This document shows positions 1 through 64,000 of a stretch of 64,000 nucleotides of DNA, piece by piece (positions within the stretch are counted from its first letter, which is position 1; each line of letters opens with the position of its first letter). The stretch lies in IMG/VR virus record IMGVR_UViG_3300029993_000005, positions 124,001 through 188,000 of that record; one strand, given 5' to 3'. A model generated the notes under the pieces. The model was not told the DNA's origin, did no database searches, and saw only the letters and a list, made by a program, of their open reading frames with translations. The translations under genes and the position numbers were made by a program.

Positions 1-507
1 ATGAGTACACCAAATGTATCAACCGTTCCAATTACTCCAATCCCTCCTAAACTACCACTAACTGCGGCCGAAATAAAGGCTGTTGTTATTCAGTATTGCT
101 TAGACAAGAATATGGCGGTTAACGCAGAAGTAGGGTTGTGCAAATATGGAAAACTAAGGGCTGACATACTAGCCCTGACCTTTGCTGGTGACACTACGGT
201 AATAGAAATTAAAAGCTCAGTTTCTGATTTCAAATCAGACAAGAAATGGCATAACTACTTGCCATTCGCAAATAAATTTTATTTTGCAATGAGTCCTGAG
301 GTCTACGCCAAAGTGCAGGACTCAATACCAAAAGAAGATGGTATTGGTGTCATGTTGATTACACAAGCAACTCATACTTACGGCAAACCTAGATTGCATA
401 TAGAACGCAAATCCAAGCATAAAGAAATAGAAGCTAGCATCAATATTGAGCTGATAATTAGACTGGCGTTCCGCAATGCTATGTTCAATCGCCTACACCG
501 GAAATAG
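1..507 (+). CDS. MmcB-like PD-(D/E)XK nuclease / DNA repair protein
   Basis: Motif RADILAL...VIEIKSSVSDFKSDKKWHNYLPFANKFYF matches the MmcB (DUF1052) pattern. Confidence 0.7.
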   Translation: MSTPNVSTVPITPIPPKLPLTAAEIKAVVIQYCLDKNMAVNAEVGLCKYGKLRADILALTFAGDTTVIEIKSSVSDFKSDKKWHNYLPFANKFYFAMSPEVYAKVQDSIPKEDGIGVMLITQATHTYGKPRLHIERKSKHKEIEASINIELIIRLAFRNAMFNRLHRK

Positions 508-522
508 AGGACTCAAATATTC

Positions 523-2133
523 ATGAGTACCAAGCCAGAGGCTTATGCGCGTGATCTAACCTGTGTCTATTGTGGTGGATCCTTGCCGGAAACTCATTCA
601 GCCTATTCTAAGTTGAGCAAGTACACCAAGGTAAAGACTGGTAACAAGTTGGCATTTTGTTGTTTGAGTCATGCTACGTTGTTCAACAATGCAAAGCGAA
701 CTCCTGAACAATTAGCCGATATTGGTGCAAAGACAAGTGCTGCACGTAGCAAACCAATACCAGCACACGATCTAAAATGTAATCATTGCGGCACCCCTAT
801 ACATCTAGGTCACAAAGCCTACAAAACAATAGGTGCCTATAACAAAGCAAAGGCTGGATTAATCAACGTCTTTTGCAGTCTTAATCATGCTCAGCTTTAT
901 ATCAATGAGCATCGTACCCACCAACAGAAACTCAAACGTAGGTCCACCATTTCTACTGGCTGTGTACAAAATGATAGTTCTAGCCAACGCCATGAGACAA
1001 TGAAGAACCGGGGTTCTTATAACCAGAGCAAGCCTGAACTAAGAATTTTTCATAAGCTGCGTCGAGTATTGCCGAACTTAGAATATCAGTATAGGAAGCG
1101 TGAGGGCTATCCCTATGCCGCTGATTTTTACGACCCCGACTCAGATACTATATTTGAGTATCAGGGCTTCATGACGCACGGTGGTGCTCCCTATGACTCT
1201 CAATCGTCCGAACATGCGTTAAGGGTCAAGCAGTTAAAACTCAGGGCCAAGACCGATAAATGGCTTGCTAAATTAACCTTAAAGATATGGACTAGTAGCG
1301 ATCCGCAGAAACGAGCGGCTATTCGTAAATCCAATATCAACTTTGTTGAATGGTTTACTGAGGAACAGTTTGAGACCTGGTATTCGACATTCCTTGCTCA
1401 ACACCTTGGCTCCGATAAATCAAAAGGACTGGCCTACAAATTTGGATCTCAAGTACTGTGTGCTTACGACGAGCTATTACGTGCCCGCCTATTGAATAAG
1501 TACCCTGATCTTATAACATTCTATCCCTGGGAAGACGTCAACAAGGTGGCTAAACTTCTGCTACCAAAAGACGTAATGTACGCTCGTAAATTAGAGGTGT
1601 GCGTAATACCCAACGATATAGCTGATCAATTCTGTGCCAAATATCACGTGCAGGGTAAATGTCGGGGAACTACTCTATCTATAGCTTTGGTTCAAGGACA
1701 TAGAATAATTGGGGCCATGACCTTTGGGACCCCTCGGTATAACAAGAATTTCGACTATGAATTATTACGCTTGTGTTTCAGCTCAGCCATAGTCGGCGGG
1801 TCCTCTAGAATGTGGAAACTCGCAGTCTCCAAATTAGGCAACCCTTCAGTAATATCCTATTGTGATCTCTCCAAATTTAACGGTAACGTTTATAGACAAT
1901 TAGGTTTCAAGCTCAAGAGAACCCCAATCCCAGGTCTTCATTGGTATAACCCGCTAAATGGACGCCATGTAACTGATAACCTATTACGTCAACGAGGATT
2001 TGATCAACTCGTGGGTTCTAAAATAAATACTGTCTATGGAAAAGGCACTAATAACGCTGAGCTCATGACCAGTCACGGATTTATACCTGTATATGATGAG
2101 GGGCAGGCTACCTTTATCTATAACCCAATTTAG
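523..2133 (+). CDS. Free-standing homing-type endonuclease: 2x Zn-binding repeat + Vsr-like nuclease + Mom-like GNAT domain
   Basis: Two CxxC...FC(C/S)xxH repeats; ADFYDPDSDTIFEYQGFMTHG nuclease motif; C-terminal YH.QG...GAMTFG.PRYNK.FDYELLRLCF...VISYCDLSKF.G.VY..LGF; paralogous to 3603..5564. Confidence 0.7.
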   Translation: MSTKPEAYARDLTCVYCGGSLPETHSAYSKLSKYTKVKTGNKLAFCCLSHATLFNNAKRTPEQLADIGAKTSAARSKPIPAHDLKCNHCGTPIHLGHKAYKTIGAYNKAKAGLINVFCSLNHAQLYINEHRTHQQKLKRRSTISTGCVQNDSSSQRHETMKNRGSYNQSKPELRIFHKLRRVLPNLEYQYRKREGYPYAADFYDPDSDTIFEYQGFMTHGGAPYDSQSSEHALRVKQLKLRAKTDKWLAKLTLKIWTSSDPQKRAAIRKSNINFVEWFTEEQFETWYSTFLAQHLGSDKSKGLAYKFGSQVLCAYDELLRARLLNKYPDLITFYPWEDVNKVAKLLLPKDVMYARKLEVCVIPNDIADQFCAKYHVQGKCRGTTLSIALVQGHRIIGAMTFGTPRYNKNFDYELLRLCFSSAIVGGSSRMWKLAVSKLGNPSVISYCDLSKFNGNVYRQLGFKLKRTPIPGLHWYNPLNGRHVTDNLLRQRGFDQLVGSKINTVYGKGTNNAELMTSHGFIPVYDEGQATFIYNPI

Positions 2134-2143
2134 TAGGACTACT

Positions 2144-3628
2144 ATGTTCACAAATAATAGATTGTTGGGGGTCAATGGAAAGACCATCAACATGAGTCAT
2201 CAGGTGTTTGGTAATAACGGAGCCTCTGTAGCCATGCGTAGTTATAAAGGCCGTGATGATGGCTCAAAAGTAAAGTTGAGTGCCAATGTAGTGGGGAGTA
2301 GTGGCGGTGGTGGAGCCTCTATGTCTGTTAATGGTTTCTGGCAATCTAATTACCAGTACTACATGACAGGGATTATCCCGGCAGACCCCCATCTTATTGA
2401 TACCTCAACGTTAGCTCTGTTCTACAGAGATATTTATATGTTCGATAGTGTCGGCGGGTCAGTAGTTGACATATTGTCGCATTTCCCATTCTCCAGTTGG
2501 GAACTCAGAGGCCTGGATGCTCAAGATTTAAAACCTTTCAATGACGCATTAGAAAGGTTGAATATTCAGACGATGCTACCCTTAATCAGCACCGCCCATT
2601 TAACTGATGGTTTCTTTTGTGGCTCCTTAGTATTCGATCCTAAGTCCAAACAGTTTATAGACACGATGTTGCACGATGCCTTGTCCTGTGCAGTTATTCC
2701 CTCACCGTTCTTTGGAATTGACCCTACGATTAATGTGCGGGTTGGCCAAGCAACACAGCAGTTCATGCACGATACATCAGAATACGCACGTCGATATCTG
2801 CAGCAAATGCCTCATCAGTTTGTCGACATGTTGAAAAGCGGTGCATTTACATTAGATCCAGTGACCACGATGTTTATTCCACGTCGATCCACAACGGATA
2901 GAGCTTATACATCGTTTCTACACCGTATTCTTCCGATGTATTTGATTGAGAAGACTCTGTTTCGTGGAACCTTAGTTGAGACTCAAAGACGTCAACGGGC
3001 AATGACACATTTGACGGCCGGTGACGATACATGGACTCCTACATCAGAAGAATTGAATCAATTGGTACAGTCTTTTCAACAGGCTGAATATGATCCTTTA
3101 GGTGGTTGGATATCTACACGTAACGCAGTGCAAGCAGTTGATCTCAGGCCTGGCGGAGATTTTTTTAAGTTTTCTGATATGGCTGATATATTTGTTCCCT
3201 ATAAGTTAAGGGCTTTAGGTGCCAGTGAATCATTCATGAGTCAGGAAGCCTGTTTGATAGGCTCTACCCAAATTAAACTTCAGAATGGTACGACCACGAG
3301 TATAGAGAGCCTAAGTCCTATCCATGGTCTAGCACCTCATGAACTAAAGAAAGGTCAGTGGTTTCCTCTAAATTTAGAACTACCCAATCGAATTTCGAAT
3401 TCTGCTAAAACTGAAGCTTGGTCATATCAAGGTTATAGGGAAACTTTTACGGTAACCACGGAAGATGGTAAACAAGTCACAGGGACTGAAAATCATCCAT
3501 TTTTTGTTTTATGTGAAGACGGAACTACTAAATGGAAACGTCTAGACGAGCTAAAAGAAGGTGATTTAATTGCGGTAGACGAAGAAGAACAGGAAGTTAA
3601 TAATGCCCAGACCACCGTCAGCAGCTAG
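2144..3628 (+). CDS. Portal protein N-terminal part (N-extein, 369 aa) fused to split intein N-half
   Basis: RBS AGGAC before ATG 2144; portal-like segment ...YKLRALGASESFMSQEA joins TYASQEAGYSLFLE... of ORF 5564; then intein block A CLIGSTQI. Confidence 0.8.
   Translation: MFTNNRLLGVNGKTINMSHQVFGNNGASVAMRSYKGRDDGSKVKLSANVVGSSGGGGASMSVNGFWQSNYQYYMTGIIPADPHLIDTSTLALFYRDIYMFDSVGGSVVDILSHFPFSSWELRGLDAQDLKPFNDALERLNIQTMLPLISTAHLTDGFFCGSLVFDPKSKQFIDTMLHDALSCAVIPSPFFGIDPTINVRVGQATQQFMHDTSEYARRYLQQMPHQFVDMLKSGAFTLDPVTTMFIPRRSTTDRAYTSFLHRILPMYLIEKTLFRGTLVETQRRQRAMTHLTAGDDTWTPTSEELNQLVQSFQQAEYDPLGGWISTRNAVQAVDLRPGGDFFKFSDMADIFVPYKLRALGASESFMSQEACLIGSTQIKLQNGTTTSIESLSPIHGLAPHELKKGQWFPLNLELPNRISNSAKTEAWSYQGYRETFTVTTEDGKQVTGTENHPFFVLCEDGTTKWKRLDELKEGDLIAVDEEEQEVNNAQTTVSS
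3251..3625 (+). mobile_element. Split intein N-half (IntN, 125 aa)
   Basis: Cys1 block A CLIGSTQIKLQNG; block B GKQVTGTENHPFF (TxxH) followed by WKRLDELKEGDLIAV; acidic tail DEEEQE then stop with no blocks F/G. Confidence 0.93.
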
Positions 3629-5564
3629 AATAAAAACTTTAAAATGTTCTTACTGCAATGAAATCATTTCAGAGACTCACGAAATATATAAGACTAGACG
3701 GGACTACGATGAAGCTACAGCTGGACTACGCACTGTGTTTTGCTGTAAAGGGCATAGTGTGTCTTATCGCCATGATAATTTAAGCCCGGAAGATAAATTT
3801 GCATATCATGAAAAGATAGCGACGTCCCGTAAAAATCGTAGTCCTGAAGAGAAACATTTGTCAGGGACTAAACTTAGAGACACCAAAGCTAATTTCTCGG
3901 AGGAGAAAAAAGCAGATATTCGAAGTAGAATCCAGGCAACGGCTAAAGCTAATGATTCCTATGCAAAGGCTGCATTGAAACGTGAGATCACCCTAATTGA
4001 GACTCATGGTCTGGACTACGGCAAGAAACGTCAGGTCAAAGCCCGAGAGACTATGCTGAGGGAGCATGGAATTCCATGCTCCCTAGTTAGCGGTAGTGTT
4101 TTTAGGGCCAAAGCTGAGGCTACAAATGTGGAACTTTATGGTTTTCATAACGCTACAATGAACCCACAAATTGCAGCGAAAACCGTAGCTACTTATACTG
4201 AACGTCATGGCGGTATGGGAAGAGCAAGTCCTAGCGCTAATGCTGAGTATAAGAAAACCATGATAAAAGAATATGGTACTGATCAACCAATGCAAGTTAA
4301 AGAGTTTGTAGACAAGGCTAGGGAAAAGTTTAGGCAAATAGGGCGTCTAAAGTCCAACGCTACTAAAATAAAAAATAATACGACGCCTAAAGAGGTTGCT
4401 TGGAAAGGCCATGCAACTAAAAAACTTAATGGCACGTACACAACTAATAAACAAGAGCAATACATCCTCCACTGTCTTAGATCTTTACTGGGGTGTCAGG
4501 TAGAATACTTGTATAGAGACCACCCGGATTACCCATGGGAAGCTGATTTCTATGATCCCGACTCAGATACTATATTTGAATACCAGGGTTACTTTACACA
4601 TGGTGACGAAGCTTATGACAAAAACAATAAACAGCATAAGCTAAAAGTTGCTGACTTAAGTACAAAAGAAGGCTGGGCTCCAGCTCTGACATTGAAAATA
4701 TGGACTAAACTAGATCCGTTAAAAAGAAAAACTGCTAAAAACAAAAACCTATCTTTTGTAGAGTGGTTTAATATCGAGCAATTTCATGTTTGGTTCTATA
4801 CTCAAATAGCCAAACTGTTTAACGCTAAACATAGCAGGGTCAAGAGTGGATGGTTTAAATTAGCTCCTGACTATTATTTAGCATCCCACTGTGCATTAGC
4901 TAACGTTAGACTTCCGAAAGGTAGAATTATTGTATTTTACCCATGGGACGATTTGAAAAAGCTTTCTCTTATAATTTCGAAAGAAAAAGAAATAATTTAT
5001 GCTAGAAAAACTAAAATATCAATCATAACCAAAGAAACAGCGGATAAATTCTGTGAGAAATATCATATGCAGGGATCCTGCCGAGGAACCGATTTAGCTT
5101 TAGGACTTTATGTTACAACAGCAGAAAATAATAATCGACTAGTTGGAGTCATGACATTTGGGAATCCTCGTTATAACAAGAAATTTGATTATGAACTATT
5201 ACGTTTATGTTTTTCTTCTTTAGTTGTTGGTGGCTCTCAAAAATTGTGGTCCGCAGCTAATAAGTATTTAACAGGTTCAGTAATAAGCTATTGTGATTTA
5301 TCCAAATTTTCTGGGGCTATCTACACTAAATTAGGATTTATCCAGAAAAATAAACCCAAATCTTCAATTGTTTGGTACAACCCGGAATCAGGAATTCGCA
5401 TCACGGATAACCTATTGCGCCAACGAGGATTCGATCAATTAATTGGTAAAAAATTGGGAATCATATATGGCAAGGGTGAATCTAATAATGCACTTATGAA
5501 AAAATATGGTTTTATTCCTGTTCAAGACCAAGGGCAGTCCGTGTACATTACGGAGTTAAAATAA
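3603..5564 (+). CDS. Free-standing endonuclease between the intein halves (Zn repeat, T..E.YG repeats, Vsr-like nuclease, Mom-like GNAT)
   Basis: ADFYDPDSDTIFEYQGYFTHG motif; GNAT-like C-terminus as in 523..2133; overlaps portal-N stop by 26 nt, and its TAA overlaps the next ATG (TAATG). Confidence 0.75.
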   Translation: MPRPPSAARIKTLKCSYCNEIISETHEIYKTRRDYDEATAGLRTVFCCKGHSVSYRHDNLSPEDKFAYHEKIATSRKNRSPEEKHLSGTKLRDTKANFSEEKKADIRSRIQATAKANDSYAKAALKREITLIETHGLDYGKKRQVKARETMLREHGIPCSLVSGSVFRAKAEATNVELYGFHNATMNPQIAAKTVATYTERHGGMGRASPSANAEYKKTMIKEYGTDQPMQVKEFVDKAREKFRQIGRLKSNATKIKNNTTPKEVAWKGHATKKLNGTYTTNKQEQYILHCLRSLLGCQVEYLYRDHPDYPWEADFYDPDSDTIFEYQGYFTHGDEAYDKNNKQHKLKVADLSTKEGWAPALTLKIWTKLDPLKRKTAKNKNLSFVEWFNIEQFHVWFYTQIAKLFNAKHSRVKSGWFKLAPDYYLASHCALANVRLPKGRIIVFYPWDDLKKLSLIISKEKEIIYARKTKISIITKETADKFCEKYHMQGSCRGTDLALGLYVTTAENNNRLVGVMTFGNPRYNKKFDYELLRLCFSSLVVGGSQKLWSAANKYLTGSVISYCDLSKFSGAIYTKLGFIQKNKPKSSIVWYNPESGIRITDNLLRQRGFDQLIGKKLGIIYGKGESNNALMKKYGFIPVQDQGQSVYITELK

Positions 5565-5680
5565 TGAAGTTTGTAAAAATAGTTTCAATTGAGGCCTCTG
5601 GTAAAAACCATGTATATGATATAGCCATGGCTAAAGACGAGGATCCCTCATTTATTGCAAATGGTATTATTGTGCATAAT
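5564..5680 (+). mobile_element. Split intein C-half (IntC, 39 aa)
   Basis: MKFVKIVSIEASGKNHVYDIAMAKDEDPSFIANGIIVHN: block F VYDI, block G terminal HN, followed by +1 Thr (5681-5683). Confidence 0.95.
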
Positions 5681-6469
5681 ACCTATGCCAGCCAAGAAGC
5701 GGGGTATAGCCTATTCTTGGAAACAACTAATAGCTATCGGACAGACTTAACCGAACGTATTTTCAACTCAAAATTATTTCCGTTGATAGCCGTTGTTAAT
5801 AATCTGTATAAAGATCCTAGTAAAGGTAGAGCCAAGGGTGGTCAGCTACTTGATTTTTTGTTTAACAGAAACAATCGTAACAACTTGAAAATGCCACAAC
5901 TTCACTGGCATAAGGAGTTGGAAGCCAAGGGTGAAGACAACATGGCTGAACTCCTGGAATTAGCCTCTGACAAGGGTGTACCTATTCCATTGAAGATGTG
6001 GATGGCTGCTTCCAAAATTGATCCAGAATCATTGTTACGTGACCTATCTGAGGACCAAGCCTTACGCGATAAATTAGCTCAGTACACGGGTAAGGACACT
6101 AGCCATGAGGGTGAGGACGATCATGAGTTCTCTGATGAAGACGATAACGCGCATGATGGTCGGGGTGTAGACGTCAGAGGCTCGGTTCCAGGTGAACGTT
6201 TAACTACTCAACGCCTAAGTCAAATGATTCAAAGTCCACGTGTTCCGCTATTAGCCCGCGAGTTTGGGGACTCTGGTGACTCATGGACCTTCACAAAGAC
6301 GGGTAAGGTCAAACATGTTCCTTCAATAGCTAAGGCTGACCGTAATGCTAAGGCCAATGACACGATATTGAAAATTGCCAAACAGGCGGACAGGGATCCT
6401 CATTATCGTGAAGAATTAAAGAAAAGGAATCAGGCCAAACTCGGGCGTACAAAAGTTAAAGACATGTAA
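5564..6469 (+). CDS. IntC fused to portal protein C-terminal part (C-extein, 262 aa)
   Basis: After HN: TYASQEAGYSLFLETTNSYRTDLTERIFNSKLFPLIA, a portal stem-like helix continuing the N-extein. Confidence 0.8.
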   Translation: MKFVKIVSIEASGKNHVYDIAMAKDEDPSFIANGIIVHNTYASQEAGYSLFLETTNSYRTDLTERIFNSKLFPLIAVVNNLYKDPSKGRAKGGQLLDFLFNRNNRNNLKMPQLHWHKELEAKGEDNMAELLELASDKGVPIPLKMWMAASKIDPESLLRDLSEDQALRDKLAQYTGKDTSHEGEDDHEFSDEDDNAHDGRGVDVRGSVPGERLTTQRLSQMIQSPRVPLLAREFGDSGDSWTFTKTGKVKHVPSIAKADRNAKANDTILKIAKQADRDPHYREELKKRNQAKLGRTKVKDM

Positions 6470-6477
6470 GGACCACT

Positions 6478-6735
6478 ATGTATTCGTTCCTAGTAAAGGA
6501 AGTTCCTGTGTCAGTAAGTCTTGAACCAGAATACCAGTGGTTTACCTATCACGGACGTTCACCCGTTCTAATTAAGTTCCAAGGTAAGTCACTGGCTATT
6601 GGAAAGGGAAAACGTTTTGGTGTTCGGCCCTCGACTTCGGGCACTGAAATTCGTTTAGTTTTTCCCGAGGATAAGTCAAAGGTATTAACCATTAGCAGAG
6701 AACAGGCTGAAAGTTTAGCCAAAGGAGTGAAGTAA
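6478..6735 (+). CDS. Hypothetical phage protein
   Basis: 85-aa ORF, RBS AGGAC, in operon. Confidence 0.6.
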   Translation: MYSFLVKEVPVSVSLEPEYQWFTYHGRSPVLIKFQGKSLAIGKGKRFGVRPSTSGTEIRLVFPEDKSKVLTISREQAESLAKGVK

Positions 6736-7136
6736 TGGACACGCATTCTTCAGAAACCGGGGTCGACATAGAACCCGATAAAGAGTCCACTATTAAATAC
6801 TACGGTATTTTATTTGACGACTATACACCTCCAGTCGAGGGTCAAATTCTCAGGGACTGCTTAGCTCTGCAGAACATTGCGGGGCACTCAGTTGATGAAT
6901 TAGTTATTGTTTGTGAAAGTGAGGCCCCCGATTCTTTACTAAAAGCCTTGGGCTTACGCAGAGTAGGGGACCCATCTTTAACCGATGACTGGATTGTTTA
7001 TCGCACTCAAGAAGAGTGGCCCGAACCTCCTGATAATGCCACAACAGTAACGCAAAGAGACTTGTGGGTACAGCTAGGAAAAGAGAATCTGACGGTCATG
7101 GACGAGCAACATACTAATGGCTACTATTTGCCGCCT
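6735..7136 (+). CDS. Exon 1 of intron-interrupted hypothetical protein (predicted spliced product 165 aa)
   Basis: ORF runs into intron P1/P2; predicted 5' splice site after ...CCG CCT (7136), a codon boundary. Confidence 0.65.
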
Positions 7137-7479
7137 TTTTACCTGGGGCCGCTTAGCAGTAATGTTAAGTGATAAGGTTTTGAATTGCTGGAAACCCCTT
7201 AGAGCTTCTTGAACCACAACGCGTAACCACCAAATGGTTAGATGGTTAGATCGTGAAGGTTTGAAAATCAAGAAGATTGGGCAATCAGCAGCGAAGCTCG
7301 AAAGAGAACGTTCAACGACTAGGCCGTAAGGCCGTACCTACCAAGTGGTGGGGAAGTGGAGCCCTCCTAGAAATTTAGGATGAAGATATAGTCTGAACAT
7401 CTGGTGAAAGCCAGAGCAGCTACTCGATGGTAAGACGAGCAAGCGCCTTTAGCCTAACGAGCTGAGGGGAACATAAATG
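7137..7479 (+). ncRNA. Group I self-splicing intron, subgroup IA2, no internal ORF
   Basis: P AATTGCTGGAAA 7183-7194; Q AATCAGCAG 7283-7291; R GTTCAACGACTA 7310-7321; S AAGATATAGTCT 7383-7394; P2 CTTAGCA-GTAA-TGTTAAG; P7.1 GGCC-GTAA-GGCC; P7.2; P8; P9 with GAAA loop; 3' end GAACATAAATG resembles the T4 td intron end. Confidence 0.9.
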
Positions 7480-7575
7480 CAAGGAAGACTTAGTCCAGAT
7501 ACGATTAGTTTGTTACGTCCGGCACCAAATGGCTACGTTCCAACTGACCCCTCTCTTATATTGATTTGGTCCTAA
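7480..7575 (+). CDS. Exon 2 of intron-interrupted hypothetical protein (QGRLSPDTISLLRPAPNGYVPTDPSLILIWS*)
   Basis: In frame with exon 1 if splicing occurs at 7136/7480. Confidence 0.65.
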   Translation, partial: QGRLSPDTISLLRPAPNGYVPTDPSLILIWS

Positions 7576-7697
7576 CCCGTTTTTTAATTAAGCATAATTC
7601 TAAGTCCCAATTTAATAGTATCTCGAACTTGATGTCCGAATCGTTTTGTTTGCGCTTTGACGATTAGCTCTGTGGGAAGGGTCGGGCACTAAGTCTT

Positions 7698-7738
7698 GGG
7701 AGGGCCTACGGCTTCGAGGCTTGCCCTCCCTCTTTTTT
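7698..7738 (+). terminator. Rho-independent terminator
   Basis: GGGAGGGC/GCCCTCCC stem followed by TCTTTTTT. Confidence 0.7.
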
Positions 7739-7862
7739 ATTTAATTTAAGTCTAATCCCTAATCCCTAATCTTTACCTTTACCCAAGAGACGGCTAGCTC
7801 TTGAGGTTCCAAACTTCAGCCGTCTCTTCGGTGTTCATTAGCTTCAACAGGGCACCAAAATC

Positions 7863-9026
7863 ATGAGTGGATTAACATCGGCTATCAGCCAAGCAGTATC
7901 CCAAATTCAGGCTAATACCACGGGCAGCGTCAATGGTGCAATTCAGGGCCTAACTGGTGCTCAGGCTAACGCACGTAACGCCATTGCCTCAGGTATTAGC
8001 GGTGCAGTAAATAATACAGTGAAGGCCCTAAGCAGCACCGTAATAGGATCAGTTGGAAGCCTAATTCAAGGTAATGTGAGCGGAGCCTTGTCCAATCTGA
8101 CAAATGCCCCAGGTAACATCATCAGTTCGGCGTTAGCGGGCTTAGGTGGTCAAGCTAATGTCGCACTAAGCGGTGCTGGCTCCCTAGGCTCTATGGTCGG
8201 TATAGGCGGTGCTAATCCAGGTAATAGTTTGGGCGGTGCCAATGCAAGGCCTGATCCTTTATTGAGTTTCTGCTGGTATGCTCAGCTACCGGTAATTAGT
8301 CCGGGTTCCACCCAGAACGCAGCATCGGCTAGCACCACGTCAATTCTCAATAATTTAAGTTCGACGTTACTAACTGGTTTGTCCTCGTCTGTTGGCGGTG
8401 CCGTATCCACGTCTAATGCATCGTCCTTGCCCTGGTATTACGTTGAGGAAGCTGCATTACCTTTTCGTAACTACAGCCTCAAGTCTATTTTCAGAGAAGG
8501 TAGAGAACGTCATTACCCAGATCGCTACAACGTAGATCAGCTCAAGCTCGCAATTTATGCTGATTCGGATAACACCAGCACTCAGTATCTGCAAGCTTGG
8601 AACAACGCAATTATTACACCCTTTAGTTCGGCAACAGCAGCAACTCTAGCCGGTGGGTGGGGTAGACCCTCCGACTACAAGAAATCGATCTTTATCTACA
8701 TGCTTGACGTTACAAAAAACGTGCTGGCCATCATTGAGTACATCGAGTGCTGGCCTGTTACCATTGCCGAATACAACATGGATAGTGGAACATCGACGCG
8801 TATTGTTAACCACGTGAGTTTTAGTGTGGGTGACGTTTTCATTAACTTGATACCCGTACCCTCGACTTTCACCCAGAGCATAACCTCAAGTCTAAGTAAC
8901 AACGCAATAACTTCAGTGATTAACGGGTTTGCCAATTCTGGAATTTCAGGTGCTATTCAATCAGTGCAATCCTCAATTTCTAGTTTAGCACCAGCTGTTG
9001 GTTCGGCAATTAACGCAATATTTTAA
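7863..9026 (+). CDS. Tail tube-like / tube initiator protein (T4 gp19/gp54-like core) with Ser/Gly-rich flanks
   Basis: Core VEEAALPF...YPDRYNVDQLKLAIY...QAWNNAI...DYKKSIFIYMLD...ECWPVTI resembles the tube fold; heads the tail operon. Confidence 0.6.
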   Translation: MSGLTSAISQAVSQIQANTTGSVNGAIQGLTGAQANARNAIASGISGAVNNTVKALSSTVIGSVGSLIQGNVSGALSNLTNAPGNIISSALAGLGGQANVALSGAGSLGSMVGIGGANPGNSLGGANARPDPLLSFCWYAQLPVISPGSTQNAASASTTSILNNLSSTLLTGLSSSVGGAVSTSNASSLPWYYVEEAALPFRNYSLKSIFREGRERHYPDRYNVDQLKLAIYADSDNTSTQYLQAWNNAIITPFSSATAATLAGGWGRPSDYKKSIFIYMLDVTKNVLAIIEYIECWPVTIAEYNMDSGTSTRIVNHVSFSVGDVFINLIPVPSTFTQSITSSLSNNAITSVINGFANSGISGAIQSVQSSISSLAPAVGSAINAIF

Positions 9027-9066
9027 ACAATAAAATTTATTAAATCCTTTCCCTAGGAGTTTAGCT

Positions 9067-10332
9067 ATGAGCGGTAATAACAACCAAGGGGTTCCTGGTG
9101 GTCCTCCGGTCGTGCATCAGGTAACAACCATGGAATTTCCGAAAGAGAAACAGTTGGCACTGCAGGCCCGAAGCCAAGCAAAGAATACGTCTACTGCCCA
9201 TTTTCCTAATCAAAAAGGACAACCTGGATACAACAAACCTAATGTTCCAGTAATGCAGCCTGTGGCAAATAGTGAGTTGCAACGTTCGCATCAAGGACCA
9301 AGTCCGGCAGTGATTAATCATCAAGCATTAGTTGATCCAGGACTTCATGGTCTAGCACCAGTACAACGTGCGACACCAGCACCAGCACCAACACCTCTAC
9401 CTGAATCGGATACGAAAGTAGTTAGCCCAGAGTTGCAAGTTGAATCAACGTTGCCTGGATTCAGCACTGCCGTGGCTGATGGTGAATTTGTATCATTGGC
9501 ACTACCTTCGCGTTTTGCCTACTACGGTTTCAAAGATATTTATATCAAGCCCTTTGTGGCCAGACATTTGAGTAAGCTCCAACGGGCACACACAGAACGC
9601 TCACTTTTGCATATGGTAGAAGCTGTGTCTGACGTTATGTACACTTCGGATCCTGCCTATGGTGGTCAACCAATGGCCTTCTATTTGACGTTACCTGATT
9701 TCTTCTTTGCTCTGTATTGGCTGCGTATCAATGGCTTCACCAAGTCTAACTATACTCACACTACGGTCTGTAACAATCAAGACCATATTGATCAGGTAGA
9801 GATTCATGAACAACTTGCTGAGTTTAAGAAGGCTGTGGCGGCCGGAGAAATGACGCCAGAGCGTTATGCTGAACTCGAAGCACAGGCCAAGGCCCCAGAA
9901 ACACTGAAGATTAGTGAACTGATTCGCAACACTAATATTAAGGTTCGTCAGTTGGAGACCATTCCAGATCCGGAGGTCTTCCACTTCAGTGATACATCAG
10001 ATATGTACTTTAGACCACCAACCATGAAAGACGTGTTGGAAATGGCTGACCATCCTGACATGCGAGACAAGGATAAGCGTGTGGAGTTTGGATTCCTATC
10101 TGGTCTGGCCTCACACATCCAACATCGGGAATACGTATTGACCTTGGACCAAAGGCTATCTATTGTCGGTGAAGCATCTATGGACCAAGTGCAATTGATA
10201 AAAGATTTTGAAGAAGAACTCGCCCATTATGGCGTCGTCGAAACGGTAACTGTTACTTGCAAAGGGTGTGGCGCATCGAGGGTAAGCAAACTTACTCTCG
10301 GTGCGCACTCATTTCTTCCCCCTTACAAGTGA
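9067..10332 (+). CDS. Baseplate hub / tail assembly chaperone (T4 gp26-like)
   Basis: LALPSRFAYY...IKPF, C-terminal CKGCG Zn motif, position before tape-measure-like genes. Confidence 0.55.
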   Translation: MSGNNNQGVPGGPPVVHQVTTMEFPKEKQLALQARSQAKNTSTAHFPNQKGQPGYNKPNVPVMQPVANSELQRSHQGPSPAVINHQALVDPGLHGLAPVQRATPAPAPTPLPESDTKVVSPELQVESTLPGFSTAVADGEFVSLALPSRFAYYGFKDIYIKPFVARHLSKLQRAHTERSLLHMVEAVSDVMYTSDPAYGGQPMAFYLTLPDFFFALYWLRINGFTKSNYTHTTVCNNQDHIDQVEIHEQLAEFKKAVAAGEMTPERYAELEAQAKAPETLKISELIRNTNIKVRQLETIPDPEVFHFSDTSDMYFRPPTMKDVLEMADHPDMRDKDKRVEFGFLSGLASHIQHREYVLTLDQRLSIVGEASMDQVQLIKDFEEELAHYGVVETVTVTCKGCGASRVSKLTLGAHSFLPPYK

Positions 10333-10342
10333 TAAAGACATA

Positions 10343-10495
10343 ATGGACCGCTACATCTTGTTGGCTTCTGAGTTCAATATTTATCCTCCCGACACAATAC
10401 CTATCTACCGATTGCAACAACTGTCGGAAGCTGCGGCTGCGCGTAGGGACAGACGCATTGAGGCTGCACAACAAGGTCTAGTTTTCACTGGTTAA
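10343..10495 (+). CDS. Small tail assembly chaperone partner (gp51-like position)
   Basis: 50-aa ORF MDRYILLASEFNIYPP... directly after the chaperone. Confidence 0.45.
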   Translation: MDRYILLASEFNIYPPDTIPIYRLQQLSEAAAARRDRRIEAAQQGLVFTG

Positions 10496-10519
10496 TACTT
10501 AAATAGAGGCTGGACGGCT

Positions 10520-12412
10520 ATGCCACAATTCAGATCGGAAACAGAAAGAAAGAAGTGGGATAGCCTTCAAACCAGTGCGGGCGCTAGCTTGGCCAACATC
10601 ATTAAAGGCCAAGCTAGTGCCGCTGATTTTCAGAAAGTAAGTTCAGTGTTAAGTGGACTAAATACCCTGGCCCAGAATGTATTTGACGAGGCGATTAACG
10701 CAGCGTCAGTGCAGGCCCGTGTGTTCCAAGGTTACTATGAACGAGCGGTAGCCGAACGTAAAGTAGGTGACCTAACCGCATTTGAACTGGCGTTAAACGA
10801 AGCCTTGAAAGGTCAGGCCTCAGAATTAATAGAACAAATCCATGATGCAATAACACTGGAGTTGTTTCAACAGTCTGACGTTCTTGAAAAGTCGATGGGT
10901 GGTCGTTTTGATCATCTCCAGGAAATGCTACCTAAAGATGCGCCGTCAGTCAATGACCTGCTCTCAGCTAACGAATTGTTGGCCGAGAGGTTAGAAGCGA
11001 CCGATGATAGGAAGTGGGATGCGCGTCAAGGTGGGCTGGTTGACCGCATCCAGGACATGTTTAAGAGCGTGCTGTCTGACATTGCCGAGCAAGTGCAGAG
11101 GGCAAAGGCTAGACCCCAGTATTCCCAAAAATTGTTGACCCACGATCCTGATTCTGGACGTACCGTTGACATGGATACTGGGGCCTTAGTTAAAGCTCAG
11201 TCTTTAGTCAACGGGGGTCATCAGCTTGTTCCTTACACTGGGGATGATCCACAGCACACTGGAGATATAAACACTCGTGCTTCTTCTGCGTCTTCGATAA
11301 CAAATCAAGCACCACCTGTTATACAGCTATCACAGAAAGCCGAGCACCAGATAACCACAGCCGCCGACAATCAGACTTCGCTCTATAAGCAATTGATGGA
11401 CTTCTTAAAAAATCCATCAGCAAACAAAGGCCGAGGCTCAATGTTTGGTGGCCCAAGTATTCCAGATGCAGCTGAAGAGAATAACGAACAGGATAAGGCA
11501 GATACGTGGTGGCGTTCATTCAAGAACACGATGGGCGACAGTTTTAAAAAGGCAAAGGACTGGAGCAAAGATAATAAGGGCTGGGTAGCTGGGCTAGGTG
11601 ATACCTTAGCCGCAATGATTTTAGACCCAACATTGTTCCAGACTCTGGCTGACGACCTAGAGAAGTATCTGACATGGGACAAGCTCAAAGACGCAGCCGA
11701 GACCAGCTGGAACTACATTAAGAACAACGGTGTAGCCGCAGTAGACTGGGTACTGAAGAAATTAGGTTTAGGAAGCATTGAAGAAGCCAACAAAAATGTG
11801 ACAGAAAAAGGTCCGTTGGCCTCGACTATAGCTGCAGTCAAAGATAAGAATTCCAGTACATTGACCAAGATCGGTAATGCGCTGGTTTCACCTGACGAGC
11901 AGAAATGGATTAAGAAAAACGTTGTTGAGCCGATCACTAATCCTAAATCGACGGATTCAAAGACTGTAGGTCCCCCGAAATCGTCGATGAATGTTAAGTC
12001 TGATGTTAGCAATGCCTATAGTACGGCTTGGAATCTTTTGAAGTCCCCCTTCCAAAGTGATGCACAAGCCAGCAGTTCGTCGACTAGCAATCCAAGCGCA
12101 ATTCCAACGTCTAGTGCTTCGGGAACTGCTGCAAACACGACGGTAAACGGCAATAACAGGTCGACGGTGGTCAATTCAAACCTGACTGTAAGTCCCCCGA
12201 CTACGGGCACCTCATCAGTTCCAGCCAAACCCGTGGTCATGACGCCAGGATCTGCTAATCCAGCACCTGGAACAATGCCACAAACCGCCAATGGATCAAC
12301 AGCTAATAGACCTGCTGCGGGTACTCCACAAATAAGCTTGTCTACATTTGGTTTTACCTCTGGTGTTGACGACAGCTTGGCAATGATGAACACCACGTTC
12401 TTTACTAATTGA
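10520..12412 (+). CDS. Tape-measure-like tail protein
   Basis: Helical N-terminal region, W-spaced repeats, S/T/P-rich tail, position. Confidence 0.45.
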   Translation: MPQFRSETERKKWDSLQTSAGASLANIIKGQASAADFQKVSSVLSGLNTLAQNVFDEAINAASVQARVFQGYYERAVAERKVGDLTAFELALNEALKGQASELIEQIHDAITLELFQQSDVLEKSMGGRFDHLQEMLPKDAPSVNDLLSANELLAERLEATDDRKWDARQGGLVDRIQDMFKSVLSDIAEQVQRAKARPQYSQKLLTHDPDSGRTVDMDTGALVKAQSLVNGGHQLVPYTGDDPQHTGDINTRASSASSITNQAPPVIQLSQKAEHQITTAADNQTSLYKQLMDFLKNPSANKGRGSMFGGPSIPDAAEENNEQDKADTWWRSFKNTMGDSFKKAKDWSKDNKGWVAGLGDTLAAMILDPTLFQTLADDLEKYLTWDKLKDAAETSWNYIKNNGVAAVDWVLKKLGLGSIEEANKNVTEKGPLASTIAAVKDKNSSTLTKIGNALVSPDEQKWIKKNVVEPITNPKSTDSKTVGPPKSSMNVKSDVSNAYSTAWNLLKSPFQSDAQASSSSTSNPSAIPTSSASGTAANTTVNGNNRSTVVNSNLTVSPPTTGTSSVPAKPVVMTPGSANPAPGTMPQTANGSTANRPAAGTPQISLSTFGFTSGVDDSLAMMNTTFFTN

Positions 12413-12421
12413 GGACTATAC

Positions 12422-13999
12422 ATGGCCTACTCTATGATGGACGCGGCTCAACTCGTCCCACTTAGGGATGATCATGAAGCTGAACACTCTATGGGCGAAG
12501 CCTTGCTTCTCAAGCTAACAACAATGCCATTGGAGGATATGCTGAGTACTTTGGTGGTCCCTGTAAACCAGGTGAAGGACGACATCGTTTCTACCTGGCA
12601 GGGCCTAACCGAAATGTTCATGCAGAAACATGAAGACGAGGATGTGACTGCGTTCATTAGCAGAGGCGCTGCCGAAGCCCTAATTCAGTTTCAGGACGTA
12701 CACGAAACTGCAGTTACACAGGCCAAGCACAAGGATAAAAAGAAGCATCATTTCCTAGAGCGCCTGATCAAGCGTTGGATAAAAAAGGTTCTTAAGAAAA
12801 TAGCCAAAAAATTATTGAAAGAAGTTATTAAGCTAGGACGCTGGGTGATAGAGAAGATTTTCAAGAAGGCCTTTTCTGCCGTCATAGACTGGTTCGTTCG
12901 TCCAGTGTTGGTAGAAGTCTTAGAATTCATTGGTTTAAACCCCGAATTATGGCCCTTCGTTGCCGTGGCTGGTGGACTAGCTCTGTTGGGTGGTGGACTC
13001 TACGAACTGTTCTTTAAGTCGGGTGGTTCTGCCCCTCCTAGCGATGTCGGACCAGCCAATATTCCGGCTGTTAATGAGCAACATGGAGCCTCCACTTCAT
13101 TGACTGCGCCAGCTCCTTCTACTGTGTCACCCTCAGCAAAAACTGCTGCTCCTGCTCGTCCTTATGGCGGGGCCGTAGCTTCAATGGCCCCGGCTAGTTC
13201 TCGTGTGTCAGTAAGTGCGCCAGAAACAACTGAAACTTTATTGTCCAAGGGCAATCAGCTTTTAGGTAAGGAAAGCCTGACAGTTCAGCAGGCTATTGAG
13301 GAAGCTTCGAAAAGGGTTGGTGTTGACGCCGGTATTCTAACCGCGTTCGCGTACAAGGAATCAACGTTTGAGGCCGGAGCTAAGGCATCAACTTCTAGTG
13401 CTGCTGGTCTTTTTCAGTTTTTAAAAGGCACTTGGAAGCAGGTAGTTGGGGCTTACGGTGATATGTACGGAGTATCCCAGGATGCCTCACCCCTAGATCC
13501 TCTTGCAGCTGCAATCATGGGTGCTGCTTTCATTAAGCATGAAATCTATCCGTCGATCTCCAAAGTAGTTCCTAATCCAACAGTGACCGATTTGTATCTA
13601 GGTCATTTTATGGGACCCTCAGCGGGTGCTCATTGGCTTAAGAATTACAAAGATAATCCAAATGCTTTAGCCTATTTGGACTGGCCTGACGCAGCTGCTT
13701 CAAATCAATGGGTGTATTACGACAAAGGCGGTAATCCACGGACCTATGCAGAGATCTATTCTATTTTTACAGGGTCTATGTCTGCAGTTGAAGCAGCTTA
13801 CGACGCTAGAGCGAAAGTTAATACTACGACCAATTCCACGAGTATTAAGACGACGCCTAGCACTGCCACACCTGTAGCGCCTATCACAGGAACAGCCCCT
13901 GCGGGCACCGCGCAGGCTACAGGAGGACCTGTAGGATCGGATGCACCACCAAAAACATTAATCAATACGAAAGCTGGAATATACGCAGTTAATTCGTAA
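12422..13999 (+). CDS. Tail-associated lytic transglycosylase (SLT) with TM segment
   Basis: ASKRVGVDAGILTAFAYKESTF...SSAAGLFQFLKGTW...DLYLGHFMG SLT motifs. Confidence 0.8.
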   Translation: MAYSMMDAAQLVPLRDDHEAEHSMGEALLLKLTTMPLEDMLSTLVVPVNQVKDDIVSTWQGLTEMFMQKHEDEDVTAFISRGAAEALIQFQDVHETAVTQAKHKDKKKHHFLERLIKRWIKKVLKKIAKKLLKEVIKLGRWVIEKIFKKAFSAVIDWFVRPVLVEVLEFIGLNPELWPFVAVAGGLALLGGGLYELFFKSGGSAPPSDVGPANIPAVNEQHGASTSLTAPAPSTVSPSAKTAAPARPYGGAVASMAPASSRVSVSAPETTETLLSKGNQLLGKESLTVQQAIEEASKRVGVDAGILTAFAYKESTFEAGAKASTSSAAGLFQFLKGTWKQVVGAYGDMYGVSQDASPLDPLAAAIMGAAFIKHEIYPSISKVVPNPTVTDLYLGHFMGPSAGAHWLKNYKDNPNALAYLDWPDAAASNQWVYYDKGGNPRTYAEIYSIFTGSMSAVEAAYDARAKVNTTTNSTSIKTTPSTATPVAPITGTAPAGTAQATGGPVGSDAPPKTLINTKAGIYAVNS

Positions 14000-14011
14000 T
14001 AAGGTTTAATC

Positions 14012-14941
14012 ATGGCGAACTCAGCATATACCGTTTTGATCCAACAAATGGCAAACCCCAACGGGGCACCCACTATTTCTGTGCAGGCACCTATGCCAGA
14101 GACCGTGGCCTTTGATGTTGGAGCTACCTATGACCAACCTCTACTCCCAGGTTCCTCAGACAAGGGTGGTGTTATATCAAAGATAATGAAGGCTATGGGT
14201 GTCAGAGGTGCAGTTCAGGCGATGTCCGTCCAATTGTGGTCAGGTAATACGGAAACCGAACTCACTATTGAAATGGACTTCCATACTGAAAGTGATCCTA
14301 TAGCTGACGTCAGAACACCTATTTTGAATTTAATGAAGTTAGTGGTTCCTGGTATCGGCGATAAGTCAGGACTACTGTCTAGTCCTGGACCCTATGTTAA
14401 TTTTACGGTCCTAGGTGCCGCAATTGCTAATAGCGCATCAACCGTTGGAGCCGTAGCCGGGGGACTAGCCGGTTCAGCCGTGAGTGTAGGTAAGAACATT
14501 GTATCTGGTGCTTTAGGTACTGCCAATGGCACACCCCCGACTACAGGTTCGTTAAATAACACAGCACTTCAGACGAATGACGGGGCTAATAATTCGCAGG
14601 CAGCAACACCCACGGCTAATAATCTTATTGGGACTTCAGCATTTTGGAAATCTCAGATCAAGAATCAGATATCAATACGCATCGGTAATTACTTGTATTT
14701 CGACTCGGTAGTTGTTACCCGAGTCTCAAAAACTTACACCTCGAATTTTGATGCCCAGACAGGTCTTCCTCACCATGCAAGAGTAGCTGTTACGTTTAAG
14801 CCTCTCTTTATGTTGTGCCAATCTGACCTAGAGTCCTTGTACATTAATCCGACGGGTACTGCGGCACCCAGCACCAATAGCTTTACTATGCCTGGGGCTA
14901 ATGTAGGACCCTCGTCGAATAGTTTTAACTTTACCTTGTAG
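14012..14941 (+). CDS. Baseplate/tube-junction protein
   Basis: Position; IRIGNYLYFDSVVVTRVSKTY...ARVAVTF tube-like motif. Confidence 0.5.
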   Translation: MANSAYTVLIQQMANPNGAPTISVQAPMPETVAFDVGATYDQPLLPGSSDKGGVISKIMKAMGVRGAVQAMSVQLWSGNTETELTIEMDFHTESDPIADVRTPILNLMKLVVPGIGDKSGLLSSPGPYVNFTVLGAAIANSASTVGAVAGGLAGSAVSVGKNIVSGALGTANGTPPTTGSLNNTALQTNDGANNSQAATPTANNLIGTSAFWKSQIKNQISIRIGNYLYFDSVVVTRVSKTYTSNFDAQTGLPHHARVAVTFKPLFMLCQSDLESLYINPTGTAAPSTNSFTMPGANVGPSSNSFNFTL

Positions 14942-14949
14942 GCTAAACC

Positions 14950-15300
14950 ATGGCTCTAGAAAATTATACAGGTGACTACGATTGGTCAGCCTATACACCT
15001 TTGGACTCGACGGGCACCAATTACGATATCTTTAGTTCTGCCTACAAAAATGTACGATTCAATGTCCAGGTCCAGACTCAATATACAATTAAAACTAAGG
15101 ATATAGCTAACTTTCCGGGCTTAGCTTATACCTTGTACGGAGATACGTCGTTGTGGAGGGCCCTGCTAGCCTATAACGGGCTGTCTGACCCGATATCGGA
15201 CCTTGCCATAGGTATGGTTATCAATATCCCGGCCAAGGCCAGTCTAAGTGCCTATCTATCGCAGCAATCCACCAATAAACAGGTGACGATTAATATCTGA
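14950..15300 (+). CDS. LysM-like baseplate protein (T4 gp53 / P2 gpX-like)
   Basis: YTIK...LAYTLYGDTSLWRALLAYNGLSDPISDLAIGMVINIP. Confidence 0.75.
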   Translation: MALENYTGDYDWSAYTPLDSTGTNYDIFSSAYKNVRFNVQVQTQYTIKTKDIANFPGLAYTLYGDTSLWRALLAYNGLSDPISDLAIGMVINIPAKASLSAYLSQQSTNKQVTINI

Positions 15301-15315
15301 AGTGAAGGACTGATC

Positions 15316-16440
15316 ATGGCCTACGCGGTCCAGAACATATTAGAGGTATCGCTGTATATCAACAATATTGAATTCCCGTTAGACACAATCAACACGCTTA
15401 ATTTTCTATGGTTGGGTATGAGTGCTCGTAAGGCCCTGCTACCAACGTTTCATCTTTCGATATCCGATGTTAGACATAGTTTAGACAACATTGGTGTACC
15501 CGATGGAATTCCTATTAGGATTGTGGTGAAGCCCCAAGCATCGTCCACCATTATTTATAATTTTCGACAGTTCCATCACAAGAAACAGTTCAACGGAAGT
15601 TTCTTTAGCTACGAAATTGACGGCTATCTAGATTTTCCAAAATACTGGATGGGGACTTCTAATGTAGGAATTCAAGGAACGTCTAGCAGTGCTCTAGCAT
15701 CAATTGCCAATACCTGCGGCTTGCAGTTTAACGGTGCGTCCACCAACGATGCTCAGCTCTGGCTACCTAGGAACCAGACCTACGCTGAATTCGCATGTAG
15801 CATAGCCGACAGAGGTTACATCACGGATAGTTCTTACGTTGAATTGGGAGTGGACTTCACAGGCACTCTAATCTACAAGGACGTGAATAATCTCCCTACC
15901 TCACAGTACACAATAACTCTAGGCCAACTAGACCCGAGTAGTTTCACGGCATCAGACTATGAGCCTGTAGCGCGCTCAGGAATCGTCAATAAAATGACGG
16001 GTTACCAGAATACGAAATACGGACAGAGCATTAGTTCACAGACGGCTAGTACTAGCTTTGCTCAATTGGCGTTCACTCCGGACACGACGGCCCCGCTTTA
16101 TAACACGGCAATGGTGGGACAAATTGATAGAGGTTACTTATCGTATGGGGGCCTAGACGTTGGTAATACACATGAAAACTATGACAAAGCAAAATACCAG
16201 AATTTAAGATACAGCAATCTCTATAGTTTGGACGTCAAATTCTTGATGCGTATGCCCACAGGACTGAACCTATTCGACACCTTTACATTCAGTGTCGATA
16301 GCGAGGCAACAAAACAGGATAAAGCGTATGCCGGTACCTATATTGTGAGTGCCCGTTCACAGTTTATGACTGGTGCCAATTTCGCAGAGATGATACTGGG
16401 TACCAGGACCGGAACCAACGGCACGTATATTAGCGGATAA
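15316..16440 (+). CDS. Baseplate hub protein (gp27/gpD-like)
   Basis: Size and position between LysM protein and spike. Confidence 0.55.
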   Translation: MAYAVQNILEVSLYINNIEFPLDTINTLNFLWLGMSARKALLPTFHLSISDVRHSLDNIGVPDGIPIRIVVKPQASSTIIYNFRQFHHKKQFNGSFFSYEIDGYLDFPKYWMGTSNVGIQGTSSSALASIANTCGLQFNGASTNDAQLWLPRNQTYAEFACSIADRGYITDSSYVELGVDFTGTLIYKDVNNLPTSQYTITLGQLDPSSFTASDYEPVARSGIVNKMTGYQNTKYGQSISSQTASTSFAQLAFTPDTTAPLYNTAMVGQIDRGYLSYGGLDVGNTHENYDKAKYQNLRYSNLYSLDVKFLMRMPTGLNLFDTFTFSVDSEATKQDKAYAGTYIVSARSQFMTGANFAEMILGTRTGTNGTYISG

Positions 16441-16444
16441 GATC

Positions 16445-16774
16445 ATGACTCCAATGAACTTTGTTAAGCGCTTCAAGAAAGAATTAATTGAAGTGTCAAA
16501 CGTCTTTGGCCATTTGAAAAGTTCTTACGTTGATGAATCATTGGCTCGTGGCTATGGATTCCGCACCTACGCAGCACTTGTAGCTAGGCTTAAAGACGAG
16601 CCCTTATGTGAGCTTCACCCTGAGCTGTTTGATTATCAGGCATTTAGTGAACGGTTTATTGAACTCGATGGACATAAGCTCAAGGCACAGGTAGCGACAG
16701 AAACAGCAAGAACTATTTTGCCAGTATTATCTAGGACATATCATGAGCTTCAAAGCACACAACGAAACAATTAA
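16445..16774 (+). CDS. Hypothetical protein inserted in baseplate operon
   Basis: 109-aa charged ORF with LARGYGFRTYAALVA motif, unlike structural neighbours. Confidence 0.5.
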   Translation: MTPMNFVKRFKKELIEVSNVFGHLKSSYVDESLARGYGFRTYAALVARLKDEPLCELHPELFDYQAFSERFIELDGHKLKAQVATETARTILPVLSRTYHELQSTQRNN

Positions 16775-17354
16775 TAGCCGTGAAGACTATGGTCAAGGTT
16801 ATTACGCTGGAACAGTAACCGCAAACCAGGATCCCAAAGGTTTAGGTATGGTTCAAGTCAACGTACCGGGACTTTTTGATACCTCTAGTGGACCAGTTCC
16901 TTGGGTAGGTGCCTTAAAAGACTCTCCCTTTGGTTTTGGAACTGGACCCAAAGGACAATATGGCTGGTACGGCAGTCCACAGGTAGGCTCCAAGGTCAAG
17001 GTTGAGCTTCAGGGTGGTGACCCACACAGGCCGCTCTATACAACGCTGTACACAGCACCTGACGCTAATTCGGTATTTGCACAGCCATATACCTGGGGTT
17101 TTCAAGATCCCTCAGGTAACAGCCTTGTAGTCAATATGCAAACAGGAACTTGGACTTTTACTCATTCATCTGGTGACCAAGTAGCCTATGACGCTACCGG
17201 TGATCGCGTGACTCTTATTCAGGGTAACGAAAATCTGAATGTGCAAAAGGCTATGACCGTAATCGTTCAAGGTAACTGTCAAGTTTATAGCAATACCCGC
17301 ATAGACATTCAGGCTCCGCTTACTACACTAAACTCAATTCCTCCGGCACCTTAA
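16743..17354 (+). CDS. Baseplate central spike (gp5/gpV-like OB fold + beta-helix)
   Basis: YAGTVTANQDPKGLGMVQVNVPGL...PW...PQVGSKVKVELQGGDPHRPLY. Confidence 0.85.
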   Translation: MSFKAHNETINSREDYGQGYYAGTVTANQDPKGLGMVQVNVPGLFDTSSGPVPWVGALKDSPFGFGTGPKGQYGWYGSPQVGSKVKVELQGGDPHRPLYTTLYTAPDANSVFAQPYTWGFQDPSGNSLVVNMQTGTWTFTHSSGDQVAYDATGDRVTLIQGNENLNVQKAMTVIVQGNCQVYSNTRIDIQAPLTTLNSIPPAP

Positions 17355-17356
17355 TC

Positions 17357-17617
17357 ATGGGACAAACTGCACGTCAAATGGATACACATAGTCATGGCGG
17401 CTATATTCTAACTGGTAGCCCAGATACCTATGCCAATGGTATTCGGGTTGCACGTCAAGGTGACTTAGCTATTTGCAATATACATGGAGTAGTGACCTTA
17501 ATTCAGGGTTCGGCTACCGTTTATGCTAATGGGGAACGAGTTACACGCGTACAGGACATGCTCTCGTGCGGTGCTTTCATAATTACAGGTAGTCCGGATG
17601 TTTATACGGGTGATTAA
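17357..17617 (+). CDS. PAAR-domain spike tip protein
   Basis: ARQMDTHSHGG..TGSPDTYANGIRVARQGD..C..HG...GSATVYANG..VTRVQD.LSCG. Confidence 0.9.
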   Translation: MGQTARQMDTHSHGGYILTGSPDTYANGIRVARQGDLAICNIHGVVTLIQGSATVYANGERVTRVQDMLSCGAFIITGSPDVYTGD

Positions 17618-17620
17618 ATC

Positions 17621-18544
17621 ATGACTTTTGCACTTCCTCCTCTAACACTACCCGCAGATATTATTGCCAAACAAGCAGCAATACAAACACCTCCAGGTGT
17701 TGACGCTGGATTCTACAACACCATTTTAGGTCTCTCAGATGCTGGCGGTTTATTTACAAATCCGTTTGCTGTTCACATCGCTGGATTAAACACAATCACC
17801 TCACAGCTGACGTCTATAGAGGGTGTTGCTGGGTCCGTTGGTGGTGCAGCAGACTTGTCCACTATCATGGGCCATGTATCAGATATGACCACGATATTTA
17901 GTAACATAGCTACCAATATTGTGCCAACACCTCTACCCATGTCTAGTGTTCTGTCAGCTGCTGTTACTTCAAGCTGTGGGTCGCTGCCCGATATCAATCC
18001 TAATGACTCGCAATGTCTAGCCCCGTTCGTCACGGCCCTAGGTGTTCCCCAACTAGGGCAGATAATGAATTTATCTCTGTCTCAGTATTCATTAGCGCAA
18101 TTGTGTGGAACGGTTAGTCCTACAAATCCTGTGCCTCTGTTAAATCAGTTTTCATCTATGTTGACTAATATGACAGCTGGTGCAACATCCTTTCTGTCTT
18201 CTACGGCTTCGATGGTTACTGGTTTGTTGGAGTCCTCAGTAGAGGACTTGGCTGGAGCCTTGGGAAGCGGGGTATCCTCTATTGAGAGTGCACTAGGTTC
18301 TTGTTTTGGCTCGCCTATAGCTAGTTTTGGCTCCAGCATGTTTAGTGCTATTAAGGACCAAATGTCTACAGGTCTAGCCTCGTCTATGCGCCACATGGTT
18401 GAAACTAATTATGCTATGAAGTTCATGATCACAGGTACGGACAGCACGGGTGGCGGAAGTTTTGGAGGCATTCTTGGATCAGGTGTTGCCTCAGCTATTA
18501 CGGACTACCCAAGTAACATAAATGTTGGACACATAATTCCGTAA
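17621..18544 (+). CDS. Hypothetical virion protein
   Basis: 307-aa Ser/Ala/Gly-rich ORF within baseplate operon. Confidence 0.5.
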   Translation: MTFALPPLTLPADIIAKQAAIQTPPGVDAGFYNTILGLSDAGGLFTNPFAVHIAGLNTITSQLTSIEGVAGSVGGAADLSTIMGHVSDMTTIFSNIATNIVPTPLPMSSVLSAAVTSSCGSLPDINPNDSQCLAPFVTALGVPQLGQIMNLSLSQYSLAQLCGTVSPTNPVPLLNQFSSMLTNMTAGATSFLSSTASMVTGLLESSVEDLAGALGSGVSSIESALGSCFGSPIASFGSSMFSAIKDQMSTGLASSMRHMVETNYAMKFMITGTDSTGGGSFGGILGSGVASAITDYPSNINVGHIIP

Positions 18545-18575
18545 GCCAGACCGAATTTTATAATAAGGATTAGTC

Positions 18576-18995
18576 ATGGCTACACCCCAGATAACTAACT
18601 TTGCTTTGAACCTGACAGGTGCAACCTGGATTGACGCAAATTCTCAGTTCACCGTCAATGGAATGCCTGATCGATTGCCCGATGTACTGGCTGTGCAAAA
18701 TTCTTTGTACAACATTTTTAACTGCGCAATAGGTGCAAGGGCTCGTATATTTCAGCCGGAATACGGCTCGATGTGGTACGAGTTTTTGCAAGAACCTATT
18801 GACCAGACAACGGCCAACAAAATGCAGATAGCCCAGATACAGGCTATTGCCAGATGGGAACCACGAATCACCGTTGATTTCTCTAACTCATACATCAATC
18901 CGAATCTGTCACTCCCTGGCTACGACGTAAGAATTGCCTTCTCTCTGAACTTGACATCAACCAAACAAAATATAACTTTTCAGGTGGTGGTTTAA
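18576..18995 (+). CDS. Baseplate wedge protein gp25/gpW-like
   Basis: NSLYNIFNCAIGARARIFQPEYGS...FLQEP...IARWEPRI. Confidence 0.9.
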   Translation: MATPQITNFALNLTGATWIDANSQFTVNGMPDRLPDVLAVQNSLYNIFNCAIGARARIFQPEYGSMWYEFLQEPIDQTTANKMQIAQIQAIARWEPRITVDFSNSYINPNLSLPGYDVRIAFSLNLTSTKQNITFQVVV

Positions 18996-18997
18996 AT

Positions 18998-20815
18998 ATG
19001 TCCACGACTTCAACAAGCTCTAGTTTAAATAGCCCTACGATGTTTCTAACGCTAAGTAATCTAACGGCGGATGTGGAACAATTCGTAACTCAGTTTCAGC
19101 AGTATCTTTTGACTCAGCCTACTTGGGCCGGGAACTTAACGACTCAAACGTCAGAGACTCTGGTTGAACTGATATCTACCATTGGTGTTTTTGCGCAGGC
19201 TCGTATCATACGTGAGGCTGAGGACGTGTTCTCAGAAACTGCTGAATCTGATTCAGCTATTTTAGCCATCACCCAAATGCAAGGCCTACGTATTGCACGC
19301 TATCTGCCTGCTGGTATGACGTGCACTATCACTTCGCCGGTAACAGTTACGCTGGCCCCCTTGACTCAATTTAGTTGCGCTGGAAATAATTTCTTTAACA
19401 GAGATGCACTCCAGCTTTTAGCCAATACTCCGCTGCTTACTACATTGTTCGAGGGTCAGATTTTCAGTTACTCGATGAACGGTTTGGGTACAGAGCATCA
19501 GACCTTTGTTTCCAGTCAGGATGGATTTGTTGTCTCCGACCAAGATACGATGGTGCAAGTAAATAATACAGTGGTACCCAAGTCTTATGGCGGACTGTGG
19601 AACTTTGACGGGCTTCCTGGATTTGCTGATATCACAATGAGCGATGGGCGCTTACTTATACAGTTCGGCAGCCTAGGTGGTATCAACGGTCAGTTCGCAA
19701 CTATTCCTCAGACCAATGATGTAGTTGTAGTTTCGTTTCCCGTAACTCAGGGTGCTAGCGGCAACTCGATTGTCAGTAACGGAAAGACATTAACAGTAAC
19801 TGGGTTTCCTTTGATTACTGGGACCGCTACGGCTAACCCAAGTGGCGGTGCAAACGATAAACCGGTAATTGCGTACAAGAACGTAGCAGCCGGTGGATTC
19901 GGTACCTATAGTTCGGCTGTCACCAAATCGCAATATGTAGCAACTATTGGAACCTATCCAGGAATTATTGATGCAGTAACGCAGGCTCAGCGTGAAATAG
20001 ATCCTTCGGACTACAGATGGATGAACGTCATCAGAGTTTCGGGCTTAACAACTAGCCCTTGGACACAGGCTCAGATTCAGACGTTCACGAATTACTGTCA
20101 GACTGTCACGATGTACTCCACGTATTTCCTGTGGCAGGATCCGATAGCGGTCCCCCGTGATGTCGCATTGGAAATTTATGTCTTTAACTCTGCCTTGTTA
20201 GAACAAGTAGAAGCAGCCTGTACTGTGGCTATCAATAATTTGTTTGCCCCGCGTCCCGGTATATTGATGACCAACTTCTACATCAGTGATTTGATAGCCG
20301 TGTGCAAGCAGGCTAACCCCGGACTTATTTCGTATATTATTCCGCAGGCACCTACAGGGTCCATGATTGTGACTGCGCCAGAAAGCCCGCAAATCACATA
20401 TGAAACGGTTCCTGGTGGGGGCACCCTGGGGCCATTAGTTTACGCCTACAGTATCAGCACCACGTTAACAAATGGTCAGGTCGGTATTCCTCAGAACTGG
20501 GTGTTTCCTCAGATCATTACAGAGATTGATAGCTATGCTGTGGTTCTGAACTGGCCTGCCGTATATGGTGCTGCTTCCTATCAAGTTTGGGGACGAGCAC
20601 CGGGTACATCTGAACTAGGGTTGTTAGCTACAGTCTCTGCATCCACCTTAACCTTCACTGATACAGGGGCTATTACACCTACGGGTACTGTTCCTACTAG
20701 CTTAGACTTTCCGATTCAGTACAATAGTTTGAATAGCTTAACCCTGACTGTTAATTACTCAGATCGTCAACAAAAGTTAATTAATTCATTACCTTCAAGA
20801 CTGTCCAACGGTTAA
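18998..20815 (+). CDS. Baseplate wedge protein (gp6/gpJ-like)
   Basis: Follows gp25; SGGANDKP...AVTKSQY motif typical of gpJ/gp6. Confidence 0.75.
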   Translation: MSTTSTSSSLNSPTMFLTLSNLTADVEQFVTQFQQYLLTQPTWAGNLTTQTSETLVELISTIGVFAQARIIREAEDVFSETAESDSAILAITQMQGLRIARYLPAGMTCTITSPVTVTLAPLTQFSCAGNNFFNRDALQLLANTPLLTTLFEGQIFSYSMNGLGTEHQTFVSSQDGFVVSDQDTMVQVNNTVVPKSYGGLWNFDGLPGFADITMSDGRLLIQFGSLGGINGQFATIPQTNDVVVVSFPVTQGASGNSIVSNGKTLTVTGFPLITGTATANPSGGANDKPVIAYKNVAAGGFGTYSSAVTKSQYVATIGTYPGIIDAVTQAQREIDPSDYRWMNVIRVSGLTTSPWTQAQIQTFTNYCQTVTMYSTYFLWQDPIAVPRDVALEIYVFNSALLEQVEAACTVAINNLFAPRPGILMTNFYISDLIAVCKQANPGLISYIIPQAPTGSMIVTAPESPQITYETVPGGGTLGPLVYAYSISTTLTNGQVGIPQNWVFPQIITEIDSYAVVLNWPAVYGAASYQVWGRAPGTSELGLLATVSASTLTFTDTGAITPTGTVPTSLDFPIQYNSLNSLTLTVNYSDRQQKLINSLPSRLSNG

Positions 20816-20833
20816 TCTAAGGACAACTAATAA

Positions 20834-22093
20834 ATGACTCAATATCTGTACACCGTAGATCCGCCTGGCATGAACACTCCGGCGGAGAACAAGAGACTGG
20901 GTTACAGAACACCCAGGTCAATATTGCTGCCACCCTATCTGCAGATAAACAACGATTACTACACCGAGTTTGTGAACGCAATCGATGTGGTGTTCGAGGC
21001 CGCAATTGATATTCCAACAGAGACTCTAGGTAACCTACGCAACATGTGGGTCACTAATCCGCTGCTCGAACAGCAACAGATATATGACTCGCAGATGATC
21101 GACTTTGGGGCCTGGTCTCAACCCGAACGCGATCTTTTGGTCAAGCAGGTTAATGCACTGGGTATGAAGTTGATGAATGCCGGTATCGTCACCAATGACA
21201 GCTATCAGGTCATTAGCCGATGGGTTGGTATGTACTGGTTTGGTAAGGGTACAGAGGCCTTCATCAGCTTCATTAACTACTGTCTCAGTTCATCGCTTGT
21301 TGTTACTACGTTGTGGACTCAGGACTACGTTAATTTTACACCAGCGGGTGACCCTACAATTGGCACCCCCATTTGGGAAGGTGGCCCTTGGTATCCGACG
21401 ACCCACGTTGAGATTGTTGCCCAAGGGGGCCTTCAGGGTCTTGACCTAGCAACTCTCATTTCATTCTTCTACGAGATTGCTAACTATAATTTAGTGCTCT
21501 ACGCAGTAGATCAAAGTTTTGATATGTGGATTGTTGATCATATAGCGCCTGACTACACATTAGCAACAATTGTTGCTGTTGGACTCTGGGCTAATAATTC
21601 GTTGGTTATGTCTAATGTACTGAGCTATGGTGCAGATGGTCCACCCACATTTAGCACTGCTCCACAGATGCCGACTGCTGCCTACTCGGTTGAACCAACA
21701 TTAGATAATTTTAGTGAAGTATATCTGTTAGCCCAACCTACGGGCTGGATTCAGAATACAAATGGACAGACCGTACCTGTCTATAATTTCCATGATCAAC
21801 CAGCAACTCTGGGGCCTATTGTCAGCCCAACGTTCATGGGCAATCAACCGGCTACTAATCAAGAAATTATTATGATTTTGGGACCCTTCTCCTGGATTGA
21901 GGTCCCAGGTGACACGCGAGGTAACGAGCGTATACCAGGTTTCGCCATGATACCTGTGCCCCGAACAGTTGCTTTGAACGAGCTTCCTGACCAGATCGTA
22001 GGAACGACCCGAAATAATTTATTGTGTAATCCAGATGGGTGGACCGAAATGGTTGCCGGTTCTGGACTCTATACACCTTACTGGAATACGTAA
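20834..22093 (+). CDS. Baseplate wedge protein (gp7/gpI-like)
   Basis: Position after gpJ; YWFGKGTEAFISFINY motif. Confidence 0.55.
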   Translation: MTQYLYTVDPPGMNTPAENKRLGYRTPRSILLPPYLQINNDYYTEFVNAIDVVFEAAIDIPTETLGNLRNMWVTNPLLEQQQIYDSQMIDFGAWSQPERDLLVKQVNALGMKLMNAGIVTNDSYQVISRWVGMYWFGKGTEAFISFINYCLSSSLVVTTLWTQDYVNFTPAGDPTIGTPIWEGGPWYPTTHVEIVAQGGLQGLDLATLISFFYEIANYNLVLYAVDQSFDMWIVDHIAPDYTLATIVAVGLWANNSLVMSNVLSYGADGPPTFSTAPQMPTAAYSVEPTLDNFSEVYLLAQPTGWIQNTNGQTVPVYNFHDQPATLGPIVSPTFMGNQPATNQEIIMILGPFSWIEVPGDTRGNERIPGFAMIPVPRTVALNELPDQIVGTTRNNLLCNPDGWTEMVAGSGLYTPYWNT

Positions 22094-23221
22094 ATGCCGT
22101 ACACTCAAGAAAGTCCAATCTTTTATGACCCTGTAGAACTGGTGTTCCGACCAATGGACGGCAATACTATCTTCACACCAGCATTGCTGCCCATCAGTGC
22201 TGCAATAGGCAATACGATTCAGATTTACGGTGATGGCATTTACGTGGGTCAGCAGTCAACACCTACTGATTACGTATCTTATTTTGTCAACACTAGTACT
22301 GGCAGTAATTTAAACCCTGGAACCAAGGCCCTGCCTTTTCAGTCTTTCGAATATGCTGCCTCCTATGTGCAGGCGCTGTTCCCCAATGGTTTATATAATG
22401 GTTACATAGTGATTCTTTTGCAAGCGGGGCAGACATTCCCCATGATTGCCGATTTCAACACCTATGGCGGAAATCTGAAGATCGCGTTTTACGGTGATCC
22501 TCAGTACGGTGATTATAATTCGGCACCTATAGGCACAGGTGCTGATCCCTCAATGATGAGTGACCTTGAGCGTCCAATCTTGGCTCCCGCAAGTTCTAGC
22601 CTTAATGCACAGTGGAAGATTGCAGGGTTCAACAAGTACGGTGGTTCTATTGACTTCATAGGTATCAGTATTCAACTCCCGGCAGCACCTGCTAGTCCTA
22701 GCCCAGGACCCACATTGTATGGTCCTCAATCAGATGTAGTTCGATGCCCCAATCATGATCAATCGGGTTACGCAACACTGATTGGATCCTTAGTCAATAT
22801 GACTGATCCAACTGCTTATTGGGGGCTCATCGGTGTACAGGCGCGCTCAAGTGGAACTACCTTTGTGCAATACGGTTCGCAGTTCTTGATCAATGGTCTG
22901 CAAATGAGTGCGGCTAATAGTCCAACTATTGCTCAGTTAAATGCTAGGAAATATTTCATCAAGTTCTATGCAGATTACGCGGGCAACAATCAACAATTGA
23001 TATTGGTTGGCAACACCACAGCTAATTCCTCATTTGCCTCAGGTCAGCTTAGAGTGAATTGGGCGGATGTTCAGTCAATGACCGTTGCCTCAGGTAAGAC
23101 CAACCAAGCATCTTATCCAATAGCATTTGACCTGACTTATGGCTTACGTACTTATGTCTACAACATAATTTATGACCAGCAGCAACGGCCTATCAACTTC
23201 TTGTGTGCAGAAGCCATCTAG
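22094..23221 (+). CDS. Hypothetical baseplate/tail structural protein
   Basis: YFVNTSTGSNLNPGTKALPFQSFEYA motif seen in tail proteins; operon position. Confidence 0.5.
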   Translation: MPYTQESPIFYDPVELVFRPMDGNTIFTPALLPISAAIGNTIQIYGDGIYVGQQSTPTDYVSYFVNTSTGSNLNPGTKALPFQSFEYAASYVQALFPNGLYNGYIVILLQAGQTFPMIADFNTYGGNLKIAFYGDPQYGDYNSAPIGTGADPSMMSDLERPILAPASSSLNAQWKIAGFNKYGGSIDFIGISIQLPAAPASPSPGPTLYGPQSDVVRCPNHDQSGYATLIGSLVNMTDPTAYWGLIGVQARSSGTTFVQYGSQFLINGLQMSAANSPTIAQLNARKYFIKFYADYAGNNQQLILVGNTTANSSFASGQLRVNWADVQSMTVASGKTNQASYPIAFDLTYGLRTYVYNIIYDQQQRPINFLCAEAI

Positions 23222-23348
23222 CGATTCAGGTGCAACCAAATCAAGAACTGATGTGTATGTGTCATTCATATACGTGATACCGGAAAATAAAATTCCAAGT
23301 TGAGGGCTGACTTGAAACTCTTACAAACAATTATTAGAGGCTACTGAT

Positions 23349-25067
23349 ATGTCAGGTGGAACACCAGTTTTTGTCATAACCGATCTAGGATTAGCAGTAG
23401 CCTCGACTGCTGCTCCTACTGGCCCATTTATTTCGTTAACTTCCTTCGCTATTGGTAGTGCTTTTGGTTATACCCCAGAGCCTACTGACACAGGATTGAA
23501 TGGAACGCTTTTATACACAGGTGTTCCAACATCATATGAAAATATAGGCAACAATACGCTCAACATTATTTGTAATTTACCTCCGGGTACGGGTCCCTTT
23601 CAATTTGGTGAGGTGGCCCTGTACCTGGCTGGTGGCACAATGTTTGCGAAAGCTGTATTCGACACGCCCCAACAGCAATATAGTTCTCTAGGTTCAAATG
23701 TAATATCGTCCTACACCTTCAACTGTTTGATCAAGCTTCAACAATCAACGGCCGTGTTCCAGATCGATACTATCTGTGCCCCACCCACACTTTGGAATGC
23801 TTATCAATGGTCTGATATTTATCCACCCGAACTATCGGCCAACCCTGATATTCCATTGGTTATGTGTGCTGAGCTGAGTGAGCGTGGTGATTCAACGTTG
23901 TTGTCAAACACGAGTGCTTCCTTGTGGACTATTGACTCAACCTATGACTACTACAACATAGGGACGACCATCAATTTATTCCCGGTCGAGAATTCAACCA
24001 CCTCATGGGTGCAGGTACCGGCATCCGACTGCAATCCAGCAGATTTAACGGCACCCAATCGAAGATTCGTTATCAGAACTTACGAGGGTTATTTCCGATC
24101 AGTTTCAAGTGTGGTCACCGCCGGTTCTAATTATCAATTTAATTTGAATGTGACGAATGACGGAACCTACAATAATATCCCGTTGCCCGTAGCACCTGCT
24201 ATTGGTTCTAACATTGCGATCTTTAGAGACGATGGTGCGGTATTCGCAGATCAGATTGCAGGCGGTGGGACTCTAGCTACTGTAGGCAATCCTGGATTAG
24301 CTTACGGTGGATCAGGACTGGTCATGCCCACTGCCGGGGAAATAACAGCCTACGGTTTGCTCCATGGTCCTGCTGATGGCTCAACCTGGCCGGGTATGGG
24401 ACGCAAGCTTACCTCAGCTGATGACCTCAACGATACGACTTTGCCTTCCGGTTGTTACGATACTGCCATTGGGGCTTCTGGTGTTCCGGCTAATTGGCCC
24501 CCCGTAAGTTGGGATGGTATTCTGCAGATCGTGAACTACGGGACGATCACTCAGTTCTATAACCCTGAGGGCTATGGGGGGTCCAACACTGGTGGTATTA
24601 CTGGCGTGCCTATGTACTACCGCTCGTATAGCAACCAAGCAAGTGCCTGGTCTGATTGGTTCTCTGTTGCAGTGGTTGGAAAATCGTCACCAACAAGCTA
24701 TAATTTTGCACCTCAACTGGCGTCGACAAACTATATACCAAGCCCCTCTAGTGTGGAGACCTTGAATTTAAGTTTCACGGCTCCCTGTACTGGATACGTG
24801 CTGGCCTTTGGTACTGAAAACAAATCACAATTTGAATCCAACACAATAGGTCAAGGTTCAACCTTAATGGTAGTTTCTATCACTACTAGCGATAGTCTTA
24901 GTGCCTCAGGTCAGGACCATACGCAGTTGTCAAAGACGGATTATGCAAATCTTTTGGTCAATATGGGGACCACTATTACTATTGATTTAACAGTGACCGC
25001 TGATGCTGCAGGGAATTTCCCTCAAGCCTCATTGATTTTAGGCTACACATTCTACCCTGCATGGTAA
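23349..25067 (+). CDS. Tail fibre with baseplate-anchor (DUF3751-like) N-terminus and pyocin-knob-like domain
   Basis: ITDLGLAVA...GPFQFGEVALYLAGGTMFAKA; DLNDTTLPSGCY...YYRSY...WSDW. Confidence 0.7.
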   Translation: MSGGTPVFVITDLGLAVASTAAPTGPFISLTSFAIGSAFGYTPEPTDTGLNGTLLYTGVPTSYENIGNNTLNIICNLPPGTGPFQFGEVALYLAGGTMFAKAVFDTPQQQYSSLGSNVISSYTFNCLIKLQQSTAVFQIDTICAPPTLWNAYQWSDIYPPELSANPDIPLVMCAELSERGDSTLLSNTSASLWTIDSTYDYYNIGTTINLFPVENSTTSWVQVPASDCNPADLTAPNRRFVIRTYEGYFRSVSSVVTAGSNYQFNLNVTNDGTYNNIPLPVAPAIGSNIAIFRDDGAVFADQIAGGGTLATVGNPGLAYGGSGLVMPTAGEITAYGLLHGPADGSTWPGMGRKLTSADDLNDTTLPSGCYDTAIGASGVPANWPPVSWDGILQIVNYGTITQFYNPEGYGGSNTGGITGVPMYYRSYSNQASAWSDWFSVAVVGKSSPTSYNFAPQLASTNYIPSPSSVETLNLSFTAPCTGYVLAFGTENKSQFESNTIGQGSTLMVVSITTSDSLSASGQDHTQLSKTDYANLLVNMGTTITIDLTVTADAAGNFPQASLILGYTFYPAW

Positions 25068-25108
25068 GTAGATTGAGGTGAGTAATTAGACTTTTGCTAG
25101 ATAAAAAT

Positions 25109-25145
25109 AAAGGCCAGATTCCACGGTTAGGAATCTGGCCTTTTT
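25109..25145. terminator. Bidirectional Rho-independent terminator between convergent operons
   Basis: AAAGGCCAGATTCC-ACGGTTA-GGAATCTGGCCTTTTT. Confidence 0.9.
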
Positions 25146-25161
25146 CACCTTTTAAATCATT

Positions 25162-25572
25162 TCACAACGGAGTATTTGGTACATAGTACAGTCGCCCCGT
25201 TATTGCTGCACCGCCCGACAAATTAGTATTAGTGAGTACAACGGTAGTAGTTGCCTGGTCCAACACCAACAAGCTATTAACGATGAACGTGTTGGTTACC
25301 GTGGAGGGCGGGCTAACGACAGTCACCGTTGTTACAACAGTTAAAGGAGCAGTTGTCTGAAGAATTAGTCCCGCAGTACCTTGACTCAGGGTTAGGCTAG
25401 ACGCAGCAGGGATGTTGAAGGCTTCGACTACTGATCCATTCGTAGCATCGAATGCAACCTGCGCAGTAGCTAGATTTCGTGTCACATGATTCTGACCTAG
25501 CCAGGCCCTAACCTCAGCGACCAGAGTATTCAATGGCGCGTTAGGCAGACTTGTTATGCAATTGTTTGTCAT
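25162..25572 (-). CDS. Small beta-rich virion protein
   Basis: Thr/Val-rich 136-aa ORF at end of fibre cluster. Confidence 0.55.
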   Translation of the reverse strand: MTNNCITSLPNAPLNTLVAEVRAWLGQNHVTRNLATAQVAFDATNGSVVEAFNIPAASSLTLSQGTAGLILQTTAPLTVVTTVTVVSPPSTVTNTFIVNSLLVLDQATTTVVLTNTNLSGGAAITGRLYYVPNTPL

Positions 25573-25748
25573 TTGAAACCTCTCGGGGCCTTAATAAACT
25601 GGGTGTTTCGGGCAACCCCGGGTCCGCCTGTACCTGATCGGAAGCCCATATTAAATGTAGATCGAATGCCTGTATTAATGGTAGAATTGGTCGGTCTGGG
25701 AACTGCTGTAGTGACTGACATCCTCATATTGCGTTCGGCTCTTGGCAT
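25569..25748 (-). CDS. Small basic hypothetical protein (59 aa)
   Basis: AGGA RBS before ATG 25748; TGA overlaps the next ATG (ATGA). Confidence 0.45.
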   Translation of the reverse strand: MPRAERNMRMSVTTAVPRPTNSTINTGIRSTFNMGFRSGTGGPGVARNTQFIKAPRGFK

Positions 25749-25756
25749 CTTGAATC

Positions 25757-27160
25757 CTATGTTGTGGGTAATTCTGCCACTACTTCTAAATTGAAATTGA
25801 TCGTACACAAGGCACCTAACAATTGATTGCATGTAGGCAACGTCAATCTAGATACCTGATTCGATTGTTCTGTAGTTGTAATCGTGGTGTTAGTCAAATT
25901 AGTTTCGGTGACATTCAAGAAATTTAGGGTTGGTGCACCTAATCTCTTGAAGGCGTAATTCACCATCATCTGGGCCGCATCTCCGTCAGATAGTCGGCCA
26001 GCCCAACCCAGTGAATTATTGTTAAACATCTCATAGTAGAACAGACATCTAGCCGTTGTAATACTCAGGTCCTCGTACTCGTAACCTGTGTACGAGGGTC
26101 CTAGTTCCCATTGAACCTCTGTTAAATTCAGTGTAAAGGTCCCTGGTGTTAAAGCCGTTGCTAGCTGTATCCTACAATAATTATTAGCACCAATGGTCTT
26201 ACCCTGGACTGATGGAACATTTATGGTCTGTGTGTAAAGGGTCCAAGCCCCGGATGTCAACGTAATTGCTGAGCCCGCAGTAGTCACCGTTGTTGAACCT
26301 GAGGTCCCGAAATTTTGATAACTCGTTGGTGTTAGGGTCATCGCTTTAGACGGGTTAGCCCAGAAACTAATAGTCGCAGTCTGTCCTGAATACGTCGTTA
26401 CATCGTTCACGGACTGACTGATATAGGGTGTGCCTGTACCCGCCGTTTCTTGCCACACAAAATAGGTTGAACTGCCAACAGGAAACGTCGTAGCGCTCCC
26501 TGTGCTTACCGTGGACCCATTGCTAAACATGTACCAGCGGTCAGCAATGAAGCCAGCCTGAGCCCCTGCAGCGGGCACTGATCGCTGCCAGACAATGAAG
26601 CGCCCGTTTATGATTTTGTTCTTTGGTTCATTGACGATGAAATTACCACTAGTATTAGGACTCACACCATTGATCGTCTTTACCAACTGTGTAGTCGTGT
26701 TCAATGGTGTGTAGGCCGCAACCCAAATGGACCATGCACCACTCACGTACTGACGTACATAAATAGAGCCGTCAAACGTGCCACCCAAGGCCGTAAACAA
26801 TTGAGTAACCGCTGATGTTGTGCCATTATTAGTAACCAACAACGTTGCATTGAGGGCTCCCGTATTTGTGGGGAACGTTCCTGATGCTGTTGATGGTGCA
26901 TAATAAAATCCAGTACTGAATGAGGTATCGAGATTTGTTATTGTGGCACCAACCCCAGTTATGCCGTATGTAGAGGCTACAGTAGTTGTGAGCGTTGTAG
27001 CCAGAATAGAAGCACTAGCCAATTCTTTAACTATCCCCGAACTATTTAAGGTCCATAAAGTACCGTCTGCGTAATTTATGGCTAACTGGCCTGCTGTTAA
27101 GTTATCTGCTGCTGGGGCAAGTCCCGGTGTTGAGTTACGAAGATGCAGGAGTTTTGTCAT
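25757..27160 (-). CDS. Tail fibre / receptor-binding protein with T4 gp37-like N-terminus, knob and CBM-like domain
   Basis: LHLRNSTPGLAPAADNLTAGQLAINYADGTLW; KNKIINGRFIVWQR...ADRW...VQWELG. Confidence 0.75.
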   Translation of the reverse strand: MTKLLHLRNSTPGLAPAADNLTAGQLAINYADGTLWTLNSSGIVKELASASILATTLTTTVASTYGITGVGATITNLDTSFSTGFYYAPSTASGTFPTNTGALNATLLVTNNGTTSAVTQLFTALGGTFDGSIYVRQYVSGAWSIWVAAYTPLNTTTQLVKTINGVSPNTSGNFIVNEPKNKIINGRFIVWQRSVPAAGAQAGFIADRWYMFSNGSTVSTGSATTFPVGSSTYFVWQETAGTGTPYISQSVNDVTTYSGQTATISFWANPSKAMTLTPTSYQNFGTSGSTTVTTAGSAITLTSGAWTLYTQTINVPSVQGKTIGANNYCRIQLATALTPGTFTLNLTEVQWELGPSYTGYEYEDLSITTARCLFYYEMFNNNSLGWAGRLSDGDAAQMMVNYAFKRLGAPTLNFLNVTETNLTNTTITTTEQSNQVSRLTLPTCNQLLGALCTINFNLEVVAELPTT

Positions 27161-27212
27161 ATTTTATATAGCGGGATCCTAAATCCCCACATCTCCTAAC
27201 TAAATTCTCTAT

Positions 27213-27440
27213 CTAGGTGCTCGTGCCTCGTCCGTTCATCCTCAGTAGTCGCTGTTCTTGTTCCCAATCATCGCGGCATTCTGTATTGCAGAATACGTGA
27301 GGCGATTTGACTGGCGTATCACAATAATAGCAGCTACCAGAGAATAATAACGTGCTTGACCTAGCACGATTACGAACGGCCTGTATTGCGCGAGCCATGT
27401 TTTCTGCCTCTGCGTCTTGAACAAAATCTAAATCATCCAT
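27213..27440 (-). CDS. TraR/DksA-like C4 zinc-finger protein
   Basis: MDDLDFVQDAEAE...CYYCDTP...FCNTECRDDWE. Confidence 0.6.
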   Translation of the reverse strand: MDDLDFVQDAEAENMARAIQAVRNRARSSTLLFSGSCYYCDTPVKSPHVFCNTECRDDWEQEQRLLRMNGRGTST

Positions 27441-27544
27441 GAGCCTAAGTCCTGTTTTAGTGATATTTTTATTGTTACCGTTGCCACTATATAAAATTAA
27501 CAGGGCACGATACTAACTTGTATCGTTCACCAATTTATAAAACT

Positions 27545-27573
27545 AAGGCCCCCTGTACAAGCGGGCCTTTTGT
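27545..27573 (+). terminator. Terminator-like hairpin with U-tract on + strand
   Basis: AAGGCCC...GGGCCTTTTGTT. Confidence 0.5.
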
Positions 27574-27590
27574 TAATTACTAACTTTGAA

Positions 27591-28832
27591 TTACGTACCT
27601 GTGTAAGTACCTTCATCCAGGGTCAATGCACTCGTATTGACCGAGAACACACCCGCGGACACAGACAGACCGGAACCAGCTTCGGCCAAGCCCAATGCCG
27701 ATGCAGTAGCCACCGGAAGATTTGCTGTAGGCACGGTTGCAACCCAGGTGGATACACCCGAGCCATTGGTAGACAAAATCAGGGAATCGCCAGATGAGGC
27801 ACCGACTTGAGCAGCAGATATGGTAGCAACCCAAGTAGGAGCACCTGCACCGCTGGTTGTGAGTACTAAATTATCACCAGCTGAGGCCCCCAATTGAGCA
27901 GCTGCAAACGTACCTGATGTAATAGACGCAGCGGTGAGCACAACAGCGCCAGTCTGACCATTAACTGAGGTAACAGCACCTTGTGTTGATATAGTGCTCC
28001 AAGCTGTACCGTTGGAGATTAAATAGTCACCACCGGCAAAGGTCAGCAACGTTCCTGAGGGTGGCGTGTACGTGCCCGCCGTACTAGCGATGTAGTACCA
28101 GCCCTTATTACCCGTAGCAGCCGCAGGAAGGGTAGTTGTACCCGGAATAAACGGTGCTTGATAGTCCACAGCACCAATCAGGGACGCCGGAATATTGGCC
28201 AAAGGCACTAAGCCACTCGAGTCCAGTGGCGCAACACCATTTGCCACGTTAATTTCTGACGTCGAAATACCACCCAAATAAGACAAAGCGGCAGCAGTCG
28301 TGGTCTCTGTGAATAACGTAGCACCAACGGTAGATGCACCAATTGCTGTTTGAGCCGCAGCTGTTGAGGCTGCGGTAAATACAGCAGCACCCACTGTCGT
28401 ACCGCCAAGACTAGTCACAGCCGCAGTTGCGCTGGCCGTGGTAAACAATGCTGCACCCAAAGTCGAGGCCCCGATAGCCGTCTGTGCAGCGCCGGTCGAA
28501 GCAGCGGTGAAAACTGCTGAACCTACGGTAGTACCGCCCAAGGCCGTGACTGCAGCAGCTGCGGTACTGGCCGTAAATACAGCGTTACCAACAGTAGAAG
28601 CTCCAAGATTGGTGGGGGTTAATGTCACGTTGCCTGAAACCGGACTTACGCTATTAACCGAAGTAACGGTCCCGCCACCCGCACCACCCAGCGAAACTAC
28701 AACGCCACTGGAATTTAGTGCATACAACTTTTCATCTGCCGTGTTAATTGCTAATTGACCGGCAACCAATTCATCAGCACCTGGAATTAATCCTGGTGTG
28801 GAACTACGTTTCATTTGGACAACTGCAGCCAT
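27591..28832 (-). CDS. Tail fibre segment with T4 gp37-like N-terminus and Ala/Thr-rich repeats
   Basis: VQMKRSSTPGLIPGADELVAGQLAINTADEKLY; GASTVG.AVFTA(S)TAAAA repeats; ends LDEGTY. Confidence 0.75.
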   Translation of the reverse strand: MAAVVQMKRSSTPGLIPGADELVAGQLAINTADEKLYALNSSGVVVSLGGAGGGTVTSVNSVSPVSGNVTLTPTNLGASTVGNAVFTASTAAAAVTALGGTTVGSAVFTAASTGAAQTAIGASTLGAALFTTASATAAVTSLGGTTVGAAVFTAASTAAAQTAIGASTVGATLFTETTTAAALSYLGGISTSEINVANGVAPLDSSGLVPLANIPASLIGAVDYQAPFIPGTTTLPAAATGNKGWYYIASTAGTYTPPSGTLLTFAGGDYLISNGTAWSTISTQGAVTSVNGQTGAVVLTAASITSGTFAAAQLGASAGDNLVLTTSGAGAPTWVATISAAQVGASSGDSLILSTNGSGVSTWVATVPTANLPVATASALGLAEAGSGLSVSAGVFSVNTSALTLDEGTYTGT

Positions 28833-28853
28833 GATAGACTACTCCTTAAAATA

Positions 28854-29402
28854 TTAACCAACGAATGCACCCGCATCAAGAAAGTCTTGCAACGGTTCCC
28901 ACGTACCGTCAACCCTGACAAAAGGTTCGTCAGGTACTACCGGAGCTTCCGGTACCGCTGCCGACGCCGGAGTCATAGTAGAAGTTTGTACTACTAAATA
29001 CACATCATTCGCAGAAGCTGGAGATTCTAAGGTAAGTCCTGTTTCACCTACGGTGTAATTAACAACTTGTACGCCGTATCTGTAGACCAGAATATTCGCG
29101 GTTCCTGATGGACCTACCTGAAGCAAAGTTGAACCTTGATTGGGAAAACAAATAAAGGTGGAACTGACAGTGAATAATTGATCACAGAACACAGCGAATG
29201 GTGCCATGTACCTCCATTGTCCACCTTGAGAGTTAATAACCCATTGATAAATACCTGCAATAGCACTACCGTTGTTCTGTGTCAGAATCACACTTAAACT
29301 TTCAGATGGTTCTAAGGGTAGACTATCAACCGTCGGTGATTGACTAGGCACCAAGGTACCATTTGACTGGACAACTGTGTAGGGGAAAAATATTAAACTC
29401 AT
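28854..29402 (-). CDS. Tail fibre connector-like protein
   Basis: VPEAP..DEPFVRVDGTW motif; ends LDAGAF. Confidence 0.5.
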   Translation of the reverse strand: MSLIFFPYTVVQSNGTLVPSQSPTVDSLPLEPSESLSVILTQNNGSAIAGIYQWVINSQGGQWRYMAPFAVFCDQLFTVSSTFICFPNQGSTLLQVGPSGTANILVYRYGVQVVNYTVGETGLTLESPASANDVYLVVQTSTMTPASAAVPEAPVVPDEPFVRVDGTWEPLQDFLDAGAFVG

Positions 29403-29445
29403 GGTCTACCTCGGTGACTAGTCGTTGATTTTATACAGTGGTTAG

Positions 29446-30093
29446 TTATTCCCCACCTTCTTTATTTTCTGTTGGTGCTTCTAATTGATACGTATTCGGA
29501 CTCAAGAGTTCCAATCCATCCATTGCTGTTGCGGCAGTGAGCTTAAGTCTTGCCTGATAGACATTTTTAATATGCGGAACAATCCGTGTATGGAACTCCG
29601 GATGACAGCGCATGGTGTTCAGGTGATCGGCCGGAATCGATCCTTGGCTAATCATGTAGTTCTCGACTCTGGCTTGAAGTTCAAGTAACCATTCCTCTTG
29701 CTGACAAGCTTCAGTAGCTTCAAGCAAGGGAAGGTGAGCGTATTTGCGATGAGGCTCAAGCTTATCCATGTTTTCTTGGATATCTACGAGTTCCATCTTA
29801 GCTGCTTGCAAATTCATTTCCCATGTAGGGACATCAGCCAAGGCTTCAGCAATATCGGCTCTAGCATAAAGTTTCTCGCTAGGCTTTGCCTTTGGATCAT
29901 CCAATACCTCTTCAGCAGCCATGATCTTGGCATCACGTTTGAGTTTCTGTGCTTCAGCATGCCTAAGCTTGCCCTCGATATCTATCTTCTGCCCGTACAT
30001 CAAGGACCATGCACCATCTGCGGTTTTGCAATCACCGGCCATGAAATACGTTAATTGGAATTTGGAGTTCTGACGATGTGGTTTTGAGTTCAA
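29446..30093 (-). CDS. Hypothetical coiled-coil protein
   Basis: 215-aa helical ORF. Confidence 0.55.
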   Translation of the reverse strand: MNSKPHRQNSKFQLTYFMAGDCKTADGAWSLMYGQKIDIEGKLRHAEAQKLKRDAKIMAAEEVLDDPKAKPSEKLYARADIAEALADVPTWEMNLQAAKMELVDIQENMDKLEPHRKYAHLPLLEATEACQQEEWLLELQARVENYMISQGSIPADHLNTMRCHPEFHTRIVPHIKNVYQARLKLTAATAMDGLELLSPNTYQLEAPTENKEGGE

Positions 30094-30151
30094 TTTGGTA
30101 CCTATATTTGTAGGAAGGGGTTTTGACTTTATTGTTTTGGACTACTAATTT

Positions 30152-30508
30152 CTATTCTTCCCATTCAGGAATTTCTACGGTTTGTCCTGCTAACTTATGC
30201 GTGCAGTCATTCAAGAATTGAATCATCCCATCCTTAATAAACGAGTGACACACCATAGCCTTCTTTTCCTGCACTATCTCGCCGCTCTTAATCTTTGACC
30301 TAATCTCTGGATTAGACGCGGACGGAAACCACTGGTCCCATTTAACTAATACACTAGGGCTAACAGTTGGAAAGAATACATTGCCATTAAACGTCCAGAC
30401 AGGGTGGCCGGTTCCCGCCACATGCACCATGTGCATGGACTCACAACCAGGACACTCAAACAACATAGATTTTGTTCCGTTTGGTTTGTCTTTGGTATAA
30501 AATTTCAT
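30152..30508 (-). CDS. DUF6527-like Zn-binding protein
   Basis: FECPGC...WTFNGN...PTVSPSVLV...CHSFIKDGMIQFLNDCTHKLAGQTV. Confidence 0.75.
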   Translation of the reverse strand: MKFYTKDKPNGTKSMLFECPGCESMHMVHVAGTGHPVWTFNGNVFFPTVSPSVLVKWDQWFPSASNPEIRSKIKSGEIVQEKKAMVCHSFIKDGMIQFLNDCTHKLAGQTVEIPEWEE

Positions 30509-30535
30509 GGCTTAACCTGTCTGGGATTTTAGTTA

Positions 30536-31144
30536 CTAGGGAGCAACCCAAACGATTGCTTGAATTTCATCAATCGCACTATCGGTTGACGTTGTGATAG
30601 CCAAGATCGAAGCAGCTAGTGTCAAATTCTGATTGATAATTGCTTGTTTATTAGTTTCGCTATCAGTCAATACTTGCTGAATTTGTGCAGCTGTATGGGC
30701 AACCATAGCACCGACACCACTTGAATTGGTACAATAGAGTTGCGTCGTCCAACCCCCAACTTGTCCTGCTGCGGTAAACGAAAGTGCAGAAGCACCTAGG
30801 ATATTTAGTTGATCCTGTACTTGAGACGGATAGGTATAAGCCGAACCCAAGGCACTAGAGGTAAAACCAGCAACCAATGCCGCTTGATACCCGGTAGCCA
30901 CGATTGCAATCTGTTGAGACTGAATACCGGATAGACCATATAGAAGAACTTCAACCTCTTCAAGCGTCAGAGTACCAGCAGTGTCCACCCAATATTGAGT
31001 GCGATCCGCTGCATTCGTGGAATACGGATTCCATGTTGGTGTGGTAGCGTACAGCGATACAAACGTCGAGGGTAATGTCGGTTCCGAATAACCTTCGCCT
31101 TCAGGGGTCAACGGATACACCAACGGTGAGTACATGGTTGTCAT
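30536..31144 (-). CDS. DUF4376-like tail fibre assembly/tip protein
   Basis: GFTSSALGSAYTYPSQVQDQLN...AHTAAQIQQV...AIVW. Confidence 0.75.
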   Translation of the reverse strand: MTTMYSPLVYPLTPEGEGYSEPTLPSTFVSLYATTPTWNPYSTNAADRTQYWVDTAGTLTLEEVEVLLYGLSGIQSQQIAIVATGYQAALVAGFTSSALGSAYTYPSQVQDQLNILGASALSFTAAGQVGGWTTQLYCTNSSGVGAMVAHTAAQIQQVLTDSETNKQAIINQNLTLAASILAITTSTDSAIDEIQAIVWVAP

Positions 31145-31169
31145 CTTATTTCCTTAGTTACGATTACGG

Positions 31170-31493
31170 TCAGTAAGGTACAACAAACCCAGCCGGAACC
31201 GGGATCGTTGCATTAGATAGGCAATGGCCCTTGCCCATTAGGTGATCGATCATTGGGCCGATAATCTGTGCCCAACGTTTGCCTTGAATCAAAGCGTTAC
31301 CGGTCCTAGCACTTATGGTCTGAATAGGAGGACCACCGAACAAGGAGTTGCCTTCTTCACCCTCAGCGATTTCCATATTCTTGGCCCTGTTCTTCGACCC
31401 AAACAGTGCTTGAGCTACCAAGAACAGGGCCAGAAATGGCATGAAGACGATGCATATTACGGCTAGGCCAAACAGCTGAAGTCTAGTCATCAT
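31170..31493 (-). CDS. Small membrane protein
   Basis: N-terminal hydrophobic helix; TISARTG...W...ID...GHC motif. Confidence 0.55.
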   Translation of the reverse strand: MMTRLQLFGLAVICIVFMPFLALFLVAQALFGSKNRAKNMEIAEGEEGNSLFGGPPIQTISARTGNALIQGKRWAQIIGPMIDHLMGKGHCLSNATIPVPAGFVVPY

Positions 31494-31499
31494 CGTTCC

Positions 31500-32117
31500 T
31501 TACGCGACAGAAGGTGCAGCCCACACAATGGCTTGAACTGCGTCCACTGGATTAGGCGTAGCGTTGGTAACGGCCATGATCTGACCTGCTAACACAATGT
31601 TCTGCTGGATATTAGCCAATTTCGAAGCTACGAAGTCAGAGCCTACCTGTTGGATTTGTGCAGCCGTGTGGGCACGCATTTCCCAGTTACCGGTGGAGTC
31701 TGCGCACCAGAACGTAGTAGTCCATCCTGCCGCCTGACTAGCAGCCAACTGCGACAGGGTGATTTCCCCGTTAAGATTCAGTTGATCTTGTAGCTGAGAC
31801 GGGTATGTGTAGGCCTCACCTAATGCACTGGATGTAAAGCCTGCGAAGATCGCGGCCTGACATCCGGCACTAACCAATGCTACCTGTGCGGTCTGAATAC
31901 CCGTTAGGCCGATCAGCAGAATCTCTACTTCTTCGACGGTGAGAGTGCCCGCTGTATCCGCCCAGTATTCCGTGCGGTCGGCCACATTAGCCGAATAGGG
32001 ATTCCATGTTGGGCTGATACCGTATTGGCTAACGAATGTCGACGGCAGCTCAGGTCTGGAATAACCTTGTCCTTCTGGGGTCAGTGGGTAGACTAAAGCT
32101 GAATACATGGTTGTCAT
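31500..32117 (-). CDS. DUF4376-like tail fibre assembly/tip protein (paralogue of 30536..31144)
   Basis: Near-identical N-terminus MTTMYS.LVYPLTPEG.GYS. Confidence 0.75.
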   Translation of the reverse strand: MTTMYSALVYPLTPEGQGYSRPELPSTFVSQYGISPTWNPYSANVADRTEYWADTAGTLTVEEVEILLIGLTGIQTAQVALVSAGCQAAIFAGFTSSALGEAYTYPSQLQDQLNLNGEITLSQLAASQAAGWTTTFWCADSTGNWEMRAHTAAQIQQVGSDFVASKLANIQQNIVLAGQIMAVTNATPNPVDAVQAIVWAAPSVA

Positions 32118-32130
32118 TTCATTTCCTTAA

Positions 32131-34212
32131 TTACATGTTGACGCCGAGATTGCCATTGTTGACCGAAGCGCCTGCGAAGAGGGTGGCCGTTAGAACCGTA
32201 CCTGCGACCACCGTATCACCACTGTAGGTTATGACGTTGGTTGTCGTCGACGTGTTACCTATTGCAAAGATACCAGTCATAGAATTGCCAGCGGCATTAC
32301 CGAAAGACGTTGTGGTCGTTAGGCCCGTACCAGCGACAACTGTTGCACCAGAATACGTAAAGGTGTTTGTCGTCGAAGTGCTGTTACCTAAAGCGAAGAT
32401 ACCTATGTTGCCGTTACCTGCGGCCATACCGCGATAAGCACTGGTACTCAGAGACGTGCTGGAGGCAACAGTGTTTCCGCTGTATGTGTAAGCATCTGTG
32501 GCGGCCGACGTGTTCGAAATCGCAAAGATACCGGTTGTCGAATTACCTGCTGCCGTACCTGCAATCATGTTGCCCGTCAACCCCGTACCTGCCGCAGTGG
32601 TATCACCGCTATAGGTTAGGATGTTGGTTGTGGTCGAAGAGTTACCCATTGCAAATATACCGACCGTGGTATTACCAGCAGCCCCACCACCACCCAACAC
32701 AGCGGTTAATGCGGTCGATGCCACCACACCAGCCGTCGCAAACGTAAACGCGTTCATCGTTGTGCTACCAGACGATCCGCCTAATGCCAGATAACCTATT
32801 GAGCTTGTACCCGCACCCGCACCACTGCTAACGTTGGCCGTCATTGCTGTCGAGGCTGCAACCAAGTTACCGCTATACGTGTATTTGTTTGATGTCGTAG
32901 TGGTGTTACCAGTGGCAAATATTGAGTACGTACCATCTGGGTTTTTGAACTGCGTGAGCGATGCGAGTAACGTGTAGGTCGCGCTTGCTGTTTTAAGAAT
33001 CGTGAATGTGTACTGGTCTACACCATTCTGATTACCCGTGCTCGGGGTTATACCACCCAACCACCGGGGAGTTATTGCTGTACCGTCTATCTCGAACGCA
33101 TTAGCAACATATGCGGTAGTACCCTGGGTAGCCATCAGCACGGCCGTCATCGAATCACCAACAGACATCGCAGTGTTCAGCGAGGTCGACGACGAGAACG
33201 CAAAGTTTATAGTCCAGTTGTTTGCTGCGTTGGTGGTGTAATACTGAACCTTACCACTTGCCAGATATAGATTCTGCGTTGAGCTAGGAGCTGCACCTAC
33301 CACATCTGCAAGGTCCGTGGTGTTAGTAAGCTTGATTGCCTGAGCTGTTGCTGAACCATTGAATATCTGTGTAGTTGAATAAGGACTACCTGAACCACCG
33401 CTTGGTGCCGTCGACTGCCAAGTTGTACCGTTGGATGTTAATACGTTTCCAGAAGTACCTGGAGCTACAGTTTGTAGTGCTGACGTTCCATTACCTAACA
33501 ATACATCATTGGCTGCTAGCGTTGCAGCCCCCGTACCGCCCGATGCTACACCTAAAGCGGTTCCAATATTCAGCGCACCTCCGATACCCACACCGCCCGT
33601 AACAACTAAGGCCCCAGTGGAACTAGACGTTGAGGCTGTCGAAGCCGTGACAGTCGTTGCCCCATTGGACGTCAGGGTCGTGAAGGCCCCCGTACTCGGT
33701 GTAGTCGAGCCAACGGGAGTCCCATTCAAGGCTGCAATAGTTAATGAATTAGCATTAATTGCACCGCTTACACCTAGGCCTCCAGTAATAACCAAGGTGC
33801 CTGTCGTTGTGGACGACGAAGCAGTGCCAGCGGTCATTGTTACTGCCCCCGATGCAGCCAAAGTGGTGAATGAAGCAGTGGATGCGGTAGAACTACCGAT
33901 TGGAGTATTTTGCAAAGAACCTGCGTACACAGCACCACTAATACCTAGGCCCCCAGTAATAACTAGAGTTCCTGTCGTAGTGCTAGTGCTTGCTGTTCCT
34001 GCTGTTAAAGTCGAGGCACCTGAGGCCGTCAACGTAGTAAATGATGCAGCACTTCCATTACCCGTAATTTGGATGATAGCCGATCCAGTACCCACATAAA
34101 GCAAACCTGAAGACAAATTAACAGCTAGTTGCCCGGCTACCAATTCATCTGATCCAGGTACTAGTCCCGGACTTGAACTTCTTTTTAACTGGACAACTGC
34201 AGTCATGATCAC
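32131..34212 (-). CDS. Tail fibre: gp37-like N-terminus + S/T-rich shaft + W.GG.P domain + ~41-aa repeat propeller-like tip
   Basis: VQLKRSSSPGLVPGSDELVAGQLAVN; PRWLGGITPSTGNQNGVDQYTF; AAGNSTTGIFA...TYSG.TV..GT.L repeats. Confidence 0.75.
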   Translation of the reverse strand: MIMTAVVQLKRSSSPGLVPGSDELVAGQLAVNLSSGLLYVGTGSAIIQITGNGSAASFTTLTASGASTLTAGTASTSTTTGTLVITGGLGISGAVYAGSLQNTPIGSSTASTASFTTLAASGAVTMTAGTASSSTTTGTLVITGGLGVSGAINANSLTIAALNGTPVGSTTPSTGAFTTLTSNGATTVTASTASTSSSTGALVVTGGVGIGGALNIGTALGVASGGTGAATLAANDVLLGNGTSALQTVAPGTSGNVLTSNGTTWQSTAPSGGSGSPYSTTQIFNGSATAQAIKLTNTTDLADVVGAAPSSTQNLYLASGKVQYYTTNAANNWTINFAFSSSTSLNTAMSVGDSMTAVLMATQGTTAYVANAFEIDGTAITPRWLGGITPSTGNQNGVDQYTFTILKTASATYTLLASLTQFKNPDGTYSIFATGNTTTTSNKYTYSGNLVAASTAMTANVSSGAGAGTSSIGYLALGGSSGSTTMNAFTFATAGVVASTALTAVLGGGGAAGNTTVGIFAMGNSSTTTNILTYSGDTTAAGTGLTGNMIAGTAAGNSTTGIFAISNTSAATDAYTYSGNTVASSTSLSTSAYRGMAAGNGNIGIFALGNSTSTTNTFTYSGATVVAGTGLTTTTSFGNAAGNSMTGIFAIGNTSTTTNVITYSGDTVVAGTVLTATLFAGASVNNGNLGVNM

Positions 34213-34257
34213 CCCTTAGTATTTTGCTTGTTCCTCACCCTGTCATAAAATTGCACC

Positions 34258-35061
34258 TTACTTATATAGGCCTTTCAGGATTTCTTTTGCTTTTTCATAC
34301 TTAGATTTATCCTTGGCCGATGCATTGCCGCCCTGGCGATTAACGTAGAAATTTAACCTTTCCATGGCTTTAGCTTCACTATCGGATGCACGTTTCAAGG
34401 TCTTTGCTATGTGATCAGCGCTCTTTGTGAACGTACCTTCTGGAACAACTCCGTGTTCAGGTTTCACGTCTTTAATCCATTTATCCGCCTCAACTTCTAC
34501 ACTACCTATAGACGTGCTGTTACCTGGGTTTTGCAATGAGTTATAAATAGAGGCCTCAAGTTTTTCGACCTCAACTAAGCGTAGAGCTGCTTTGATACTT
34601 AATTTATCATTCGGCATTTGCAAATCCTTTAATTGATCTTCTAGGATTCCTAAGCCACCACCTACAGGATCATCTAGGTTATGACCTGGTGGCAGTGCGT
34701 ATAAAGGGTATCCAGCGCTAGCAGTTTCTGCAGGTTGCCCATAGGCTTGTCGTAATGCGTTCTTTGCATCGTAGAGACGGGCTTTATCCCCACCTTGAAG
34801 ATTACGCCCCTGGCTGTTTATATACCCAGAAAGTTTTGACATCGCCTGCTTGTAGTCCGTCGAATGCTGCTTCAATACATGAGCAATTTCAGAAGCACTT
34901 TTTGTGTACGTACCCTCAGGCAACACCTGATCTGGTTTTCGGGCCTTACCTTTGTAGCCCTGCTTCATTTCCCGCTGCCACTGGTAGTTCTTATTATTGT
35001 TTGGCGGATCAGTTACCTGAGTTTCAGCCAAGAGACGATGCACAGCTTTGCTGAGGTTCAT
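34258..35061 (-). CDS. Protein with two DUF3175-like domains
   Basis: Two copies of V.PEGT(Y/F)TKSA..IA..LK......AM..L..Y.N.QG.N....DK.....AK..L. Confidence 0.55.
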   Translation of the reverse strand: MNLSKAVHRLLAETQVTDPPNNNKNYQWQREMKQGYKGKARKPDQVLPEGTYTKSASEIAHVLKQHSTDYKQAMSKLSGYINSQGRNLQGGDKARLYDAKNALRQAYGQPAETASAGYPLYALPPGHNLDDPVGGGLGILEDQLKDLQMPNDKLSIKAALRLVEVEKLEASIYNSLQNPGNSTSIGSVEVEADKWIKDVKPEHGVVPEGTFTKSADHIAKTLKRASDSEAKAMERLNFYVNRQGGNASAKDKSKYEKAKEILKGLYK

Positions 35062-35075
35062 TTAGCAGTCCTATA

Positions 35076-35675
35076 TTAGATAGAAGTTTTAGAGAGCCAC
35101 CCAGTCGTCACATCGTAGGCTTCCCACTGTTCAACTGTAGTGAGCTTAACTATTGCTTCGTGATGAACTTTCTCATTAGAGAAATTCTGTTGAATAACAG
35201 ATGTCACGGCCGTACACAACTTGTTAGCTTGTTGAGGATTAATAGTTAGCCATACATTGTTTGGGGCCTTGAAGTCAATTGAGGATCCGGACCCATAATT
35301 AGCTAAGTCTCTAAGATAAAGCCACGTAGTGTTATCGACTACTAGTGAGGCCCCGTTCATAGCGATTTCAATATCCTGACAAGCTAGCCAACGTTTATTT
35401 GCTACCTTGGTCAGAAGAATTTTCTGCCCTTCTGTTACTGTTACTGGCGTCTGAATCCAAGTCTTGACATAGGAAATTCCTTGTTCCTCAGGTACGCCTT
35501 CTACAGTAGTTATAAACATTGAGGCTTGCGGCTTTGGTGTAGCTATTAACTCTGCAACGTCAAAACCTTGAAGGTGATGTGCTTTTAATTCTGCCGGAAA
35601 TGATACTAATGGGTGTCTTAATCGAAGTTCCGTTTCAGACATTACTGTTTTTGTTTTACGATCAATCAACAACAT
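35076..35675 (-). CDS. DUF4376-like tail fibre assembly protein
   Basis: ELRLRHPLVSFP...; DFKAPNNVWLTI...V...F..E...I...D.T.GW. Confidence 0.65.
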   Translation of the reverse strand: MLLIDRKTKTVMSETELRLRHPLVSFPAELKAHHLQGFDVAELIATPKPQASMFITTVEGVPEEQGISYVKTWIQTPVTVTEGQKILLTKVANKRWLACQDIEIAMNGASLVVDNTTWLYLRDLANYGSGSSIDFKAPNNVWLTINPQQANKLCTAVTSVIQQNFSNEKVHHEAIVKLTTVEQWEAYDVTTGWLSKTSI

Positions 35676-35712
35676 TGTTCCCCCTAGCTACCGATGTTTT
35701 GAGTGCAGGCCA

Positions 35713-36588
35713 TTAGGTACCATTTACATTATAGACTCCGTTAGAACAGGCTTCCGTCAGGTTTAAAGCTGCGGTTAAAGAGGTACCTGTAGCCACAGCA
35801 CTAGTTGAATAGTTGTAAGTGTTCGTGCCTGCTGTGGAGGCACCTCTAGCTATAACACCCAAACTTGAATTACCTGCCGCTGCTCCCGCTTGGACATCCG
35901 CCGTTGCAGTACCCGCAGTTACTGCATCAGACGAATAAGTGTAAACACGAGACACACCATTGTTACTTGCAAAAAACACACCAAACGTAGAGTTTCCACA
36001 TGCACATCCATTACCTGATGAAACCACGCCCAAGCCCGTACCCGAGGCAACGGTTGCTGCCCCATACTGGTACTTAGAAGTAGTAGCATTACCTGCTCCA
36101 GCACCCGCAGAGAATACGCCCTGTGTTGAGTTACCCGCAGCACCCCCTGTGTTATTGAATGATGATAGATTCAAAGATGTAGCAGCTGCGGTAACTGCAC
36201 TACTATAAGTGTAGGAATTGGTGATGTCCGTGCCACCACCCCTAGCAAAAATCCCAATAGTAGAATTACCTGCAGCCAAGCCTTCACTTACATTATTAAT
36301 AAATGAAGTGCCAGCAGCTATTGAACTACTACTCCAGGTATAAGTGTTGGATATCTTCCCACCACCAATGGAAAATATGCCAACGTTATAGGTGCCAGCC
36401 GCAGACATCCCAGAGTTGCCCACAGTTGCAGTTAATGAAGCACCCGTGGCAACCCCGTTAGTGCTAAAAGTATAGACGTCGGTCACACCGCCTACAGTCA
36501 ATGCAAATACCCCATAGGTACCATCAGGAGGACCCGGCGGTACATACGGAGTTTTCTTGCTAGCTAACAAAAAGGTAAAGTTTGCCAT
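35713..36588 (-). CDS. Stand-alone ~41-aa repeat propeller-like adhesin/tip protein
   Basis: Repeats AAGNSTxGIFA.G...T..YTYSS..V.AGT.L. Confidence 0.65.
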   Translation of the reverse strand: MANFTFLLASKKTPYVPPGPPDGTYGVFALTVGGVTDVYTFSTNGVATGASLTATVGNSGMSAAGTYNVGIFSIGGGKISNTYTWSSSSIAAGTSFINNVSEGLAAGNSTIGIFARGGGTDITNSYTYSSAVTAAATSLNLSSFNNTGGAAGNSTQGVFSAGAGAGNATTSKYQYGAATVASGTGLGVVSSGNGCACGNSTFGVFFASNNGVSRVYTYSSDAVTAGTATADVQAGAAAGNSSLGVIARGASTAGTNTYNYSTSAVATGTSLTAALNLTEACSNGVYNVNGT

Positions 36589-36589
36589 T

Positions 36590-39500
36590 TTATGTTTCCA
36601 TGTTCAAACCGATCACAAACACCATGTAGTAGCCACCGACCGTATCCCACATAATGCCTAACACATCATTACCCGAGGCTGTTAAGGCTGGTGCTGTTCC
36701 ACCGGCAAACTGAGTACCCGAGGGCCAATTAATAGTTTGTGATCCGCCATTACCTATGCGAAGGAAAGCCACTTGTCCCGTTGAAGCCCCCAAAGTATTA
36801 GTGAAAGCAAACGTCGTTGTCCCGGTAACTGAAATTACCCACTCGCTTGCTAATCCTAAGTTCAATGTTTGTGTCCCGGACGTGGCTCCCAAATTAACTA
36901 CGCTGTAGCTGTATGCGGGACTCTGAACACGACCGGTAAATGACGGGCTGCTTAAGCTGGCCGGAGTGTATGTTAATGCTGTTGTAACATCAGAACTAGT
37001 CAGTGTAACAGCACCTGTTCTGGAATTAAAACTAGTTACACCAGCACCACTAACCGCAGCAGTAACAAAAGCCGTCGTTGCTACCTGAGTTGTGTTGGTA
37101 CCCGACGTAGCTGTTGGCGCTGTTGGAACTCCGGTTAACGCCGGACTAGCTAGAAGTGCACCGCCAGCGCCTGTGATGTCAGCACTACTCAGAGTTACTG
37201 TTCCTGAACGCGTATTGAACGATGTCACTGCAGATGCGCTTACTTGAGCCTGGACAAATGCTGTGGTTGCCAACTGGGTTGTATTCGTGCCTGTCGTGGC
37301 CGTCGGTGCGGTCGGCACACCTAATATACCTGGGCTTGTTGTTGGCAACGGTGTATAACCCAATGCGGTTATTACGTCACCCGAGACCAGACTTACAGCA
37401 CCAGTGCGCGTGTTGAAACTAGTTACTACACCAGAACTAATTGCAGCCTGGACAAAGGCCGTAGACGCAGCTTGTGTTGTTGACGTTCCTGTTGTTGCTG
37501 TAGGAACTGCTGGAACACCCGTGAATGTAGGACTAGCCAGTGGTGCTGTGGTTGCCGCATTAGCCGCTGTGTACCCTAGAGCTGATGCAATATCCGAACT
37601 AGTTAAGGTAACAGCACCAGTACGAGAATTAAAACTGGTAACTGCATTGCTAGAAAACGCACTGATCGAGGCATTCACAAAAGCCGTTGTTGCAAGCTGC
37701 GTCGTATTAACTCCAGTCGTAGCTGTCGGTGCCGTTGGTGTGCCAGTAAATGCGGGACTAGCTAATGGAGCAGTTGTTGCAGCATTTGCAGCGGTGTAGG
37801 TTAATGCGGTATTAACATCACTGGCAGTTAATACCACTGCACCAGTACGAGAATTAAAACTAGTTACACCACTAGCACTTGCGGCCACGACGGCATGAAC
37901 AAAAGCGGTTGTTGCCAATTGAGTGCTAGATGTTCCTGTACTAGCGGTTGGTGCCGATGGAACGCCCGTGAAAGTGGGTCCAGCCAATAGGGCACCGCCA
38001 GCATTTGAAATATCTGTGCTAGTTAGAGTTACAGCACCAGTACGAGAATTAAAGCTGGTGACTCCCGCAGGAATATCCGCAATTTGCGTATTTACATAGG
38101 ACTGCGTAGCATAGTTTGCATCATTAGTGAAGGCACTGACATTTGATGGAACAGTGGGGATCGTCGGTTTATTGCTAAGATCTGTGTATGACCCAGTTGA
38201 CGCAACGGTAGCCAAGCCCCCAATATCCGAAGTTGTTAAAACAACGGTTCCAACGCGTCCTGCAACCGACGTCACATCCGAAGTAGTGCCAGAGATGTGT
38301 TGCCATTGACCGCCATTGAACAGCGCTACATCGTTGACACTCCAGTCTGAGTTCCCGTCCAGATCGGTGGTGCCTGCAACACTTACTTTATAGAATTCAC
38401 CTAGAGTCCCTACACCTGAGGTCAAAGTCGGTGTGTTAGTCGCCGCGTTCCACACACCTTCGTAAGTTAGTCCGCCGGTAACACCTGAGAGTGCAGCTTC
38501 AACAAACGCAGTGGTAGCTAATTGGGTTGTGTTCGTGCCGTTTGCTGCCGTAGGACCAGAAGGAATTCCAGTGAATGTAGGACTAGAAATAGGTGCCACC
38601 AGCGATTGGTTGGCCGCCGTGTAACCCAGAGCCGTTGTTATGTCACCAGTGGTAAGAGTTACCGCGCCGGTCCGCCCGTTAAACGACAATACGTTGGCGG
38701 ACACACTAATTGTCCCATCGCTAGCGATAGTCGTACCAAAACCCTGTTTAACACCACCCAATACTGACGAGGTGGCGATGGGTAAACTATAGGGAGCACC
38801 AACACTAATTTCTCCGTTCAAAACAGAAATATTGGCACCAATGGTTACTCCACCCAGAACGGTGGACGTTGCTTCAGGTAATGTGTAGGGGTCATCAACG
38901 GAGATAACTCCATCATTTACTTGAATATTTTGACCAATAACTACACCACCTAGCGTAGACGTAGTGGCTTCCACTAGTTCATAAGGCGCACCAACACTAA
39001 TTGTTCCATCGCCAGCAACACTGACGTTGGCCCCAATCTTTACACCACCTAAAACAGAAGAAGTACTGACCGGAAGTGTATAAGAATTAACGCCTGAGAT
39101 CGTCCCGTCTGAGGCAATCTCAATATTGGCACCTTGTTTAACACCGCCAAGAACTACTGCGGTTGCAACAGGCAACGTGTAGCTAGCTGCATTGGCGCTT
39201 AGTACACCCTCGGCGGTGATCGTCAGGTTGTTCCCCACTATTACTTGACCCAATTGAACAGTGGTCGCAATAACCGGAGTCACAGCCGCTTCTAGTCCTG
39301 GAATATTTGCAATATTAATTTCAACATTGCCAAAACCGTCAGGCGTTTGGTCATTCACTGACGTTATGGTGCTATTCGAAGCAGTGATCGGATAAGCAGC
39401 CCACACTAAGCCTAGTCCCGGTTCAATAATTGAACCCGAAGTCCACAGGGTTCCGTTGCGCCAGAGTTTAGTTGTTGACGGAACAGTCACAGGTACACTT

Positions 39501-39754
39501 ACATCGAAATAAAGTTCTAATGGCGCACCGAAAACAATTCCTTCACATACGAATGTGTAGGGAAGTACGAACCGCCATTGAGAACCATCAAACAAATACA
39601 TACCCTGATCTTGACTACCTGAGGCAACAGGAAGCACTGCTACTTGGTCGGTGACTTGCTGAGGACTTGGCAGGCTAACGACCCATGGAGCATTAACAAT
39701 TGCCTGCTGGGTCCCCATATTGAGCGTTACTTGGTAATAGAAATTGCTTTCCAT
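36590..39754 (-). CDS. Long tail fibre with GVTSFNSRTGAV / APLASPTFTGVPTAPT repeats
   Basis: Repeats visible directly; LP.AT..VLGGV repeats; C-terminal INWPSGTQFAGGTAP domain. Confidence 0.85.
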   Translation of the reverse strand: MESNFYYQVTLNMGTQQAIVNAPWVVSLPSPQQVTDQVAVLPVASGSQDQGMYLFDGSQWRFVLPYTFVCEGIVFGAPLELYFDVSVPVTVPSTTKLWRNGTLWTSGSIIEPGLGLVWAAYPITASNSTITSVNDQTPDGFGNVEINIANIPGLEAAVTPVIATTVQLGQVIVGNNLTITAEGVLSANAASYTLPVATAVVLGGVKQGANIEIASDGTISGVNSYTLPVSTSSVLGGVKIGANVSVAGDGTISVGAPYELVEATTSTLGGVVIGQNIQVNDGVISVDDPYTLPEATSTVLGGVTIGANISVLNGEISVGAPYSLPIATSSVLGGVKQGFGTTIASDGTISVSANVLSFNGRTGAVTLTTGDITTALGYTAANQSLVAPISSPTFTGIPSGPTAANGTNTTQLATTAFVEAALSGVTGGLTYEGVWNAATNTPTLTSGVGTLGEFYKVSVAGTTDLDGNSDWSVNDVALFNGGQWQHISGTTSDVTSVAGRVGTVVLTTSDIGGLATVASTGSYTDLSNKPTIPTVPSNVSAFTNDANYATQSYVNTQIADIPAGVTSFNSRTGAVTLTSTDISNAGGALLAGPTFTGVPSAPTASTGTSSTQLATTAFVHAVVAASASGVTSFNSRTGAVVLTASDVNTALTYTAANAATTAPLASPAFTGTPTAPTATTGVNTTQLATTAFVNASISAFSSNAVTSFNSRTGAVTLTSSDIASALGYTAANAATTAPLASPTFTGVPAVPTATTGTSTTQAASTAFVQAAISSGVVTSFNTRTGAVSLVSGDVITALGYTPLPTTSPGILGVPTAPTATTGTNTTQLATTAFVQAQVSASAVTSFNTRSGTVTLSSADITGAGGALLASPALTGVPTAPTATSGTNTTQVATTAFVTAAVSGAGVTSFNSRTGAVTLTSSDVTTALTYTPASLSSPSFTGRVQSPAYSYSVVNLGATSGTQTLNLGLASEWVISVTGTTTFAFTNTLGASTGQVAFLRIGNGGSQTINWPSGTQFAGGTAPALTASGNDVLGIMWDTVGGYYMVFVIGLNMET
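37011..37177. repeat. 167-bp perfect repeat copy 1 (copy 2 at 44696-44862)
   Basis: Base-by-base identity GCACCTGTTC...GCCTGTGAT between two fibre genes. Confidence 0.9.
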
Positions 39755-39798
39755 GTCATGTCCTTAACTTTTATTTTGATTGATTTTTAATCACGATT

Positions 39799-40473
39799 TC
39801 ACCACTGCAGGCACGCATTCACTGCATTTAATACAGGTAGACGCAAAGGAACTGTGGAAGTACTGCCATTGATAATGTTTGTGGTGACCGTGAATTCATC
39901 AGCATCTGCATGCGCGTTCAGTCCATTAATATCCCAGAACCAACCGGCGCTTAAGAACGCATCAGTAGGCTGACCAACTAATTCTGGATTAGCTACAATA
40001 TGCCCATCGCCATACACCGATTTATCGTAAGCCGCATAATTGTTTCTGAACGTTAGATGGAAGCCACCGTGTCCACGGAAAGCCCAGCCATCACCAGAAT
40101 CAGCATCACCGTTGCCATTACGATTAGCATAGACAAGATTTGCCAGCTTCTGAGGATTGTTAATATAGTCAGGCGCGTAAGCATAATTTGTATGTGTAGG
40201 GTCCATAGTAAATCTGGAAGGCCAAACAGTAACCAAACGTTCAGGAGTGGTGTAATTCAAATTCTCCGACCAGAAGGTAAAACCTTGAGTTTCGTAAAGC
40301 GATTGAGCTACGAAATAACGGACACGTCGTGGCTCCTGATCAATTTGGAATCGGGCCATCGTCGCGTTGATAGCATCAGTTAGGGCTTGAACTTGATTCG
40401 GGTCCTGAGCTTGCTCCTGACCCACTTTCGGGGCTAGCTGTTGAAGTTGTATCGTTGTTATCGAAAACGGCAT
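39799..40473 (-). CDS. Endolysin, glycoside hydrolase family 19-like
   Basis: FVAQSLYETQGF..WSENLNY...DGWAFRGHG..HLT..NNY...SAGWFW...INGS; RBS GGAGGT before ATG 40473. Confidence 0.85.
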   Translation of the reverse strand: MPFSITTIQLQQLAPKVGQEQAQDPNQVQALTDAINATMARFQIDQEPRRVRYFVAQSLYETQGFTFWSENLNYTTPERLVTVWPSRFTMDPTHTNYAYAPDYINNPQKLANLVYANRNGNGDADSGDGWAFRGHGGFHLTFRNNYAAYDKSVYGDGHIVANPELVGQPTDAFLSAGWFWDINGLNAHADADEFTVTTNIINGSTSTVPLRLPVLNAVNACLQW

Positions 40474-40897
40474 TGTGACCTCCATCAATATATAAAAGAG
40501 CAATCGTGAAAGATTGCTCTGTGTAACGTATTGGATTTAATTTGTATTGAACAATCAGCGATACTGTGTACAGTCCATCCTCTAGGTCACCTGGAACCGT
40601 CACCTCATAGGCCATGTCTTTTACATCGTCTATGAGGAGTTCCGGGGACACAAGTTTATATTTTTTATTTTCAGATTGAATTATGGACCGCACGTACAAA
40701 GGTCCTGGTAAATCTTGAAGAGCAGGTGTCGGAATATAATTTTCCACTCCACCCTTGAACCTAACCATGGCTGATGGCTCTATATCTAACTGCGGTTGTT
40801 CTCTTATCCAATAGACAGTTGTCCCACCTATTGCTCCTAGCACGCTACATATTAAGGCCAGTGCCAGACTCAATAGAAACCCCTTACGTCTATTCAT
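40376..40897 (-). CDS. Bitopic membrane protein in lysis cassette (paralogue B)
   Basis: N-terminal TM; DGLYTVSLIVQYKLNPI. Confidence 0.6.
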   Translation of the reverse strand: MNRRKGFLLSLALALICSVLGAIGGTTVYWIREQPQLDIEPSAMVRFKGGVENYIPTPALQDLPGPLYVRSIIQSENKKYKLVSPELLIDDVKDMAYEVTVPGDLEDGLYTVSLIVQYKLNPIRYTEQSFTIALLYIDGGHNAVFDNNDTTSTASPESGSGASSGPESSSSPN

Positions 40898-41411
40898 TGC
40901 GCTGTACCTCAGTAACTTGAGGACTTGGACTTGACGTCACGAGTATTCGAGCTAATTGAATTCGTACATTGGCGGTTTTGATTGGATTTAATTTGTATTG
41001 AACATCAACACTAACGCTGTAAGTTCCTGGAGCTAGACTAGAAGGTATCCTAACTGATTGGGCACCCAAGTCCATATGTTGAGGATCTTTGACCCTAACA
41101 TCCGGATACACATAAGCGGTATCCCCGTAAGCATCAACCAACGTTACATGATAGACAGCCATAGACGTATCGGCTGTCAAATGAAAAGGATCAGCCAATT
41201 TTGCTGTTGCTCCGGCAGGAACATCTAGCGTAGTGACTGATCTTCGATCCAAATTATTTAGTGTTGGCTTCTGGGTGTACCAGAAAACACTGATGGCCAT
41301 CGCCGCCGGGACTATACACATAGAGGATACTGCAAAGGCTGTGTCTGCTATGTGGAAAGCTTTGACCACCAACGCATGTTTAGCTACTTTTGATGCGAGC
41401 GTGATTAACAC
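40890..41411 (-). CDS. Bitopic membrane protein in lysis cassette (paralogue A)
   Basis: TM near N-terminus; PGTYSVSVDVQYKLNPI. Confidence 0.6.
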   Translation of the reverse strand: MLITLASKVAKHALVVKAFHIADTAFAVSSMCIVPAAMAISVFWYTQKPTLNNLDRRSVTTLDVPAGATAKLADPFHLTADTSMAVYHVTLVDAYGDTAYVYPDVRVKDPQHMDLGAQSVRIPSSLAPGTYSVSVDVQYKLNPIKTANVRIQLARILVTSSPSPQVTEVQRNE

Positions 41412-41426
41412 GATTGCTCCTCCTTG

Positions 41427-41822
41427 CTATTCTATCTTTGGCGGTTCATTGCTGTTAATGATGATTGTGGTGTTTGCCGTAGCATTTGACTTGGAATTAG
41501 ACTTAGAGCTTGATCCATCCTCATCTTCAATGCCTAATCTTCTCTTGATGATGTTTTCAAATTCTTTCCAGGCTCTGTTGCCCATTAGGCCAGCAACCGC
41601 AATCAAAACCCCCATCAACGGACCCGTTGTGTTCGTCCATTCACAGAGCCAGAAAGTAACTAGTCCTGTGAATCCGCTTGTAACCACGTCTCGTGCAAAA
41701 CTAGCAGGGCTAAATTTGGAAGCACTATTTAAATACTTCACTGCCCCACCAGCACATGCAACACCAATTACCCATATATAAGTGACGAGACTGTAGCCGA
41801 ATGGGTCTTTGTCGCCAACCAT
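41427..41822 (-). CDS. Holin (LydA / holin_3_3-like, 3 TM)
   Basis: YIWVIGVACAGGAVKYL...VVTSGFTGLVTFWLCE...LIAVAGLMGNRA. Confidence 0.8.
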   Translation of the reverse strand: MVGDKDPFGYSLVTYIWVIGVACAGGAVKYLNSASKFSPASFARDVVTSGFTGLVTFWLCEWTNTTGPLMGVLIAVAGLMGNRAWKEFENIIKRRLGIEDEDGSSSKSNSKSNATANTTIIINSNEPPKIE

Positions 41823-41910
41823 AGGAACCCCTATTCGTTAACTGCTGCTATTTTGAGTTTTCGGATTTCTATTCTGCTGTAATTAAATTGGGGATTAGCC
41901 TAATTTTAGA

Positions 41911-41920
41911 TAGTAAATAA
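41911..41920 (+). promoter_or_regulatory. Candidate phage promoter motif TAGTAAATA (also 49613, 55772, 60390, and CAGTAAATA at 63568)
   Basis: Recurs in short intergenic gaps upstream of + strand genes. Confidence 0.45.
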
Positions 41921-41943
41921 GGGATACAAATGGAGAACCGCAA

Positions 41944-42252
41944 ATGAAATTCAACACTAACCAAGCCTCTATTTCCTGCTTGGTATCGGCTTCAGCCCAA
42001 GCTCAGAACACAGATGAAACATTGCTTCCAGTATTCAATCGAATACTTACGGAGGAAATTAAGTTTGCGACCGAAAACACAGAGTTAGACCAGTTGCTAC
42101 ATAGCGTCAATAAGAGAGTGGCTATTAGATTTGGACCTAGATTTTATGTGTGGACGGCTGACGCAGATACAGAACAACGAGCGTGCGACAATTCACAAGA
42201 ATTAGTATTGATCTTGGACTCGGTGAATCCCACCTCTTTTACCCTTCAGTGA
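41944..42252 (+). CDS. Hypothetical protein
   Basis: 102-aa ORF after TAGTAAATA motif. Confidence 0.5.
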   Translation: MKFNTNQASISCLVSASAQAQNTDETLLPVFNRILTEEIKFATENTELDQLLHSVNKRVAIRFGPRFYVWTADADTEQRACDNSQELVLILDSVNPTSFTLQ

Positions 42253-42283
42253 TCACTGACCAGTAACTACTGTTGATAAATTT

Positions 42284-43207
42284 ATGACCAATATAAAAAG
42301 AGAACGTCTGTTTGTAGTGGACGGTAATTGGGCCCTACACAAAGCAGCATCCACACTCCACACAAATCGTCCGATTGAGGATGCGCTCCCCTATCACCTG
42401 TTAGGTATCATAATTAAAGATGCACTGGCATTGCGCGCACCTTACTTGTGTGTTGCATTTGATGGACCCGATGTATTCAGGTACAAGGTCTATCCTGGAT
42501 ACAAGGCGAGCCGCAAATTAGGAAAGGCTAAGCGCAAGGCTGAAACAACCAAAAATAGTTCAGCTAGTGACAGAGCCGTCAACGAACTCTACAGTTATTT
42601 GCCATGTATCTATAAATTGTTTGACGAATTAGGCATCGTCTACTATCAACCGCCAACATTCGAAGCTGATGATGTACTGGCGTCTGTAGCTTTTAAATAT
42701 GGCGGCGTCCATGAGGTATTGATTGGCACCAAAGACAAAGATGCTAATCAATATTTGATGCCCCATGTACGATTGACCTACACGTACAGGGATAAAGATA
42801 AAAATACAAAACGGGTGTTTATTACGCATGACGATGTTGAAGCTAAATTTGGGTTACGCGCTGACCAAATGGTGGACTATCAAACATTGATTGGGGACAA
42901 GGGTGATGATGTTCCTGCAATCAAAGGCTTTAGTCCAGCTAGGGCAAAGAAAGTGCTGACCGAGTTCGGAACATTGTCCAACTGGTATAAGAAATCTACA
43001 GGTGACGAAAAAGCGTTCATCACGTCTCAATTAGAGAATTTGAGACGCAATAGAAAACTCGTTCATCTGGTGACTAATTGTCCACCACCGAACGAATTGA
43101 ACGAATGGAAAATCCCGAAGATTAAGCCAACAAATAAATGGTTAAGTCGCACCTATCACGAGTTCCATGCTATGTGCTGGCCTAAGTCTAAGGGACTCTT
43201 TGGTTGA
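42284..43207 (+). CDS. 5'-3' exonuclease / flap endonuclease (PolA 5'-nuclease / T4 RNase H-like)
   Basis: FVVDGN, AFDG...FRYKVYPGYKASR, FEADDVLAS, TKDKDANQ, LIGDKGDDVPAIKG. Confidence 0.92.
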   Translation: MTNIKRERLFVVDGNWALHKAASTLHTNRPIEDALPYHLLGIIIKDALALRAPYLCVAFDGPDVFRYKVYPGYKASRKLGKAKRKAETTKNSSASDRAVNELYSYLPCIYKLFDELGIVYYQPPTFEADDVLASVAFKYGGVHEVLIGTKDKDANQYLMPHVRLTYTYRDKDKNTKRVFITHDDVEAKFGLRADQMVDYQTLIGDKGDDVPAIKGFSPARAKKVLTEFGTLSNWYKKSTGDEKAFITSQLENLRRNRKLVHLVTNCPPPNELNEWKIPKIKPTNKWLSRTYHEFHAMCWPKSKGLFG

Positions 43208-44086
43208 TTACATATTGACACCCGAGCAGCCATCGCTAGCACCGGCACCCGCACGCAAGTTCCCAACCAGCGAACCTCCAACTGTAGTCACCCCGCTGGA
43301 GTAGGTGTAAGTAGATGTTGCTTGTGTGCCGGATGAGATGTTTCCTAAAGCAAATATACCTAATGTCGAATTACCGGCAGCAGCCCCTTCGTTACTTGTT
43401 GAACTTAGCGCTGTTCCCGCACCTACAGTATTGCCTGAGTAGGTGTATTTGTACGTAGTAGTGAGTGAGTCACCTCGCGCAAATATGCCGAACGTAGAAT
43501 CCCCAACAGCAGTACCGCTATCAACGAATAAGGTAAGTGCGGTACCTGTCGCCACAGTGTTACCTGAATAGGTGTACACATCGGTAGAGGTGAACGTACC
43601 ACCCTGAGCAAACACACCCAAAGTTGCGTTACCCGCTGCACCTCCGTAGTTAGCAGCAAATGTTAGATTTGTGCCAGCCGTCGTCGCGTTAGTACCCCAC
43701 GTGTACGTATTGGTTACATGCCCGGAGCTACCTAAAGAAAACACTCCAACAGTAGAATTTCCTGCAGCGGCACCCCCGTTCACTGTGGCGGTAAGAGATG
43801 TTGCTGGACTGACTATAGAAGCATAGTAGCTGTAGTTATAGCTAACGGTGCTTAAAGCAAATATACCGTTCGTGCTAGTACCTGCCGCCGCACCAGCGGT
43901 GCCCCCAGGACTTAAGGAACCACCGACAGCAGTTGTAGCTCCTGAGTAGAAATAGACATTGGTAACACTAGGTGCCTCAGTGCCCATTGCAAATACTGCC
44001 ATGGTTTGTGGAACACCACGGTCTCCAGGGAGAAGCGAAGCACTAGCACTTGCCAACAAAAGAAGCATTATGTCATTCATGTTCAA
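43208..44086 (-). CDS. Stand-alone repeat propeller-like adhesin/tip protein (paralogue of 35713..36588)
   Basis: AAGNSTLGIFALG...TYTYSGNTV..GT.L repeats; ATGA overlap with upstream fibre. Confidence 0.65.
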   Translation of the reverse strand: MNMNDIMLLLLASASASLLPGDRGVPQTMAVFAMGTEAPSVTNVYFYSGATTAVGGSLSPGGTAGAAAGTSTNGIFALSTVSYNYSYYASIVSPATSLTATVNGGAAAGNSTVGVFSLGSSGHVTNTYTWGTNATTAGTNLTFAANYGGAAGNATLGVFAQGGTFTSTDVYTYSGNTVATGTALTLFVDSGTAVGDSTFGIFARGDSLTTTYKYTYSGNTVGAGTALSSTSNEGAAAGNSTLGIFALGNISSGTQATSTYTYSSGVTTVGGSLVGNLRAGAGASDGCSGVNM

Positions 44087-46755
44087 GCCTCGATGTTCAG
44101 ACCAATTACAAATACCATATAGGTCGAACTAGTCGTGTCGTAACGGACGGCCACCAAATCAACACCCGACGCGGTGAAAGTAGGTGCTGTTCCTCCATTT
44201 GCGAACTGAGTACCCGACGGCCAACTGATGGTCGACGAACCCCCGTTAGTTATCCGCAAGCAGATGATCTGTGATAGACCGGCAGCCAGCGTATTAGTGA
44301 AGGCAAAAGTCAAAGCCCCAGTCACAGTCAACGTCCATTCGGTAGCGGATACTAAGTTCAACGTCTGTGTACCCGACACTGAACCTAGAGCAACCACAGT
44401 GTAGCTGGAGGCCACCGTCTCTACACGTCCCGTAAACTGTGGGCTAGCAATTGGCGCACCGCCTACACCAGTCACGTCAGAAAGTTGCAACGTAACGGCA
44501 CCTGTACGAGTATTGAAGCTTGTAACAGAAGCTGAACTAAGTTCATTCAGAACAAACGCGCAGGTTGCTAATTGGGTGCTATTGGTTCCATTTGCTGCGG
44601 TTGGTGCCTGTGGAATTCCCGTGAATGTTGGGCTAATTAAGTTAGCAGGCGTATAAGTCAGTGCACCAGTTACGTCCGTAAAACTTAGGTTCACCGCACC
44701 TGTTCTGGAATTAAAACTAGTTACACCAGCACCACTAACCGCAGCAGTAACAAAAGCCGTCGTTGCTACCTGAGTTGTGTTGGTACCCGACGTAGCTGTT
44801 GGCGCTGTTGGAACTCCGGTTAACGCCGGACTAGCTAGAAGTGCACCGCCAGCGCCTGTGATATCTGAAGCTTCAAAAGTAATGGCCCCGGTTCTTGAGT
44901 TAAAACTTGTTACTCCAGCTGATGCAGCAATAGCGGAAGTAACAAAAGCTGTGGTCGCCAACTGAGTATTGTTGGTGCCCACCGTTGCCGTTGGTGCCGT
45001 AGGCGTACCTGTGAACGCTGGACTAGCAATGTTGGCCGGAGTGTACGTTAGAGCCGTCGTTATATCTGAATTGGTTAGAGTTACTGCCCCTGTTCTCCCA
45101 TTAAATGAAGTGACACCGGAACCGGCAATAGCAGAAGCAACAAAAGCAGTGGTTGCTAATTGATTCGTTGACGTGCCAGGCGTAGCCGTTGGAGCCGAAG
45201 GAACACCTGTAAATGTAGGGCTGGCTAGCAGTGCTCCACCTACACCAGAAATATCCGAGGCTAAAAAGGTGATAGCCCCTGTTCTTGAATTAAAAGAAGT
45301 AACAACACCTGAGGCTAATGTGGCCTCGACAAAAGCGGTTGTTGCTATTTGTGTGGTCGAGGTACCCAGGCTTGCTGTCGGAGCTGTCGGTACACCAGTC
45401 AACGAAGGATTAGCCAACGGAGCATAACTGTTGGAAATAAATGCCGTCGTTGCTAGTTGCGTAGTGGACGTACCTGGACTAGCAGTTGGTGCCGTAGGAA
45501 TCCCTGTAAATGCAGGACTAGCCAACAAGGCTCCACCAACACCCGTTAAATCGGAAACCAAGAAAGTCACTGCACCCGTTCTGGAATTGAAAGATGTGAC
45601 TGTATTTAATCCCAATTCAGCTAGGACAAAGGCTGTGGTTGCGATCTGGGTATTGTTGGTGCCTAGACTTGCTGTAGGGGCCGCAGGAACGCCTGTAAAT
45701 GTAGGGCTGGCTAACGGTGCGGGATTAAAACCCAAGGCCGTTGTGACGTCTCCTGACGCTAATACTATGGCCCCCGTTCTTGAATTAAAAGAAGTCACTG
45801 GCGAACTGGAAGCCGCTACATTCAACAGACCGCCAGAAGTAATGGTCAAGGTGTCACCAATCTGGACAACACCTAATTGCGTGGTTGTCGCTATTTGGGG
45901 ACTAGGTGCCACACTAGTTGCGGTTCTTTCAAAGACCGAGAACAGGTCTCCAACAATTGGAGGACTCATTAAAGGGTTGACGAAACCCAGAGTCACGAAA
46001 TTTCCACTGATCACCGTTGTCTGAACATAGCGACAAATACTGTACAAGTTCCCGGTCACAAATTCCAGAATGACCTGACCTAGATACGAAGGGGTCATTG
46101 CTTCAACGTAGTCGGACAGGGCAATAGTCACCGACTGTGTGTCGAACGAAGTGATGGTCGCCGTTGCTTGGTTAGCAAAATTGTAGGCATCGAAATTCCA
46201 CAGGCCCGTCTGATTTGTGTAGGCTAGAAATGACGATTGATAATTCGTTATTCCGCTGATCACATAAGCATTAGGAGTTGCCTGGTTGCTCGGCGGTAAA
46301 TAGTCAGGACTACCTAGAACAGCCATGCGGAACGCGTTATCGGACTCAGCGAATTGCAACCACATCGCGTAGTTTTGTCCCACCATCGATAGATAGCAGT
46401 CGATCCGGATAGAATTACCTGGCGGTGTAATTGCAGCTGCTAATTTGACTACCAATTCGTTACCAGCACCCAAAGCGAATAGTGTGCCGTCCTCAGTGAA
46501 CAGTCCTACTTCACCGAAAGAGAAAGGTCCGAGTTCAGCATTCAGGAACAAAGAATAAACAACTATGTTGGCTGTGACCGGTGTTGGCAAACTCGGTGTC
46601 ATTGAGAATACCAAGGATCCATGAATGTTGGTATCTGTTGCTTCAGGCACGTAATTAAAGGCAGATCCTAATTCGGCAGTAGTAATAGTGATAGGACCTG
46701 TATCCGCGTTTAGAAGAGCGGCACCCGCGTCCGTCAGTTGAAATAGAAAGCTCAT
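44083..46755 (-). CDS. Long tail fibre with DUF3751-like anchor and SFNSRTGA/ASPTFTG repeats
   Basis: FQLTDAGAALLNA...GPFSFGEVGLFTEDGTLFALG; C-terminal ISWPSGTQFANGGTAP. Confidence 0.85.
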   Translation of the reverse strand: MSFLFQLTDAGAALLNADTGPITITTAELGSAFNYVPEATDTNIHGSLVFSMTPSLPTPVTANIVVYSLFLNAELGPFSFGEVGLFTEDGTLFALGAGNELVVKLAAAITPPGNSIRIDCYLSMVGQNYAMWLQFAESDNAFRMAVLGSPDYLPPSNQATPNAYVISGITNYQSSFLAYTNQTGLWNFDAYNFANQATATITSFDTQSVTIALSDYVEAMTPSYLGQVILEFVTGNLYSICRYVQTTVISGNFVTLGFVNPLMSPPIVGDLFSVFERTATSVAPSPQIATTTQLGVVQIGDTLTITSGGLLNVAASSSPVTSFNSRTGAIVLASGDVTTALGFNPAPLASPTFTGVPAAPTASLGTNNTQIATTAFVLAELGLNTVTSFNSRTGAVTFLVSDLTGVGGALLASPAFTGIPTAPTASPGTSTTQLATTAFISNSYAPLANPSLTGVPTAPTASLGTSTTQIATTAFVEATLASGVVTSFNSRTGAITFLASDISGVGGALLASPTFTGVPSAPTATPGTSTNQLATTAFVASAIAGSGVTSFNGRTGAVTLTNSDITTALTYTPANIASPAFTGTPTAPTATVGTNNTQLATTAFVTSAIAASAGVTSFNSRTGAITFEASDITGAGGALLASPALTGVPTAPTATSGTNTTQVATTAFVTAAVSGAGVTSFNSRTGAVNLSFTDVTGALTYTPANLISPTFTGIPQAPTAANGTNSTQLATCAFVLNELSSASVTSFNTRTGAVTLQLSDVTGVGGAPIASPQFTGRVETVASSYTVVALGSVSGTQTLNLVSATEWTLTVTGALTFAFTNTLAAGLSQIICLRITNGGSSTISWPSGTQFANGGTAPTFTASGVDLVAVRYDTTSSTYMVFVIGLNIEA
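44696..44862. repeat. 167-bp perfect repeat copy 2
   Basis: Identical to 37011-37177. Confidence 0.9.
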
Positions 46756-46776
46756 TGCCTATCCTTTTAATTTATT

Positions 46777-48651
46777 TTAATAGCCGATGACAATCCAGGT
46801 GCAGTCTACAACGGCGTGTGGCTCTATGGCCCCAGTAGTGCAGCTATATGGCGCTGTATAGACACCGATCTGCACAAGCGGATTACCGGATGTATATGCT
46901 GATACCGAACAGGAGAAACCAGATACTCCAACGTCGGAGGCGACCCCACCCAAGTAAGCTGTTGTGAACGCTATAGGAAGCGTCTGCACCACGACGTTCA
47001 CACCAGCCGCTATAGTTGTCACACCCCACTGAATGATGAATGATTTACTGGAACCGCCTATCGGTATCTCGAAATACCCAGGATTACCAAACGAGCCGGT
47101 GAAGTCAGCCAAGGGCGCAAAGTTGCCGGAGATGGCAGCCAATGCAGCTGCGACAAAAGCAGTACTAGCAAGTTGAGTTGAATTTGTACCTGGATTTGCT
47201 GTTGGTGCTGACGGAACGCCCGTGAACGTAGGGCTGGCCAGTAGTGCTCCACCAGCACCCGTAATATCAGAACCAGTCAATGTCACAGCACCTGTGCGTG
47301 AATTAAAACTAGTCACAGCTCCACTAACACTCAAAACACCAGCGCCAGTCACAGCTAGTCCTGAACCAACAGAAACAATTCCGGGGACACTAGTTGTAGC
47401 AATCGGAGGTAGCGGAACGACAACATTCCCTGAACCATCAGCGGCCACGCTGTTGACTTTTAATACAGGGCTAAAGCCAATATCTAATGTTCCGTCACCG
47501 GCAACCGTAATATGTCCATTCGATGAGGCCTTGACTCCACCCAACACAGACGTTGTGGCTATGGGCAAAACATAAGTTCCGGGCGCACCAATCAAACTAG
47601 AATATAGACCCGTGGTTGCTACCGTAGCTAGACCCGGAATATCCGAGGCTACAAGTGCAACATTACCAACCTGACCGTTGACGGATATAACGGGGCACGA
47701 ACTAGGGTTAATGTTTAACAGGCCCTGGCTAGTGACAATCAATGAAGTTCCGATCTGTACGGCCCCCAAGGAACTCGTGGTCGCAATCGGTAAATTAGGA
47801 ATTGTGGTGGATAGTTGTTGACGTCCAAATACTGTAATTTGGTCACCCACTATTGGATAAATCATGAGTGGATTCACGAAACCCAGAGTCACGAAGTTTC
47901 CACTAATAACAGCCGACGAAACATAACGACAAATACTATAGAGCGCACCTGTCACGAATTCAAGAATGACCTCACCTAAATATTCCGGATTCATGCCCGA
48001 TACATAGGAGGCCAAAGGAATTGTTACACTAAAAGCATCGAAAGAAGTGATAGCTGCTGATGCTTGATTAGCGTAGGCATAGGCATCGAAATTCCACAGT
48101 CCAGTTTGATTTGTGTATGCTAGAAACGAGGACTGTGAACTGGTGACACCACTAATTATGTACGCATTGGGAGTAGCTTTATTGGACGGTGGCAAATAAT
48201 CAGGACTACCAAGAACCGCCATCTGAAATTGATTATTTGACTCTCCTAGCTGTAGCCACATTTCGTAGTTCTGACCCACCATCGATAGATAACAATCAAT
48301 GCGAATTGAATTCCCAGGAAATCCTACGGACTGTGCTAATTTATAAATTAGAAGATTGGAAGCACCTAGTGCAAATAAGGTTCCATCACCAGTAAAGAAT
48401 CCAACCTCACCAAAGTCAAATGGACCAACCTCGTAGTCCAAGTAAATAGAATAGCGAACAACGTTTGCTGTTGCAGCTACGGGCAAGCTAGGGGTAGTCT
48501 CGAAAATTAGTGATCCATGAATGTTGGTATCCGAGGGCTGCGGAATGTAGTTAAAGGCCGATCCCAGTTCACAATTGGTAAGTACAATAGGTCCAGTATT
48601 AGCATTTAGAAGCGCGGCACCTGCCGTTGTAAGCTGAAGAACAAAACTCAT
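46777..48651 (-). CDS. Tail fibre with DUF3751-like anchor and IIQWG...PIAF tip
   Basis: N-terminal ~290 aa closely similar to 44083..46755; GYFEIP...FIIQWG...LPIAF. Confidence 0.8.
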   Translation of the reverse strand: MSFVLQLTTAGAALLNANTGPIVLTNCELGSAFNYIPQPSDTNIHGSLIFETTPSLPVAATANVVRYSIYLDYEVGPFDFGEVGFFTGDGTLFALGASNLLIYKLAQSVGFPGNSIRIDCYLSMVGQNYEMWLQLGESNNQFQMAVLGSPDYLPPSNKATPNAYIISGVTSSQSSFLAYTNQTGLWNFDAYAYANQASAAITSFDAFSVTIPLASYVSGMNPEYLGEVILEFVTGALYSICRYVSSAVISGNFVTLGFVNPLMIYPIVGDQITVFGRQQLSTTIPNLPIATTSSLGAVQIGTSLIVTSQGLLNINPSSCPVISVNGQVGNVALVASDIPGLATVATTGLYSSLIGAPGTYVLPIATTSVLGGVKASSNGHITVAGDGTLDIGFSPVLKVNSVAADGSGNVVVPLPPIATTSVPGIVSVGSGLAVTGAGVLSVSGAVTSFNSRTGAVTLTGSDITGAGGALLASPTFTGVPSAPTANPGTNSTQLASTAFVAAALAAISGNFAPLADFTGSFGNPGYFEIPIGGSSKSFIIQWGVTTIAAGVNVVVQTLPIAFTTAYLGGVASDVGVSGFSCSVSAYTSGNPLVQIGVYTAPYSCTTGAIEPHAVVDCTWIVIGY

Positions 48652-48722
48652 GATTTGGCCTCGGGTTGAAATTTAATATTGCTTATATCCGTAAAATTGC
48701 GCATTTTCCTCAAAGGCTTTTA

Positions 48723-49622
48723 ATGACCCGTATACGCCCCCTATCATCACATTCAATTGGTTCTGACTTCGTTCAGGTCTACCGAGAGGCTATGGCTGAA
48801 CAACTAGTAACCGACAAAAATACACCGCACAGGGTCTTGAACTTGCGTCCCTCACAAATGCCGTTCTGTCCTCTAAATTTCTTTATTCAGCATGCAGTTC
48901 GCGGCCTCTATAGAGACCTGGACATGAAGGGCACTTTCTATACGTCTGTAGGGACCACTGTTCATGAAGTACTTCAGAATTTTCTGTGCAGAAGCGGAAG
49001 ACTACTAGCCGACTACTATTGTCGTGAATGTGATACCTGGCACCGCTTTTCATACGTCCATGAATGCTGTGAGTTTCCAACCGCGTACCATGAAGTCTCA
49101 ATAAAGTGGGGAGGTGTGCAGGGGCACATCGATGCTGTCTACCAAGATAGAAAAGGGAAACTTTGGGTATTAGATTTCAAAACAACATCAATTGACGGAG
49201 CTGAGGCCAAGAAAAAAGATCCAGGGGTAGCCTACAGAGAGCAGATCGAGACTTACGCTGTATTGTTCGAACTTCAGTACGGCTTGCAAATCGAAGGAAT
49301 CATGGATGCCTTTATTATTCGTGACAATCCAGAAAAAGATCCCGTGATATGGGCACGTCCACTAACCGATGCACTAAGGTCCAAGGTAAAGACCCGGCTG
49401 AACAAATACAAACGTATGCACAGAGATGCGCTGGATGCAGAGACTGGCCCAGAAGTAGTAGCTTTGTTGAATTATGGACGTTGTGTTGATCCTTATTGCA
49501 AGGTCTGCAAGCTTAGCGATGCATCGTTGAGGACTCGTCTTAAGCACGCGTATCGAATGGGTAAAGCCAATGGCAACGTGCCGATCCGGGCAATGGCTAA
49601 CCGTGCATTGTCTAGTAAATAA
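48723..49622 (+). CDS. Cas4/RecB-like PD-(D/E)XK exonuclease
   Basis: LRPSQMPFCP, GTTVHE, GHIDAVY...VLDFKTT, YREQIETYA; start approximate. Confidence 0.8.
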   Translation: MTRIRPLSSHSIGSDFVQVYREAMAEQLVTDKNTPHRVLNLRPSQMPFCPLNFFIQHAVRGLYRDLDMKGTFYTSVGTTVHEVLQNFLCRSGRLLADYYCRECDTWHRFSYVHECCEFPTAYHEVSIKWGGVQGHIDAVYQDRKGKLWVLDFKTTSIDGAEAKKKDPGVAYREQIETYAVLFELQYGLQIEGIMDAFIIRDNPEKDPVIWARPLTDALRSKVKTRLNKYKRMHRDALDAETGPEVVALLNYGRCVDPYCKVCKLSDASLRTRLKHAYRMGKANGNVPIRAMANRALSSK

Positions 49623-49674
49623 AGAGTGAGTTAATGATTGACACGTACACGTAAGATAGACTACGGAGAATGTC

Positions 49675-49863
49675 TTGGAACTACGCGAATTCATATTGCA
49701 GGAAAAGGAATTGCTAGACGGCTTTGCTTGGACCTACGCACAGCACATAAAGAAAGGAAAGGCCTTGACCAATATAAGGCCTGCAGAAGAATGGACCATA
49801 TTATTAACCGAATATTTGGAGACCCGAAAAGATGGCAATCAAAGACAAAGTGAAGCTGCCTGA
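49675..49863 (+). CDS. Small hypothetical protein (alternative frame 49638..49853 also open)
   Basis: GGAG RBS before TTG 49675; frame choice uncertain. Confidence 0.35.
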   Translation: MELREFILQEKELLDGFAWTYAQHIKKGKALTNIRPAEEWTILLTEYLETRKDGNQRQSEAA

Positions 49864-50080
49864 ACGTCAGCCTGAAAGCCTCACTGTAACAGTTTCAAGA
49901 ACAGCTCAGATTCGGCAATTCGAACCTGTTCATGTGTCAGTGACTCAGGTCTATACCGTGGGCGACAGCATAAGTATTAGTTCATTGCGACGGACGGCCC
50001 TAGAGGCTATCGGCTCAGCAGTTGAGCAGGCAATTGACAAGGAGATTGACCGATACTCAACGCACGTAAGAGACGATTAA
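49832..50080 (+). CDS. Hypothetical protein
   Basis: VTVSRTAQIRQFEPVHV motif; operon position. Confidence 0.55.
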   Translation: MAIKDKVKLPERQPESLTVTVSRTAQIRQFEPVHVSVTQVYTVGDSISISSLRRTALEAIGSAVEQAIDKEIDRYSTHVRDD

Positions 50081-50081
50081 C

Positions 50082-50321
50082 ATGGGTCGCTACGATACGG
50101 TGTACTTTAATTGCCCCGCGTGCTCGGACCTCAATTCTGAGCAAACGAAAGTCGGAGCCTGCAAATTCGACGGTTATCCAATAACTGAAGTTCCAGCTGA
50201 AATTGCTAAATCCATTCTCAATGATTGGACCACCTGTTACTGCCAACACTGTGGAACCCACATCGTGTTCGGTCACATAGACAATCAAATAATCCCATTA
50301 GTTTGTAGAGAGCACGCATGA
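50082..50321 (+). CDS. Small Zn-ribbon protein
   Basis: CPAC...EQTKVGAC...CQHC. Confidence 0.6.
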   Translation: MGRYDTVYFNCPACSDLNSEQTKVGACKFDGYPITEVPAEIAKSILNDWTTCYCQHCGTHIVFGHIDNQIIPLVCREHA

Positions 50322-51472
50322 CCACAAAAAAAGTAGAAGACGTAGACTCCACAGATAATTCTAATAGACTGGCCCTCAAGTACAGGCCTCGCACGTTCGC
50401 ACGAGTCCTAGGCCATGAGACGGTCGTGACCCGTCTTAGGGGCATGGTTGCCAAAGGCACACTGCCCTCTGTTATTGCATTCTTTGGGCCACCGTCAGCA
50501 GGCAAGACAACGCTAGCCCGTGTTCTAGCCGCAGAATTCAATGGACGACCAGTCGAACAACAACCGTCGTTCAAAGAGTTAAATGCGGCAACTCAGCGTG
50601 GAATTGATGATGTACGTGATCTAGAAAAACTCTCCAAGTTTAGACCCATGGACTGCAAGCAACGATTCATCGTTATCGATGAGGCCCAGCAGTTCATGAG
50701 CAATGCTGTGGCAGCGCAGGGATTGCTCAAGCCTATGGAGGAACCGGGGAAAAGCACAACTTGGATTATTTGTTCCATGGAGCCTGATAAGTTTCAGGGT
50801 TCTAAAGTCGGGCGTGCAATCCTTAGTAGAGCTACACAATTTGTGCTTAATCCACCTACAGCCTCGGACATGCTGAAACAGGCATTACGCATAGCCAAGG
50901 GTGAGTCCATGGACTATGTATTGACTGAAGACCGATCTATTCTGAAGGCTATCGTAAAGGCTAGCAATCAAGAACTGCGAGTAGTCGCCAACTTAATGGC
51001 CGACCTTCAGAATTACTACGATGGACTGGGGGTCAAGCCTAAGTTTCTTTCAGCCGAGAATGTCTCTGACGTCTTGGCCTCAACCGAAAGCTCAGATGAC
51101 GAAGTAGCGTTGAAGTTCATGGTTGCTTTGTATTCTCTAAACTATAAGAAACTACAGCGAGCACTTTTAGACGTTACAGATGGTTTTGGTTTCATAAAAA
51201 AGATTTGTTGGTTATCCTCATTTATTCTAAATACTGAAGTCCTGGACGGTGTACGACATTCGAAAGTTTGGTCCTCACCCTTAAATAAGAAACTGCATGT
51301 TCAAGTAAAGGCCATGAACACGAGTTTTGATTTGATAGCCCAAGTGAATGCAAAGCTGATCCAGGTCCAGGGTCTGTCCATGCAATTCCAGGTCCAGGCC
51401 ACCGAGCTTTTATCCTCCGAATTGTATGGGTTTATTAAGAGTGTTTGCTATCGTGATCGTGAAGTTAAATAA
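50318..51472 (+). CDS. Clamp loader ATPase, DNA Pol III gamma/tau (DnaX)-like
   Basis: LALKYRPRTF, GPPSAGKTT (Walker A), IDDVR, VIDEAQ (Walker B), LLKPMEEP, ILSR. Confidence 0.9.
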   Translation: MTTKKVEDVDSTDNSNRLALKYRPRTFARVLGHETVVTRLRGMVAKGTLPSVIAFFGPPSAGKTTLARVLAAEFNGRPVEQQPSFKELNAATQRGIDDVRDLEKLSKFRPMDCKQRFIVIDEAQQFMSNAVAAQGLLKPMEEPGKSTTWIICSMEPDKFQGSKVGRAILSRATQFVLNPPTASDMLKQALRIAKGESMDYVLTEDRSILKAIVKASNQELRVVANLMADLQNYYDGLGVKPKFLSAENVSDVLASTESSDDEVALKFMVALYSLNYKKLQRALLDVTDGFGFIKKICWLSSFILNTEVLDGVRHSKVWSSPLNKKLHVQVKAMNTSFDLIAQVNAKLIQVQGLSMQFQVQATELLSSELYGFIKSVCYRDREVK

Positions 51473-51488
51473 CAGCAATAGGTAACAT

Positions 51489-53750
51489 ATGAACGTAGTC
51501 CACAGTATCAGACTAAAAGACGTAGGTGTTTTTAAAGACGTCGAGCTTAAGGTAGAGCCTGGCATTACAGTTCTGTACGGACTGAACCGAAGTGGTGGAC
51601 GAGCCTCAAAGAACTCGAATGGTGTGGGCAAGTCCCTGATTACCAGTTCTTTGGCTGATCTCTTGTACGAGGAGCCTATTGTTGGTGAAAAGTCTGATCG
51701 TATGCGTGTCGGTAGCCGTTATACGTCGTTCACCGATTATAGGGGACGTAAAGTAGACTTGAGTCGAGTTATGAACGGGCGTTCCGAAAAGATTGGAATT
51801 TCTGTTGATGATAAAGAATTAAAGCTTAGGACGTCTACCTACAACAGACAGACCCTGAAAAAGCTGTGGCCTATTAGTCAAGAAGAATATCAGACCTACG
51901 TTCATATAGATGGTCGAATTCCACACCCCTTGGTCATGGGAAAAAGCGTTGAACGCAAAGCATTCTTTACTGCGTTCTTCGGCTTGGACAAAATGGATGC
52001 TGAACGCAAACTCTACACTGCTGAATTATCCAAATTATCCAAGATAAAATCTGCGTTCCAAGAATTAAGGACTGCTTACACTAAAGCAAAATTAGATTTA
52101 TTGGACACCGAGGCAGAGACTCAAGTCACTGAGCTGGTCACCAAGTACAGACAGCAACTAAAGAACGTACAGCAACGGTTCAATAAGGCACAAGACATAT
52201 TGCGTTTACTGAACTTTGCGACATCCGCAAAGTCCCATATCTCTACATTGGCCAAGGCCTGTGGGGGGACTATAACGGAGGAAGAGGTTGAACGCTGTGT
52301 GTCAGATAATAAATGGGAATTGAAGAAAGCTACTTCCGACCTAGAAGACGCTGAGAACTGGACGCTATACCAACGCGAAACTTCGAACTACACAAAGGCT
52401 ATCGAGAAATTAAGTAAGAGCACGAGAGCTAGGATAGAAAAATATGGAGTCAAGAAGGCCTTGACCCTGGCTAAAGCGAAGACCAAAGAGCGACGCGAAC
52501 TTCTTCATAAATCAGAAGAACTAAGAGAAGAAATAGGCACCGCCAAATATGCATTAGACCGATTAAAACTCGAACGCGTGATGAGACCTCAAGGGGAATT
52601 AGCTGATCTTGAAACAGCGCTTAGGTCCTACGTGCATCAGTTGGAACATGCCTTACAGTTCAAGTCGGGTACGTGTGAAACTTGTGGGCAATCTGTGACA
52701 GTAAAAGACCCGAGGACCCTAGAGTCCAAGGTCACTAAATTGAGGTCGCAAATTGAACAGCATAGGACCTACACTGAGTTCAAGAAGGCCCAGGCAGAGA
52801 GAACTAAACTAACAGAGATTTTTACATCGGCTAGTGCTGAACTTGAAGAGGTAAAAGCTAAAAGTTTAGCATTAACTACATGGTCTTCTGTCTACGAAGA
52901 ACTGATTGATCTTCCGTCCAAACCTTCTCCGTTTGAAGGCAAGAAATTGCAGGCTGAGGTCATGCGCAGGGTCATGGCTGAATTAGTTGAGCGCAGATCC
53001 TTGTTCGATTATTTAGTGCCCCATCTAGAAACTATTCTTGAGTTCCAGGCATTGACCAAAGACGACTTGGAGTTGGCTACCCAAGTTGATGATATGTCAG
53101 AACGCATGAATCGGGTTCAAGAGCGGTTGGCTAAGGTTCAGGTCAAGCTTGAAGTGCATAAAACGGTGAAGACTCGTATCTCTGAAATGAGAACCCGTCT
53201 TGTATCAATGAAGCACGAATTAAAAGACGAACCGGCACTTAAGTTATTAGTCCAAGGTTTCCAAGATAAGGTCATGAAGAAGATGGCTGTCGAGGCTATT
53301 GGTCAACGCTTAATGGCATTAGTCAACACTTATGCGGCAGCAGCCTTTCCTGAGAACTATAGGTTCGAGATTCAATGGGGTTCACAAGTCGATATCTTGG
53401 TTCATCGAAAATATGGCAAGCGTGTATTGACGTCAGATGTTCGAAAACTCTCTGGTGCCGAATCTACAATATTTACACTGATATTGGTATGTGCACTTTT
53501 TGCTTTCGTTCCGTCACACAAACGCTGCAATCTTTTGATACTGGATGAACCGAGTGCTCGTCTATCGAAAGAAATGACTGACGTACTGCAACACTTGCTT
53601 AAGGTCCTCAACAAATTCATACCTTCAATCATTGTTGTGACGCCTAAAAACGATGAAATTTTTGAGGGTGCCCGAGCACTCACAATTGTCAAACAGAATG
53701 GTTACGCAACAATTAGATCGGGTTTCCCTCATCAACAAACTAGCAATTGA
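51489..53750 (+). CDS. SbcC/Rad50/T4 gp46-like recombination ATPase
   Basis: NGVGKS Walker A, CETC zinc hook, LSGAE signature, LILDEP. Confidence 0.9.
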   Translation: MNVVHSIRLKDVGVFKDVELKVEPGITVLYGLNRSGGRASKNSNGVGKSLITSSLADLLYEEPIVGEKSDRMRVGSRYTSFTDYRGRKVDLSRVMNGRSEKIGISVDDKELKLRTSTYNRQTLKKLWPISQEEYQTYVHIDGRIPHPLVMGKSVERKAFFTAFFGLDKMDAERKLYTAELSKLSKIKSAFQELRTAYTKAKLDLLDTEAETQVTELVTKYRQQLKNVQQRFNKAQDILRLLNFATSAKSHISTLAKACGGTITEEEVERCVSDNKWELKKATSDLEDAENWTLYQRETSNYTKAIEKLSKSTRARIEKYGVKKALTLAKAKTKERRELLHKSEELREEIGTAKYALDRLKLERVMRPQGELADLETALRSYVHQLEHALQFKSGTCETCGQSVTVKDPRTLESKVTKLRSQIEQHRTYTEFKKAQAERTKLTEIFTSASAELEEVKAKSLALTTWSSVYEELIDLPSKPSPFEGKKLQAEVMRRVMAELVERRSLFDYLVPHLETILEFQALTKDDLELATQVDDMSERMNRVQERLAKVQVKLEVHKTVKTRISEMRTRLVSMKHELKDEPALKLLVQGFQDKVMKKMAVEAIGQRLMALVNTYAAAAFPENYRFEIQWGSQVDILVHRKYGKRVLTSDVRKLSGAESTIFTLILVCALFAFVPSHKRCNLLILDEPSARLSKEMTDVLQHLLKVLNKFIPSIIVVTPKNDEIFEGARALTIVKQNGYATIRSGFPHQQTSN

Positions 53751-54487
53751 AAACTATGACTATACTTGGAGCATTCGGAGTTGTTCATCTATCACCATTA
53801 GAGGTGGTTCAGGCCCTAACCGAATTAAGAACCTCATATACGTTGGTCAGCCGTGAACGTAATTTGAAGGTCCATACTTCAGATGGACTATGCGAGGCAC
53901 AACCGGCATGGCCTATTGTCATTGACTCATTAAAGGCTCTCAATAAAGTCAGAGGTGTTCCTCATGATCGGCATGTCTACCTGATAGTTGATAGCAGGGC
54001 TGCACTTTCACATACCAACGTTGATAAAACGCTGTGGCCCGAATCAGGGACTCAAGCTGAGTTCAGGACTAATCTTAAAAAAGCGTTGAGATTAGCGGCT
54101 AAGTCTACATATGAATGGCGGCTAGTCAACAGTGAACCCTCGATTACGGAGTATGTGAATTCAGCGACGAAGCCCTCATTCTTGAACTTCATTCAGACAG
54201 AGCTATACAAGATCACGAACTATCAATTGCGTAAAGAGGTACAGGGGCTAACCATTGCCTATTTGGCGGGGGCACTGCCTATCTCTGTACTGAGGCGTCG
54301 TATCAAGAGCAGTCATAAATTAACTGCTCTTGGGACCTATGTTCTTTCTGACAAGGCCAAACAGTTGAAGGACGCAATAGCTATGCTGAAGACCACGTCT
54401 ATGGAACAGGTAGTCAAATCCACGGGTTTCCAGCAGTTTGAACTAATGTATGTGACAACCAGTCACGCTAAGTCCAGTTTGAAATAG
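53747..54487 (+). CDS. Hypothetical protein
   Basis: 246-aa ORF in replication cluster. Confidence 0.55.
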   Translation: MKTMTILGAFGVVHLSPLEVVQALTELRTSYTLVSRERNLKVHTSDGLCEAQPAWPIVIDSLKALNKVRGVPHDRHVYLIVDSRAALSHTNVDKTLWPESGTQAEFRTNLKKALRLAAKSTYEWRLVNSEPSITEYVNSATKPSFLNFIQTELYKITNYQLRKEVQGLTIAYLAGALPISVLRRRIKSSHKLTALGTYVLSDKAKQLKDAIAMLKTTSMEQVVKSTGFQQFELMYVTTSHAKSSLK

Positions 54488-54534
54488 ACAATTTTATAAA
54501 GTAAGTCGACAATTCAATCTGGAGTTATAAAAGC

Positions 54535-54909
54535 ATGACTTCCTATATCCGGCTGTACTTGGTTCCCACACAACCGACAGCTACTCAGCAAGTGATAGAC
54601 GTAGATTCAACCCTATTGGTCTTGTCCCAAGGTCAGTTTTTACCTGTTCAAAGTGCACCTACTTTGACTCTAGTAGGGACACCTACCAGTTCTAGTTTTG
54701 ATCCGTTCACCAGTGCGCAACTAGCTTTAACAATTAGTACGGAGCAGACTCAAGAAATAAAAGTATGTTGGCGAGAACCTGTAGGCACCGATCAGTTTCC
54801 TAATGAAGATGTGATCACAGAAGTTGACCCGAGTGGTGGAACCTGTGTTTGCGGCATAACCTGCAACGGCACTGACTTGGCCTATGTTATGGTCCAAAAC
54901 GTAGCCTAA
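54535..54909 (+). CDS. Hypothetical, virion-protein-like composition
   Basis: Thr/Val/Pro-rich 124-aa ORF. Confidence 0.5.
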   Translation: MTSYIRLYLVPTQPTATQQVIDVDSTLLVLSQGQFLPVQSAPTLTLVGTPTSSSFDPFTSAQLALTISTEQTQEIKVCWREPVGTDQFPNEDVITEVDPSGGTCVCGITCNGTDLAYVMVQNVA

Positions 54910-54927
54910 ATTTAAAAGGATTTTCAA

Positions 54928-55770
54928 ATGTCGAGTAATCAATATGGGCTTCCCTTGGCTAAGCCTATTACCCAGTCAATACTTCCCATCGTTATGCCTG
55001 ATGGTCGGCTTTACGGGTTTTATCCAATTAGCGAGCACACATTCACAGGTACTGAAACTTCATTTGCACTAAGTCAAGGCTCGGTTCCTATCACCACTGT
55101 AACGTTGGCACCAAAAGTTTATACCAATGTTTATGATGAACAGCGTGTTGAACAATACATGGCAGCTCAATGGCCGTCCAATACTGAAGGTGTGTTCCCT
55201 TGGCGCGGTTACGAAGAACTGGTAACCGTTGACCAGCCACAGAATATTGGGACTTATAGCTGGTGGTCAATGCCTGTCAATCACATCATGAAGCACTTCG
55301 GGCGCGGTATCCTGTGGAACGCCTTAATGTTCAACATGAATCAAACACCGTTTGTGCCTACACCTCCGGAGCCGCCTGTCGTGACTACACCCCAAGTTCT
55401 CCAATGGGCGACGTCCCTTAATCAACAGGCTTTTAGTCAAGACTGTGCGTTTATCGACTTTAACTGGGTGAATCTGTTTCAAGCCGTGATTGTGAGCGAT
55501 CCAAGCCAAGAAGGTAACGGCGTGGTGCCCATGTCTATCTCGACGGTTAGCAACCCCACTGGCGGCTATTTTAAGGCCTCTGTGGTGACCGGGGCGACCG
55601 TAGGTCAAACTATTTATCCGGGTGGTGGCGCGGTCTTTAATACCGTGCGTATTTTGCGCCTTCAAGATCCACCGGCTGGCACCTACACGTTCAACTTCAA
55701 CATCACGTACACGTTGAACGGCAGCAACACAATGAACGTGCCAGCAGTCTTGACCTTAACTGTTGTGTAA
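54928..55770 (+). CDS. Hypothetical with Ig-like C-terminus
   Basis: PPEPP linker then PAGTYTFNFNITY...LTLTVV. Confidence 0.5.
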   Translation: MSSNQYGLPLAKPITQSILPIVMPDGRLYGFYPISEHTFTGTETSFALSQGSVPITTVTLAPKVYTNVYDEQRVEQYMAAQWPSNTEGVFPWRGYEELVTVDQPQNIGTYSWWSMPVNHIMKHFGRGILWNALMFNMNQTPFVPTPPEPPVVTTPQVLQWATSLNQQAFSQDCAFIDFNWVNLFQAVIVSDPSQEGNGVVPMSISTVSNPTGGYFKASVVTGATVGQTIYPGGGAVFNTVRILRLQDPPAGTYTFNFNITYTLNGSNTMNVPAVLTLTVV

Positions 55771-55812
55771 CTAGTAAATAGACTATAACGAAAACAACAA
55801 AGCCCCTTCCCG

Positions 55813-56883
55813 ATGAACGCAACTATAGATTCAGATCTGATTCAAGAAGCACTGAGGGTAGCTCTACGTTTGAGTCCTCCAAGCTCAGGTAACGTAACCC
55901 TAAATTCGGATGGCACCAAACTATTTCTAATCTCTAGTGCTGAACTCAGCCGGTGCCGAGTTCTAGTTCCATGCGTCCTTGAGGGTGAAGCCTTATTCGC
56001 GATTCCAACAGCCGCGATTCAAGCTTCGGTCAAGGGCCGCAAGGAACTGTCAATTGTCTACGACAAGACTGTGCTCAATATAAAAAGTGGGCGATACAAA
56101 GCACAGTTGGCAACCGTAGACGCCATTCAAATGGACGAGGGTGACGAGAAAGCAGCCGACATTAAGACGTGGGTCATTACAGCGGAACAGCTTGAATGGT
56201 TAAGAACTGCTGTTGCTGCTGTAGCATTAAAGCCAACGGCTAATGTCACGGCATTCATGCCGGTCTCCATCAAGTTGGGCCCCAAATATGCGTTTGTTGC
56301 GTGCTACGATGAACAACACATGGCATTTGCTTTTGATCGATCAATGAAAGGTGACTTGGAAGTTACTATTCCATTGGATACGTTGACCGCTGTCTTAGAC
56401 ACATTCAAGAACCTAAGTTGTAAACTGCAGGTCACGCCATCGGCCCTCCACGTTCGAAATAAATTGGTTAGCGTCCAACTAGCACTTCCGTCTATGGAAG
56501 ATCAGAAGATCAACGGGTCTGATGTATTAGAGAAGTCAAAAGAAGTACTCAAGGTTGATGGACAGTCCATTATATTCGTCAAGAAAGACGTTTTGATATT
56601 CTTGGATAATGCCAGAGCCGTTGCAGAAAAAAGTCGAATGGAACTTAAGGTTAGTACCGAAGTTGGAAAACTAGGACTATCCGTTACAACAGGTCAGGGG
56701 CGCGCACAGGCTACGATCAAGGCTAACACAAAGGCAGAAACCAGTTTCAAAGTAGACTTTGAATTCTTCGAGGAAGCGGTCCGCAAGTGCACGGATGATA
56801 TCCAGATGAAGGTAGTAGGTTCAGACTTTCTTTCGTTTGTGGGCAAGAACGCTACCATCCTTGTAGCCTTAAACGAGGACTAA
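55813..56883 (+). CDS. Sliding clamp, DNA Pol III beta-like
   Basis: 356 aa with three-fold alpha/beta repeat character and near a DnaX-like gene; weak motif evidence. Confidence 0.6.
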   Translation: MNATIDSDLIQEALRVALRLSPPSSGNVTLNSDGTKLFLISSAELSRCRVLVPCVLEGEALFAIPTAAIQASVKGRKELSIVYDKTVLNIKSGRYKAQLATVDAIQMDEGDEKAADIKTWVITAEQLEWLRTAVAAVALKPTANVTAFMPVSIKLGPKYAFVACYDEQHMAFAFDRSMKGDLEVTIPLDTLTAVLDTFKNLSCKLQVTPSALHVRNKLVSVQLALPSMEDQKINGSDVLEKSKEVLKVDGQSIIFVKKDVLIFLDNARAVAEKSRMELKVSTEVGKLGLSVTTGQGRAQATIKANTKAETSFKVDFEFFEEAVRKCTDDIQMKVVGSDFLSFVGKNATILVALNED

Positions 56884-56888
56884 TTGAC

Positions 56889-57302
56889 ATGGCGCGAACT
56901 AAAGTTAAGGACGAAGAACCGACAGTCCCCATCAAGATGTTGCTGGATGTTGAGCCTGGGCTTTTCTACGAAGTTGGGGATGCCCATCTAACGTTCTTCA
57001 GAGAAGAGAAGGCAACTACATTTTGGTTGGGTCCTAAAATTCCATTAGCCTGTATGTTCGAGGCCCATTGGATTGTTCTGGACGGTGAACGAGTGGGTTT
57101 GCACTTTGTTACCCAGTTCCAGGTAACCAATGGTGGAGGCTATCTTTTAGGATACCTGAATAAAGGACGAGGAAAGGCCTCCAAAGTAGAAGTGCTCTTG
57201 AAGTCTAAGAACATCGTCATCTACTCGTTTCCCAATAGAGGGGCGCTAATTATTGCCTGCAAGATTGGGCCTGATGTACTTACAATCTTCGAAGAGCAGT
57301 AA
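56889..57302 (+). CDS. Hypothetical protein
   Basis: 137-aa ORF. Confidence 0.55.
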   Translation: MARTKVKDEEPTVPIKMLLDVEPGLFYEVGDAHLTFFREEKATTFWLGPKIPLACMFEAHWIVLDGERVGLHFVTQFQVTNGGGYLLGYLNKGRGKASKVEVLLKSKNIVIYSFPNRGALIIACKIGPDVLTIFEEQ

Positions 57303-57321
57303 TTCTAAACTGGAATTAATA

Positions 57322-57870
57322 ATGGCTAAGACCGAAGAATTCGATCTGCAAGACTTACTAGCTGAAATTCGTAACGATCCAAGTTTTACCAAGTTCAAGC
57401 GTGTGGTCAGAATTACAGGCACGCGCCTGAACCTAGAAAAAGATAGAGAAGAAGCACTAGCTAGTCATGCAGCACGGACCAGCAGAACATTACACGGTTC
57501 AAAACGATATTCCCCAAAAGACTTGATTGATGCAACGCTTACTGATGGACGGACACGTAGTCGATTAGTAGAAATCAGGGTGAAGGCCTCAAATCATATT
57601 GAGCTTTTAGAAGATGCCTGTGATGCAATCAAACATCATTTGTTCACCGAGTACCACGAACAGTTAAAAGCGTTTTCTACTGTTGATCAACGATCAGCTC
57701 TAGTCAAAAGAGTCCAACGAGTAGCCCTAAACATGGTGGCTGAAGGTCGGACCCTGCTCGATCTATTGGACCAGATCATCAAGGACATCGACCAGAACGG
57801 ACATAGCTTACGTAATTCTATGGAGCTTTTAAAGTTGCTCGACGGGGCTAAGAGTGGAGTCGTTATATGA
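57322..57870 (+). CDS. Helical hypothetical protein (UvsY-like position)
   Basis: Coiled-coil composition; function inferred from context only. Confidence 0.45.
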   Translation: MAKTEEFDLQDLLAEIRNDPSFTKFKRVVRITGTRLNLEKDREEALASHAARTSRTLHGSKRYSPKDLIDATLTDGRTRSRLVEIRVKASNHIELLEDACDAIKHHLFTEYHEQLKAFSTVDQRSALVKRVQRVALNMVAEGRTLLDLLDQIIKDIDQNGHSLRNSMELLKLLDGAKSGVVI

Positions 57871-58343
57871 CAACAGAAACGATAAGAGTTCCTGATCTAC
57901 GAAACTTCTTCAATGACATGGGGTATCTAGGAATTAGTCAGGAAGTTTCTAGTTTGTGGACCTATTATGAACGGGCAGTAAACGACGTAACTTATCAAGA
58001 ATTGCGATTGGTGGGTAACTCTGTAATTATCCAACAGGCGTCCGATCAATTTGGACTATCCGTTCTAGCCTTACAAACAAATGAGTTACGAGTCTACGAG
58101 CATGCAGCATTTATGCTGGCTCAGGCCCTACCCTATTTCGTGCGTGGCTCCTCTGTTCTGCACCTTCATTTTCTAGGCACCGGTTACCAAGCATTTATAG
58201 GATTGGACCTGAGTCTATTAGGCCTGCAAGCAGAATTGATAAAGTTGGAAGGATCGTTAGAACTAGTAAATAGACATGGAGTACCCTACGACAAAGAAAT
58301 ATCCAAAGTCACAGGTGCTCTAGTTAAGGTAAAAGGAAAATAA
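57867..58343 (+). CDS. Hypothetical protein
   Basis: 158-aa ORF, ATGA overlap. Confidence 0.55.
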   Translation: MTTETIRVPDLRNFFNDMGYLGISQEVSSLWTYYERAVNDVTYQELRLVGNSVIIQQASDQFGLSVLALQTNELRVYEHAAFMLAQALPYFVRGSSVLHLHFLGTGYQAFIGLDLSLLGLQAELIKLEGSLELVNRHGVPYDKEISKVTGALVKVKGK

Positions 58344-58344
58344 A

Positions 58345-58839
58345 ATGAACAATAATTATTTGGTAGCTACAGCACCTTCATTGTCATCAGCTACGGTTGA
58401 TGCCTCGGGATCTCGCCATTTCGTTTTGATAGACCTGGGTGAGTTAGGTCCCTGGTCCCTTGCTTCTTTAGCTGTCAATCAAAAATTGAATATCCGGACC
58501 TTGTCACTAAACCCTAAATACGACTATTCAACTGATATTTCCGCAGACGAAGGTTCAGCTATCGTTAAATTTCTCGTGTCTATGGTTGCTCAATTCGGTA
58601 AAGCCCCGTTGATTATTACCGGCAGTCCGGCCGTGACCCTAGCCTTGGCACTAACTGTGCAGTATGCAACAAACAACCCAGACTTGAAGAACCTGAACAT
58701 CGTATTAACGGCCGAAGTCGATCCTCAGTCCCAGTCAAATGTGGCGGTCAACCGTGTATCCTTGAGTAATAGTGAAATATCTGGAATATCTGCTTTGGGG
58801 TCGCCCACGAGTTTAAATCTAGCTTTCACCAGCGTTTGA
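58345..58839 (+). CDS. Hypothetical protein
   Basis: 164-aa ORF. Confidence 0.55.
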   Translation: MNNNYLVATAPSLSSATVDASGSRHFVLIDLGELGPWSLASLAVNQKLNIRTLSLNPKYDYSTDISADEGSAIVKFLVSMVAQFGKAPLIITGSPAVTLALALTVQYATNNPDLKNLNIVLTAEVDPQSQSNVAVNRVSLSNSEISGISALGSPTSLNLAFTSV

Positions 58840-58845
58840 TGTGAT

Positions 58846-60381
58846 ATGACAGGCACTATCACCATCCATGCACGAGAGGCATTCTTCATCAAGAAACAGG
58901 ATATTAGTCCTAAAATAAGATCAACGTTGATCGACAAATATCGTCACATGTTTTATGAGGTTAAAGCCTGCAAAAAATGCGAGTTCTATGAAGAAAGATT
59001 GGCTGACGAGAAACAGCATCTTGAGGTCTGTGACAATTGTGCAGCTTTCAAGGGTGGCGCGGAACTGGCAACAGAAGTTAAGGTAGGTAAGAATTCGTAT
59101 ATCCGAACACCTCTGGGCAATCCTGGGCCTTTAAAATCGGTGCTGGACCATCAAGAAATTAAGTACAAGTTCAAGTCCCATTTTCCGGATAAAAAGTTTA
59201 GTACCCCTATTAAGTTCACTGGGACTTTGAGAGACTATCAACCAGAGGCCGTTGAGGCCATGGTTAAAAAGAAGCGAGGCGTAGTAAAATCCAGGGCGCG
59301 TACAGGGAAGACGGTAATGAGTTGTGCCGCCATTTGTAGAATTGGCAAAAAAACAATTATCATGGCGTCTCAACGTGAATGGCTTTTAGGTTTTCAAGAA
59401 ACATTCATCGGGTCAAAAACACAGAAAGCCTTAACTGACTGCAACCCCGATAAGATAGGTTTTGCACGCAAGATCGAGGACTTCAAAAAATACGACGTTT
59501 GTTTGGTAACGGTTCAGACTTTCTACAGTGAAGGTGGACAGCGCTTGCTAAGAAAGATTCGTGACATGTTTTCAGTTTTAGTCTGTGACGAGGTACACAC
59601 AGCAGCTGCCTCCAAATATGCCTCAGTTATTTCCAAACTTAATTGTGGCTGGAAGATAGGTCTTTCTGCGACACCCTCAAGGAAAGATTTTAAATTTTCG
59701 TTGGTACGTGATTTGATGGGGCCAAATATCGCCGACCTTAAGGTTGCGCGGTTAAGGCCCCATGTTCGTTTGATACGTACCGAATATGTGAAGAAAGGGA
59801 AGGGACAACAATTGTGGCCTTATATTGTTGGATCCTTAGAAAAAGATCCGAAACGTTTAAAGCTTATTGCCAAATGGGCCTTGCAGGACGTCAAGAACGG
59901 GCACATGGTACTCATACCTTTTGCCCAAGTAGCGCCCATTAAAGCCCTCGTAGCGGCTATCAACACGATGGCTGGTAAGACCGTGGCCTACCCATTCTAT
60001 GGGGGCCTTAAAAAGGCGGATAGGGATAAGTACATTGAAGGTGCGCGTCGGTACACTCACAAAATATTGGTGGGTAACATCAAACTCCTGTCCACCGGTA
60101 CCAACATTCCCAGGGCCAGTTGTTTGTATGAGTCTACACTTTCTAGTAATATGGAAAATGCTGAACAGCGGGTGTCTCGTATTCTCACACCTATGGACGG
60201 CAAGATCACACCTATTCTCCGTATCTTTTTGGATGATGCTCATGTTAGACGTGCGTGCTTAAGGACCGAATGGTTTGGGTGTATCAAGCCCATGTTCAAG
60301 CCCGTCATTTCAGAAAAAGACACAGAAATCCTGAAGGCTTATTTTGCTGACAAAGACCGGGTCCCCAAGGTGGAATGGTAG
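58846..60381 (+). CDS. Superfamily 2 DNA helicase (UvsW-like)
   Basis: LRDYQ, RARTGKT, LVCDEVH, GLSATPSRKD, STGTNIP, EQRVSRIL. Confidence 0.9.
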   Translation: MTGTITIHAREAFFIKKQDISPKIRSTLIDKYRHMFYEVKACKKCEFYEERLADEKQHLEVCDNCAAFKGGAELATEVKVGKNSYIRTPLGNPGPLKSVLDHQEIKYKFKSHFPDKKFSTPIKFTGTLRDYQPEAVEAMVKKKRGVVKSRARTGKTVMSCAAICRIGKKTIIMASQREWLLGFQETFIGSKTQKALTDCNPDKIGFARKIEDFKKYDVCLVTVQTFYSEGGQRLLRKIRDMFSVLVCDEVHTAAASKYASVISKLNCGWKIGLSATPSRKDFKFSLVRDLMGPNIADLKVARLRPHVRLIRTEYVKKGKGQQLWPYIVGSLEKDPKRLKLIAKWALQDVKNGHMVLIPFAQVAPIKALVAAINTMAGKTVAYPFYGGLKKADRDKYIEGARRYTHKILVGNIKLLSTGTNIPRASCLYESTLSSNMENAEQRVSRILTPMDGKITPILRIFLDDAHVRRACLRTEWFGCIKPMFKPVISEKDTEILKAYFADKDRVPKVEW

Positions 60382-60425
60382 CTTACGGCTAGTAAATAAG
60401 TATAGAACTATCAACGAGACGAACT

Positions 60426-60587
60426 ATGTTTTTTACAACTGTCCAATCGCCTATTACGTACAACCCAACTGAGGCCTCCCTATCTTTGTTAAAAGGCCTT
60501 CATCTTCTGTACCCACATATGATGAATGAAGATCAAACTATGTTCTACGCACCTAATGGACATAGTTTGGAGGTGAGGCTTCAATGA
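60426..60587 (+). CDS. Small hypothetical protein (53 aa, not in ORF track)
   Basis: ATG 60426; TGA overlaps the ATG of the next gene. Confidence 0.4.
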   Translation: MFFTTVQSPITYNPTEASLSLLKGLHLLYPHMMNEDQTMFYAPNGHSLEVRLQ

Positions 60588-61369
60588 ACGAGATCAATGG
60601 TGGTTCGTCCAGGGCTAAGGTCCCCTATGCTAGGGGCTCTACTTACACTAGGTCCGGGTCTAAGTCAGGGTCTCCCGTCTATGATCCTAAAGACGAGGCC
60701 TCGGTAGAAGACCTTCAGAGTATCAATAAAAAAATAGTTAAAAAACAAGAATTAGCTAAATCAGAATCCAAATCTAGTAGTACTCGTATTATGGTGAAAC
60801 AAGGAATAGCTATCAAACAGGTGGTGCCTTCATCTGTCTGGCGCTGTGCTCCATTTAAATGGGACCCCTTACCTTTTTCTGTAGAGAATGAAAAACTTAA
60901 TGACAGAATTATTGAGGCCGAGGTCCAGAACCAAGGCTTATCCATGTTTCTGGACGATGTAAGAATTCCCATTGTTTATGGTGTGTCAGGCAACCCCGAT
61001 GACGTACAGGCCCGTTATTTCGCGGCCTTCCTAGTCGACGCTCATCTACAGGCCCTAGGATCAAAAGCAAATGTAGTGTGGCATACCTTGTACGGTGGAT
61101 TTGACAATCCGTTACTCAAGTCCCACACGGATAACGATTTAATAGAAAAACCCTCATTATTGGTTCTCACCAATTTGAGCCCCGCTAGTACAGGGGTGAA
61201 ACTGGATAAGGCTAAAGATCTGCTGGAGAAGTTTCAAGACATTCCACGTATAGTGGTCATGGCCGGTGAAGACCCTTTGTCATTCCTGTCCTGCAGACTA
61301 TACAGTGAAGTAAATGCTTTAGCCTATTTCTGTCAAAGCTTGGTCAAACGAAAAATGGATATTATATGA
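60584..61369 (+). CDS. DnaC/IstB-like helicase loader, degenerate P-loop
   Basis: YGVSGNPDDVQARYFAA at the Walker A position, LLVLTNL at Walker B, IPRIVV; upstream of DnaB-like gene. Confidence 0.45.
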   Translation: MNEINGGSSRAKVPYARGSTYTRSGSKSGSPVYDPKDEASVEDLQSINKKIVKKQELAKSESKSSSTRIMVKQGIAIKQVVPSSVWRCAPFKWDPLPFSVENEKLNDRIIEAEVQNQGLSMFLDDVRIPIVYGVSGNPDDVQARYFAAFLVDAHLQALGSKANVVWHTLYGGFDNPLLKSHTDNDLIEKPSLLVLTNLSPASTGVKLDKAKDLLEKFQDIPRIVVMAGEDPLSFLSCRLYSEVNALAYFCQSLVKRKMDII

Positions 61370-61710
61370 AGGACCCTCAAGTTGTTATTCAGTTATCAAC
61401 GTTTTCGTTAGCTAAGACTTGGAGACCAGGAGTCCGTAAGTCAAAACCTATTGCTACTCTGACCGGCGTTATTCATAACGGTGGCGGGTTTAACTGCAAA
61501 TTCAGTTTCAACTTTGGACATAGATCACAATTGGTGTTTGAGGACGCTCGTATATTTGATGGTTCCGAGCCTAAGACACTAGCTTTGTTAGTAAAGAATC
61601 GATTACTGGATTGGGCAAAGGCAACTGATTCCATACCTGAAGAACTAAGATCCGAGCTGGTTCAAAGCATATTGAAACATGATCAAGGTCAAGGTCACGG
61701 CTCGTCATGA
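61366..61710 (+). CDS. Hypothetical protein
   Basis: 114-aa ORF, ATGA overlaps. Confidence 0.5.
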   Translation: MKDPQVVIQLSTFSLAKTWRPGVRKSKPIATLTGVIHNGGGFNCKFSFNFGHRSQLVFEDARIFDGSEPKTLALLVKNRLLDWAKATDSIPEELRSELVQSILKHDQGQGHGSS

Positions 61711-61913
61711 AATGGTCAACCAATGAAAAAGTTGATAAAACGTTGCAGGACTATGCTCAAAGAGTTATTGATACTGAGGACGACAAAGAAAGATTTGCTG
61801 TAGCCCTAGGTTATATTGGTGCGGCCTGTACTTTGTACAGAGGAGAGCCATTGTTGAATAATTATATTTGTATATTAGCCCAATTAGCTTTATTTCCATT
61901 GGACATTAAATGA
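61707..61913 (+). CDS. Hypothetical protein
   Basis: 68-aa ORF, overlapping start/stop. Confidence 0.5.
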   Translation: MKWSTNEKVDKTLQDYAQRVIDTEDDKERFAVALGYIGAACTLYRGEPLLNNYICILAQLALFPLDIK

Positions 61914-62236
61914 ACAGCGATTACACCAAGTTAGTTAAAGATTTGCGGCTCCTGTATTTCACTACGGTAGTGCAAGAGCTAAATGATGAACAAACCCGTC
62001 GTTCACTAAGAATCCTGTTTCTAGAACACTGCTACTCAAGTCCCGGAATAACTAGCGCCCAAATACAATGTGATAAATCCAATAACCCACCGTCCGTTGT
62101 TGAGGCTAAGGACTTGGCGATTCGAGTTAAAGTTCAATGGTCTGCTGGTGATCAGACAATGATTTATATGTCGGTATATAAAGTCAGCGTGTTCCACAAT
62201 TTAAAAGAAGTACCAAATGGGTTGAATCCAGAATGA
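61910..62236 (+). CDS. Hypothetical protein
   Basis: 108-aa ORF; IQCDKSNNPP motif. Confidence 0.5.
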   Translation: MNSDYTKLVKDLRLLYFTTVVQELNDEQTRRSLRILFLEHCYSSPGITSAQIQCDKSNNPPSVVEAKDLAIRVKVQWSAGDQTMIYMSVYKVSVFHNLKEVPNGLNPE

Positions 62237-62358
62237 GAAGTAAGTTAAGGCGCAAATGCGCTATCTGTTGGTGGCTAGTCCTAGTATTTGTGGTTGTCCC
62301 AATATCGACTTATTTATATGTAGCAGCGGTCTTAACCGAGGGTTCTCAATATGAATAG
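62233..62358 (+). CDS. Small membrane protein (41 aa, not in ORF track)
   Basis: ATGA overlap; basic N-terminus then WWLVLVFVVVPISTYLYV. Confidence 0.4.
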   Translation: MRSKLRRKCAICWWLVLVFVVVPISTYLYVAAVLTEGSQYE

Positions 62359-62524
62359 TCGACAACGTAGGGTTAACCGCCGAGCTGATCTAAGAAAACC
62401 TTATTGCTTTGTTCTTGAGCCAGAACACGATTTCTATGAAAGACTAGTGGCTGACTATATTGAACCCGACGAACCTATAGCTAAGGACAGACCGCTATTA
62501 AAAGGCGAGTTAGGAACGATCTAG
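62351..62524 (+). CDS. Small hypothetical protein (57 aa, not in ORF track)
   Basis: MNSRQRRVNRR... open to TAG 62522-62524. Confidence 0.4.
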   Translation: MNSRQRRVNRRADLRKPYCFVLEPEHDFYERLVADYIEPDEPIAKDRPLLKGELGTI

Positions 62525-62568
62525 GTTATCAGGTTATCTATTAAACTAAATAAATATAGGTTTCAGCT

Positions 62569-63438
62569 ATGATTTATATGGGAAGTAAAGCGAGTTTCGG
62601 CAAAGAAATAATGAGGACTATGCTGTCCAGCAGACCAGATGCTACAGTTTATGTAGAGCCATTTGCCGGTGGTATGAACATGATGAAATATGCTCCACCA
62701 ACAATGAAAAGAATCGGGAATGACATTAATGAATTCCTGATTGCCATGTGGAGAGCATTGGATAAGGGCTGGACCCCACCTAAGTTCGTTAGTCGTGCAC
62801 TCTAAGTAGAGTGCAAAGCTAATCACTATGCACGGTCAGCGGCCCTAACCAGCTACATTGGGTTTGGTTGTACTTTTGGTAGTGCATGGTTTAGTAGTTA
62901 TTTAGACAAAGGTAAATTCAAAGACGGTAGTGTACGTAACTATCAAGCTGAGGCCTTAAAAAGTATACTCAAACAACTTCCGGCCCTAACGGATGTTGAG
63001 TTCTTAAACAAAAGTTACTCGGATTTGGAAATACCTGACGGTGCTTTAGTATATTGTGATCCCCCCTATGAAGGAACTGCAGGTTATAAAGATGCATTTG
63101 ACAACTCCAAGTTCTGGACCTGGGTTAGAAAACTTTCATTAAGATGTACTGTCTTTGTCTCTGAATATAAGGCTCCACCAGATTTTAATTGTGTTTGGAG
63201 TAAAAATAGAAAAGTGACTCTGCATAATGCTTCTAACAAAATATCCAAACAAAGAGTAGAAAAACTATTTGTCTGGAGCGGAGCATCAATCAGAAAAGAG
63301 GAGAATGCTATTTTGATTCTGTGGACTGAACCCTTAGTTGAGACTAAAGCTTTCTTAATTGAGCCTAAGTCCGATAAGCAACGTCAGAAACTTTTATCTT
63401 TGAATAATCGATTCGTCAATGACTCAAATCTAGATTAA
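62569..63438 (+). pseudogene. Dam-like (D12 class) DNA adenine methyltransferase interrupted by in-frame TAA at 62803-62805
   Basis: YMGSKA...YVEPFAGG...GNDIN and YCDPPY in the same frame; continuous open frame between them apart from one TAA. Confidence 0.85.
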
Positions 63439-63605
63439 AAGCATCTGGTCTACCAGTTGAATGAAAGAGTTCAAGATCAAGATCCAACACTGAATAAATA
63501 CAGGGTTGATTATCCCTTGGCTTTAAACCAACCATTAACTGTTGTCCATTGTGGAATTATTGACTAGCAGTAAATAAGAGTAGAGCAACATAAAAGGATT
63601 AAGGT

Positions 63606-64000
63606 ATGGCCCGATTAGTTAGCCTGAAAGCAGAGTTAGCAGTGCTTAGAGGTATGTGTAGCAAGAATAAAAAGATAGCGGGGGCCCTACTCTCAAATAC
63701 AGACGAATCATATTTTTACTCAGAAGAAAGTGTAGAACTCTACCAGGCAATCAAGCGGCATATGCATGAATCGGGGACAGCCCCCAGCTACAGACTGCTT
63801 ATTGAAGACCCGGAAATCAGTGAAGACGCAAGATCCCACATGCGGGATAGCCAGGCATCAGTGCTAACTGTTGAAGACGCTGATAAAGCTGCACGCATCC
63901 TCAACCGTTATCGTCAGACACGTGGACTCTTCAACTTAGCCTCCCACATCAATGATGCGATGAAGGGTTCCCGTCTCAATATTGATAACCTGTTAGAGGA
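63606..64000 (+). CDS. DnaB-like replicative helicase N-terminus (partial, runs off window)
   Basis: LKAELAVLRGM...DESYFYSEESVELYQAI resembles the DnaB N-domain; RBS AAGG. Confidence 0.6.
   Translation, partial: MARLVSLKAELAVLRGMCSKNKKIAGALLSNTDESYFYSEESVELYQAIKRHMHESGTAPSYRLLIEDPEISEDARSHMRDSQASVLTVEDADKAARILNRYRQTRGLFNLASHINDAMKGSRLNIDNLLE

What the first reader, a model, noticed from the sequence alone, without database searches (positions are those of the whole stretch)
7137..7479. Hidden ORF-less group IA2 intron that rewrites the C-terminus of an unannotated small gene
Seen: complete P/Q/R/S core, P2 and P7.1 GNRA hairpins, P7.2, P8, P9-P9.2 and a terminal GAACATAAATG. P1 can form as GCCU(7133-7136) with GGGC(7146-7149), with a U-G pair at the splice site. 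Splicing 7136/7480 gives ...NGYYLPP|QGRLSPDTISLLRPAPNGY...WS* (165 aa) in frame; the ORF track wrongly ends the gene at 7172. Established: IA2 introns (T4 td/nrdB/nrdD) usually sit in nucleotide-metabolism, replication or some late genes. Inference: an intron in a small unknown gene of the head/tail region marks that gene as conserved and probably essential, and with no internal ORF it may be mobilised in trans by the nearby nucleases.
Basis: partly seen in the sequence, partly recalled or inferred. Interest (0 to 1): 0.8.

Follow-up and report, generated by a model that had tools for sequence, protein, structure and literature searches.

The report
Hidden group I intron in phage gene
A 343-base self-splicing-type (group I) intron really does interrupt a small conserved gene of a phiRSL1-like jumbo phage, so gene callers cut the protein short. 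It is an ordinary kind of phage intron, and here it lacks the neighbouring homing-nuclease gene that its relatives in other phages carry.

Summary
Rfam's group I intron model hits window 7128-7416 at 81.4 bits (cut-off 50, E 4e-19). All helices P1-P9.2 can be drawn. Seven homologous introns show compensatory changes in 49 of 91 predicted pairs.

Joining 7136 to 7480 gives a 165-aa protein. It aligns without a gap to uninterrupted homologues (…HTNGYYLPP|QGRLSPDT.SLLRP.PNGY…), including phiRSL1 ORF209. Public gene calls stop at 7172 (145 aa).

The intron has no ORF and shows the IA hallmark (P7.1 and P7.2). The host protein has no known function or fold match.

New here: related introns sit at the same site in seven other phage lineages, and 18 nt downstream in one more. 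Every one of these with readable downstream sequence has a free-standing GIY-YIG homing endonuclease gene right after exon 2. The window has none.

Compared with its closest relative L001, the flanks are 50-80% identical. The intron core is 94-100% identical and exon 2 is 97%. That is a gene-conversion footprint.

So this looks like the orphan intron half of a "collaborative homing" pair, which is a new member of a known kind.

The parts
6735..7136 (+). Exon 1 of the host gene (134 codons, ends ...TAT TTG CCG CCT = YLPP). It belongs to the phiRSL1 ORF209 family, function unknown.
   Evidence: ORF list. Homologues P0002-P0005 at E 1e-55 to 2e-38. Gap-free alignment of the spliced product.
7137..7479 (+). 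Group I intron, 343 nt, ORF-less, IA architecture. It ends in omega-G 7479 (…GAACAUAAAUG).
   Evidence: Rfam RF00028 at 81.4 bits. Helix check. Covariation in 7 homologous introns. The largest internal ORFs are 31-34 aa.
7480..7575 (+). Exon 2 (31 codons plus stop): QGRLSPDTISLLRPAPNGYVPTDPSLILIWS*
   Evidence: 22-26 of 31 residues identical to the uninterrupted homologues P0003-P0005. 93/96 nt identical to L001.
7133..7149 (+). P1: exon GCCU plus intron U (7133-7137) paired with the internal guide GGGGC (7145-7149). The U7136-G7146 wobble lies at the 5' splice site.
   Evidence: The pairs GC/CG/CG/UG are kept in 6-7 of 7 loci (columns 5-8/38-41).
7150..7171 (+). P2 hairpin, 9 bp, with a GUAA (GNRA) loop. 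The false stop codon TGA 7170-7172 of the 145-aa gene call lies in its 3' strand.
   Evidence: Compensatory changes in 6 of its 9 pairs, with the GNRA loop kept.
7176..7363 (+). P3 (7176-7181/7358-7363). It encloses P4 (7186-7191/7285-7290), P5 (7195-7197/7279-7281), P5a (7205-7211/7269-7275) with a variable distal extension, P6 (7291-7292/7310-7311), P6a (7297-7299/7304-7306, GAAA loop), P7.1 (7322-7325/7330-7333, GUAA loop) and P7.2 (7337-7342/7347-7352).
   Evidence: The P6 and P6a coordinates were read by hand and rest on the columns.
7317..7393 (+). P7 (GACUA 7317-7321 / UAGUC 7389-7393), the guanosine-binding helix, within the R (GUUCAACGACUA) and S (AAGAUAUAGUCU) core segments. P8 is 7365-7370/7375-7380.
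   Evidence: The R and S segments are invariant in all 7 loci.
7400..7468 (+). Peripheral 3' domain: P9 (7400-7405/7410-7415, GAAA loop), P9.1 (7423-7426/7436-7439) and P9.2 (7446-7453/7461-7468).
   Evidence: Compensatory changes in P9 and P9.2.
7576..7862 (.). Intergenic spacer after exon 2. It is the place where relatives carry a free-standing GIY-YIG homing endonuclease gene, and it is empty here. It contains a hairpin (7698-7730) followed by a T-run. It also holds a 56-nt element (7772-7824) shared with the HEG-less, intron-less relatives L002 and L012.
   Evidence: tblastn of four relatives' HEGs against the window found nothing at E<=1 apart from two 13-22 aa chance-level matches. blastn gave the shared element. 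The hairpin was read from the sequence and was not flagged by the scan.

Best explanation
Window 7137-7479 is a group I (subgroup IA, T4-td-like) self-splicing intron. It lies inside a small conserved gene, the orthologue of phiRSL1 ORF209, of an uncultured phiRSL1/BcepSauron-like jumbo myovirus. After transcription the ribozyme folds. An external guanosine attacks after U7136, which is held in P1 by the guide GGGGC. Omega-G 7479 then docks and the exons are ligated, giving an mRNA for a 165-aa protein whose last 31 residues come from 7480-7575. Ribosomes on unspliced RNA would stop at 7170-7172, which is the 145-aa artefact seen in databases. The intron has no ORF of its own. In eight other phage lineages the same gene carries a related intron, and all seven with readable downstream sequence have a free-standing GIY-YIG homing endonuclease gene just after exon 2. 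The most likely life history is therefore 'collaborative (trans) homing'. The nuclease cuts intron-less alleles near this motif, and repair from an intron-bearing genome copies the intron together with exon 2. The window's phage holds the intron and the co-converted exon 2 but not the nuclease. Either the conversion tract stopped at the end of the gene, or the nuclease gene was later lost. Shown: intron identity, structure, covariation, splice junction, ORF-lessness, the mosaic identity pattern, and HEG linkage in relatives. Inferred: actual splicing, the nuclease's target site, and the direction and route of transfer.
For: - **Intron identity:** Rfam hit at 81.4 bits, E 4e-19; related loci score 65-99 bits.
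- **Structure:** all helices pair, and the MFE fold recovers them.
- **Covariation:** 49 of 91 consensus pairs have double compensatory changes across 7 introns. Against L001 there are 4 in P5a and 1 in P6a.
- **Splice junction:** the spliced protein aligns gap-free with P0003, P0004 and P0005 across YYLPP|QGRL, and phiRSL1 ORF209 is uninterrupted.
- **Mosaicism, window vs L001:** flanks 50-80% identical, intron core 94-100%, exon 2 97%. Identity breaks within about 8 nt of the 5' splice site and just after the stop codon.
- **Intron and host trees disagree:** L024 vs L026 have exon 1 at 77% but introns at 62%; window vs L024 have exon 1 at 51% but introns at 79%.
- **HEG linkage:** a GIY-YIG gene (PF22945) lies downstream of exon 2 in L001, L020, L021, L024, L026, L028 and L029/L030. 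The reverse search with the HEG alignment returned, as its three best full-length hits, loci next to an intron-bearing copy of this gene.
- **Precedent:** collaborative homing is described in PMC3984707.
Against:
- P10 is weak in the window: exon 2 CAAGG against ACCUG gives 3-4 pairs, read from the sequence.
- No GIY-YIG gene or remnant occurs in the 64 kb seen, so the partnership is inferred only from relatives. The other roughly 166 kb of the genome was not examined.
- The nuclease's cleavage site is unknown.
- Simple homologous recombination between co-infecting phages could produce the same mosaic without any nuclease.
Confidence: 0.85

Rival explanations
1. The intron is a decayed, non-splicing relic. 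The gene is then effectively truncated to the 145-aa product ending at 7172, and 7480-7575 is dead sequence.
For: No direct splicing evidence was available. One relative (L026) has A instead of G at the terminal position, so decay does happen in this intron family.
Against: In the window every core helix, the U-G pair at the 5' splice site and omega-G are intact. The Rfam score is well above the cut-off. Exon 2 keeps an open frame that is 22-26/31 identical to distant uninterrupted homologues and carries the most conserved motif of the family. The same allele is found on at least 24 contigs from many samples.
Confidence: 0.05
2. The intron is ancient and vertically inherited in this gene. Intron-less relatives lost it precisely, so no recent mobility or nuclease is involved.
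For: The insertion site is identical in eight lineages, which common descent would also explain.
Against: Window and L001 differ by 20-50% in the flanks but by 0-6% in the intron core and 3% in exon 2. Intron and exon-1 similarities are incongruent between lineages. A second insertion site 18 nt away exists in L029/L030. A homing-endonuclease gene is linked in all other lineages.
Confidence: 0.07
3. The intron is mobilised in trans by the window's own nearby nucleases. These are the two phrog_3339/HNH-type genes at 523-2133 and 3603-5564.
For: Both are intact homing-endonuclease-like genes within 1.6-6.6 kb of the intron. Trans homing by a free-standing HNH enzyme is documented for T4 mobE (PMC2790892, listed).
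Against: One sits exactly between the two halves of a split intein in the portal gene. The other sits between the MmcB-like gene and the portal gene. Each therefore already has its own plausible homing site. No relative shows this nuclease family linked to the intron, whereas all seven with downstream sequence show a GIY-YIG gene at the exon-2 end.
Confidence: 0.08

Closest known systems
Phage T4 td / nrdB / nrdD group IA2 introns, and similar introns of SPO1- and Twort-like phages
   Same: Group I ribozyme with P7.1 and P7.2 between P7 and P3'. GNRA-capped P2 and peripheral hairpins. U-G pair at the 5' splice site and omega-G. Inserted after a third-position U in the most conserved motif of a phage protein-coding gene. 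An early in-frame stop follows inside the intron. DNA similarity of the core to many phage introns.
   Different: The host gene is a small protein of unknown function next to the portal and tail-tube genes, not a nucleotide-metabolism or replication gene. There is no internal endonuclease ORF. The IA2 sub-assignment rests on resemblance and was not tested with a subgroup model.
Collaborative (trans) homing: the cyanophage S-PM2 psbA ORF-less intron with the adjacent free-standing F-CphI (Zeng, Bonocora & Shub 2009), and the second phage system of Bonocora & Shub 2009. Both as reviewed in PMC3984707.
   Same: [quoted passage not shown] A co-conversion footprint covers the intron and the adjacent exon.
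   Different: The nuclease is GIY-YIG (PF22945), not Endo VII-like. The phage group and host gene are different. The window itself has only the intron half. Cleavage at the insertion site has not been shown.
T4 mobE-promoted trans homing of the nrdB intron with defunct I-TevIII (PMC2790892)
   Same: An intron that cannot mobilise itself can be carried along by a neighbouring free-standing nuclease through co-conversion.
   Different: mobE is an HNH enzyme, and the T4 intron still holds a degenerate ORF. Here the intron never shows an ORF in any of the nine lineages.
PhiPA3 intron with its encoded endonuclease in a jumbo-phage RNA polymerase gene (PMC11620839)
   Same: A jumbo-phage group I intron. 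The PhiPA3 record holds a DNA match to this intron's core (hit H17). It shows that such elements can matter in competition between co-infecting phages.
   Different: That intron encodes its own nuclease and sits in an RNA polymerase gene of a nucleus-forming phage. The present phage is phiRSL1-like, and the intron is ORF-less.

Membership tests
Group I catalytic intron (Rfam RF00028) | Scores above the curated threshold of the covariance model over the full core | tested here: met
   81.4 bits against a gathering score of 50, E 4e-19, model positions 1-253 of 253
Group I catalytic intron (Rfam RF00028) | P1 formed by the 5' exon end and an internal guide, with a U-G wobble at the 5' splice site; a terminal guanosine (omega-G) at the 3' end | tested here: met
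   GCCUU 7133-7137 / GGGGC 7145-7149, U7136-G7146, G7479. P1 is kept in 6-7 of 7 loci.
Group I catalytic intron (Rfam RF00028) | Conserved P3-P9 core supported by covariation | tested here: met
   49 of 91 consensus pairs show compensatory double changes in 7 homologous introns. P7 and the R/S segments are invariant, which is uninformative.
Group I catalytic intron (Rfam RF00028) | Exon ligation restores a continuous, conserved reading frame | tested here: met
   The 165-aa product aligns gap-free with uninterrupted homologues across the junction
Group I catalytic intron (Rfam RF00028) | Guanosine-dependent self-splicing, or spliced RNA in vivo | not testable with these tools
Subgroup IA / IA2 | Extra helices P7.1 and P7.2 between the 5' strand of P7 and the 3' strand of P3 | tested here: met
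   P7.1 7322-7325/7330-7333 and P7.2 7337-7342/7347-7352, both with compensatory changes
Subgroup IA / IA2 | Features that separate IA2 from IA1 and IA3 | not tested
   No subgroup-specific models were on hand. The assignment rests on resemblance to phage introns and on recalled classification.
Collaborative / trans homing pair (ORF-less intron plus free-standing homing endonuclease) | The intron lacks an endonuclease ORF | tested here: met
   The largest ORFs inside 7137-7479 are 31-34 aa. The same holds for the 307-380-nt relatives.
Collaborative / trans homing pair (ORF-less intron plus free-standing homing endonuclease) | A free-standing homing endonuclease gene lies next to the intron-bearing gene | tested here: not met
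   Not met in the window: no GIY-YIG homologue in 64 kb at E<=1. Met in relatives L001, L020, L021, L024, L026, L028 and L029/L030.
Collaborative / trans homing pair (ORF-less intron plus free-standing homing endonuclease) | [quoted passage not shown] | not testable with these tools
   Needs a cleavage assay
Collaborative / trans homing pair (ORF-less intron plus free-standing homing endonuclease) | Co-conversion of flanking exon sequence with the intron | tested here: met
   Window vs L001: exon 2 at 93/96 nt and intron core at 94-100%, against 50-80% in all other flanks

The most novel reading that the evidence does not exclude
The conserved YYLPPQGRLSPDT motif of the phiRSL1-ORF209 family is a homing hot spot. 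It is served by a two-part mobile unit (ORF-less IA intron, exon 2, free-standing GIY-YIG nuclease) with two alternative insertion sites 18 nt apart. That would make it a further, unusually well-populated natural case of collaborative homing. The window's phage would be an 'orphan intron' genome. It gained or kept the intron, which would make it immune to the nuclease of co-infecting relatives, while not carrying the nuclease itself.
Probability: 0.4. Interest if true: 0.55.

Novelty: new member of a known kind. Interest (0 to 1): 0.4.

Why it matters
In practical terms, the gene is mis-annotated in every public copy. It is called as 145 aa with a false tail and lacks the family's most conserved 31 residues. 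Intron-aware annotation of this phage group needs the 7136|7480 junction.

In biological terms, only two natural systems are cited in the review read here for an ORF-less intron and a free-standing nuclease converging on one site (PMC3984707). This gene family offers nine lineages in three states: intron plus nuclease, intron only, and neither. It also offers two adjacent insertion sites. That makes it a good natural series for testing how composite mobile introns arise and whether an intron protects a phage from a competitor's nuclease.

The intron also flags a small uncharacterised protein next to the portal as strongly constrained.

Tried and rejected
- **Host-protein function:** nothing was found. 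There is no Pfam or PHROG family and no PDB sequence match below E 0.2.
- **First structure model:** the AlphaFold run on 3 sequences was poor (pLDDT 45.7).
- **Second structure model:** the run on 61 sequences was good (pLDDT 86.6: a confident 100-residue alpha/beta domain plus a less confident extended tail that holds the insertion site). Foldseek still found nothing at E<=0.001 in PDB, and only the BcepSauron orthologue in BFVD.
- **ESM Atlas:** the leads to pre-ATP-grasp-like domains scored only 0.54-0.60, far below the 0.9 level the tool calls meaningful, so I rejected them.
- **Locus scans:** a single-sequence scan of viral contigs with the L020 nuclease found nothing, and an alignment was needed. 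The metagenome scan returned only four loci.
- **Nuclease elsewhere in the genome:** I could not establish whether the window's 230-kb genome carries a GIY-YIG gene outside the 64 kb. Only the best 80 of 232 loci were listed, and its contigs were not among them.
- **Terminator scan:** it flagged nothing in 6400-7900.
- **Formal pair count:** I did not run the count of structure pairs with a hand-typed 424-column structure, to avoid sending a long typed string. RNAalifold's own pair table was used instead.
- the P6 and P6a rows printed were mis-located by my script. The coordinates I give for them are hand-read and rest.
- **Alternative junction:** joining 7135|7479 gives the same protein, but it would put U at the omega position and C at -1, so I rejected it.

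Full report

Yes. A scan of the whole 64-kb window against Rfam gives a single hit above threshold. It is RF00028 (group I catalytic intron) at 7128-7416 on the + strand, 81.4 bits against a gathering score of 50, E 4e-19, over the full model.

- P1 GCCUU 7133-7137 / GGGGC 7145-7149, with U7136-G7146 at the 5' splice site
- P2 7150-7158/7163-7171 (GUAA loop)
- P3 7176-7181/7358-7363
- P4 7186-7191/7285-7290
- P5 7195-7197/7279-7281
- P5a 7205-7211/7269-7275
- P6 7291-7292/7310-7311 and P6a 7297-7299/7304-7306 (GAAA loop). These two were read by hand and are backed by the columns, because my script mis-located them.
- P7 7317-7321/7389-7393
- P7.1 7322-7325/7330-7333 (GUAA loop)
- P7.2 7337-7342/7347-7352
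- P8 7365-7370/7375-7380
- P9 7400-7405/7410-7415 (GAAA loop)
- P9.1 7423-7426/7436-7439
- P9.2 7446-7453/7461-7468
- the tail GAACAUAAAUG, ending in G7479

An unconstrained MFE fold recovers P1, P2, P4, P5/P5a, P7.1, P7.2, P8, P9, P9.1 and P9.2.

**2. Are the splice sites right?**

Exon 1 (6735-7136) ends on a complete codon...TAT TTG CCG CCT. Exon 2 starts at 7480 with CAA GGA AGA. The joined frame gives a 165-aa protein.

A protein search with exon 1 alone found four relatives. Three are uninterrupted (P0003, P0004, P0005; 155-161 aa). They read ...HTNGYYLPPQGRL[S/A]PDT.SLLRP.PNGY... straight across the predicted junction. The spliced window protein aligns to them with no gap at the junction. 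Exon 2 is 22-26/31 identical to them.

The intron-less DNA of L002 aligns to both exons and skips 7137-7479. Cultured relatives have uninterrupted copies: phiRSL1 ORF209, BcepSauron, BcepSaruman, BCSR5 and Motura.

The public gene call for this phage (P0001, 145 aa, at least 24 contigs) reads into the intron and stops at TGA 7170-7172, inside the 3' strand of P2. The alternative junction 7135|7479 would give the same protein but violates the U(-1) and omega-G rule.

**3. Covariation and relatives**

Some family members returned by a profile search of 1.84 billion representatives stop a few residues after YYLPP (P0008, P0012, P0019). Their contigs, and further loci from collection scans, each carry an RF00028 hit at that place. 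These are L001, L019, L020, L021, L024, L026 and L028, at 65-99 bits.

Seven of these introns align (A3). RNAalifold finds 91 consensus pairs, of which 49 have at least one sequence with both sides changed and the pair kept. These are spread over P1, P2, P3, P5, P5a-c, P6, P7.1, P7.2, P8, P9 and P9.2. P2 is almost entirely rewritten between lineages yet always carries a GNRA loop.

This is far beyond chance and establishes a real, constrained ribozyme fold. The intron has no ORF longer than 34 aa, and none of the relatives (307-380 nt) has one either.

**4. What the host is**

The neighbours are a portal gene, a KMPT-N-domain protein, a tail-tube-like protein and a baseplate-hub-like protein. 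The tail-tube-like protein is 42-48% identical to those of Burkholderia phages BcepSaruman and BcepSauron and of Ralstonia phage phiRSL1. The contigs are about 230 kb. The window therefore comes from an uncultured phiRSL1-like jumbo myovirus.

The host protein family has 88 representatives at the 50% clustering level. It has no Pfam, PHROG or PDB sequence match.

An AlphaFold model built on 61 homologues is confident (pLDDT 86.6). It shows a roughly 100-residue alpha/beta domain followed by a less confident extended tail that holds the insertion site. It matches nothing in PDB and only its BcepSauron orthologue in BFVD.

The function stays unknown. My guess, from gene position and the conserved extended tail, is a virion-assembly or neck-region partner protein. 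That is inference only.

**5. How the intron got here**

Window and L001 encode proteins that are 72% identical. Along the 2-kb L001 contig, DNA identity runs as follows:
- 50-80% in the portal end, the KMPT-N gene and exon 1
- 100% from a few bases before the 5' splice site
- 94-100% through the intron, apart from the replaced P5 extension
- 97% (93/96 nt) through exon 2
- about 45% immediately after the stop codon

Intron and exon similarities are also incongruent between other lineages. L024 and L026 have exon 1 at 77% but introns at 62%. Window and L024 have exon 1 at 51% but introns at 79%. This is the footprint of lateral transfer with co-conversion of the 3' exon.

**6. The partner nuclease**

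A GIY-YIG gene starts 20-120 nt after exon 2 in these loci:
- L020: a 344-aa GIY-YIG protein (PF22945, E 1e-14) starts 53 nt after exon 2.
- L001: 65% identical over the 64 aa available.
- L021: 49% identical.
- L026: 428 aa.
- L024: N-terminal part only, because the contig ends.
- L028 and L029/L030.

These last three loci were found the other way round. They were the three best full-length hits of a nuclease-alignment scan of viral contigs, and each turned out to lie beside an intron-bearing copy of the host gene.

So all seven non-window lineages with readable downstream sequence have the nuclease. L019 ends inside exon 2. The window has a 287-nt spacer instead, with no trace of the gene anywhere in the 64 kb. 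That spacer shares a 56-nt element with the intron-less, nuclease-less relatives L002 and L012.

The arrangement matches 'collaborative' or trans homing as reviewed in PMC3984707. There, a free-standing nuclease and an ORF-less intron converge on one conserved site.

I therefore read the window's intron as the orphan intron half of such a pair. Either the conversion tract ended at the end of the gene, or the nuclease gene was later lost. The cleavage specificity of the nuclease is not known, so this step is inferred.

**7.

- 'IA2': the IA hallmark is present, and the nearest DNA matches are unannotated introns in other phages (Serratia 2050HW and Pseudomonas Pa_WF01, both in RNA polymerase genes). 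I had no subgroup model to separate IA2 from IA1 or IA3.
- 'Conserved and probably essential': conservation is shown, essentiality is not.
- 'Mobilised by the nearby nucleases': the two nucleases in the window (523-2133 and 3603-5564) belong to a different family (phrog_3339/559). Each has its own obvious site. One lies between the MmcB-like gene and the portal gene. The other lies between the two halves of a split intein that fractures the portal gene. Nothing links them to the intron.

**8. Novelty and verdict**

Group I introns in phage protein genes, ORF-less ones included, are well known, and so is trans homing. This is a new member of a known kind, in a phage group and a gene where I found no report.

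The family-wide picture has moderate specialist interest. It comprises nine lineages, two insertion sites 18 nt apart, a constant GIY-YIG neighbour and one orphan.

My confidence that this is a functional group I intron with junction 7136|7480 is about 0.9. My confidence in the homing scenario is about 0.5.

Noticed in passing
window 2093-3628, 3603-5564, 5564-6469 (+): The portal gene is fractured. The N-terminal part (portal profile positions 27-377) ends in the N half of an intein splicing domain. The C-terminal part begins with a 39-aa intein C piece (MKFVKIVS...GIIVHNT) followed by portal positions 377-638. Between them, in another frame, lies a 653-aa homing-endonuclease-like gene (phrog_3339/559, DUF7487). 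The relative L002 has one uninterrupted 653-aa portal. It looks like the split-intein 'fractured gene' arrangement of PMC2677866.
   Followed up: partly
window 523-2133 (+): A second nuclease gene of the same family (536 aa) stands free between the MmcB-like gene (1-507) and the portal gene. The relatives L002 and L020 have no gene there.
   Followed up: partly
L029 2468|2799 (same sequence in L030): A related group I intron (330 nt, Rfam 83.8 bits) sits 18 nt downstream of the window's site, between ...QGRLSP and DTLSLERPAPNGY. Its own P1 is GUCCU/GGGAC, and it also has a GIY-YIG gene after exon 2. So there are two insertion sites in one conserved motif.
   Followed up: partly
L026 183-562: This intron scores highest against Rfam (99 bits) and has a perfect 6-bp P10 with CAAGGA. 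But the base before exon 2 is A, not G (…CCCUGAA|CAAGGA). Using the nearest G would shift the frame. It may be a splicing-defective allele or an assembly error.
   Followed up: partly
L001 1303-1659: The closest relative's intron differs from the window's mainly in three ways. It has a replaced P5 distal extension with fully compensated P5a. It has a 16-nt tandem expansion of UAGAAAUU in the P8 loop. It has five extra U in the P1 loop.
   Followed up: no
L022 133-552 (P0013): A 139-aa family member diverges from the family after about residue 105, well before the intron site (…EDSEVIVG|SSEVSNRRK…). This could be a frameshift or another insertion. The contig is only 581 nt, and no Rfam hit was found.
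   Followed up: no
P0020 (378 aa), P0046 (356 aa): In two representatives the ORF209-like domain is fused to other sequence. P0020 has a 235-aa N-terminal extension and P0046 has a 220-aa C-terminal extension. These might give a lead to function.
   Followed up: no
window 7698-7738 and 7772-7824: After exon 2 there is a GC-rich hairpin (GGGAGGGC…GCCCUCCC) followed by a T-run, which the terminator scan did not flag. There is also a 56-nt element 82% identical to the same spacer in L002 and L012, probably the leader or promoter of the tail-tube-like gene.
   Followed up: partly
L009 (Serratia phage 2050HW), L010 (Pseudomonas phage Pa_WF01), and hits H1-H30: The intron core matches about 178 phage records at the DNA level. 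Most have no feature annotated under the match. In 2050HW the match lies between two 'RNA polymerase beta subunit' CDS pieces, next to a putative endonuclease. Many phage introns evidently remain unannotated.
   Followed up: partly
window 6478-6735 (+): An 85-aa protein with a KMPT-N domain (PF20294, E 1e-12) immediately precedes the host gene. Its stop overlaps the host gene's start (ATG at 6735). The pair is syntenic in all relatives, which suggests the two small proteins work together.
   Followed up: no

What the first reader, a model, noticed from the sequence alone, without database searches (positions are those of the whole stretch)
25757..34212. Candidate chained/branched fibre system using gp37-like N-domains and C-terminal LDxGx(Y/F) motifs
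Seen: three proteins (25757..27160, 27591..28832, 32131..34212) start with (Q/H)(M/L)(K/R)(R/N)S(S)TPGL.P..D.L.AGQLA.N. Two upstream proteins end in LDAGAF (28854..29402) and LDEGTY (27591..28832). Established: the N-domain resembles T4 gp37's N-terminus (IQFKRSK..G.RP....LAEGELAIN), which joins the distal fibre to the preceding segment. Inference: LDxG tails are sockets for gp37-like heads, building a chain (182 aa to 413 aa to 467 aa) with the 693-aa fibre as an alternative terminal branch, a plug-and-socket adhesin network.
Basis: partly seen in the sequence, partly recalled or inferred. Interest (0 to 1): 0.6.

Follow-up and report, generated by a model that had tools for sequence, protein, structure and literature searches.

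The report
Reusable end-to-end joint in phage fibres
In this 230-kb jumbo phage, a short C-terminal tail on one tail-fibre protein most likely docks onto the T4 gp37-like head of the next, chaining 182-, 413- and 467-residue proteins; the same tail-and-head pair recurs in many unrelated phages, so it may let fibre wiring be read from sequence.

Summary
In the whole 230-kb phage genome, exactly three ORFs start with the gp37-like head. Exactly two fibre ORFs end in L-D-x-G-x-(Y/F) within 3 residues of the stop, and each lies directly upstream of a head gene.

- T4 gp36, which binds the N-terminus of gp37, itself ends in ...QDFGYY*. The pair is therefore the T4 gp36-gp37 joint, used twice in series here.
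- The 182/413/467 trio is syntenic with BcepSaruman gp274/273/272.
- Two reciprocal scans of viral contigs show strong linkage. Of head genes, 33/69 have a G-G-x-(F/Y)* ORF directly upstream, against 32/1932 other ORFs. Of IDGGTF* ORFs, 56/102 are followed by a head, against 12/2239 controls.
- A 3+3 co-fold of the 413-aa tail with the 467-aa head scored ipSAE 0.83 (best control 0.17). The tail strand pairs with head residues 3-9, and the aromatic sits in the conserved P..L..GQLA core.

Still inference:
- Direct binding has not been measured.
- Covariation did not survive a test that allows for relatedness.
- The 693-aa fibre has no tail-bearing partner of its own. Its head is about 82% identical to the 413-aa head over the contact strand, so sharing the 182-aa adaptor is plausible but untested.

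The parts
28854..29402 (-). 182-aa adaptor. It has an N-terminal beta-rich anchor domain (about residues 1-140), a Pro-rich linker (about 141-158), and a C-terminal YVR..G.W hairpin plus tail.
   Evidence: No Pfam, PHROG or NCBIfam hit. An exhaustive search found 17 representatives. All short ones (162-211 aa) end in L-x-(E/A)-G-x-(F/Y), with 0-3 further residues. Long ones (600-1100 aa) share the anchor and continue as fibre. 37% identical to BcepSaruman gp274. AF2 model pLDDT 87.
28857..28928 (-). Tail module of the adaptor, residues 159-182: FVRVDGTWEPLQDFLDAGAFVG.
   Evidence: Read from the sequence. Conserved across the adaptor family. It is followed 21 nt downstream by the 413-aa head gene.
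27591..28832 (-). 413-aa middle fibre segment with a head at the N-terminus and a tail at the C-terminus.
   Evidence: 55% identical over its full length to BcepSaruman gp273. Residues 190-305 match tail-protein PHROGs, and the head matches gp37 PHROGs.
28683..28832 (-). gp37-like head of the 413-aa protein (residues 1-50).
27594..27635 (-). Tail of the 413-aa protein, residues 400-413: SALTLDEGTYTGT.
   Evidence: These are the interface residues in the co-fold. BcepSaruman gp273 has the same motif, LDEGTYSGT.
27213..27440 (-). 75-aa zinc-ribbon-like ORF in the spacer between the 413- and 467-aa genes. It is not part of the joint.
   Evidence: Weak DUF2116 treble-clef hit below the Pfam cut-off. 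Absent at this place in BcepSaruman, where gp273 and gp272 are adjacent.
25757..27160 (-). 467-aa distal segment with a head at the N-terminus and a likely receptor-binding C-terminal part. It has no tail.
   Evidence: Residues 180-436 match a tail-fiber PHROG (E 3e-32). 52-65% identical to BcepSaruman gp272. It ends ...VVAELPTT with no G-x-(F/Y).
27011..27160 (-). gp37-like head of the 467-aa protein (residues 1-50).
   Evidence: In the co-fold, residues 1-9, 14-17, 20-21, 25, 27 and 44 touch the 413-aa tail.
32131..34212 (-). 693-aa fibre (691 aa from ATG 34206): a head, an Ala/Gly/Thr-rich shaft, and a C-terminal domain of about 45-residue repeats. No tail-bearing gene lies upstream.
   Evidence: Only the head matches any BcepSaruman protein.
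34057..34206 (-). gp37-like head of the 693-aa protein.
   Evidence: 23 of 28 residues are identical to the 413-aa head over the strand and core. The DNA around the ATG has a 20-nt stretch that matches the 413-aa gene except at one base, the G/A after the ATG.
36590..39754 (-). 1054-aa fibre whose N-terminal anchor is paralogous to that of the 182-aa adaptor. It has neither tail nor head, so it is a separate one-piece fibre.
   Evidence: Residues 1-273 are 37% identical to BcepSaruman gp281 1-282, and residues 322-546 resemble gp280 79-286. Local similarity to the 182-aa anchor and alignment with it in A4. Many tail-fiber PHROG hits.
35713..36588 (-). 291-aa protein homologous to the C-terminal repeat domain (residues 425-693) of the 693-aa fibre.
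   Evidence: 39% identity, E 1e-20.
35076..35675 (-). 199-aa DUF4376 protein downstream of the 291-aa gene. It is a candidate fibre assembly factor.
   Evidence: Pfam DUF4376, 27.7 bits against a cut-off of 25. Tail-protein PHROGs.
31500..32117 (-). 205-aa DUF4376 protein directly downstream of the 693-aa gene.
30536..31144 (-). 202-aa DUF4376 paralogue.

Best explanation
The region encodes a segmented tail fibre whose pieces are held together by one reusable joint. The joint is the one between gp36 and gp37 in the T4 long tail fibre.

Each joint has two halves.
- A tail: the extreme C-terminus of the upstream protein, of the form hydrophobic-(D)-x-G-x-(F/Y) plus 0-3 residues.
- A head: the first 45 or so residues of the downstream protein, of the form (K/R)(R/N)S..PG..P....L..G(Q/E)LA.N..D..LY.

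In the trimer, each tail strand lies against the first beta-strand of a head (residues 3-9). The tail aromatic packs into the conserved head core (P16, L21, Q25, A27 in 467-aa numbering).

The 182-aa protein is an adaptor. Its N-terminal domain anchors it on the virion, probably on the baseplate, and its tail carries the 413-aa segment. The tail of the 413-aa segment carries the 467-aa receptor-binding segment.

The 693-aa fibre has a head of the same subtype as the 413-aa protein. It most likely uses the same 182-aa tail, either as an alternative occupant or at other copies of the adaptor.

Shown: the motifs, their positions, their homology to T4 and BcepSaruman, and their linkage across phages.
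Modelled: the geometry of the contact.
Inferred: actual binding, where the adaptor is anchored, and where the 693-aa fibre sits.
For: 1. T4 gp36 ends ...VQDFGYY*, and the next gene is gp37, starting [26 protein letters not shown]. Trimeric gp36 binds the N-terminal region of gp37 (PMC3004832).

2. BcepSaruman has the same trio, and a third joint.
- gp274 ends ..LNEGAFVGH*.
- gp273 has a head and ends ..LDEGTYSGT*.
- gp272 has a head.
- gp281 ends ..IDGGVIG* and is followed by gp280, which has a head.

3. Every short member of the adaptor family ends in the tail. Three more distant contigs repeat the adaptor-then-head layout: L134, L256 and L257. L256 has the full three-part chain.

4. Scan from the head side: 120 viral contigs.
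- The motif always lies 20-30 residues from an ORF start.
- 33/69 directly upstream ORFs end in G-[GCA]-x-[FYW]*, against 32/1932 other ORFs (odds ratio 54, p 1e-34).
- Most of the 32 lie in the same fibre clusters.

5. Scan from the tail side: of 102 ORFs ending IDGGTF*, 56 (strict) or 74 (relaxed) are followed within 250 nt by a head ORF. Controls give 12/2239 and 69/2239.

6. Cultured phages from other families show multi-joint chains: Vibrio phage 172P1 (Zobellviridae) and Melnitz-1 (Kyanoviridae).

7. Co-fold of three copies of 413-aa residues 354-413 with three copies of 467-aa residues 1-80.
- ipSAE was 0.84/0.83/0.83, and the best of 3 controls was 0.17.
- Partner pLDDT was at least 81, and the runs shared at least 96% of contacts.
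- In the tool's calibration the mark was reached by 58 of 80 solved complexes and 2 of 110 mismatched pairs. These counts hold only roughly here, because my own alignments and six chains were used.
- The interface is tail residues 400-401 and 403-413 with head residues 1-9, 14-17, 20-21, 25, 27 and 44.

8. No solved chain contains the head, so the pass is unlikely to come from memory of a solved complex.

9. Raw association: the tail Asp goes with Arg/Lys at head position 8 (67, 3, 7, 16; odds ratio 51). The model puts the tail Asp against the same head strand: it contacts position 5, and positions 5, 7 and 8 all covary with it in the raw alignment.

10. In about 250 loci, tail and head are never fused in one ORF. 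This fits a need for free termini.
Against: - No measurement of binding exists, and no virion proteomics for this phage.
- The co-fold is a model that ran on my own alignments.
- The Asp/Arg association did not survive a test that allows for relatedness. There were only 4 supported independent pairs, so it is underpowered.
- The linkage is not universal. About a quarter to a half of IDGGTF* proteins are not followed by a recognisable head. About half of the heads have no tail ORF directly upstream: for example L008 and P-SSM5, and families where a small gene intervenes.
- The 413- and 467-aa genes are separated by 430 nt and an extra ORF.
- The 693-aa head has no cognate tail gene.
- The anchor fold of the adaptor gave only weak matches (best Z 7.8, under the tool's trust mark), so the point of attachment on the virion is unknown.
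Confidence: 0.72

Rival explanations
1. The tail and the head are independent end caps of trimeric fibres. The tail would be a C-terminal folding or trimerisation nucleus and the head an N-terminal cap or general virion-attachment domain. They would sit next to each other in genomes only because fibre genes cluster, and each head-bearing fibre (413, 467, 693) would attach to the baseplate on its own.
For: - Many heads have no tail ORF directly upstream, and many IDGGTF* proteins are followed by something else.
- The 693-aa fibre has no tail partner.
- In P-HM1 the head sits on a protein annotated as gp7, a baseplate wedge protein.
Against: - Adjacency is far above what fibre clustering gives. 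Controls were taken from the same loci, most of which are fibre clusters.
- T4 biochemistry places gp36 on the gp37 N-terminus.
- The 182-aa adaptor would have no purpose if its 24-residue tail bound nothing.
- The co-fold passed its controls.
- Three-part chains recur in unrelated phages.
Confidence: 0.12
2. The conserved sequences around the stop and start are mainly recombination linkers. Short shared DNA and protein blocks at gene borders would let phages swap distal fibre modules. Conservation would then reflect exchange rather than a protein contact. This could also hold in addition to the joint.
For: - The 413- and 693-aa genes share a 20-nt stretch around the ATG that differs at only one base, and a nearly identical head on unrelated shafts.
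- Heads and tails are attached to very different shafts across phages.
- Fibre modules are mosaic between this phage and BcepSaruman.
Against: - Conservation is at the protein level, with many synonymous differences.
- The motif persists between phages with no DNA similarity.
- A linker role does not explain the fixed position at the free termini, or the absence of fused forms.
Confidence: 0.1
3. The 693-aa fibre does not share the 182-aa adaptor. It would dock on the 413-aa tail in place of the 467-aa segment, on the internal ..VGGYY.. near the end of the 1054-aa fibre, or directly on a baseplate protein.
For: - No experiment or model addresses it.
- The 1054-aa protein ends ..DTVGGYYMVFVIGLNMET, which holds a G-G-Y-Y 11 residues from the end.
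- Tail-less contexts for heads exist elsewhere.
Against: - The 693-aa head is closest to the 413-aa head over the contact residues (VVQ(M/L)KRS, GL(I/V)P, DELV), not to the 467-aa head (HLRNS, DNL).
- In all 94 tails of alignment A3 the motif lies at or very near the C-terminus; no tail with an 11-residue extension was seen.
- A baseplate candidate (374 aa, ends GTNGTYISG) is not conserved in relatives.
Confidence: 0.3

Closest known systems
T4 long tail fibre, gp36-gp37 junction (distal half-fibre)
   Same: - The head is homologous to the gp37 N-terminus.
- gp36 ends in D-F-G-Y-Y*, the same D-x-G-x-aromatic tail, directly upstream of gene 37.
- gp36 is a short trimeric connector that binds the gp37 N-terminal region, much as the 182- and 413-aa proteins would.
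   Different: - No gp34, gp35, gp38 or gp57 counterparts were found here.
- The joint is used twice in series, and there is a third head.
- The first tail sits on a small adaptor with an unrelated anchor domain.
- The tails carry a 2-3 residue extension (VG, TGT), and the head core reads GQLA rather than GELA.
Burkholderia phage BcepSaruman gp274-gp273-gp272 and gp281-gp280 (Sarumanvirus)
   Same: The adaptor, middle and distal proteins are orthologous (37%, 55% and 52% identity) and in the same order with the same motifs. The 1054-aa fibre shares its anchor with gp281.
   Different: - In BcepSaruman every head has its own tail upstream: three joints, three tails.
- Here the gp281-like protein has no tail and looks like a one-piece fibre, and the 693-aa head is an orphan.
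- The database annotates these genes only as tail, tail fiber or hypothetical proteins.
Branched receptor-binding complexes of CBA120 (TSP1-4) and G7C (gp63.1/gp66)
   Same: Several receptor-binding proteins are hung on one another through dedicated N-terminal modules. Residues 79-141 of the adaptor model weakly resemble CBA120 TSP4 residues 187-250 (Z 7.5, rmsd 1.9 over 62 residues).
   Different: Those systems branch sideways through gp10-like XD domains (my recollection of the literature). Here the connection is end to end, through a C-terminal peptide and an N-terminal head. The fold match is below the tool's trust mark.
The wider 'RRG..L..GEP...D..LY.G.G' N-terminal fibre domain (my own label for it)
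   Same: Many IDGGTF* proteins are followed by this relaxed form of the head, such as MANKILLRRGLKSKLPTLSAGEPAYTTD. The gp37-type head therefore looks like one branch of a larger N-terminal family.
   Different: Membership was not tested here. No Pfam, NCBIfam or PDB model matched the heads of this window.

Membership tests
T4 gp37-type N-terminal head | Sequence similarity to the first 50-60 residues of gp37. | tested here: met
   phrog_1699 and phrog_19966 positions 7-58 (E 1e-7). tblastn finds 335 records, mostly gp37. Alignment A1 has G, P, G, A and N invariant.
T4 gp37-type N-terminal head | Position at the extreme N-terminus of a fibre protein. | tested here: met
   True of all three proteins here and of all 80 listed matches of the first contig scan.
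T4 gp36/gp37-type joint | The upstream gene product ends in (D)-x-G-x-(F/Y) at its free C-terminus. | tested here: met
   Met for the 413-aa head (182-aa tail, 21-nt gap). Met for the 467-aa head (413-aa tail, 430-nt gap holding a 75-aa ORF). Not met for the 693-aa head.
T4 gp36/gp37-type joint | Physical binding of the tail-bearing trimer to the head. | tested here: inconclusive
   The co-fold supports it: ipSAE 0.83 against a best control of 0.17, partner pLDDT at least 81, and at least 96% of contacts shared between runs. The mark was reached by 58/80 solved complexes and 2/110 mismatched pairs in calibration. A model cannot show binding.
Complete T4-type long tail fibre (gp34-gp35-gp36-gp37 with gp38/gp57) | Presence of a proximal half-fibre, a monomeric knee protein and the T4 chaperones. 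| tested here: not met
   No PHROG or Pfam hit to gp34, gp35, gp38 or gp57 families among the proteins scanned in the window. Only the joint is shared.
Sarumanvirus-type adaptor/middle/distal fibre trio | Orthology and gene order with BcepSaruman gp274, gp273 and gp272. | tested here: met
   blastp gives 37%, 55% and 52% identity at E 4e-39, 3e-117 and 1e-119, in the same order and strand.
gp10-like/XD branching adaptors (CBA120 TSP2/TSP4, G7C gp66) | An XD (gp10-like) domain fold in the adaptor. | tested here: inconclusive
   Foldseek found nothing at E <= 0.001. VIA-align gives TSP4 residues 187-250 at Z 7.5, alongside podovirus fibre N-domains at Z 5-8, all under the tool's trust mark of 8.

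The most novel reading that the evidence does not exclude
The tail/head pair is a portable connector code used by very different phages (Straboviridae, Kyanoviridae, Zobellviridae, Saruman-like jumbo phages and many uncultured ones). A few contact residues would set which head docks on which tail: the tail residue four before the aromatic against the basic residues of the head strand, and the tail aromatic and its extension against head position 20. In this phage one adaptor tail (182 aa) would then be shared by two different fibres, the 413-467 chain and the 693-aa fibre, so that a single genome makes virions with mixed or alternative fibre sets.
Probability: 0.3. Interest if true: 0.75.

Novelty: new variant of a known kind. 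Interest (0 to 1): 0.6.

Why it matters
Fibre genes are usually annotated one by one as 'tail fiber protein', with no way to tell which proteins form one fibre.

If the C-terminal G-x-(F/Y) tail and the gp37-like head are the two halves of a joint, the order of segments in a fibre can be read from sequence. That would cover jumbo phages, T4-like cyanophages, marine podoviruses and uncultured contigs.

It would also give:
- a structural hypothesis for the T4 gp36-gp37 junction, for which no solved chain with the head was found;
- a natural cut-and-paste point for building chimeric fibres in laboratory phages;
- a way to spot 'orphan' heads, such as the 693-aa fibre, that hint at shared or alternative docking.

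I found no paper in the searchable library that describes the tail motif. That library is incomplete, so prior description cannot be excluded.

Tried and rejected
With a single head it found only 9 loci. I switched to degenerate DNA patterns; the first pattern had too few specified bases.
- Megablast of the region against phage genomes found no match.
- Pfam and NCBIfam have no model for the head, the tail or the adaptor.
- PDB profile searches with 7 and 94 heads gave only chance-level hits.
- The word-index protein search for the adaptor found 2 proteins. The exhaustive search was needed.
- The 374-aa baseplate-module protein (15316-16440, ends ..GTNGTYISG) was considered as a socket for the 693-aa head. 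I rejected it because the Gly is not kept in BcepSaruman, RSL1 or Motura.
- Covariation allowing for relatedness (treekit independent_pairs) gave only 4 supported pairs, with the sign test at p 0.5-1. The raw odds ratio of 51 therefore cannot be taken as co-evolution.
- A search for tail and head fused in one ORF found none.
- The AF2 model of the 291-aa repeat protein had pLDDT 42 and was unusable, so it was not searched.
- Foldseek of the adaptor model against the PDB found nothing at E <= 0.001.
- The first complex-prediction run failed because the machine was busy; the same request was repeated once.
- One item was a mistaken 20-residue fragment and gave nothing.

Full report
CONTEXT

The window is bases 124001-188000 of a 230,110-bp virus record from IMG/VR, estimated 97% complete. 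Its proteins resemble those of the jumbo myoviruses BcepSaruman/BcepSauron, phiRSL1 and Motura.

The + strand up to about 25 kb carries tail and baseplate genes: tail tube, a gp25-like subunit, hub, wedge subunits, and a 572-aa protein with a tail-collar fibre N-domain. The - strand from 25.7 to 39.8 kb is a fibre cluster, followed by a lysis cassette.

THE OBSERVATION

The head motif occurs in exactly three ORFs of the whole genome: 467 aa (25757-27160), 413 aa (27591-28832) and 693 aa (32131-34212).

The tails LDAGAFVG* (182 aa, 28854-29402) and LDEGTYTGT* (413 aa) are the only fibre-protein C-termini of this kind among 565 long open frames.

The likeness to T4 gp37 is statistically supported.
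- PHROG families of the distal long-fibre subunit match the head at profile positions 7-58.
- tblastn of the first 50 residues finds 335 phage records, mostly annotated gp37.

Two details need correcting.
- The 413- and 467-aa genes are separated by 430 nt holding a 75-aa zinc-ribbon-like ORF.
- The 693-aa protein probably starts two codons later, at ATG 34206.

THE KEY LINK TO T4

T4 gp36 ends ...SVQDFGYY*, and the next gene is 37. This is a D-x-G-x-aromatic tail at the free C-terminus, like the two tails here.

The T4 literature states that trimeric gp36 binds the N-terminal region of gp37 (PMC3004832).

No chain in the PDB copy contains this head. A 2026 T4 preprint fitted only a predicted gp37 at low resolution. 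I found no paper naming the tail motif.

RELATIVES

BcepSaruman has the orthologous trio in the same order.
- gp274 (184 aa) ends ..LNEGAFVGH*.
- gp273 (371 aa) has a head and ends ..LDEGTYSGT*.
- gp272 (372 aa) has a head.
- A third joint also exists: gp281 (774 aa, ..IDGGVIG*) followed by gp280 (head).

The adaptor family is small.
- It has 17 representatives among 1.8 billion proteins.
- Every short member (162-211 aa) ends in L-x-(E/A)-G-x-(F/Y), with 0-3 further residues.
- Long members share the anchor and the YVR..G.W motif and then continue as a shaft.

A homologue 82% identical to the adaptor ends ..LIEGTFVG. Asp is therefore not essential; G-x-(F/Y) is.

Contigs L134, L256 and L257 carry an adaptor followed by a head gene. 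L256 repeats the full three-part chain.

SURVEY ACROSS PHAGES

From the head side:
- I used a degenerate DNA pattern for A-G-E-L-A-I-N-x-x-D on IMG/VR contigs.
- In every case the motif lies 20-30 residues from an ORF start.
- 33 of 69 directly upstream ORFs end in G-[GCA]-x-[FYW]*, against 32 of 1932 other ORFs in the same loci (odds ratio 54, p 1e-34).
- Most of the 32 are in the same clusters, either one small gene away or ahead of a variant head.

From the tail side:
- I used a pattern for I-D-G-G-T-F-stop.
- Of 102 evaluable ORFs, 56 (strict) or 74 (relaxed) are followed within 250 nt by a head ORF.
- Control ORF ends give 12/2239 (strict) and 69/2239 (relaxed).

Multi-joint chains are common.
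- Uncultured examples: L011 (351 to 557 to 980 aa), L027, L035, L090, L102 and L104.
- Cultured phages from other families: Vibrio phage 172P1 (146, 173, 159 and 598 aa in a row) and Methylophilales phage Melnitz-1.
- In cyanophage P-HM1, a protein ending TIDGGTF* is followed by a small coiled-coil ORF. The next protein, annotated gp7, opens with a head.

Exceptions exist. Some heads have no tail upstream (L008, P-SSM5), and some tails are followed by other genes. Tail and head are never fused in one ORF.

MODEL OF THE CONTACT

I co-folded three copies of the last 60 residues of the 413-aa protein with three copies of the first 80 residues of the 467-aa protein. Each had a 94-row alignment of true adjacent pairs (A3, A2).

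Scores:
- ipSAE was 0.84/0.83/0.83, against a best control of 0.17.
- Partner pLDDT was at least 81.
- The runs shared at least 96% of contacts.
- The tool's mark was reached by 58 of 80 solved complexes and 2 of 110 mismatched pairs in its calibration. That calibration holds only roughly for a six-chain job with my own alignments.

Interface:
- On the tail side: residues 400-401 and 403-413.
- On the head side: residues 1-9, 14-17, 20-21, 25, 27 and 44.
- The tail LDEGTY pairs with the head strand KLLHLRN.
- The Tyr touches P16, N20 and A27, which belong to the most conserved head positions.

Across 93 pairs, the tail Asp goes with Arg/Lys at head position 8 (67, 3, 7, 16; odds ratio 51). The strongest mutual-information pairs fall on the same strand. 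A test on independent pairs of a tree had only four supported contrasts and no power. I therefore count this as consistent, not as evidence of co-evolution.

THE ADAPTOR AND THE OTHER FIBRES

The 182-aa model (pLDDT 87) has these parts:
- a beta-rich anchor (residues 1-140);
- a low-confidence Pro-rich linker;
- a hairpin (FVRVDGTWEP) before the tail.

Residues 79-141 weakly resemble N-terminal attachment domains of podovirus fibres and CBA120 TSP4 residues 187-250. The best Z is 7.8, under the tool's trust mark. The place of attachment therefore stays open.

The 1054-aa fibre shares the anchor but has neither head nor tail. It matches gp281 at its start and gp280 further on, so it looks like a one-piece counterpart of a fibre that BcepSaruman builds from two proteins. 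Shaft modules are widely shared, though, so I do not lean on this.

The C-terminal repeat domain of the 693-aa fibre is paralogous to the 291-aa protein and occurs in podovirus-like contigs (L009, L013). Its fold could not be predicted.

Three DUF4376 proteins lie downstream of the 291- and 693-aa genes. They are candidate assembly factors.

WHERE THE 693-AA FIBRE GOES

There are three heads and two tails. The 693-aa head matches the 413-aa head in 23 of 28 residues over the strand and core. That includes the positions that touch the tail in the model (VVQ(M/L)KRS, GL(I/V)P, DELV). The 467-aa head differs there (HLRNS, DNL).

The simplest reading is that the 693-aa fibre and the 413-467 chain use the same 182-aa tail. 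This is inference only. The alternatives are the 413-aa tail, the internal GGYY of the 1054-aa fibre, or a baseplate protein. One baseplate candidate was rejected.

VERDICT

- The plug-and-socket chain is well supported by comparison and by one controlled model, and it equals the T4 gp36-gp37 joint used serially.
- The 'alternative branch' is plausible but untested.
- The system is a new variant of a known kind.
- Its wider value is that the joint can be recognised from sequence across many phage groups.

Noticed in passing
window 34204-34212: The 693-aa ORF listed from GTG 34212 most likely starts at ATG 34206. An AAGGGG ribosome site lies 6-11 nt upstream, and the ATG aligns with the start of the 413-aa gene. 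The 20-nt stretch there matches the 413-aa gene except at the base after the ATG (ATCATG(G/A)CTGCAGTTGTCCA).
   Followed up: yes
window 35713-36588 and 32131-32940; L009:4684-6848; L013:5904-7118: A domain of about six 45-residue repeats (YTYSG..V.A.T.L......GAAGNS..GIFA.GN) occurs as a free 291-aa protein and as the C-terminus of the 693-aa fibre. It also occurs in small podovirus-like metagenomic contigs. It has no family hit, and the AF2 model failed (pLDDT 42).
   Followed up: partly
window 30536-31144, 31500-32117, 35076-35675: Three DUF4376 proteins (202, 205 and 199 aa) lie just downstream of the genes carrying the repeat domain. The 202- and 205-aa paralogues flank a 107-aa hydrophobic protein. 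They are possible fibre assembly factors. The same layout is seen in contig L134.
   Followed up: partly
window 36590-39754: The 1054-aa fibre holds about ten copies of a unit of roughly 45 residues (..VTSFNSRTGAV.LTS.D......YT.A......P.FTG.P.APTA..G..TTQ.ATTAFV..). It also has phi29 head-fibre-like repeats near residues 145-360. It is 37% identical to BcepSaruman gp281 at its start and resembles gp280 further on.
   Followed up: partly
window 34258-35061: A 267-aa protein with two DUF3175 repeats sits inside the fibre cluster. It is 60% identical to BcepSaruman gp275, which lies at the corresponding place. Its function is unknown.
   Followed up: no
window 29446-30093; L009:6876-7493: A 215-aa protein (MNSKPHRQNSKFQLTYFMAGDCKTADGAW...) has no family hit. 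It has a clear homologue next to the fibre genes of an unrelated small metagenomic phage contig, so it travels with the fibre module.
   Followed up: no
L255 (Prochlorococcus phage P-HM1, record 68824-71958): The huge protein annotated gp7 'baseplate wedge initiator' opens with a gp37-like head. The gene two places upstream ends in TIDGGTF*, and a 68-aa coiled-coil ORF lies between them. The same small coiled-coil ORF follows many IDGGTF* genes in marine contigs (L137, L145, L178, L194, L197, L212).
   Followed up: partly
window 27213-27440: A 75-aa ORF with a CxxC...CxxxC zinc-ribbon pattern (weak DUF2116 hit) is inserted between the 413- and 467-aa genes. BcepSaruman has no gene at that place.
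   Followed up: partly
window 39799-41411: A lysis cassette lies directly upstream of the fibre cluster on the - strand. It has a 234-aa endolysin (55% identical to the BcepSaruman gp282 GH19 endolysin) followed by two 173-aa ORFs.
   Followed up: no

What the first reader, a model, noticed from the sequence alone, without database searches (positions are those of the whole stretch)
32131..46755. Same fibre-tip module appears once fused and twice split into fibre + coupled propeller gene
Seen: the 693-aa fibre has a W.GG..P...G.D domain followed directly by ~41-aa AAGNSTxGIFA...TYSG.TV repeats. The 1054-aa and 890-aa fibres end in a similar WPSGTQFA.G.AP....G.D domain, and each is immediately followed (1-nt gap at 36589; ATGA overlap at 44083-44086) by a separate ~291-aa gene made of the same repeats. 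Inference (Rosetta-stone logic): the W-GG-P domain is a docking site for a swappable beta-propeller adhesin, analogous to T-even gp37/gp38 but a different family. The three divergent propellers imply three receptor specificities.
Basis: partly seen in the sequence, partly recalled or inferred. Interest (0 to 1): 0.66.

Follow-up and report, generated by a model that had tools for sequence, protein, structure and literature searches.

The report
Kelch propeller tips on phage fibres
A 230-kb uncultured phage carries three tail fibres that each end in a small knob domain followed by a predicted six-bladed Kelch-type propeller, once fused and twice as a separate downstream gene, which most likely is an exchangeable host-binding tip.

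Summary
F693, T291 and T292 each hold six ~43-aa repeats that align blade for blade (38-44% identity). With a 68-sequence alignment, T292 folds confidently (pLDDT 88.8) as a six-bladed Kelch-type propeller (TM 0.77-0.80 to Keap1).

The fibre end domains are D1 in F693 and D2 in F1054 and F890. BLASTP sees no similarity between them; profile comparison suggests remote homology (HHalign 85.6%, E 5.6e-6). The genome has exactly three propellers and three D domains, always paired.

The Rosetta-stone logic holds for D1. Two unrelated contigs have a D1-ended fibre followed within 1-9 nt by a separate propeller. F693 joins the two at the same residue and lacks the ~25-aa leader.

D1 and D2 are not propeller-specific. 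They end thousands of fibres, and the tightly following genes have many different folds. Those genes share N-terminal leaders specific to D1 or D2. This points to a distal plug-and-socket system, with the Kelch propeller as one of many cargoes.

Physical docking was not shown; the complex prediction gave no answer. The ATGA overlap is wrong: an ATG lies 2 nt after the stop.

The parts
32131..34212 (-). F693: fibre with shaft, D1 end domain and fused Kelch-type propeller (GTG start; an ATG lies at codon 3)
32944..33360 (-). D1 domain of F693 (residues 285-423; phrog_5906). In more than 110 relatives it is the very last domain of the fibre
32134..32943 (-). Fused six-blade propeller of F693 (residues 424-693). 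It starts where the first blade of T291/T292 starts and has no leader
35713..36588 (-). T291: separate six-blade Kelch-type propeller gene, 1 nt after the stop of F1054
36523..36588 (-). T291 N-terminal leader (~22 aa, hydrophobic stretch then Pro-rich linker), absent from the fused form
   Evidence: weak in the motif test
36590..39754 (-). F1054: long repetitive tail fibre ending in D2
36593..36967 (-). D2 end domain of F1054 (residues 930-1054)
43208..44080 (-). T292: separate six-blade Kelch-type propeller gene (ATG at 44080; alternative TTG at 44086)
44006..44080 (-). T292 N-terminal leader (~25 aa; predicted helix then low-confidence linker). It matches the leader motif enriched after D2 fibres
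44083..46755 (-). F890: tail fibre with tail-collar-type N-terminus, repetitive shaft and D2 end domain
44086..44460 (-). D2 end domain of F890 (residues 766-890)
35076..35675 (-). DUF4376 protein directly after T291 (candidate fibre assembly factor)
31500..32117 (-). DUF4376 protein directly after F693 (candidate fibre assembly factor)

Best explanation
These are three receptor-binding cassettes of a multi-fibre jumbo phage. Each has a repetitive fibre that ends in a small beta-rich knob: D1 in F693, and D2 in F1054 and F890. D1 and D2 are probably remote homologues. Beyond the knob sits a six-bladed Kelch-type propeller that acts as the host-binding tip. The variable B-C and D-A loops would bind the receptor, and the conserved A strands and A-B loops would face the fibre. 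In F693 the propeller is joined covalently to the last residue of D1. In the two split cassettes the propeller is a translationally coupled separate protein with an extra ~22-25-aa N-terminal leader, which I infer plugs into the knob of the fibre encoded just upstream. The knob-plus-leader pair is a general device. In other phages the same knobs are followed by unrelated binding modules that carry the same class of leader, so the propeller is one exchangeable cargo among many. Shown: the gene anatomy, the predicted fold, the homologies, the pairings and the motif enrichments. Inferred: physical docking, presence in the virion and receptor binding.
For: Fold: the AF2 model of T292 has pLDDT 88.8, pTM 0.86 and 24 strands in six blades. 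Foldseek TM is 0.77-0.80 to Keap1/KLHL Kelch domains. The best viral match is a phage Kelch-motif protein at TM 0.85, and the list includes proteins named virion structural proteins of phiKZ-like phages and CBB. Pairing: the genome holds exactly 3 propellers, 1 D1 and 2 D2, always adjacent. Rosetta stone: in L064 and L255 a D1-ended fibre is followed after 1 and 9 nt by a separate propeller. F693 continues from the same last D1 residue straight into blade 1. The L255 pairing was predicted from the leader type before the look-up. An independent D2-then-propeller pair is L179, and L207 has a 169-aa mini version. Leaders at gene level: motif R2 occurs in 33/81 genes after D2 fibres against 11/462 other ORFs, and in 27/53 against 20/536 in new loci. 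Motif R1 occurs in 37/78 genes after D1 fibres and in 0/81 and 1/53 after D2. R2 occurs in 0/78 after D1. Leaders at family level: 7/24 vs 5/151, p 2e-4 (post hoc); 4/12 new families vs 6/78, p 0.025 with the regex fixed beforehand. The bodies include LamG, Gly_rich_2, DUF7483, WD40-like and LVIVD. Variation: 5% of B-C loop columns are identical in all three propellers, against 54% of A-strand columns. Precedent: phiKZ gp298, a Kelch virion protein, is needed for adsorption to some hosts (PMC12676376). In Klebsiella podophages a branching domain on RBP1 and a docking peptide on RBP2 were shown to be interacting partners (PMC13352976).
Against: No binding evidence exists. D1 and D2 mostly occur without a propeller, so the knob may be a receptor-binding end in its own right. 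Most propeller genes follow other genes: a 123-132-aa protein unrelated to D1/D2 by profile, DUF4376, LamG or non-fibre genes. Tight gene spacing is ordinary in phages. The R2 motif was defined after seeing the data, and the validation is modest (p 0.025, 12 families). T291 lacks the R2 motif and scores nothing in a leader profile. T292 ranks only 42nd against 780 control N-termini. The D1 fold match to docking-type domains of CBA120 TSP4 is weak (Z 5.4). Only T292 was modelled; the F693 two-domain model failed.
Confidence: 0.55

Rival explanations
1. The propellers are tail- or baseplate-associated adsorption factors that attach somewhere other than the D knob, as may hold for phiKZ gp298. 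Their position after the fibre genes would then reflect only cassette-wise inheritance of host-range genes.
For: Family members occur away from D-ended fibres: after a non-fibre gene in a chimallin phage, and after DUF4376, LamG or small proteins. phiKZ gp298 is not near tail genes, and phiKZ shows no D2. T291 lacks the leader motif.
Against: Pairing is 3 of 3 in this genome. The covalent fusion in F693 puts the propeller at the fibre end. Leader class follows knob class.
Confidence: 0.2
2. The propeller is a fibre assembly chaperone: a separate Tfa-like factor in the split cassettes and an intramolecular chaperone, possibly cleaved off, in F693.
For: The gene lies immediately downstream of the fibre gene, as for Tfa and T4 gp38. 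Some D2 fibres elsewhere are followed by a Phage_tail_APC chaperone.
Against: No chaperone family matches the propellers. Separate DUF4376 candidates follow both T291 and F693. A six-blade propeller with hypervariable loops on one face, and tandem arrays of 2-3 paralogues, fit a binding module better.
Confidence: 0.07
3. The D knobs are themselves the receptor-binding ends. The propellers are accessory lectins or enzymes, for example sugar-modifying Kelch enzymes, that act on the cell surface without being the primary adhesin.
For: Most D-ended fibres have no propeller. Kelch folds include sugar-acting enzymes, and gp298 is said to resemble an N-acetylneuraminate epimerase.
Against: The near-invariant family residues are repeat-structural Gly, Tyr and Asn, with no evident catalytic set. 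Variation sits in the loops.
Confidence: 0.1

Closest known systems
T-even gp37/gp38 distal fibre plus adhesin (T2, T6, S16 type)
   Same: A separate small adhesin gene lies immediately downstream of the distal fibre gene and is proposed to cap the fibre tip and set host range.
   Different: The adhesin here is a Kelch-type propeller, not the glycine-rich fold known for gp38 (my own knowledge, not tested here). No family match to gp37 or gp38 was found. A fused form exists in the same genome.
Branched RBP systems of Klebsiella podophages (RBP1 branching domain plus RBP2 conserved docking peptide; PMC6872550, PMC13352976)
   Same: A short conserved N-terminal peptide on the downstream protein, independent of its body fold, pairs with a small domain of the upstream fibre. 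The cargoes are exchangeable.
   Different: There the socket is named T4gp10-like and belongs to RBP1's anchor and branching module. Here the socket is the extreme C-terminal knob, giving serial rather than lateral attachment. The domain and peptide families differ. Binding is proven there and only inferred here.
Kelch-domain virion proteins of jumbo phages (phiKZ gp298, CBB_552, BcepSaruman Kelch-motif protein)
   Same: Stand-alone ~300-335-aa Kelch propellers. gp298 and CBB_552 are virion proteins, and gp298 is needed for adsorption to some hosts. BcepSaruman is the best structural match (TM 0.85) and a weak sequence relative of a family member.
   Different: gp298 shows no detectable sequence homology to this family. 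It is not next to fibre genes. No fused form or fibre pairing was described for it.
Five-bladed propeller platform of Gram-positive siphophage RBPs (Staphylococcus-phage type, Brochothrix phage NF5; PMC12917162)
   Same: A beta-propeller serves as the receptor-binding part of a tail fibre protein.
   Different: Five blades, not Kelch-type, internal to one polypeptide, in a different phage group.

Membership tests
Kelch-type six-bladed beta-propeller (fold class) | Six blades of four antiparallel strands | tested here: met
   The AF2 model of T292 has 24 strands in six groups, pLDDT 88.8. T291 and F693 align blade for blade.
Kelch-type six-bladed beta-propeller (fold class) | Structural superposition on solved Kelch domains | tested here: met
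   Foldseek E ~1e-13, TM 0.77-0.80 to Keap1 and KLHL3 Kelch domains over ~285 columns.
Kelch-type six-bladed beta-propeller (fold class) | Match to Pfam Kelch sequence models | tested here: not met
   No Pfam family at E <= 0.1 for T291, T292 or the F693 repeats. No PDB sequence match with the family profile.
T-even gp37/gp38 adhesin system | Adhesin gene directly downstream of the distal fibre gene | tested here: met
   1-nt and 2-nt gaps.
T-even gp37/gp38 adhesin system | Homology of the adhesin to gp38 | tested here: not met
   No Pfam or PHROG match. The fold is a Kelch propeller.
T-even gp37/gp38 adhesin system | Adhesin bound to the fibre tip in the virion | not testable with these tools
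   Needs biochemistry or cryo-EM.
Branched RBP system (branching domain plus docking peptide) | Conserved N-terminal peptide on the downstream protein, independent of body fold | tested here: met
   Leader motifs specific to D1 or D2 are enriched in genes after D1 and D2 fibres. T292 fits; T291 does not fit clearly.
Branched RBP system (branching domain plus docking peptide) | T4gp10-like branching domain in the upstream RBP | tested here: inconclusive
   The D1 part of a poor model matches CBA120 TSP4 N-terminal domains at Z 5.4 and the Pa223 capsid spike at Z 6.8, both below a trustworthy level. D2 was not modelled.
Branched RBP system (branching domain plus docking peptide) | Socket forms part of RBP1's anchor and branching module rather than the fibre's far end (my reading of PMC6872550/PMC13352976; its position in the protein was not checked here) | tested here: not met
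   D1 and D2 end 0-2 residues before the C-terminus in nearly all relatives.
phiKZ gp298-like Kelch adsorption factor | Sequence homology to gp298 | tested here: not met
   hmmsearch score -3.2, HHalign probability 0.04%.
Tail fibre assembly chaperone (Tfa, Phage_tail_APC, DUF4376) | Match to a chaperone family | tested here: not met
   No match for the propellers. DUF4376 is carried by separate neighbouring genes.

The most novel reading that the evidence does not exclude
D1 and D2 knobs, with their class-specific N-terminal leaders, form a widespread and undescribed distal plug-and-socket system. Through it, thousands of phages would hang interchangeable binding modules (Kelch, WD40-like and LVIVD propellers, LamG lectins, glycine-rich domains) on the far end of their fibres. 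F693 would be the natural fusion that gives the pairing away.
Probability: 0.35. Interest if true: 0.8.

Novelty: new variant of a known kind. Interest (0 to 1): 0.62.

Why it matters
If the knob and leader really are a socket and plug, host range in a very large set of uncultured phages could be read as a two-part code: which knob, and which cargo. D2 alone ends fibres in at least 2,486 protein clusters. The natural fused and split forms would mark the domain borders that separate the fibre from its binding tip. The finding also gives a concrete structural role to phage Kelch proteins, whose function was called unknown in jumbo-phage papers (PMC7760394) until the gp298 adsorption result (PMC12676376).

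Tried and rejected
1. Complex prediction of three copies of the F890 D2 domain with T292. The verdict was 'no answer' (score 0.31, mark 0.32), so it is evidence neither for nor against binding.
2. AF2 of F693 residues 275-693 with a mixed alignment (A3) gave a poor model (pLDDT 55.9). Only D1 reached 70-89, probably because the repeats slipped register, so the D1-propeller packing could not be read. The fold search on it gave only weak D1 matches.
3. BLASTP of F693 against F1054 found nothing. Only profiles link D1 and D2.
4. Megablast of the region and tblastn of T291 against cultured phages found nothing. A less repetitive family member found only distant hits in BcepSaruman, BcepSauron and S-SKS1.
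5. The 123-132-aa protein that precedes most podovirus propeller arrays is not related to D1 or D2 (HHalign <1%).
6. The N-terminus of phiKZ gp298 looks like several family leaders, but a leader profile gives it no score. Its propeller is not detectably homologous, and phiKZ shows no D2. It remains a lead only.
7. A leader profile built from non-Kelch proteins ranks L179 15th and T292 42nd against 780 control N-termini. It fails on T291.
8. Two alignments were too diverse for locus searches.

Full report
SETTING. The window is bases 124001-188000 of a 230,110-bp IMG/VR virus record rated 97% complete. No cultured phage matches it at DNA level. The finding lies in a minus-strand block rich in fibre genes. 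A lysis cassette interrupts the block, with a holin at 41427-41822 and an endolysin at 39799-40503, as does one plus-strand exonuclease gene.

OBSERVATION. All five ORFs are as described. F693 (residues ~424-693), T291 and T292 each hold six repeats spaced 40-46 aa apart. They are clear homologues: 44% identity with E 6e-41, and 38% with E 4e-30. They align collinearly blade by blade.

The stop of F1054 is followed by one base and then the ATG of T291. At the F890/T292 junction the text is TGA, AC, ATG, with GAGG 9 nt upstream of the ATG. A TTG overlapping the stop is the alternative start. There is no ATGA.

THE TIP IS A KELCH-TYPE PROPELLER. Pfam and PHROGs give nothing for the repeats. A word-based search found 72 relatives in metagenomes. 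All are unnamed, mostly 290-410 aa, and some carry an N-terminal fn3 domain.

With these as the alignment, AlphaFold2 gives T292 a pLDDT of 88.8 and a pTM of 0.86. The model has 24 strands in six four-stranded blades, an N-terminal helix at residues 3-17 and a low-confidence linker. Foldseek places it on the Keap1 and KLHL Kelch domains (TM 0.77-0.80, E ~1e-13, ~12% identity).

Among viral models the best match is the BcepSaruman Kelch-motif protein (TM 0.85). The list also includes proteins named virion structural proteins in phiKZ-like phages and CBB.

Among the three window paralogues, 54% of A-strand columns and 47% of A-B loop columns are identical in all three. The figure is 5% for B-C loops, which also carry the indels, and 21% for D-A loops. 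In Keap1-type Kelch domains the B-C and D-A loops form the ligand-binding face (established knowledge). The pattern therefore fits a binding module with three specificities.

THE FIBRE END DOMAINS. D1 is F693 residues 285-423 and matches phrog_5906, of unknown function. In more than 110 metagenomic relatives at 45-64% identity it is the very last domain of fibres 380-1040 aa long, ending 0-1 residues before the C-terminus.

D2 is the last 125 aa of F1054 and F890. An exhaustive search found 2,486 cluster representatives at E <= 0.001. In most of the 141 examined, the aligned stretch ends within 5 residues of the C-terminus, in proteins of 76-1722 aa.

BLASTP does not link D1 and D2. Profile-profile comparison does so moderately: 85.6%, E 5.6e-6, 95 columns that run to the C-terminus and include the W..GG.AP...G.D motif. 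The D1 part of a poor model is a small beta-rich domain. Its fold matches are only weak: Pa223 capsid spike end at Z 6.8 and CBA120 TSP4 N-terminal domains at Z 5.4.

IS THE PAIRING REAL? Within this genome there are exactly three propellers, one D1 and two D2, always adjacent.

Elsewhere the picture is mixed. Of 80 viral loci with D1-ended fibres, none has a propeller within 4 kb. Of 80 loci with D2-ended fibres, those outside this phage and its near copies yield only two cases. L179 has a fibre of 1448+ aa, a 46-nt gap and a 301-aa propeller. L207 has a 169-aa protein of three to four Kelch-like repeats.

Conversely, 77 viral loci found with a family member mostly show arrays of 1-3 tandem propeller paralogues. 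These arrays sit behind a conserved 123-132-aa protein or a 74-110-aa protein, not behind D-ended fibres. The 123-132-aa protein is unrelated to D1 and D2 by profile. Other members follow DUF4376, LamG or non-fibre genes, one of them in a chimallin-encoding jumbo phage.

ROSETTA STONE. In L064 a D1-ended fibre stops and, 1 nt later, a 319-aa propeller gene starts. In L255 a 433-aa fibre ends in D1 (211 bits) and a 336-aa propeller follows after 9 nt.

F693 runs on from the same last D1 residue (...TQFK) directly into the first blade. It omits the ~25-aa leader that the split propellers carry. This is a clean fused and split pair for D1. No fused D2-propeller protein was seen among the D2 hits examined.

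LEADERS. I then asked what follows D-ended fibres in general. After D1, 71 of 81 loci have a tightly coupled protein of ~830 aa with Gly_rich_2 and Laminin_G_3 domains. After D2, the tightly coupled genes fall into many unrelated families. These include multi-LamG, DUF7483, WD40-like and LVIVD-like proteins, a tail assembly chaperone, and the Kelch propellers.

Many of them begin alike: an acidic residue, two hydrophobic residues, then an Ala/Gly run. A regex for the first part (R2) matches 33 of 81 genes after D2 fibres, against 11 of 462 other ORFs in the same loci. At family level it matches 7 of 24 against 5 of 151, p 2e-4. That result is post hoc.

I then fetched a second set of loci with other D2 seeds, keeping the regex fixed. 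I counted only families with no homologue in the first set. R2 matched 4 of 12 against 6 of 78, p 0.025. Two more families show the same Ala-run leader without the acidic residue.

Genes after D1 fibres carry a different leader (R1, ending in G-aromatic-G). R1 matches 37 of 78 genes after D1 fibres, and 0 of 81 and 1 of 53 after D2. R2 matches 0 of 78 after D1.

The Kelch propellers follow this rule. L064 and L255, which come after D1, have R1-type leaders. The L255 pairing was predicted from its leader before the look-up. T292 fits R2.

The leaders of T291 and L179 share only a hydrophobic stretch and a Pro-rich linker with T292. In a leader profile built without Kelch proteins, and ranked against 780 control N-termini, L179 comes 15th, L207 13th and T292 42nd. 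T291 does not score.

INTERPRETATION. The best reading is a distal plug-and-socket arrangement. The knob at the fibre end is the socket, the short leader of the next protein is the plug, and the body is an exchangeable binding module. Here that module is a Kelch propeller, and F693 has made the link covalent.

The closest proven mechanism is the branching domain and docking peptide pair of Klebsiella podophages (PMC6872550; PMC13352976). It uses other domain families, and its socket is not the C-terminal end of the fibre.

The closest in gene layout is T-even gp37/gp38.

The closest in fold and role is phiKZ gp298, a Kelch virion protein needed for adsorption to some hosts (PMC12676376), along with CBB_552 (PMC5259590). 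gp298 is not detectably homologous to this family, and phiKZ shows no D2.

A chaperone role for the propellers is unlikely. Separate DUF4376 genes follow both T291 and F693, and the propellers' variable loops and tandem paralogues fit binding.

LIMITS. Nothing here shows binding, virion presence or receptor recognition. The one complex prediction allowed gave no answer. The leader statistics rest on a few dozen families, and my ORF calling is simple.

Noticed in passing
window 36933-37180 vs 44618-44865 (identical 86 nt at 37065-37150 and 44750-44835): The shafts of F1054 and F890 share a 248-nt stretch at 88% identity, with an 86-nt identical core just upstream of the D2 regions. This suggests recent recombination or gene conversion between the two fibre paralogues.
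   Followed up: partly
window 46777-48651 and 44083-46755: The 624-aa fibre upstream of F890 has almost the same tail-collar-type N-terminus as F890 (repeat 46142-46422 vs 48038-48318, 74%). It ends in a Gp53-like_C domain and has no propeller. This looks like two fibres with one attachment module and different ends.
   Followed up: partly
window 39799-41822: A lysis cassette sits between two fibre cassettes: a holin, two 173-aa proteins with hydrophobic N-termini, and an endolysin. A lone plus-strand exonuclease gene (42284-43207) lies next to T292.
   Followed up: no
L013, L017, L050, L057, L060 and others (IMG/VR podovirus-like contigs); L256: Kelch propeller genes often come in tandem arrays of two or three paralogues (~395 aa with fn3, ~315 aa, ~340 aa). 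The three in L256 share one leader type. Some members have Cys-rich insertions in the B-C loops.
   Followed up: partly
L207:3439-3948: A 169-aa protein with only three to four Kelch-like repeats overlaps the stop of a 217-aa D2-ended fibre. It might form a propeller by oligomerisation.
   Followed up: no
L197:487-1503 and L237:4311-5501: Other D2-ended fibres are followed by WD40-like and LVIVD-like proteins. Different propeller families therefore occupy the same genomic slot as the Kelch tips.
   Followed up: partly
NC_020851.1 202008-202826 (L253:5182-6000): Synechococcus phage S-SKS1 has a Kelch-like match at 29% identity to a family member, in a stretch with no annotated gene. The record holds seven matching places.
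   Followed up: no
window 34204-34212: F693 is called from a GTG. An ATG two codons downstream is an alternative start.
   Followed up: no
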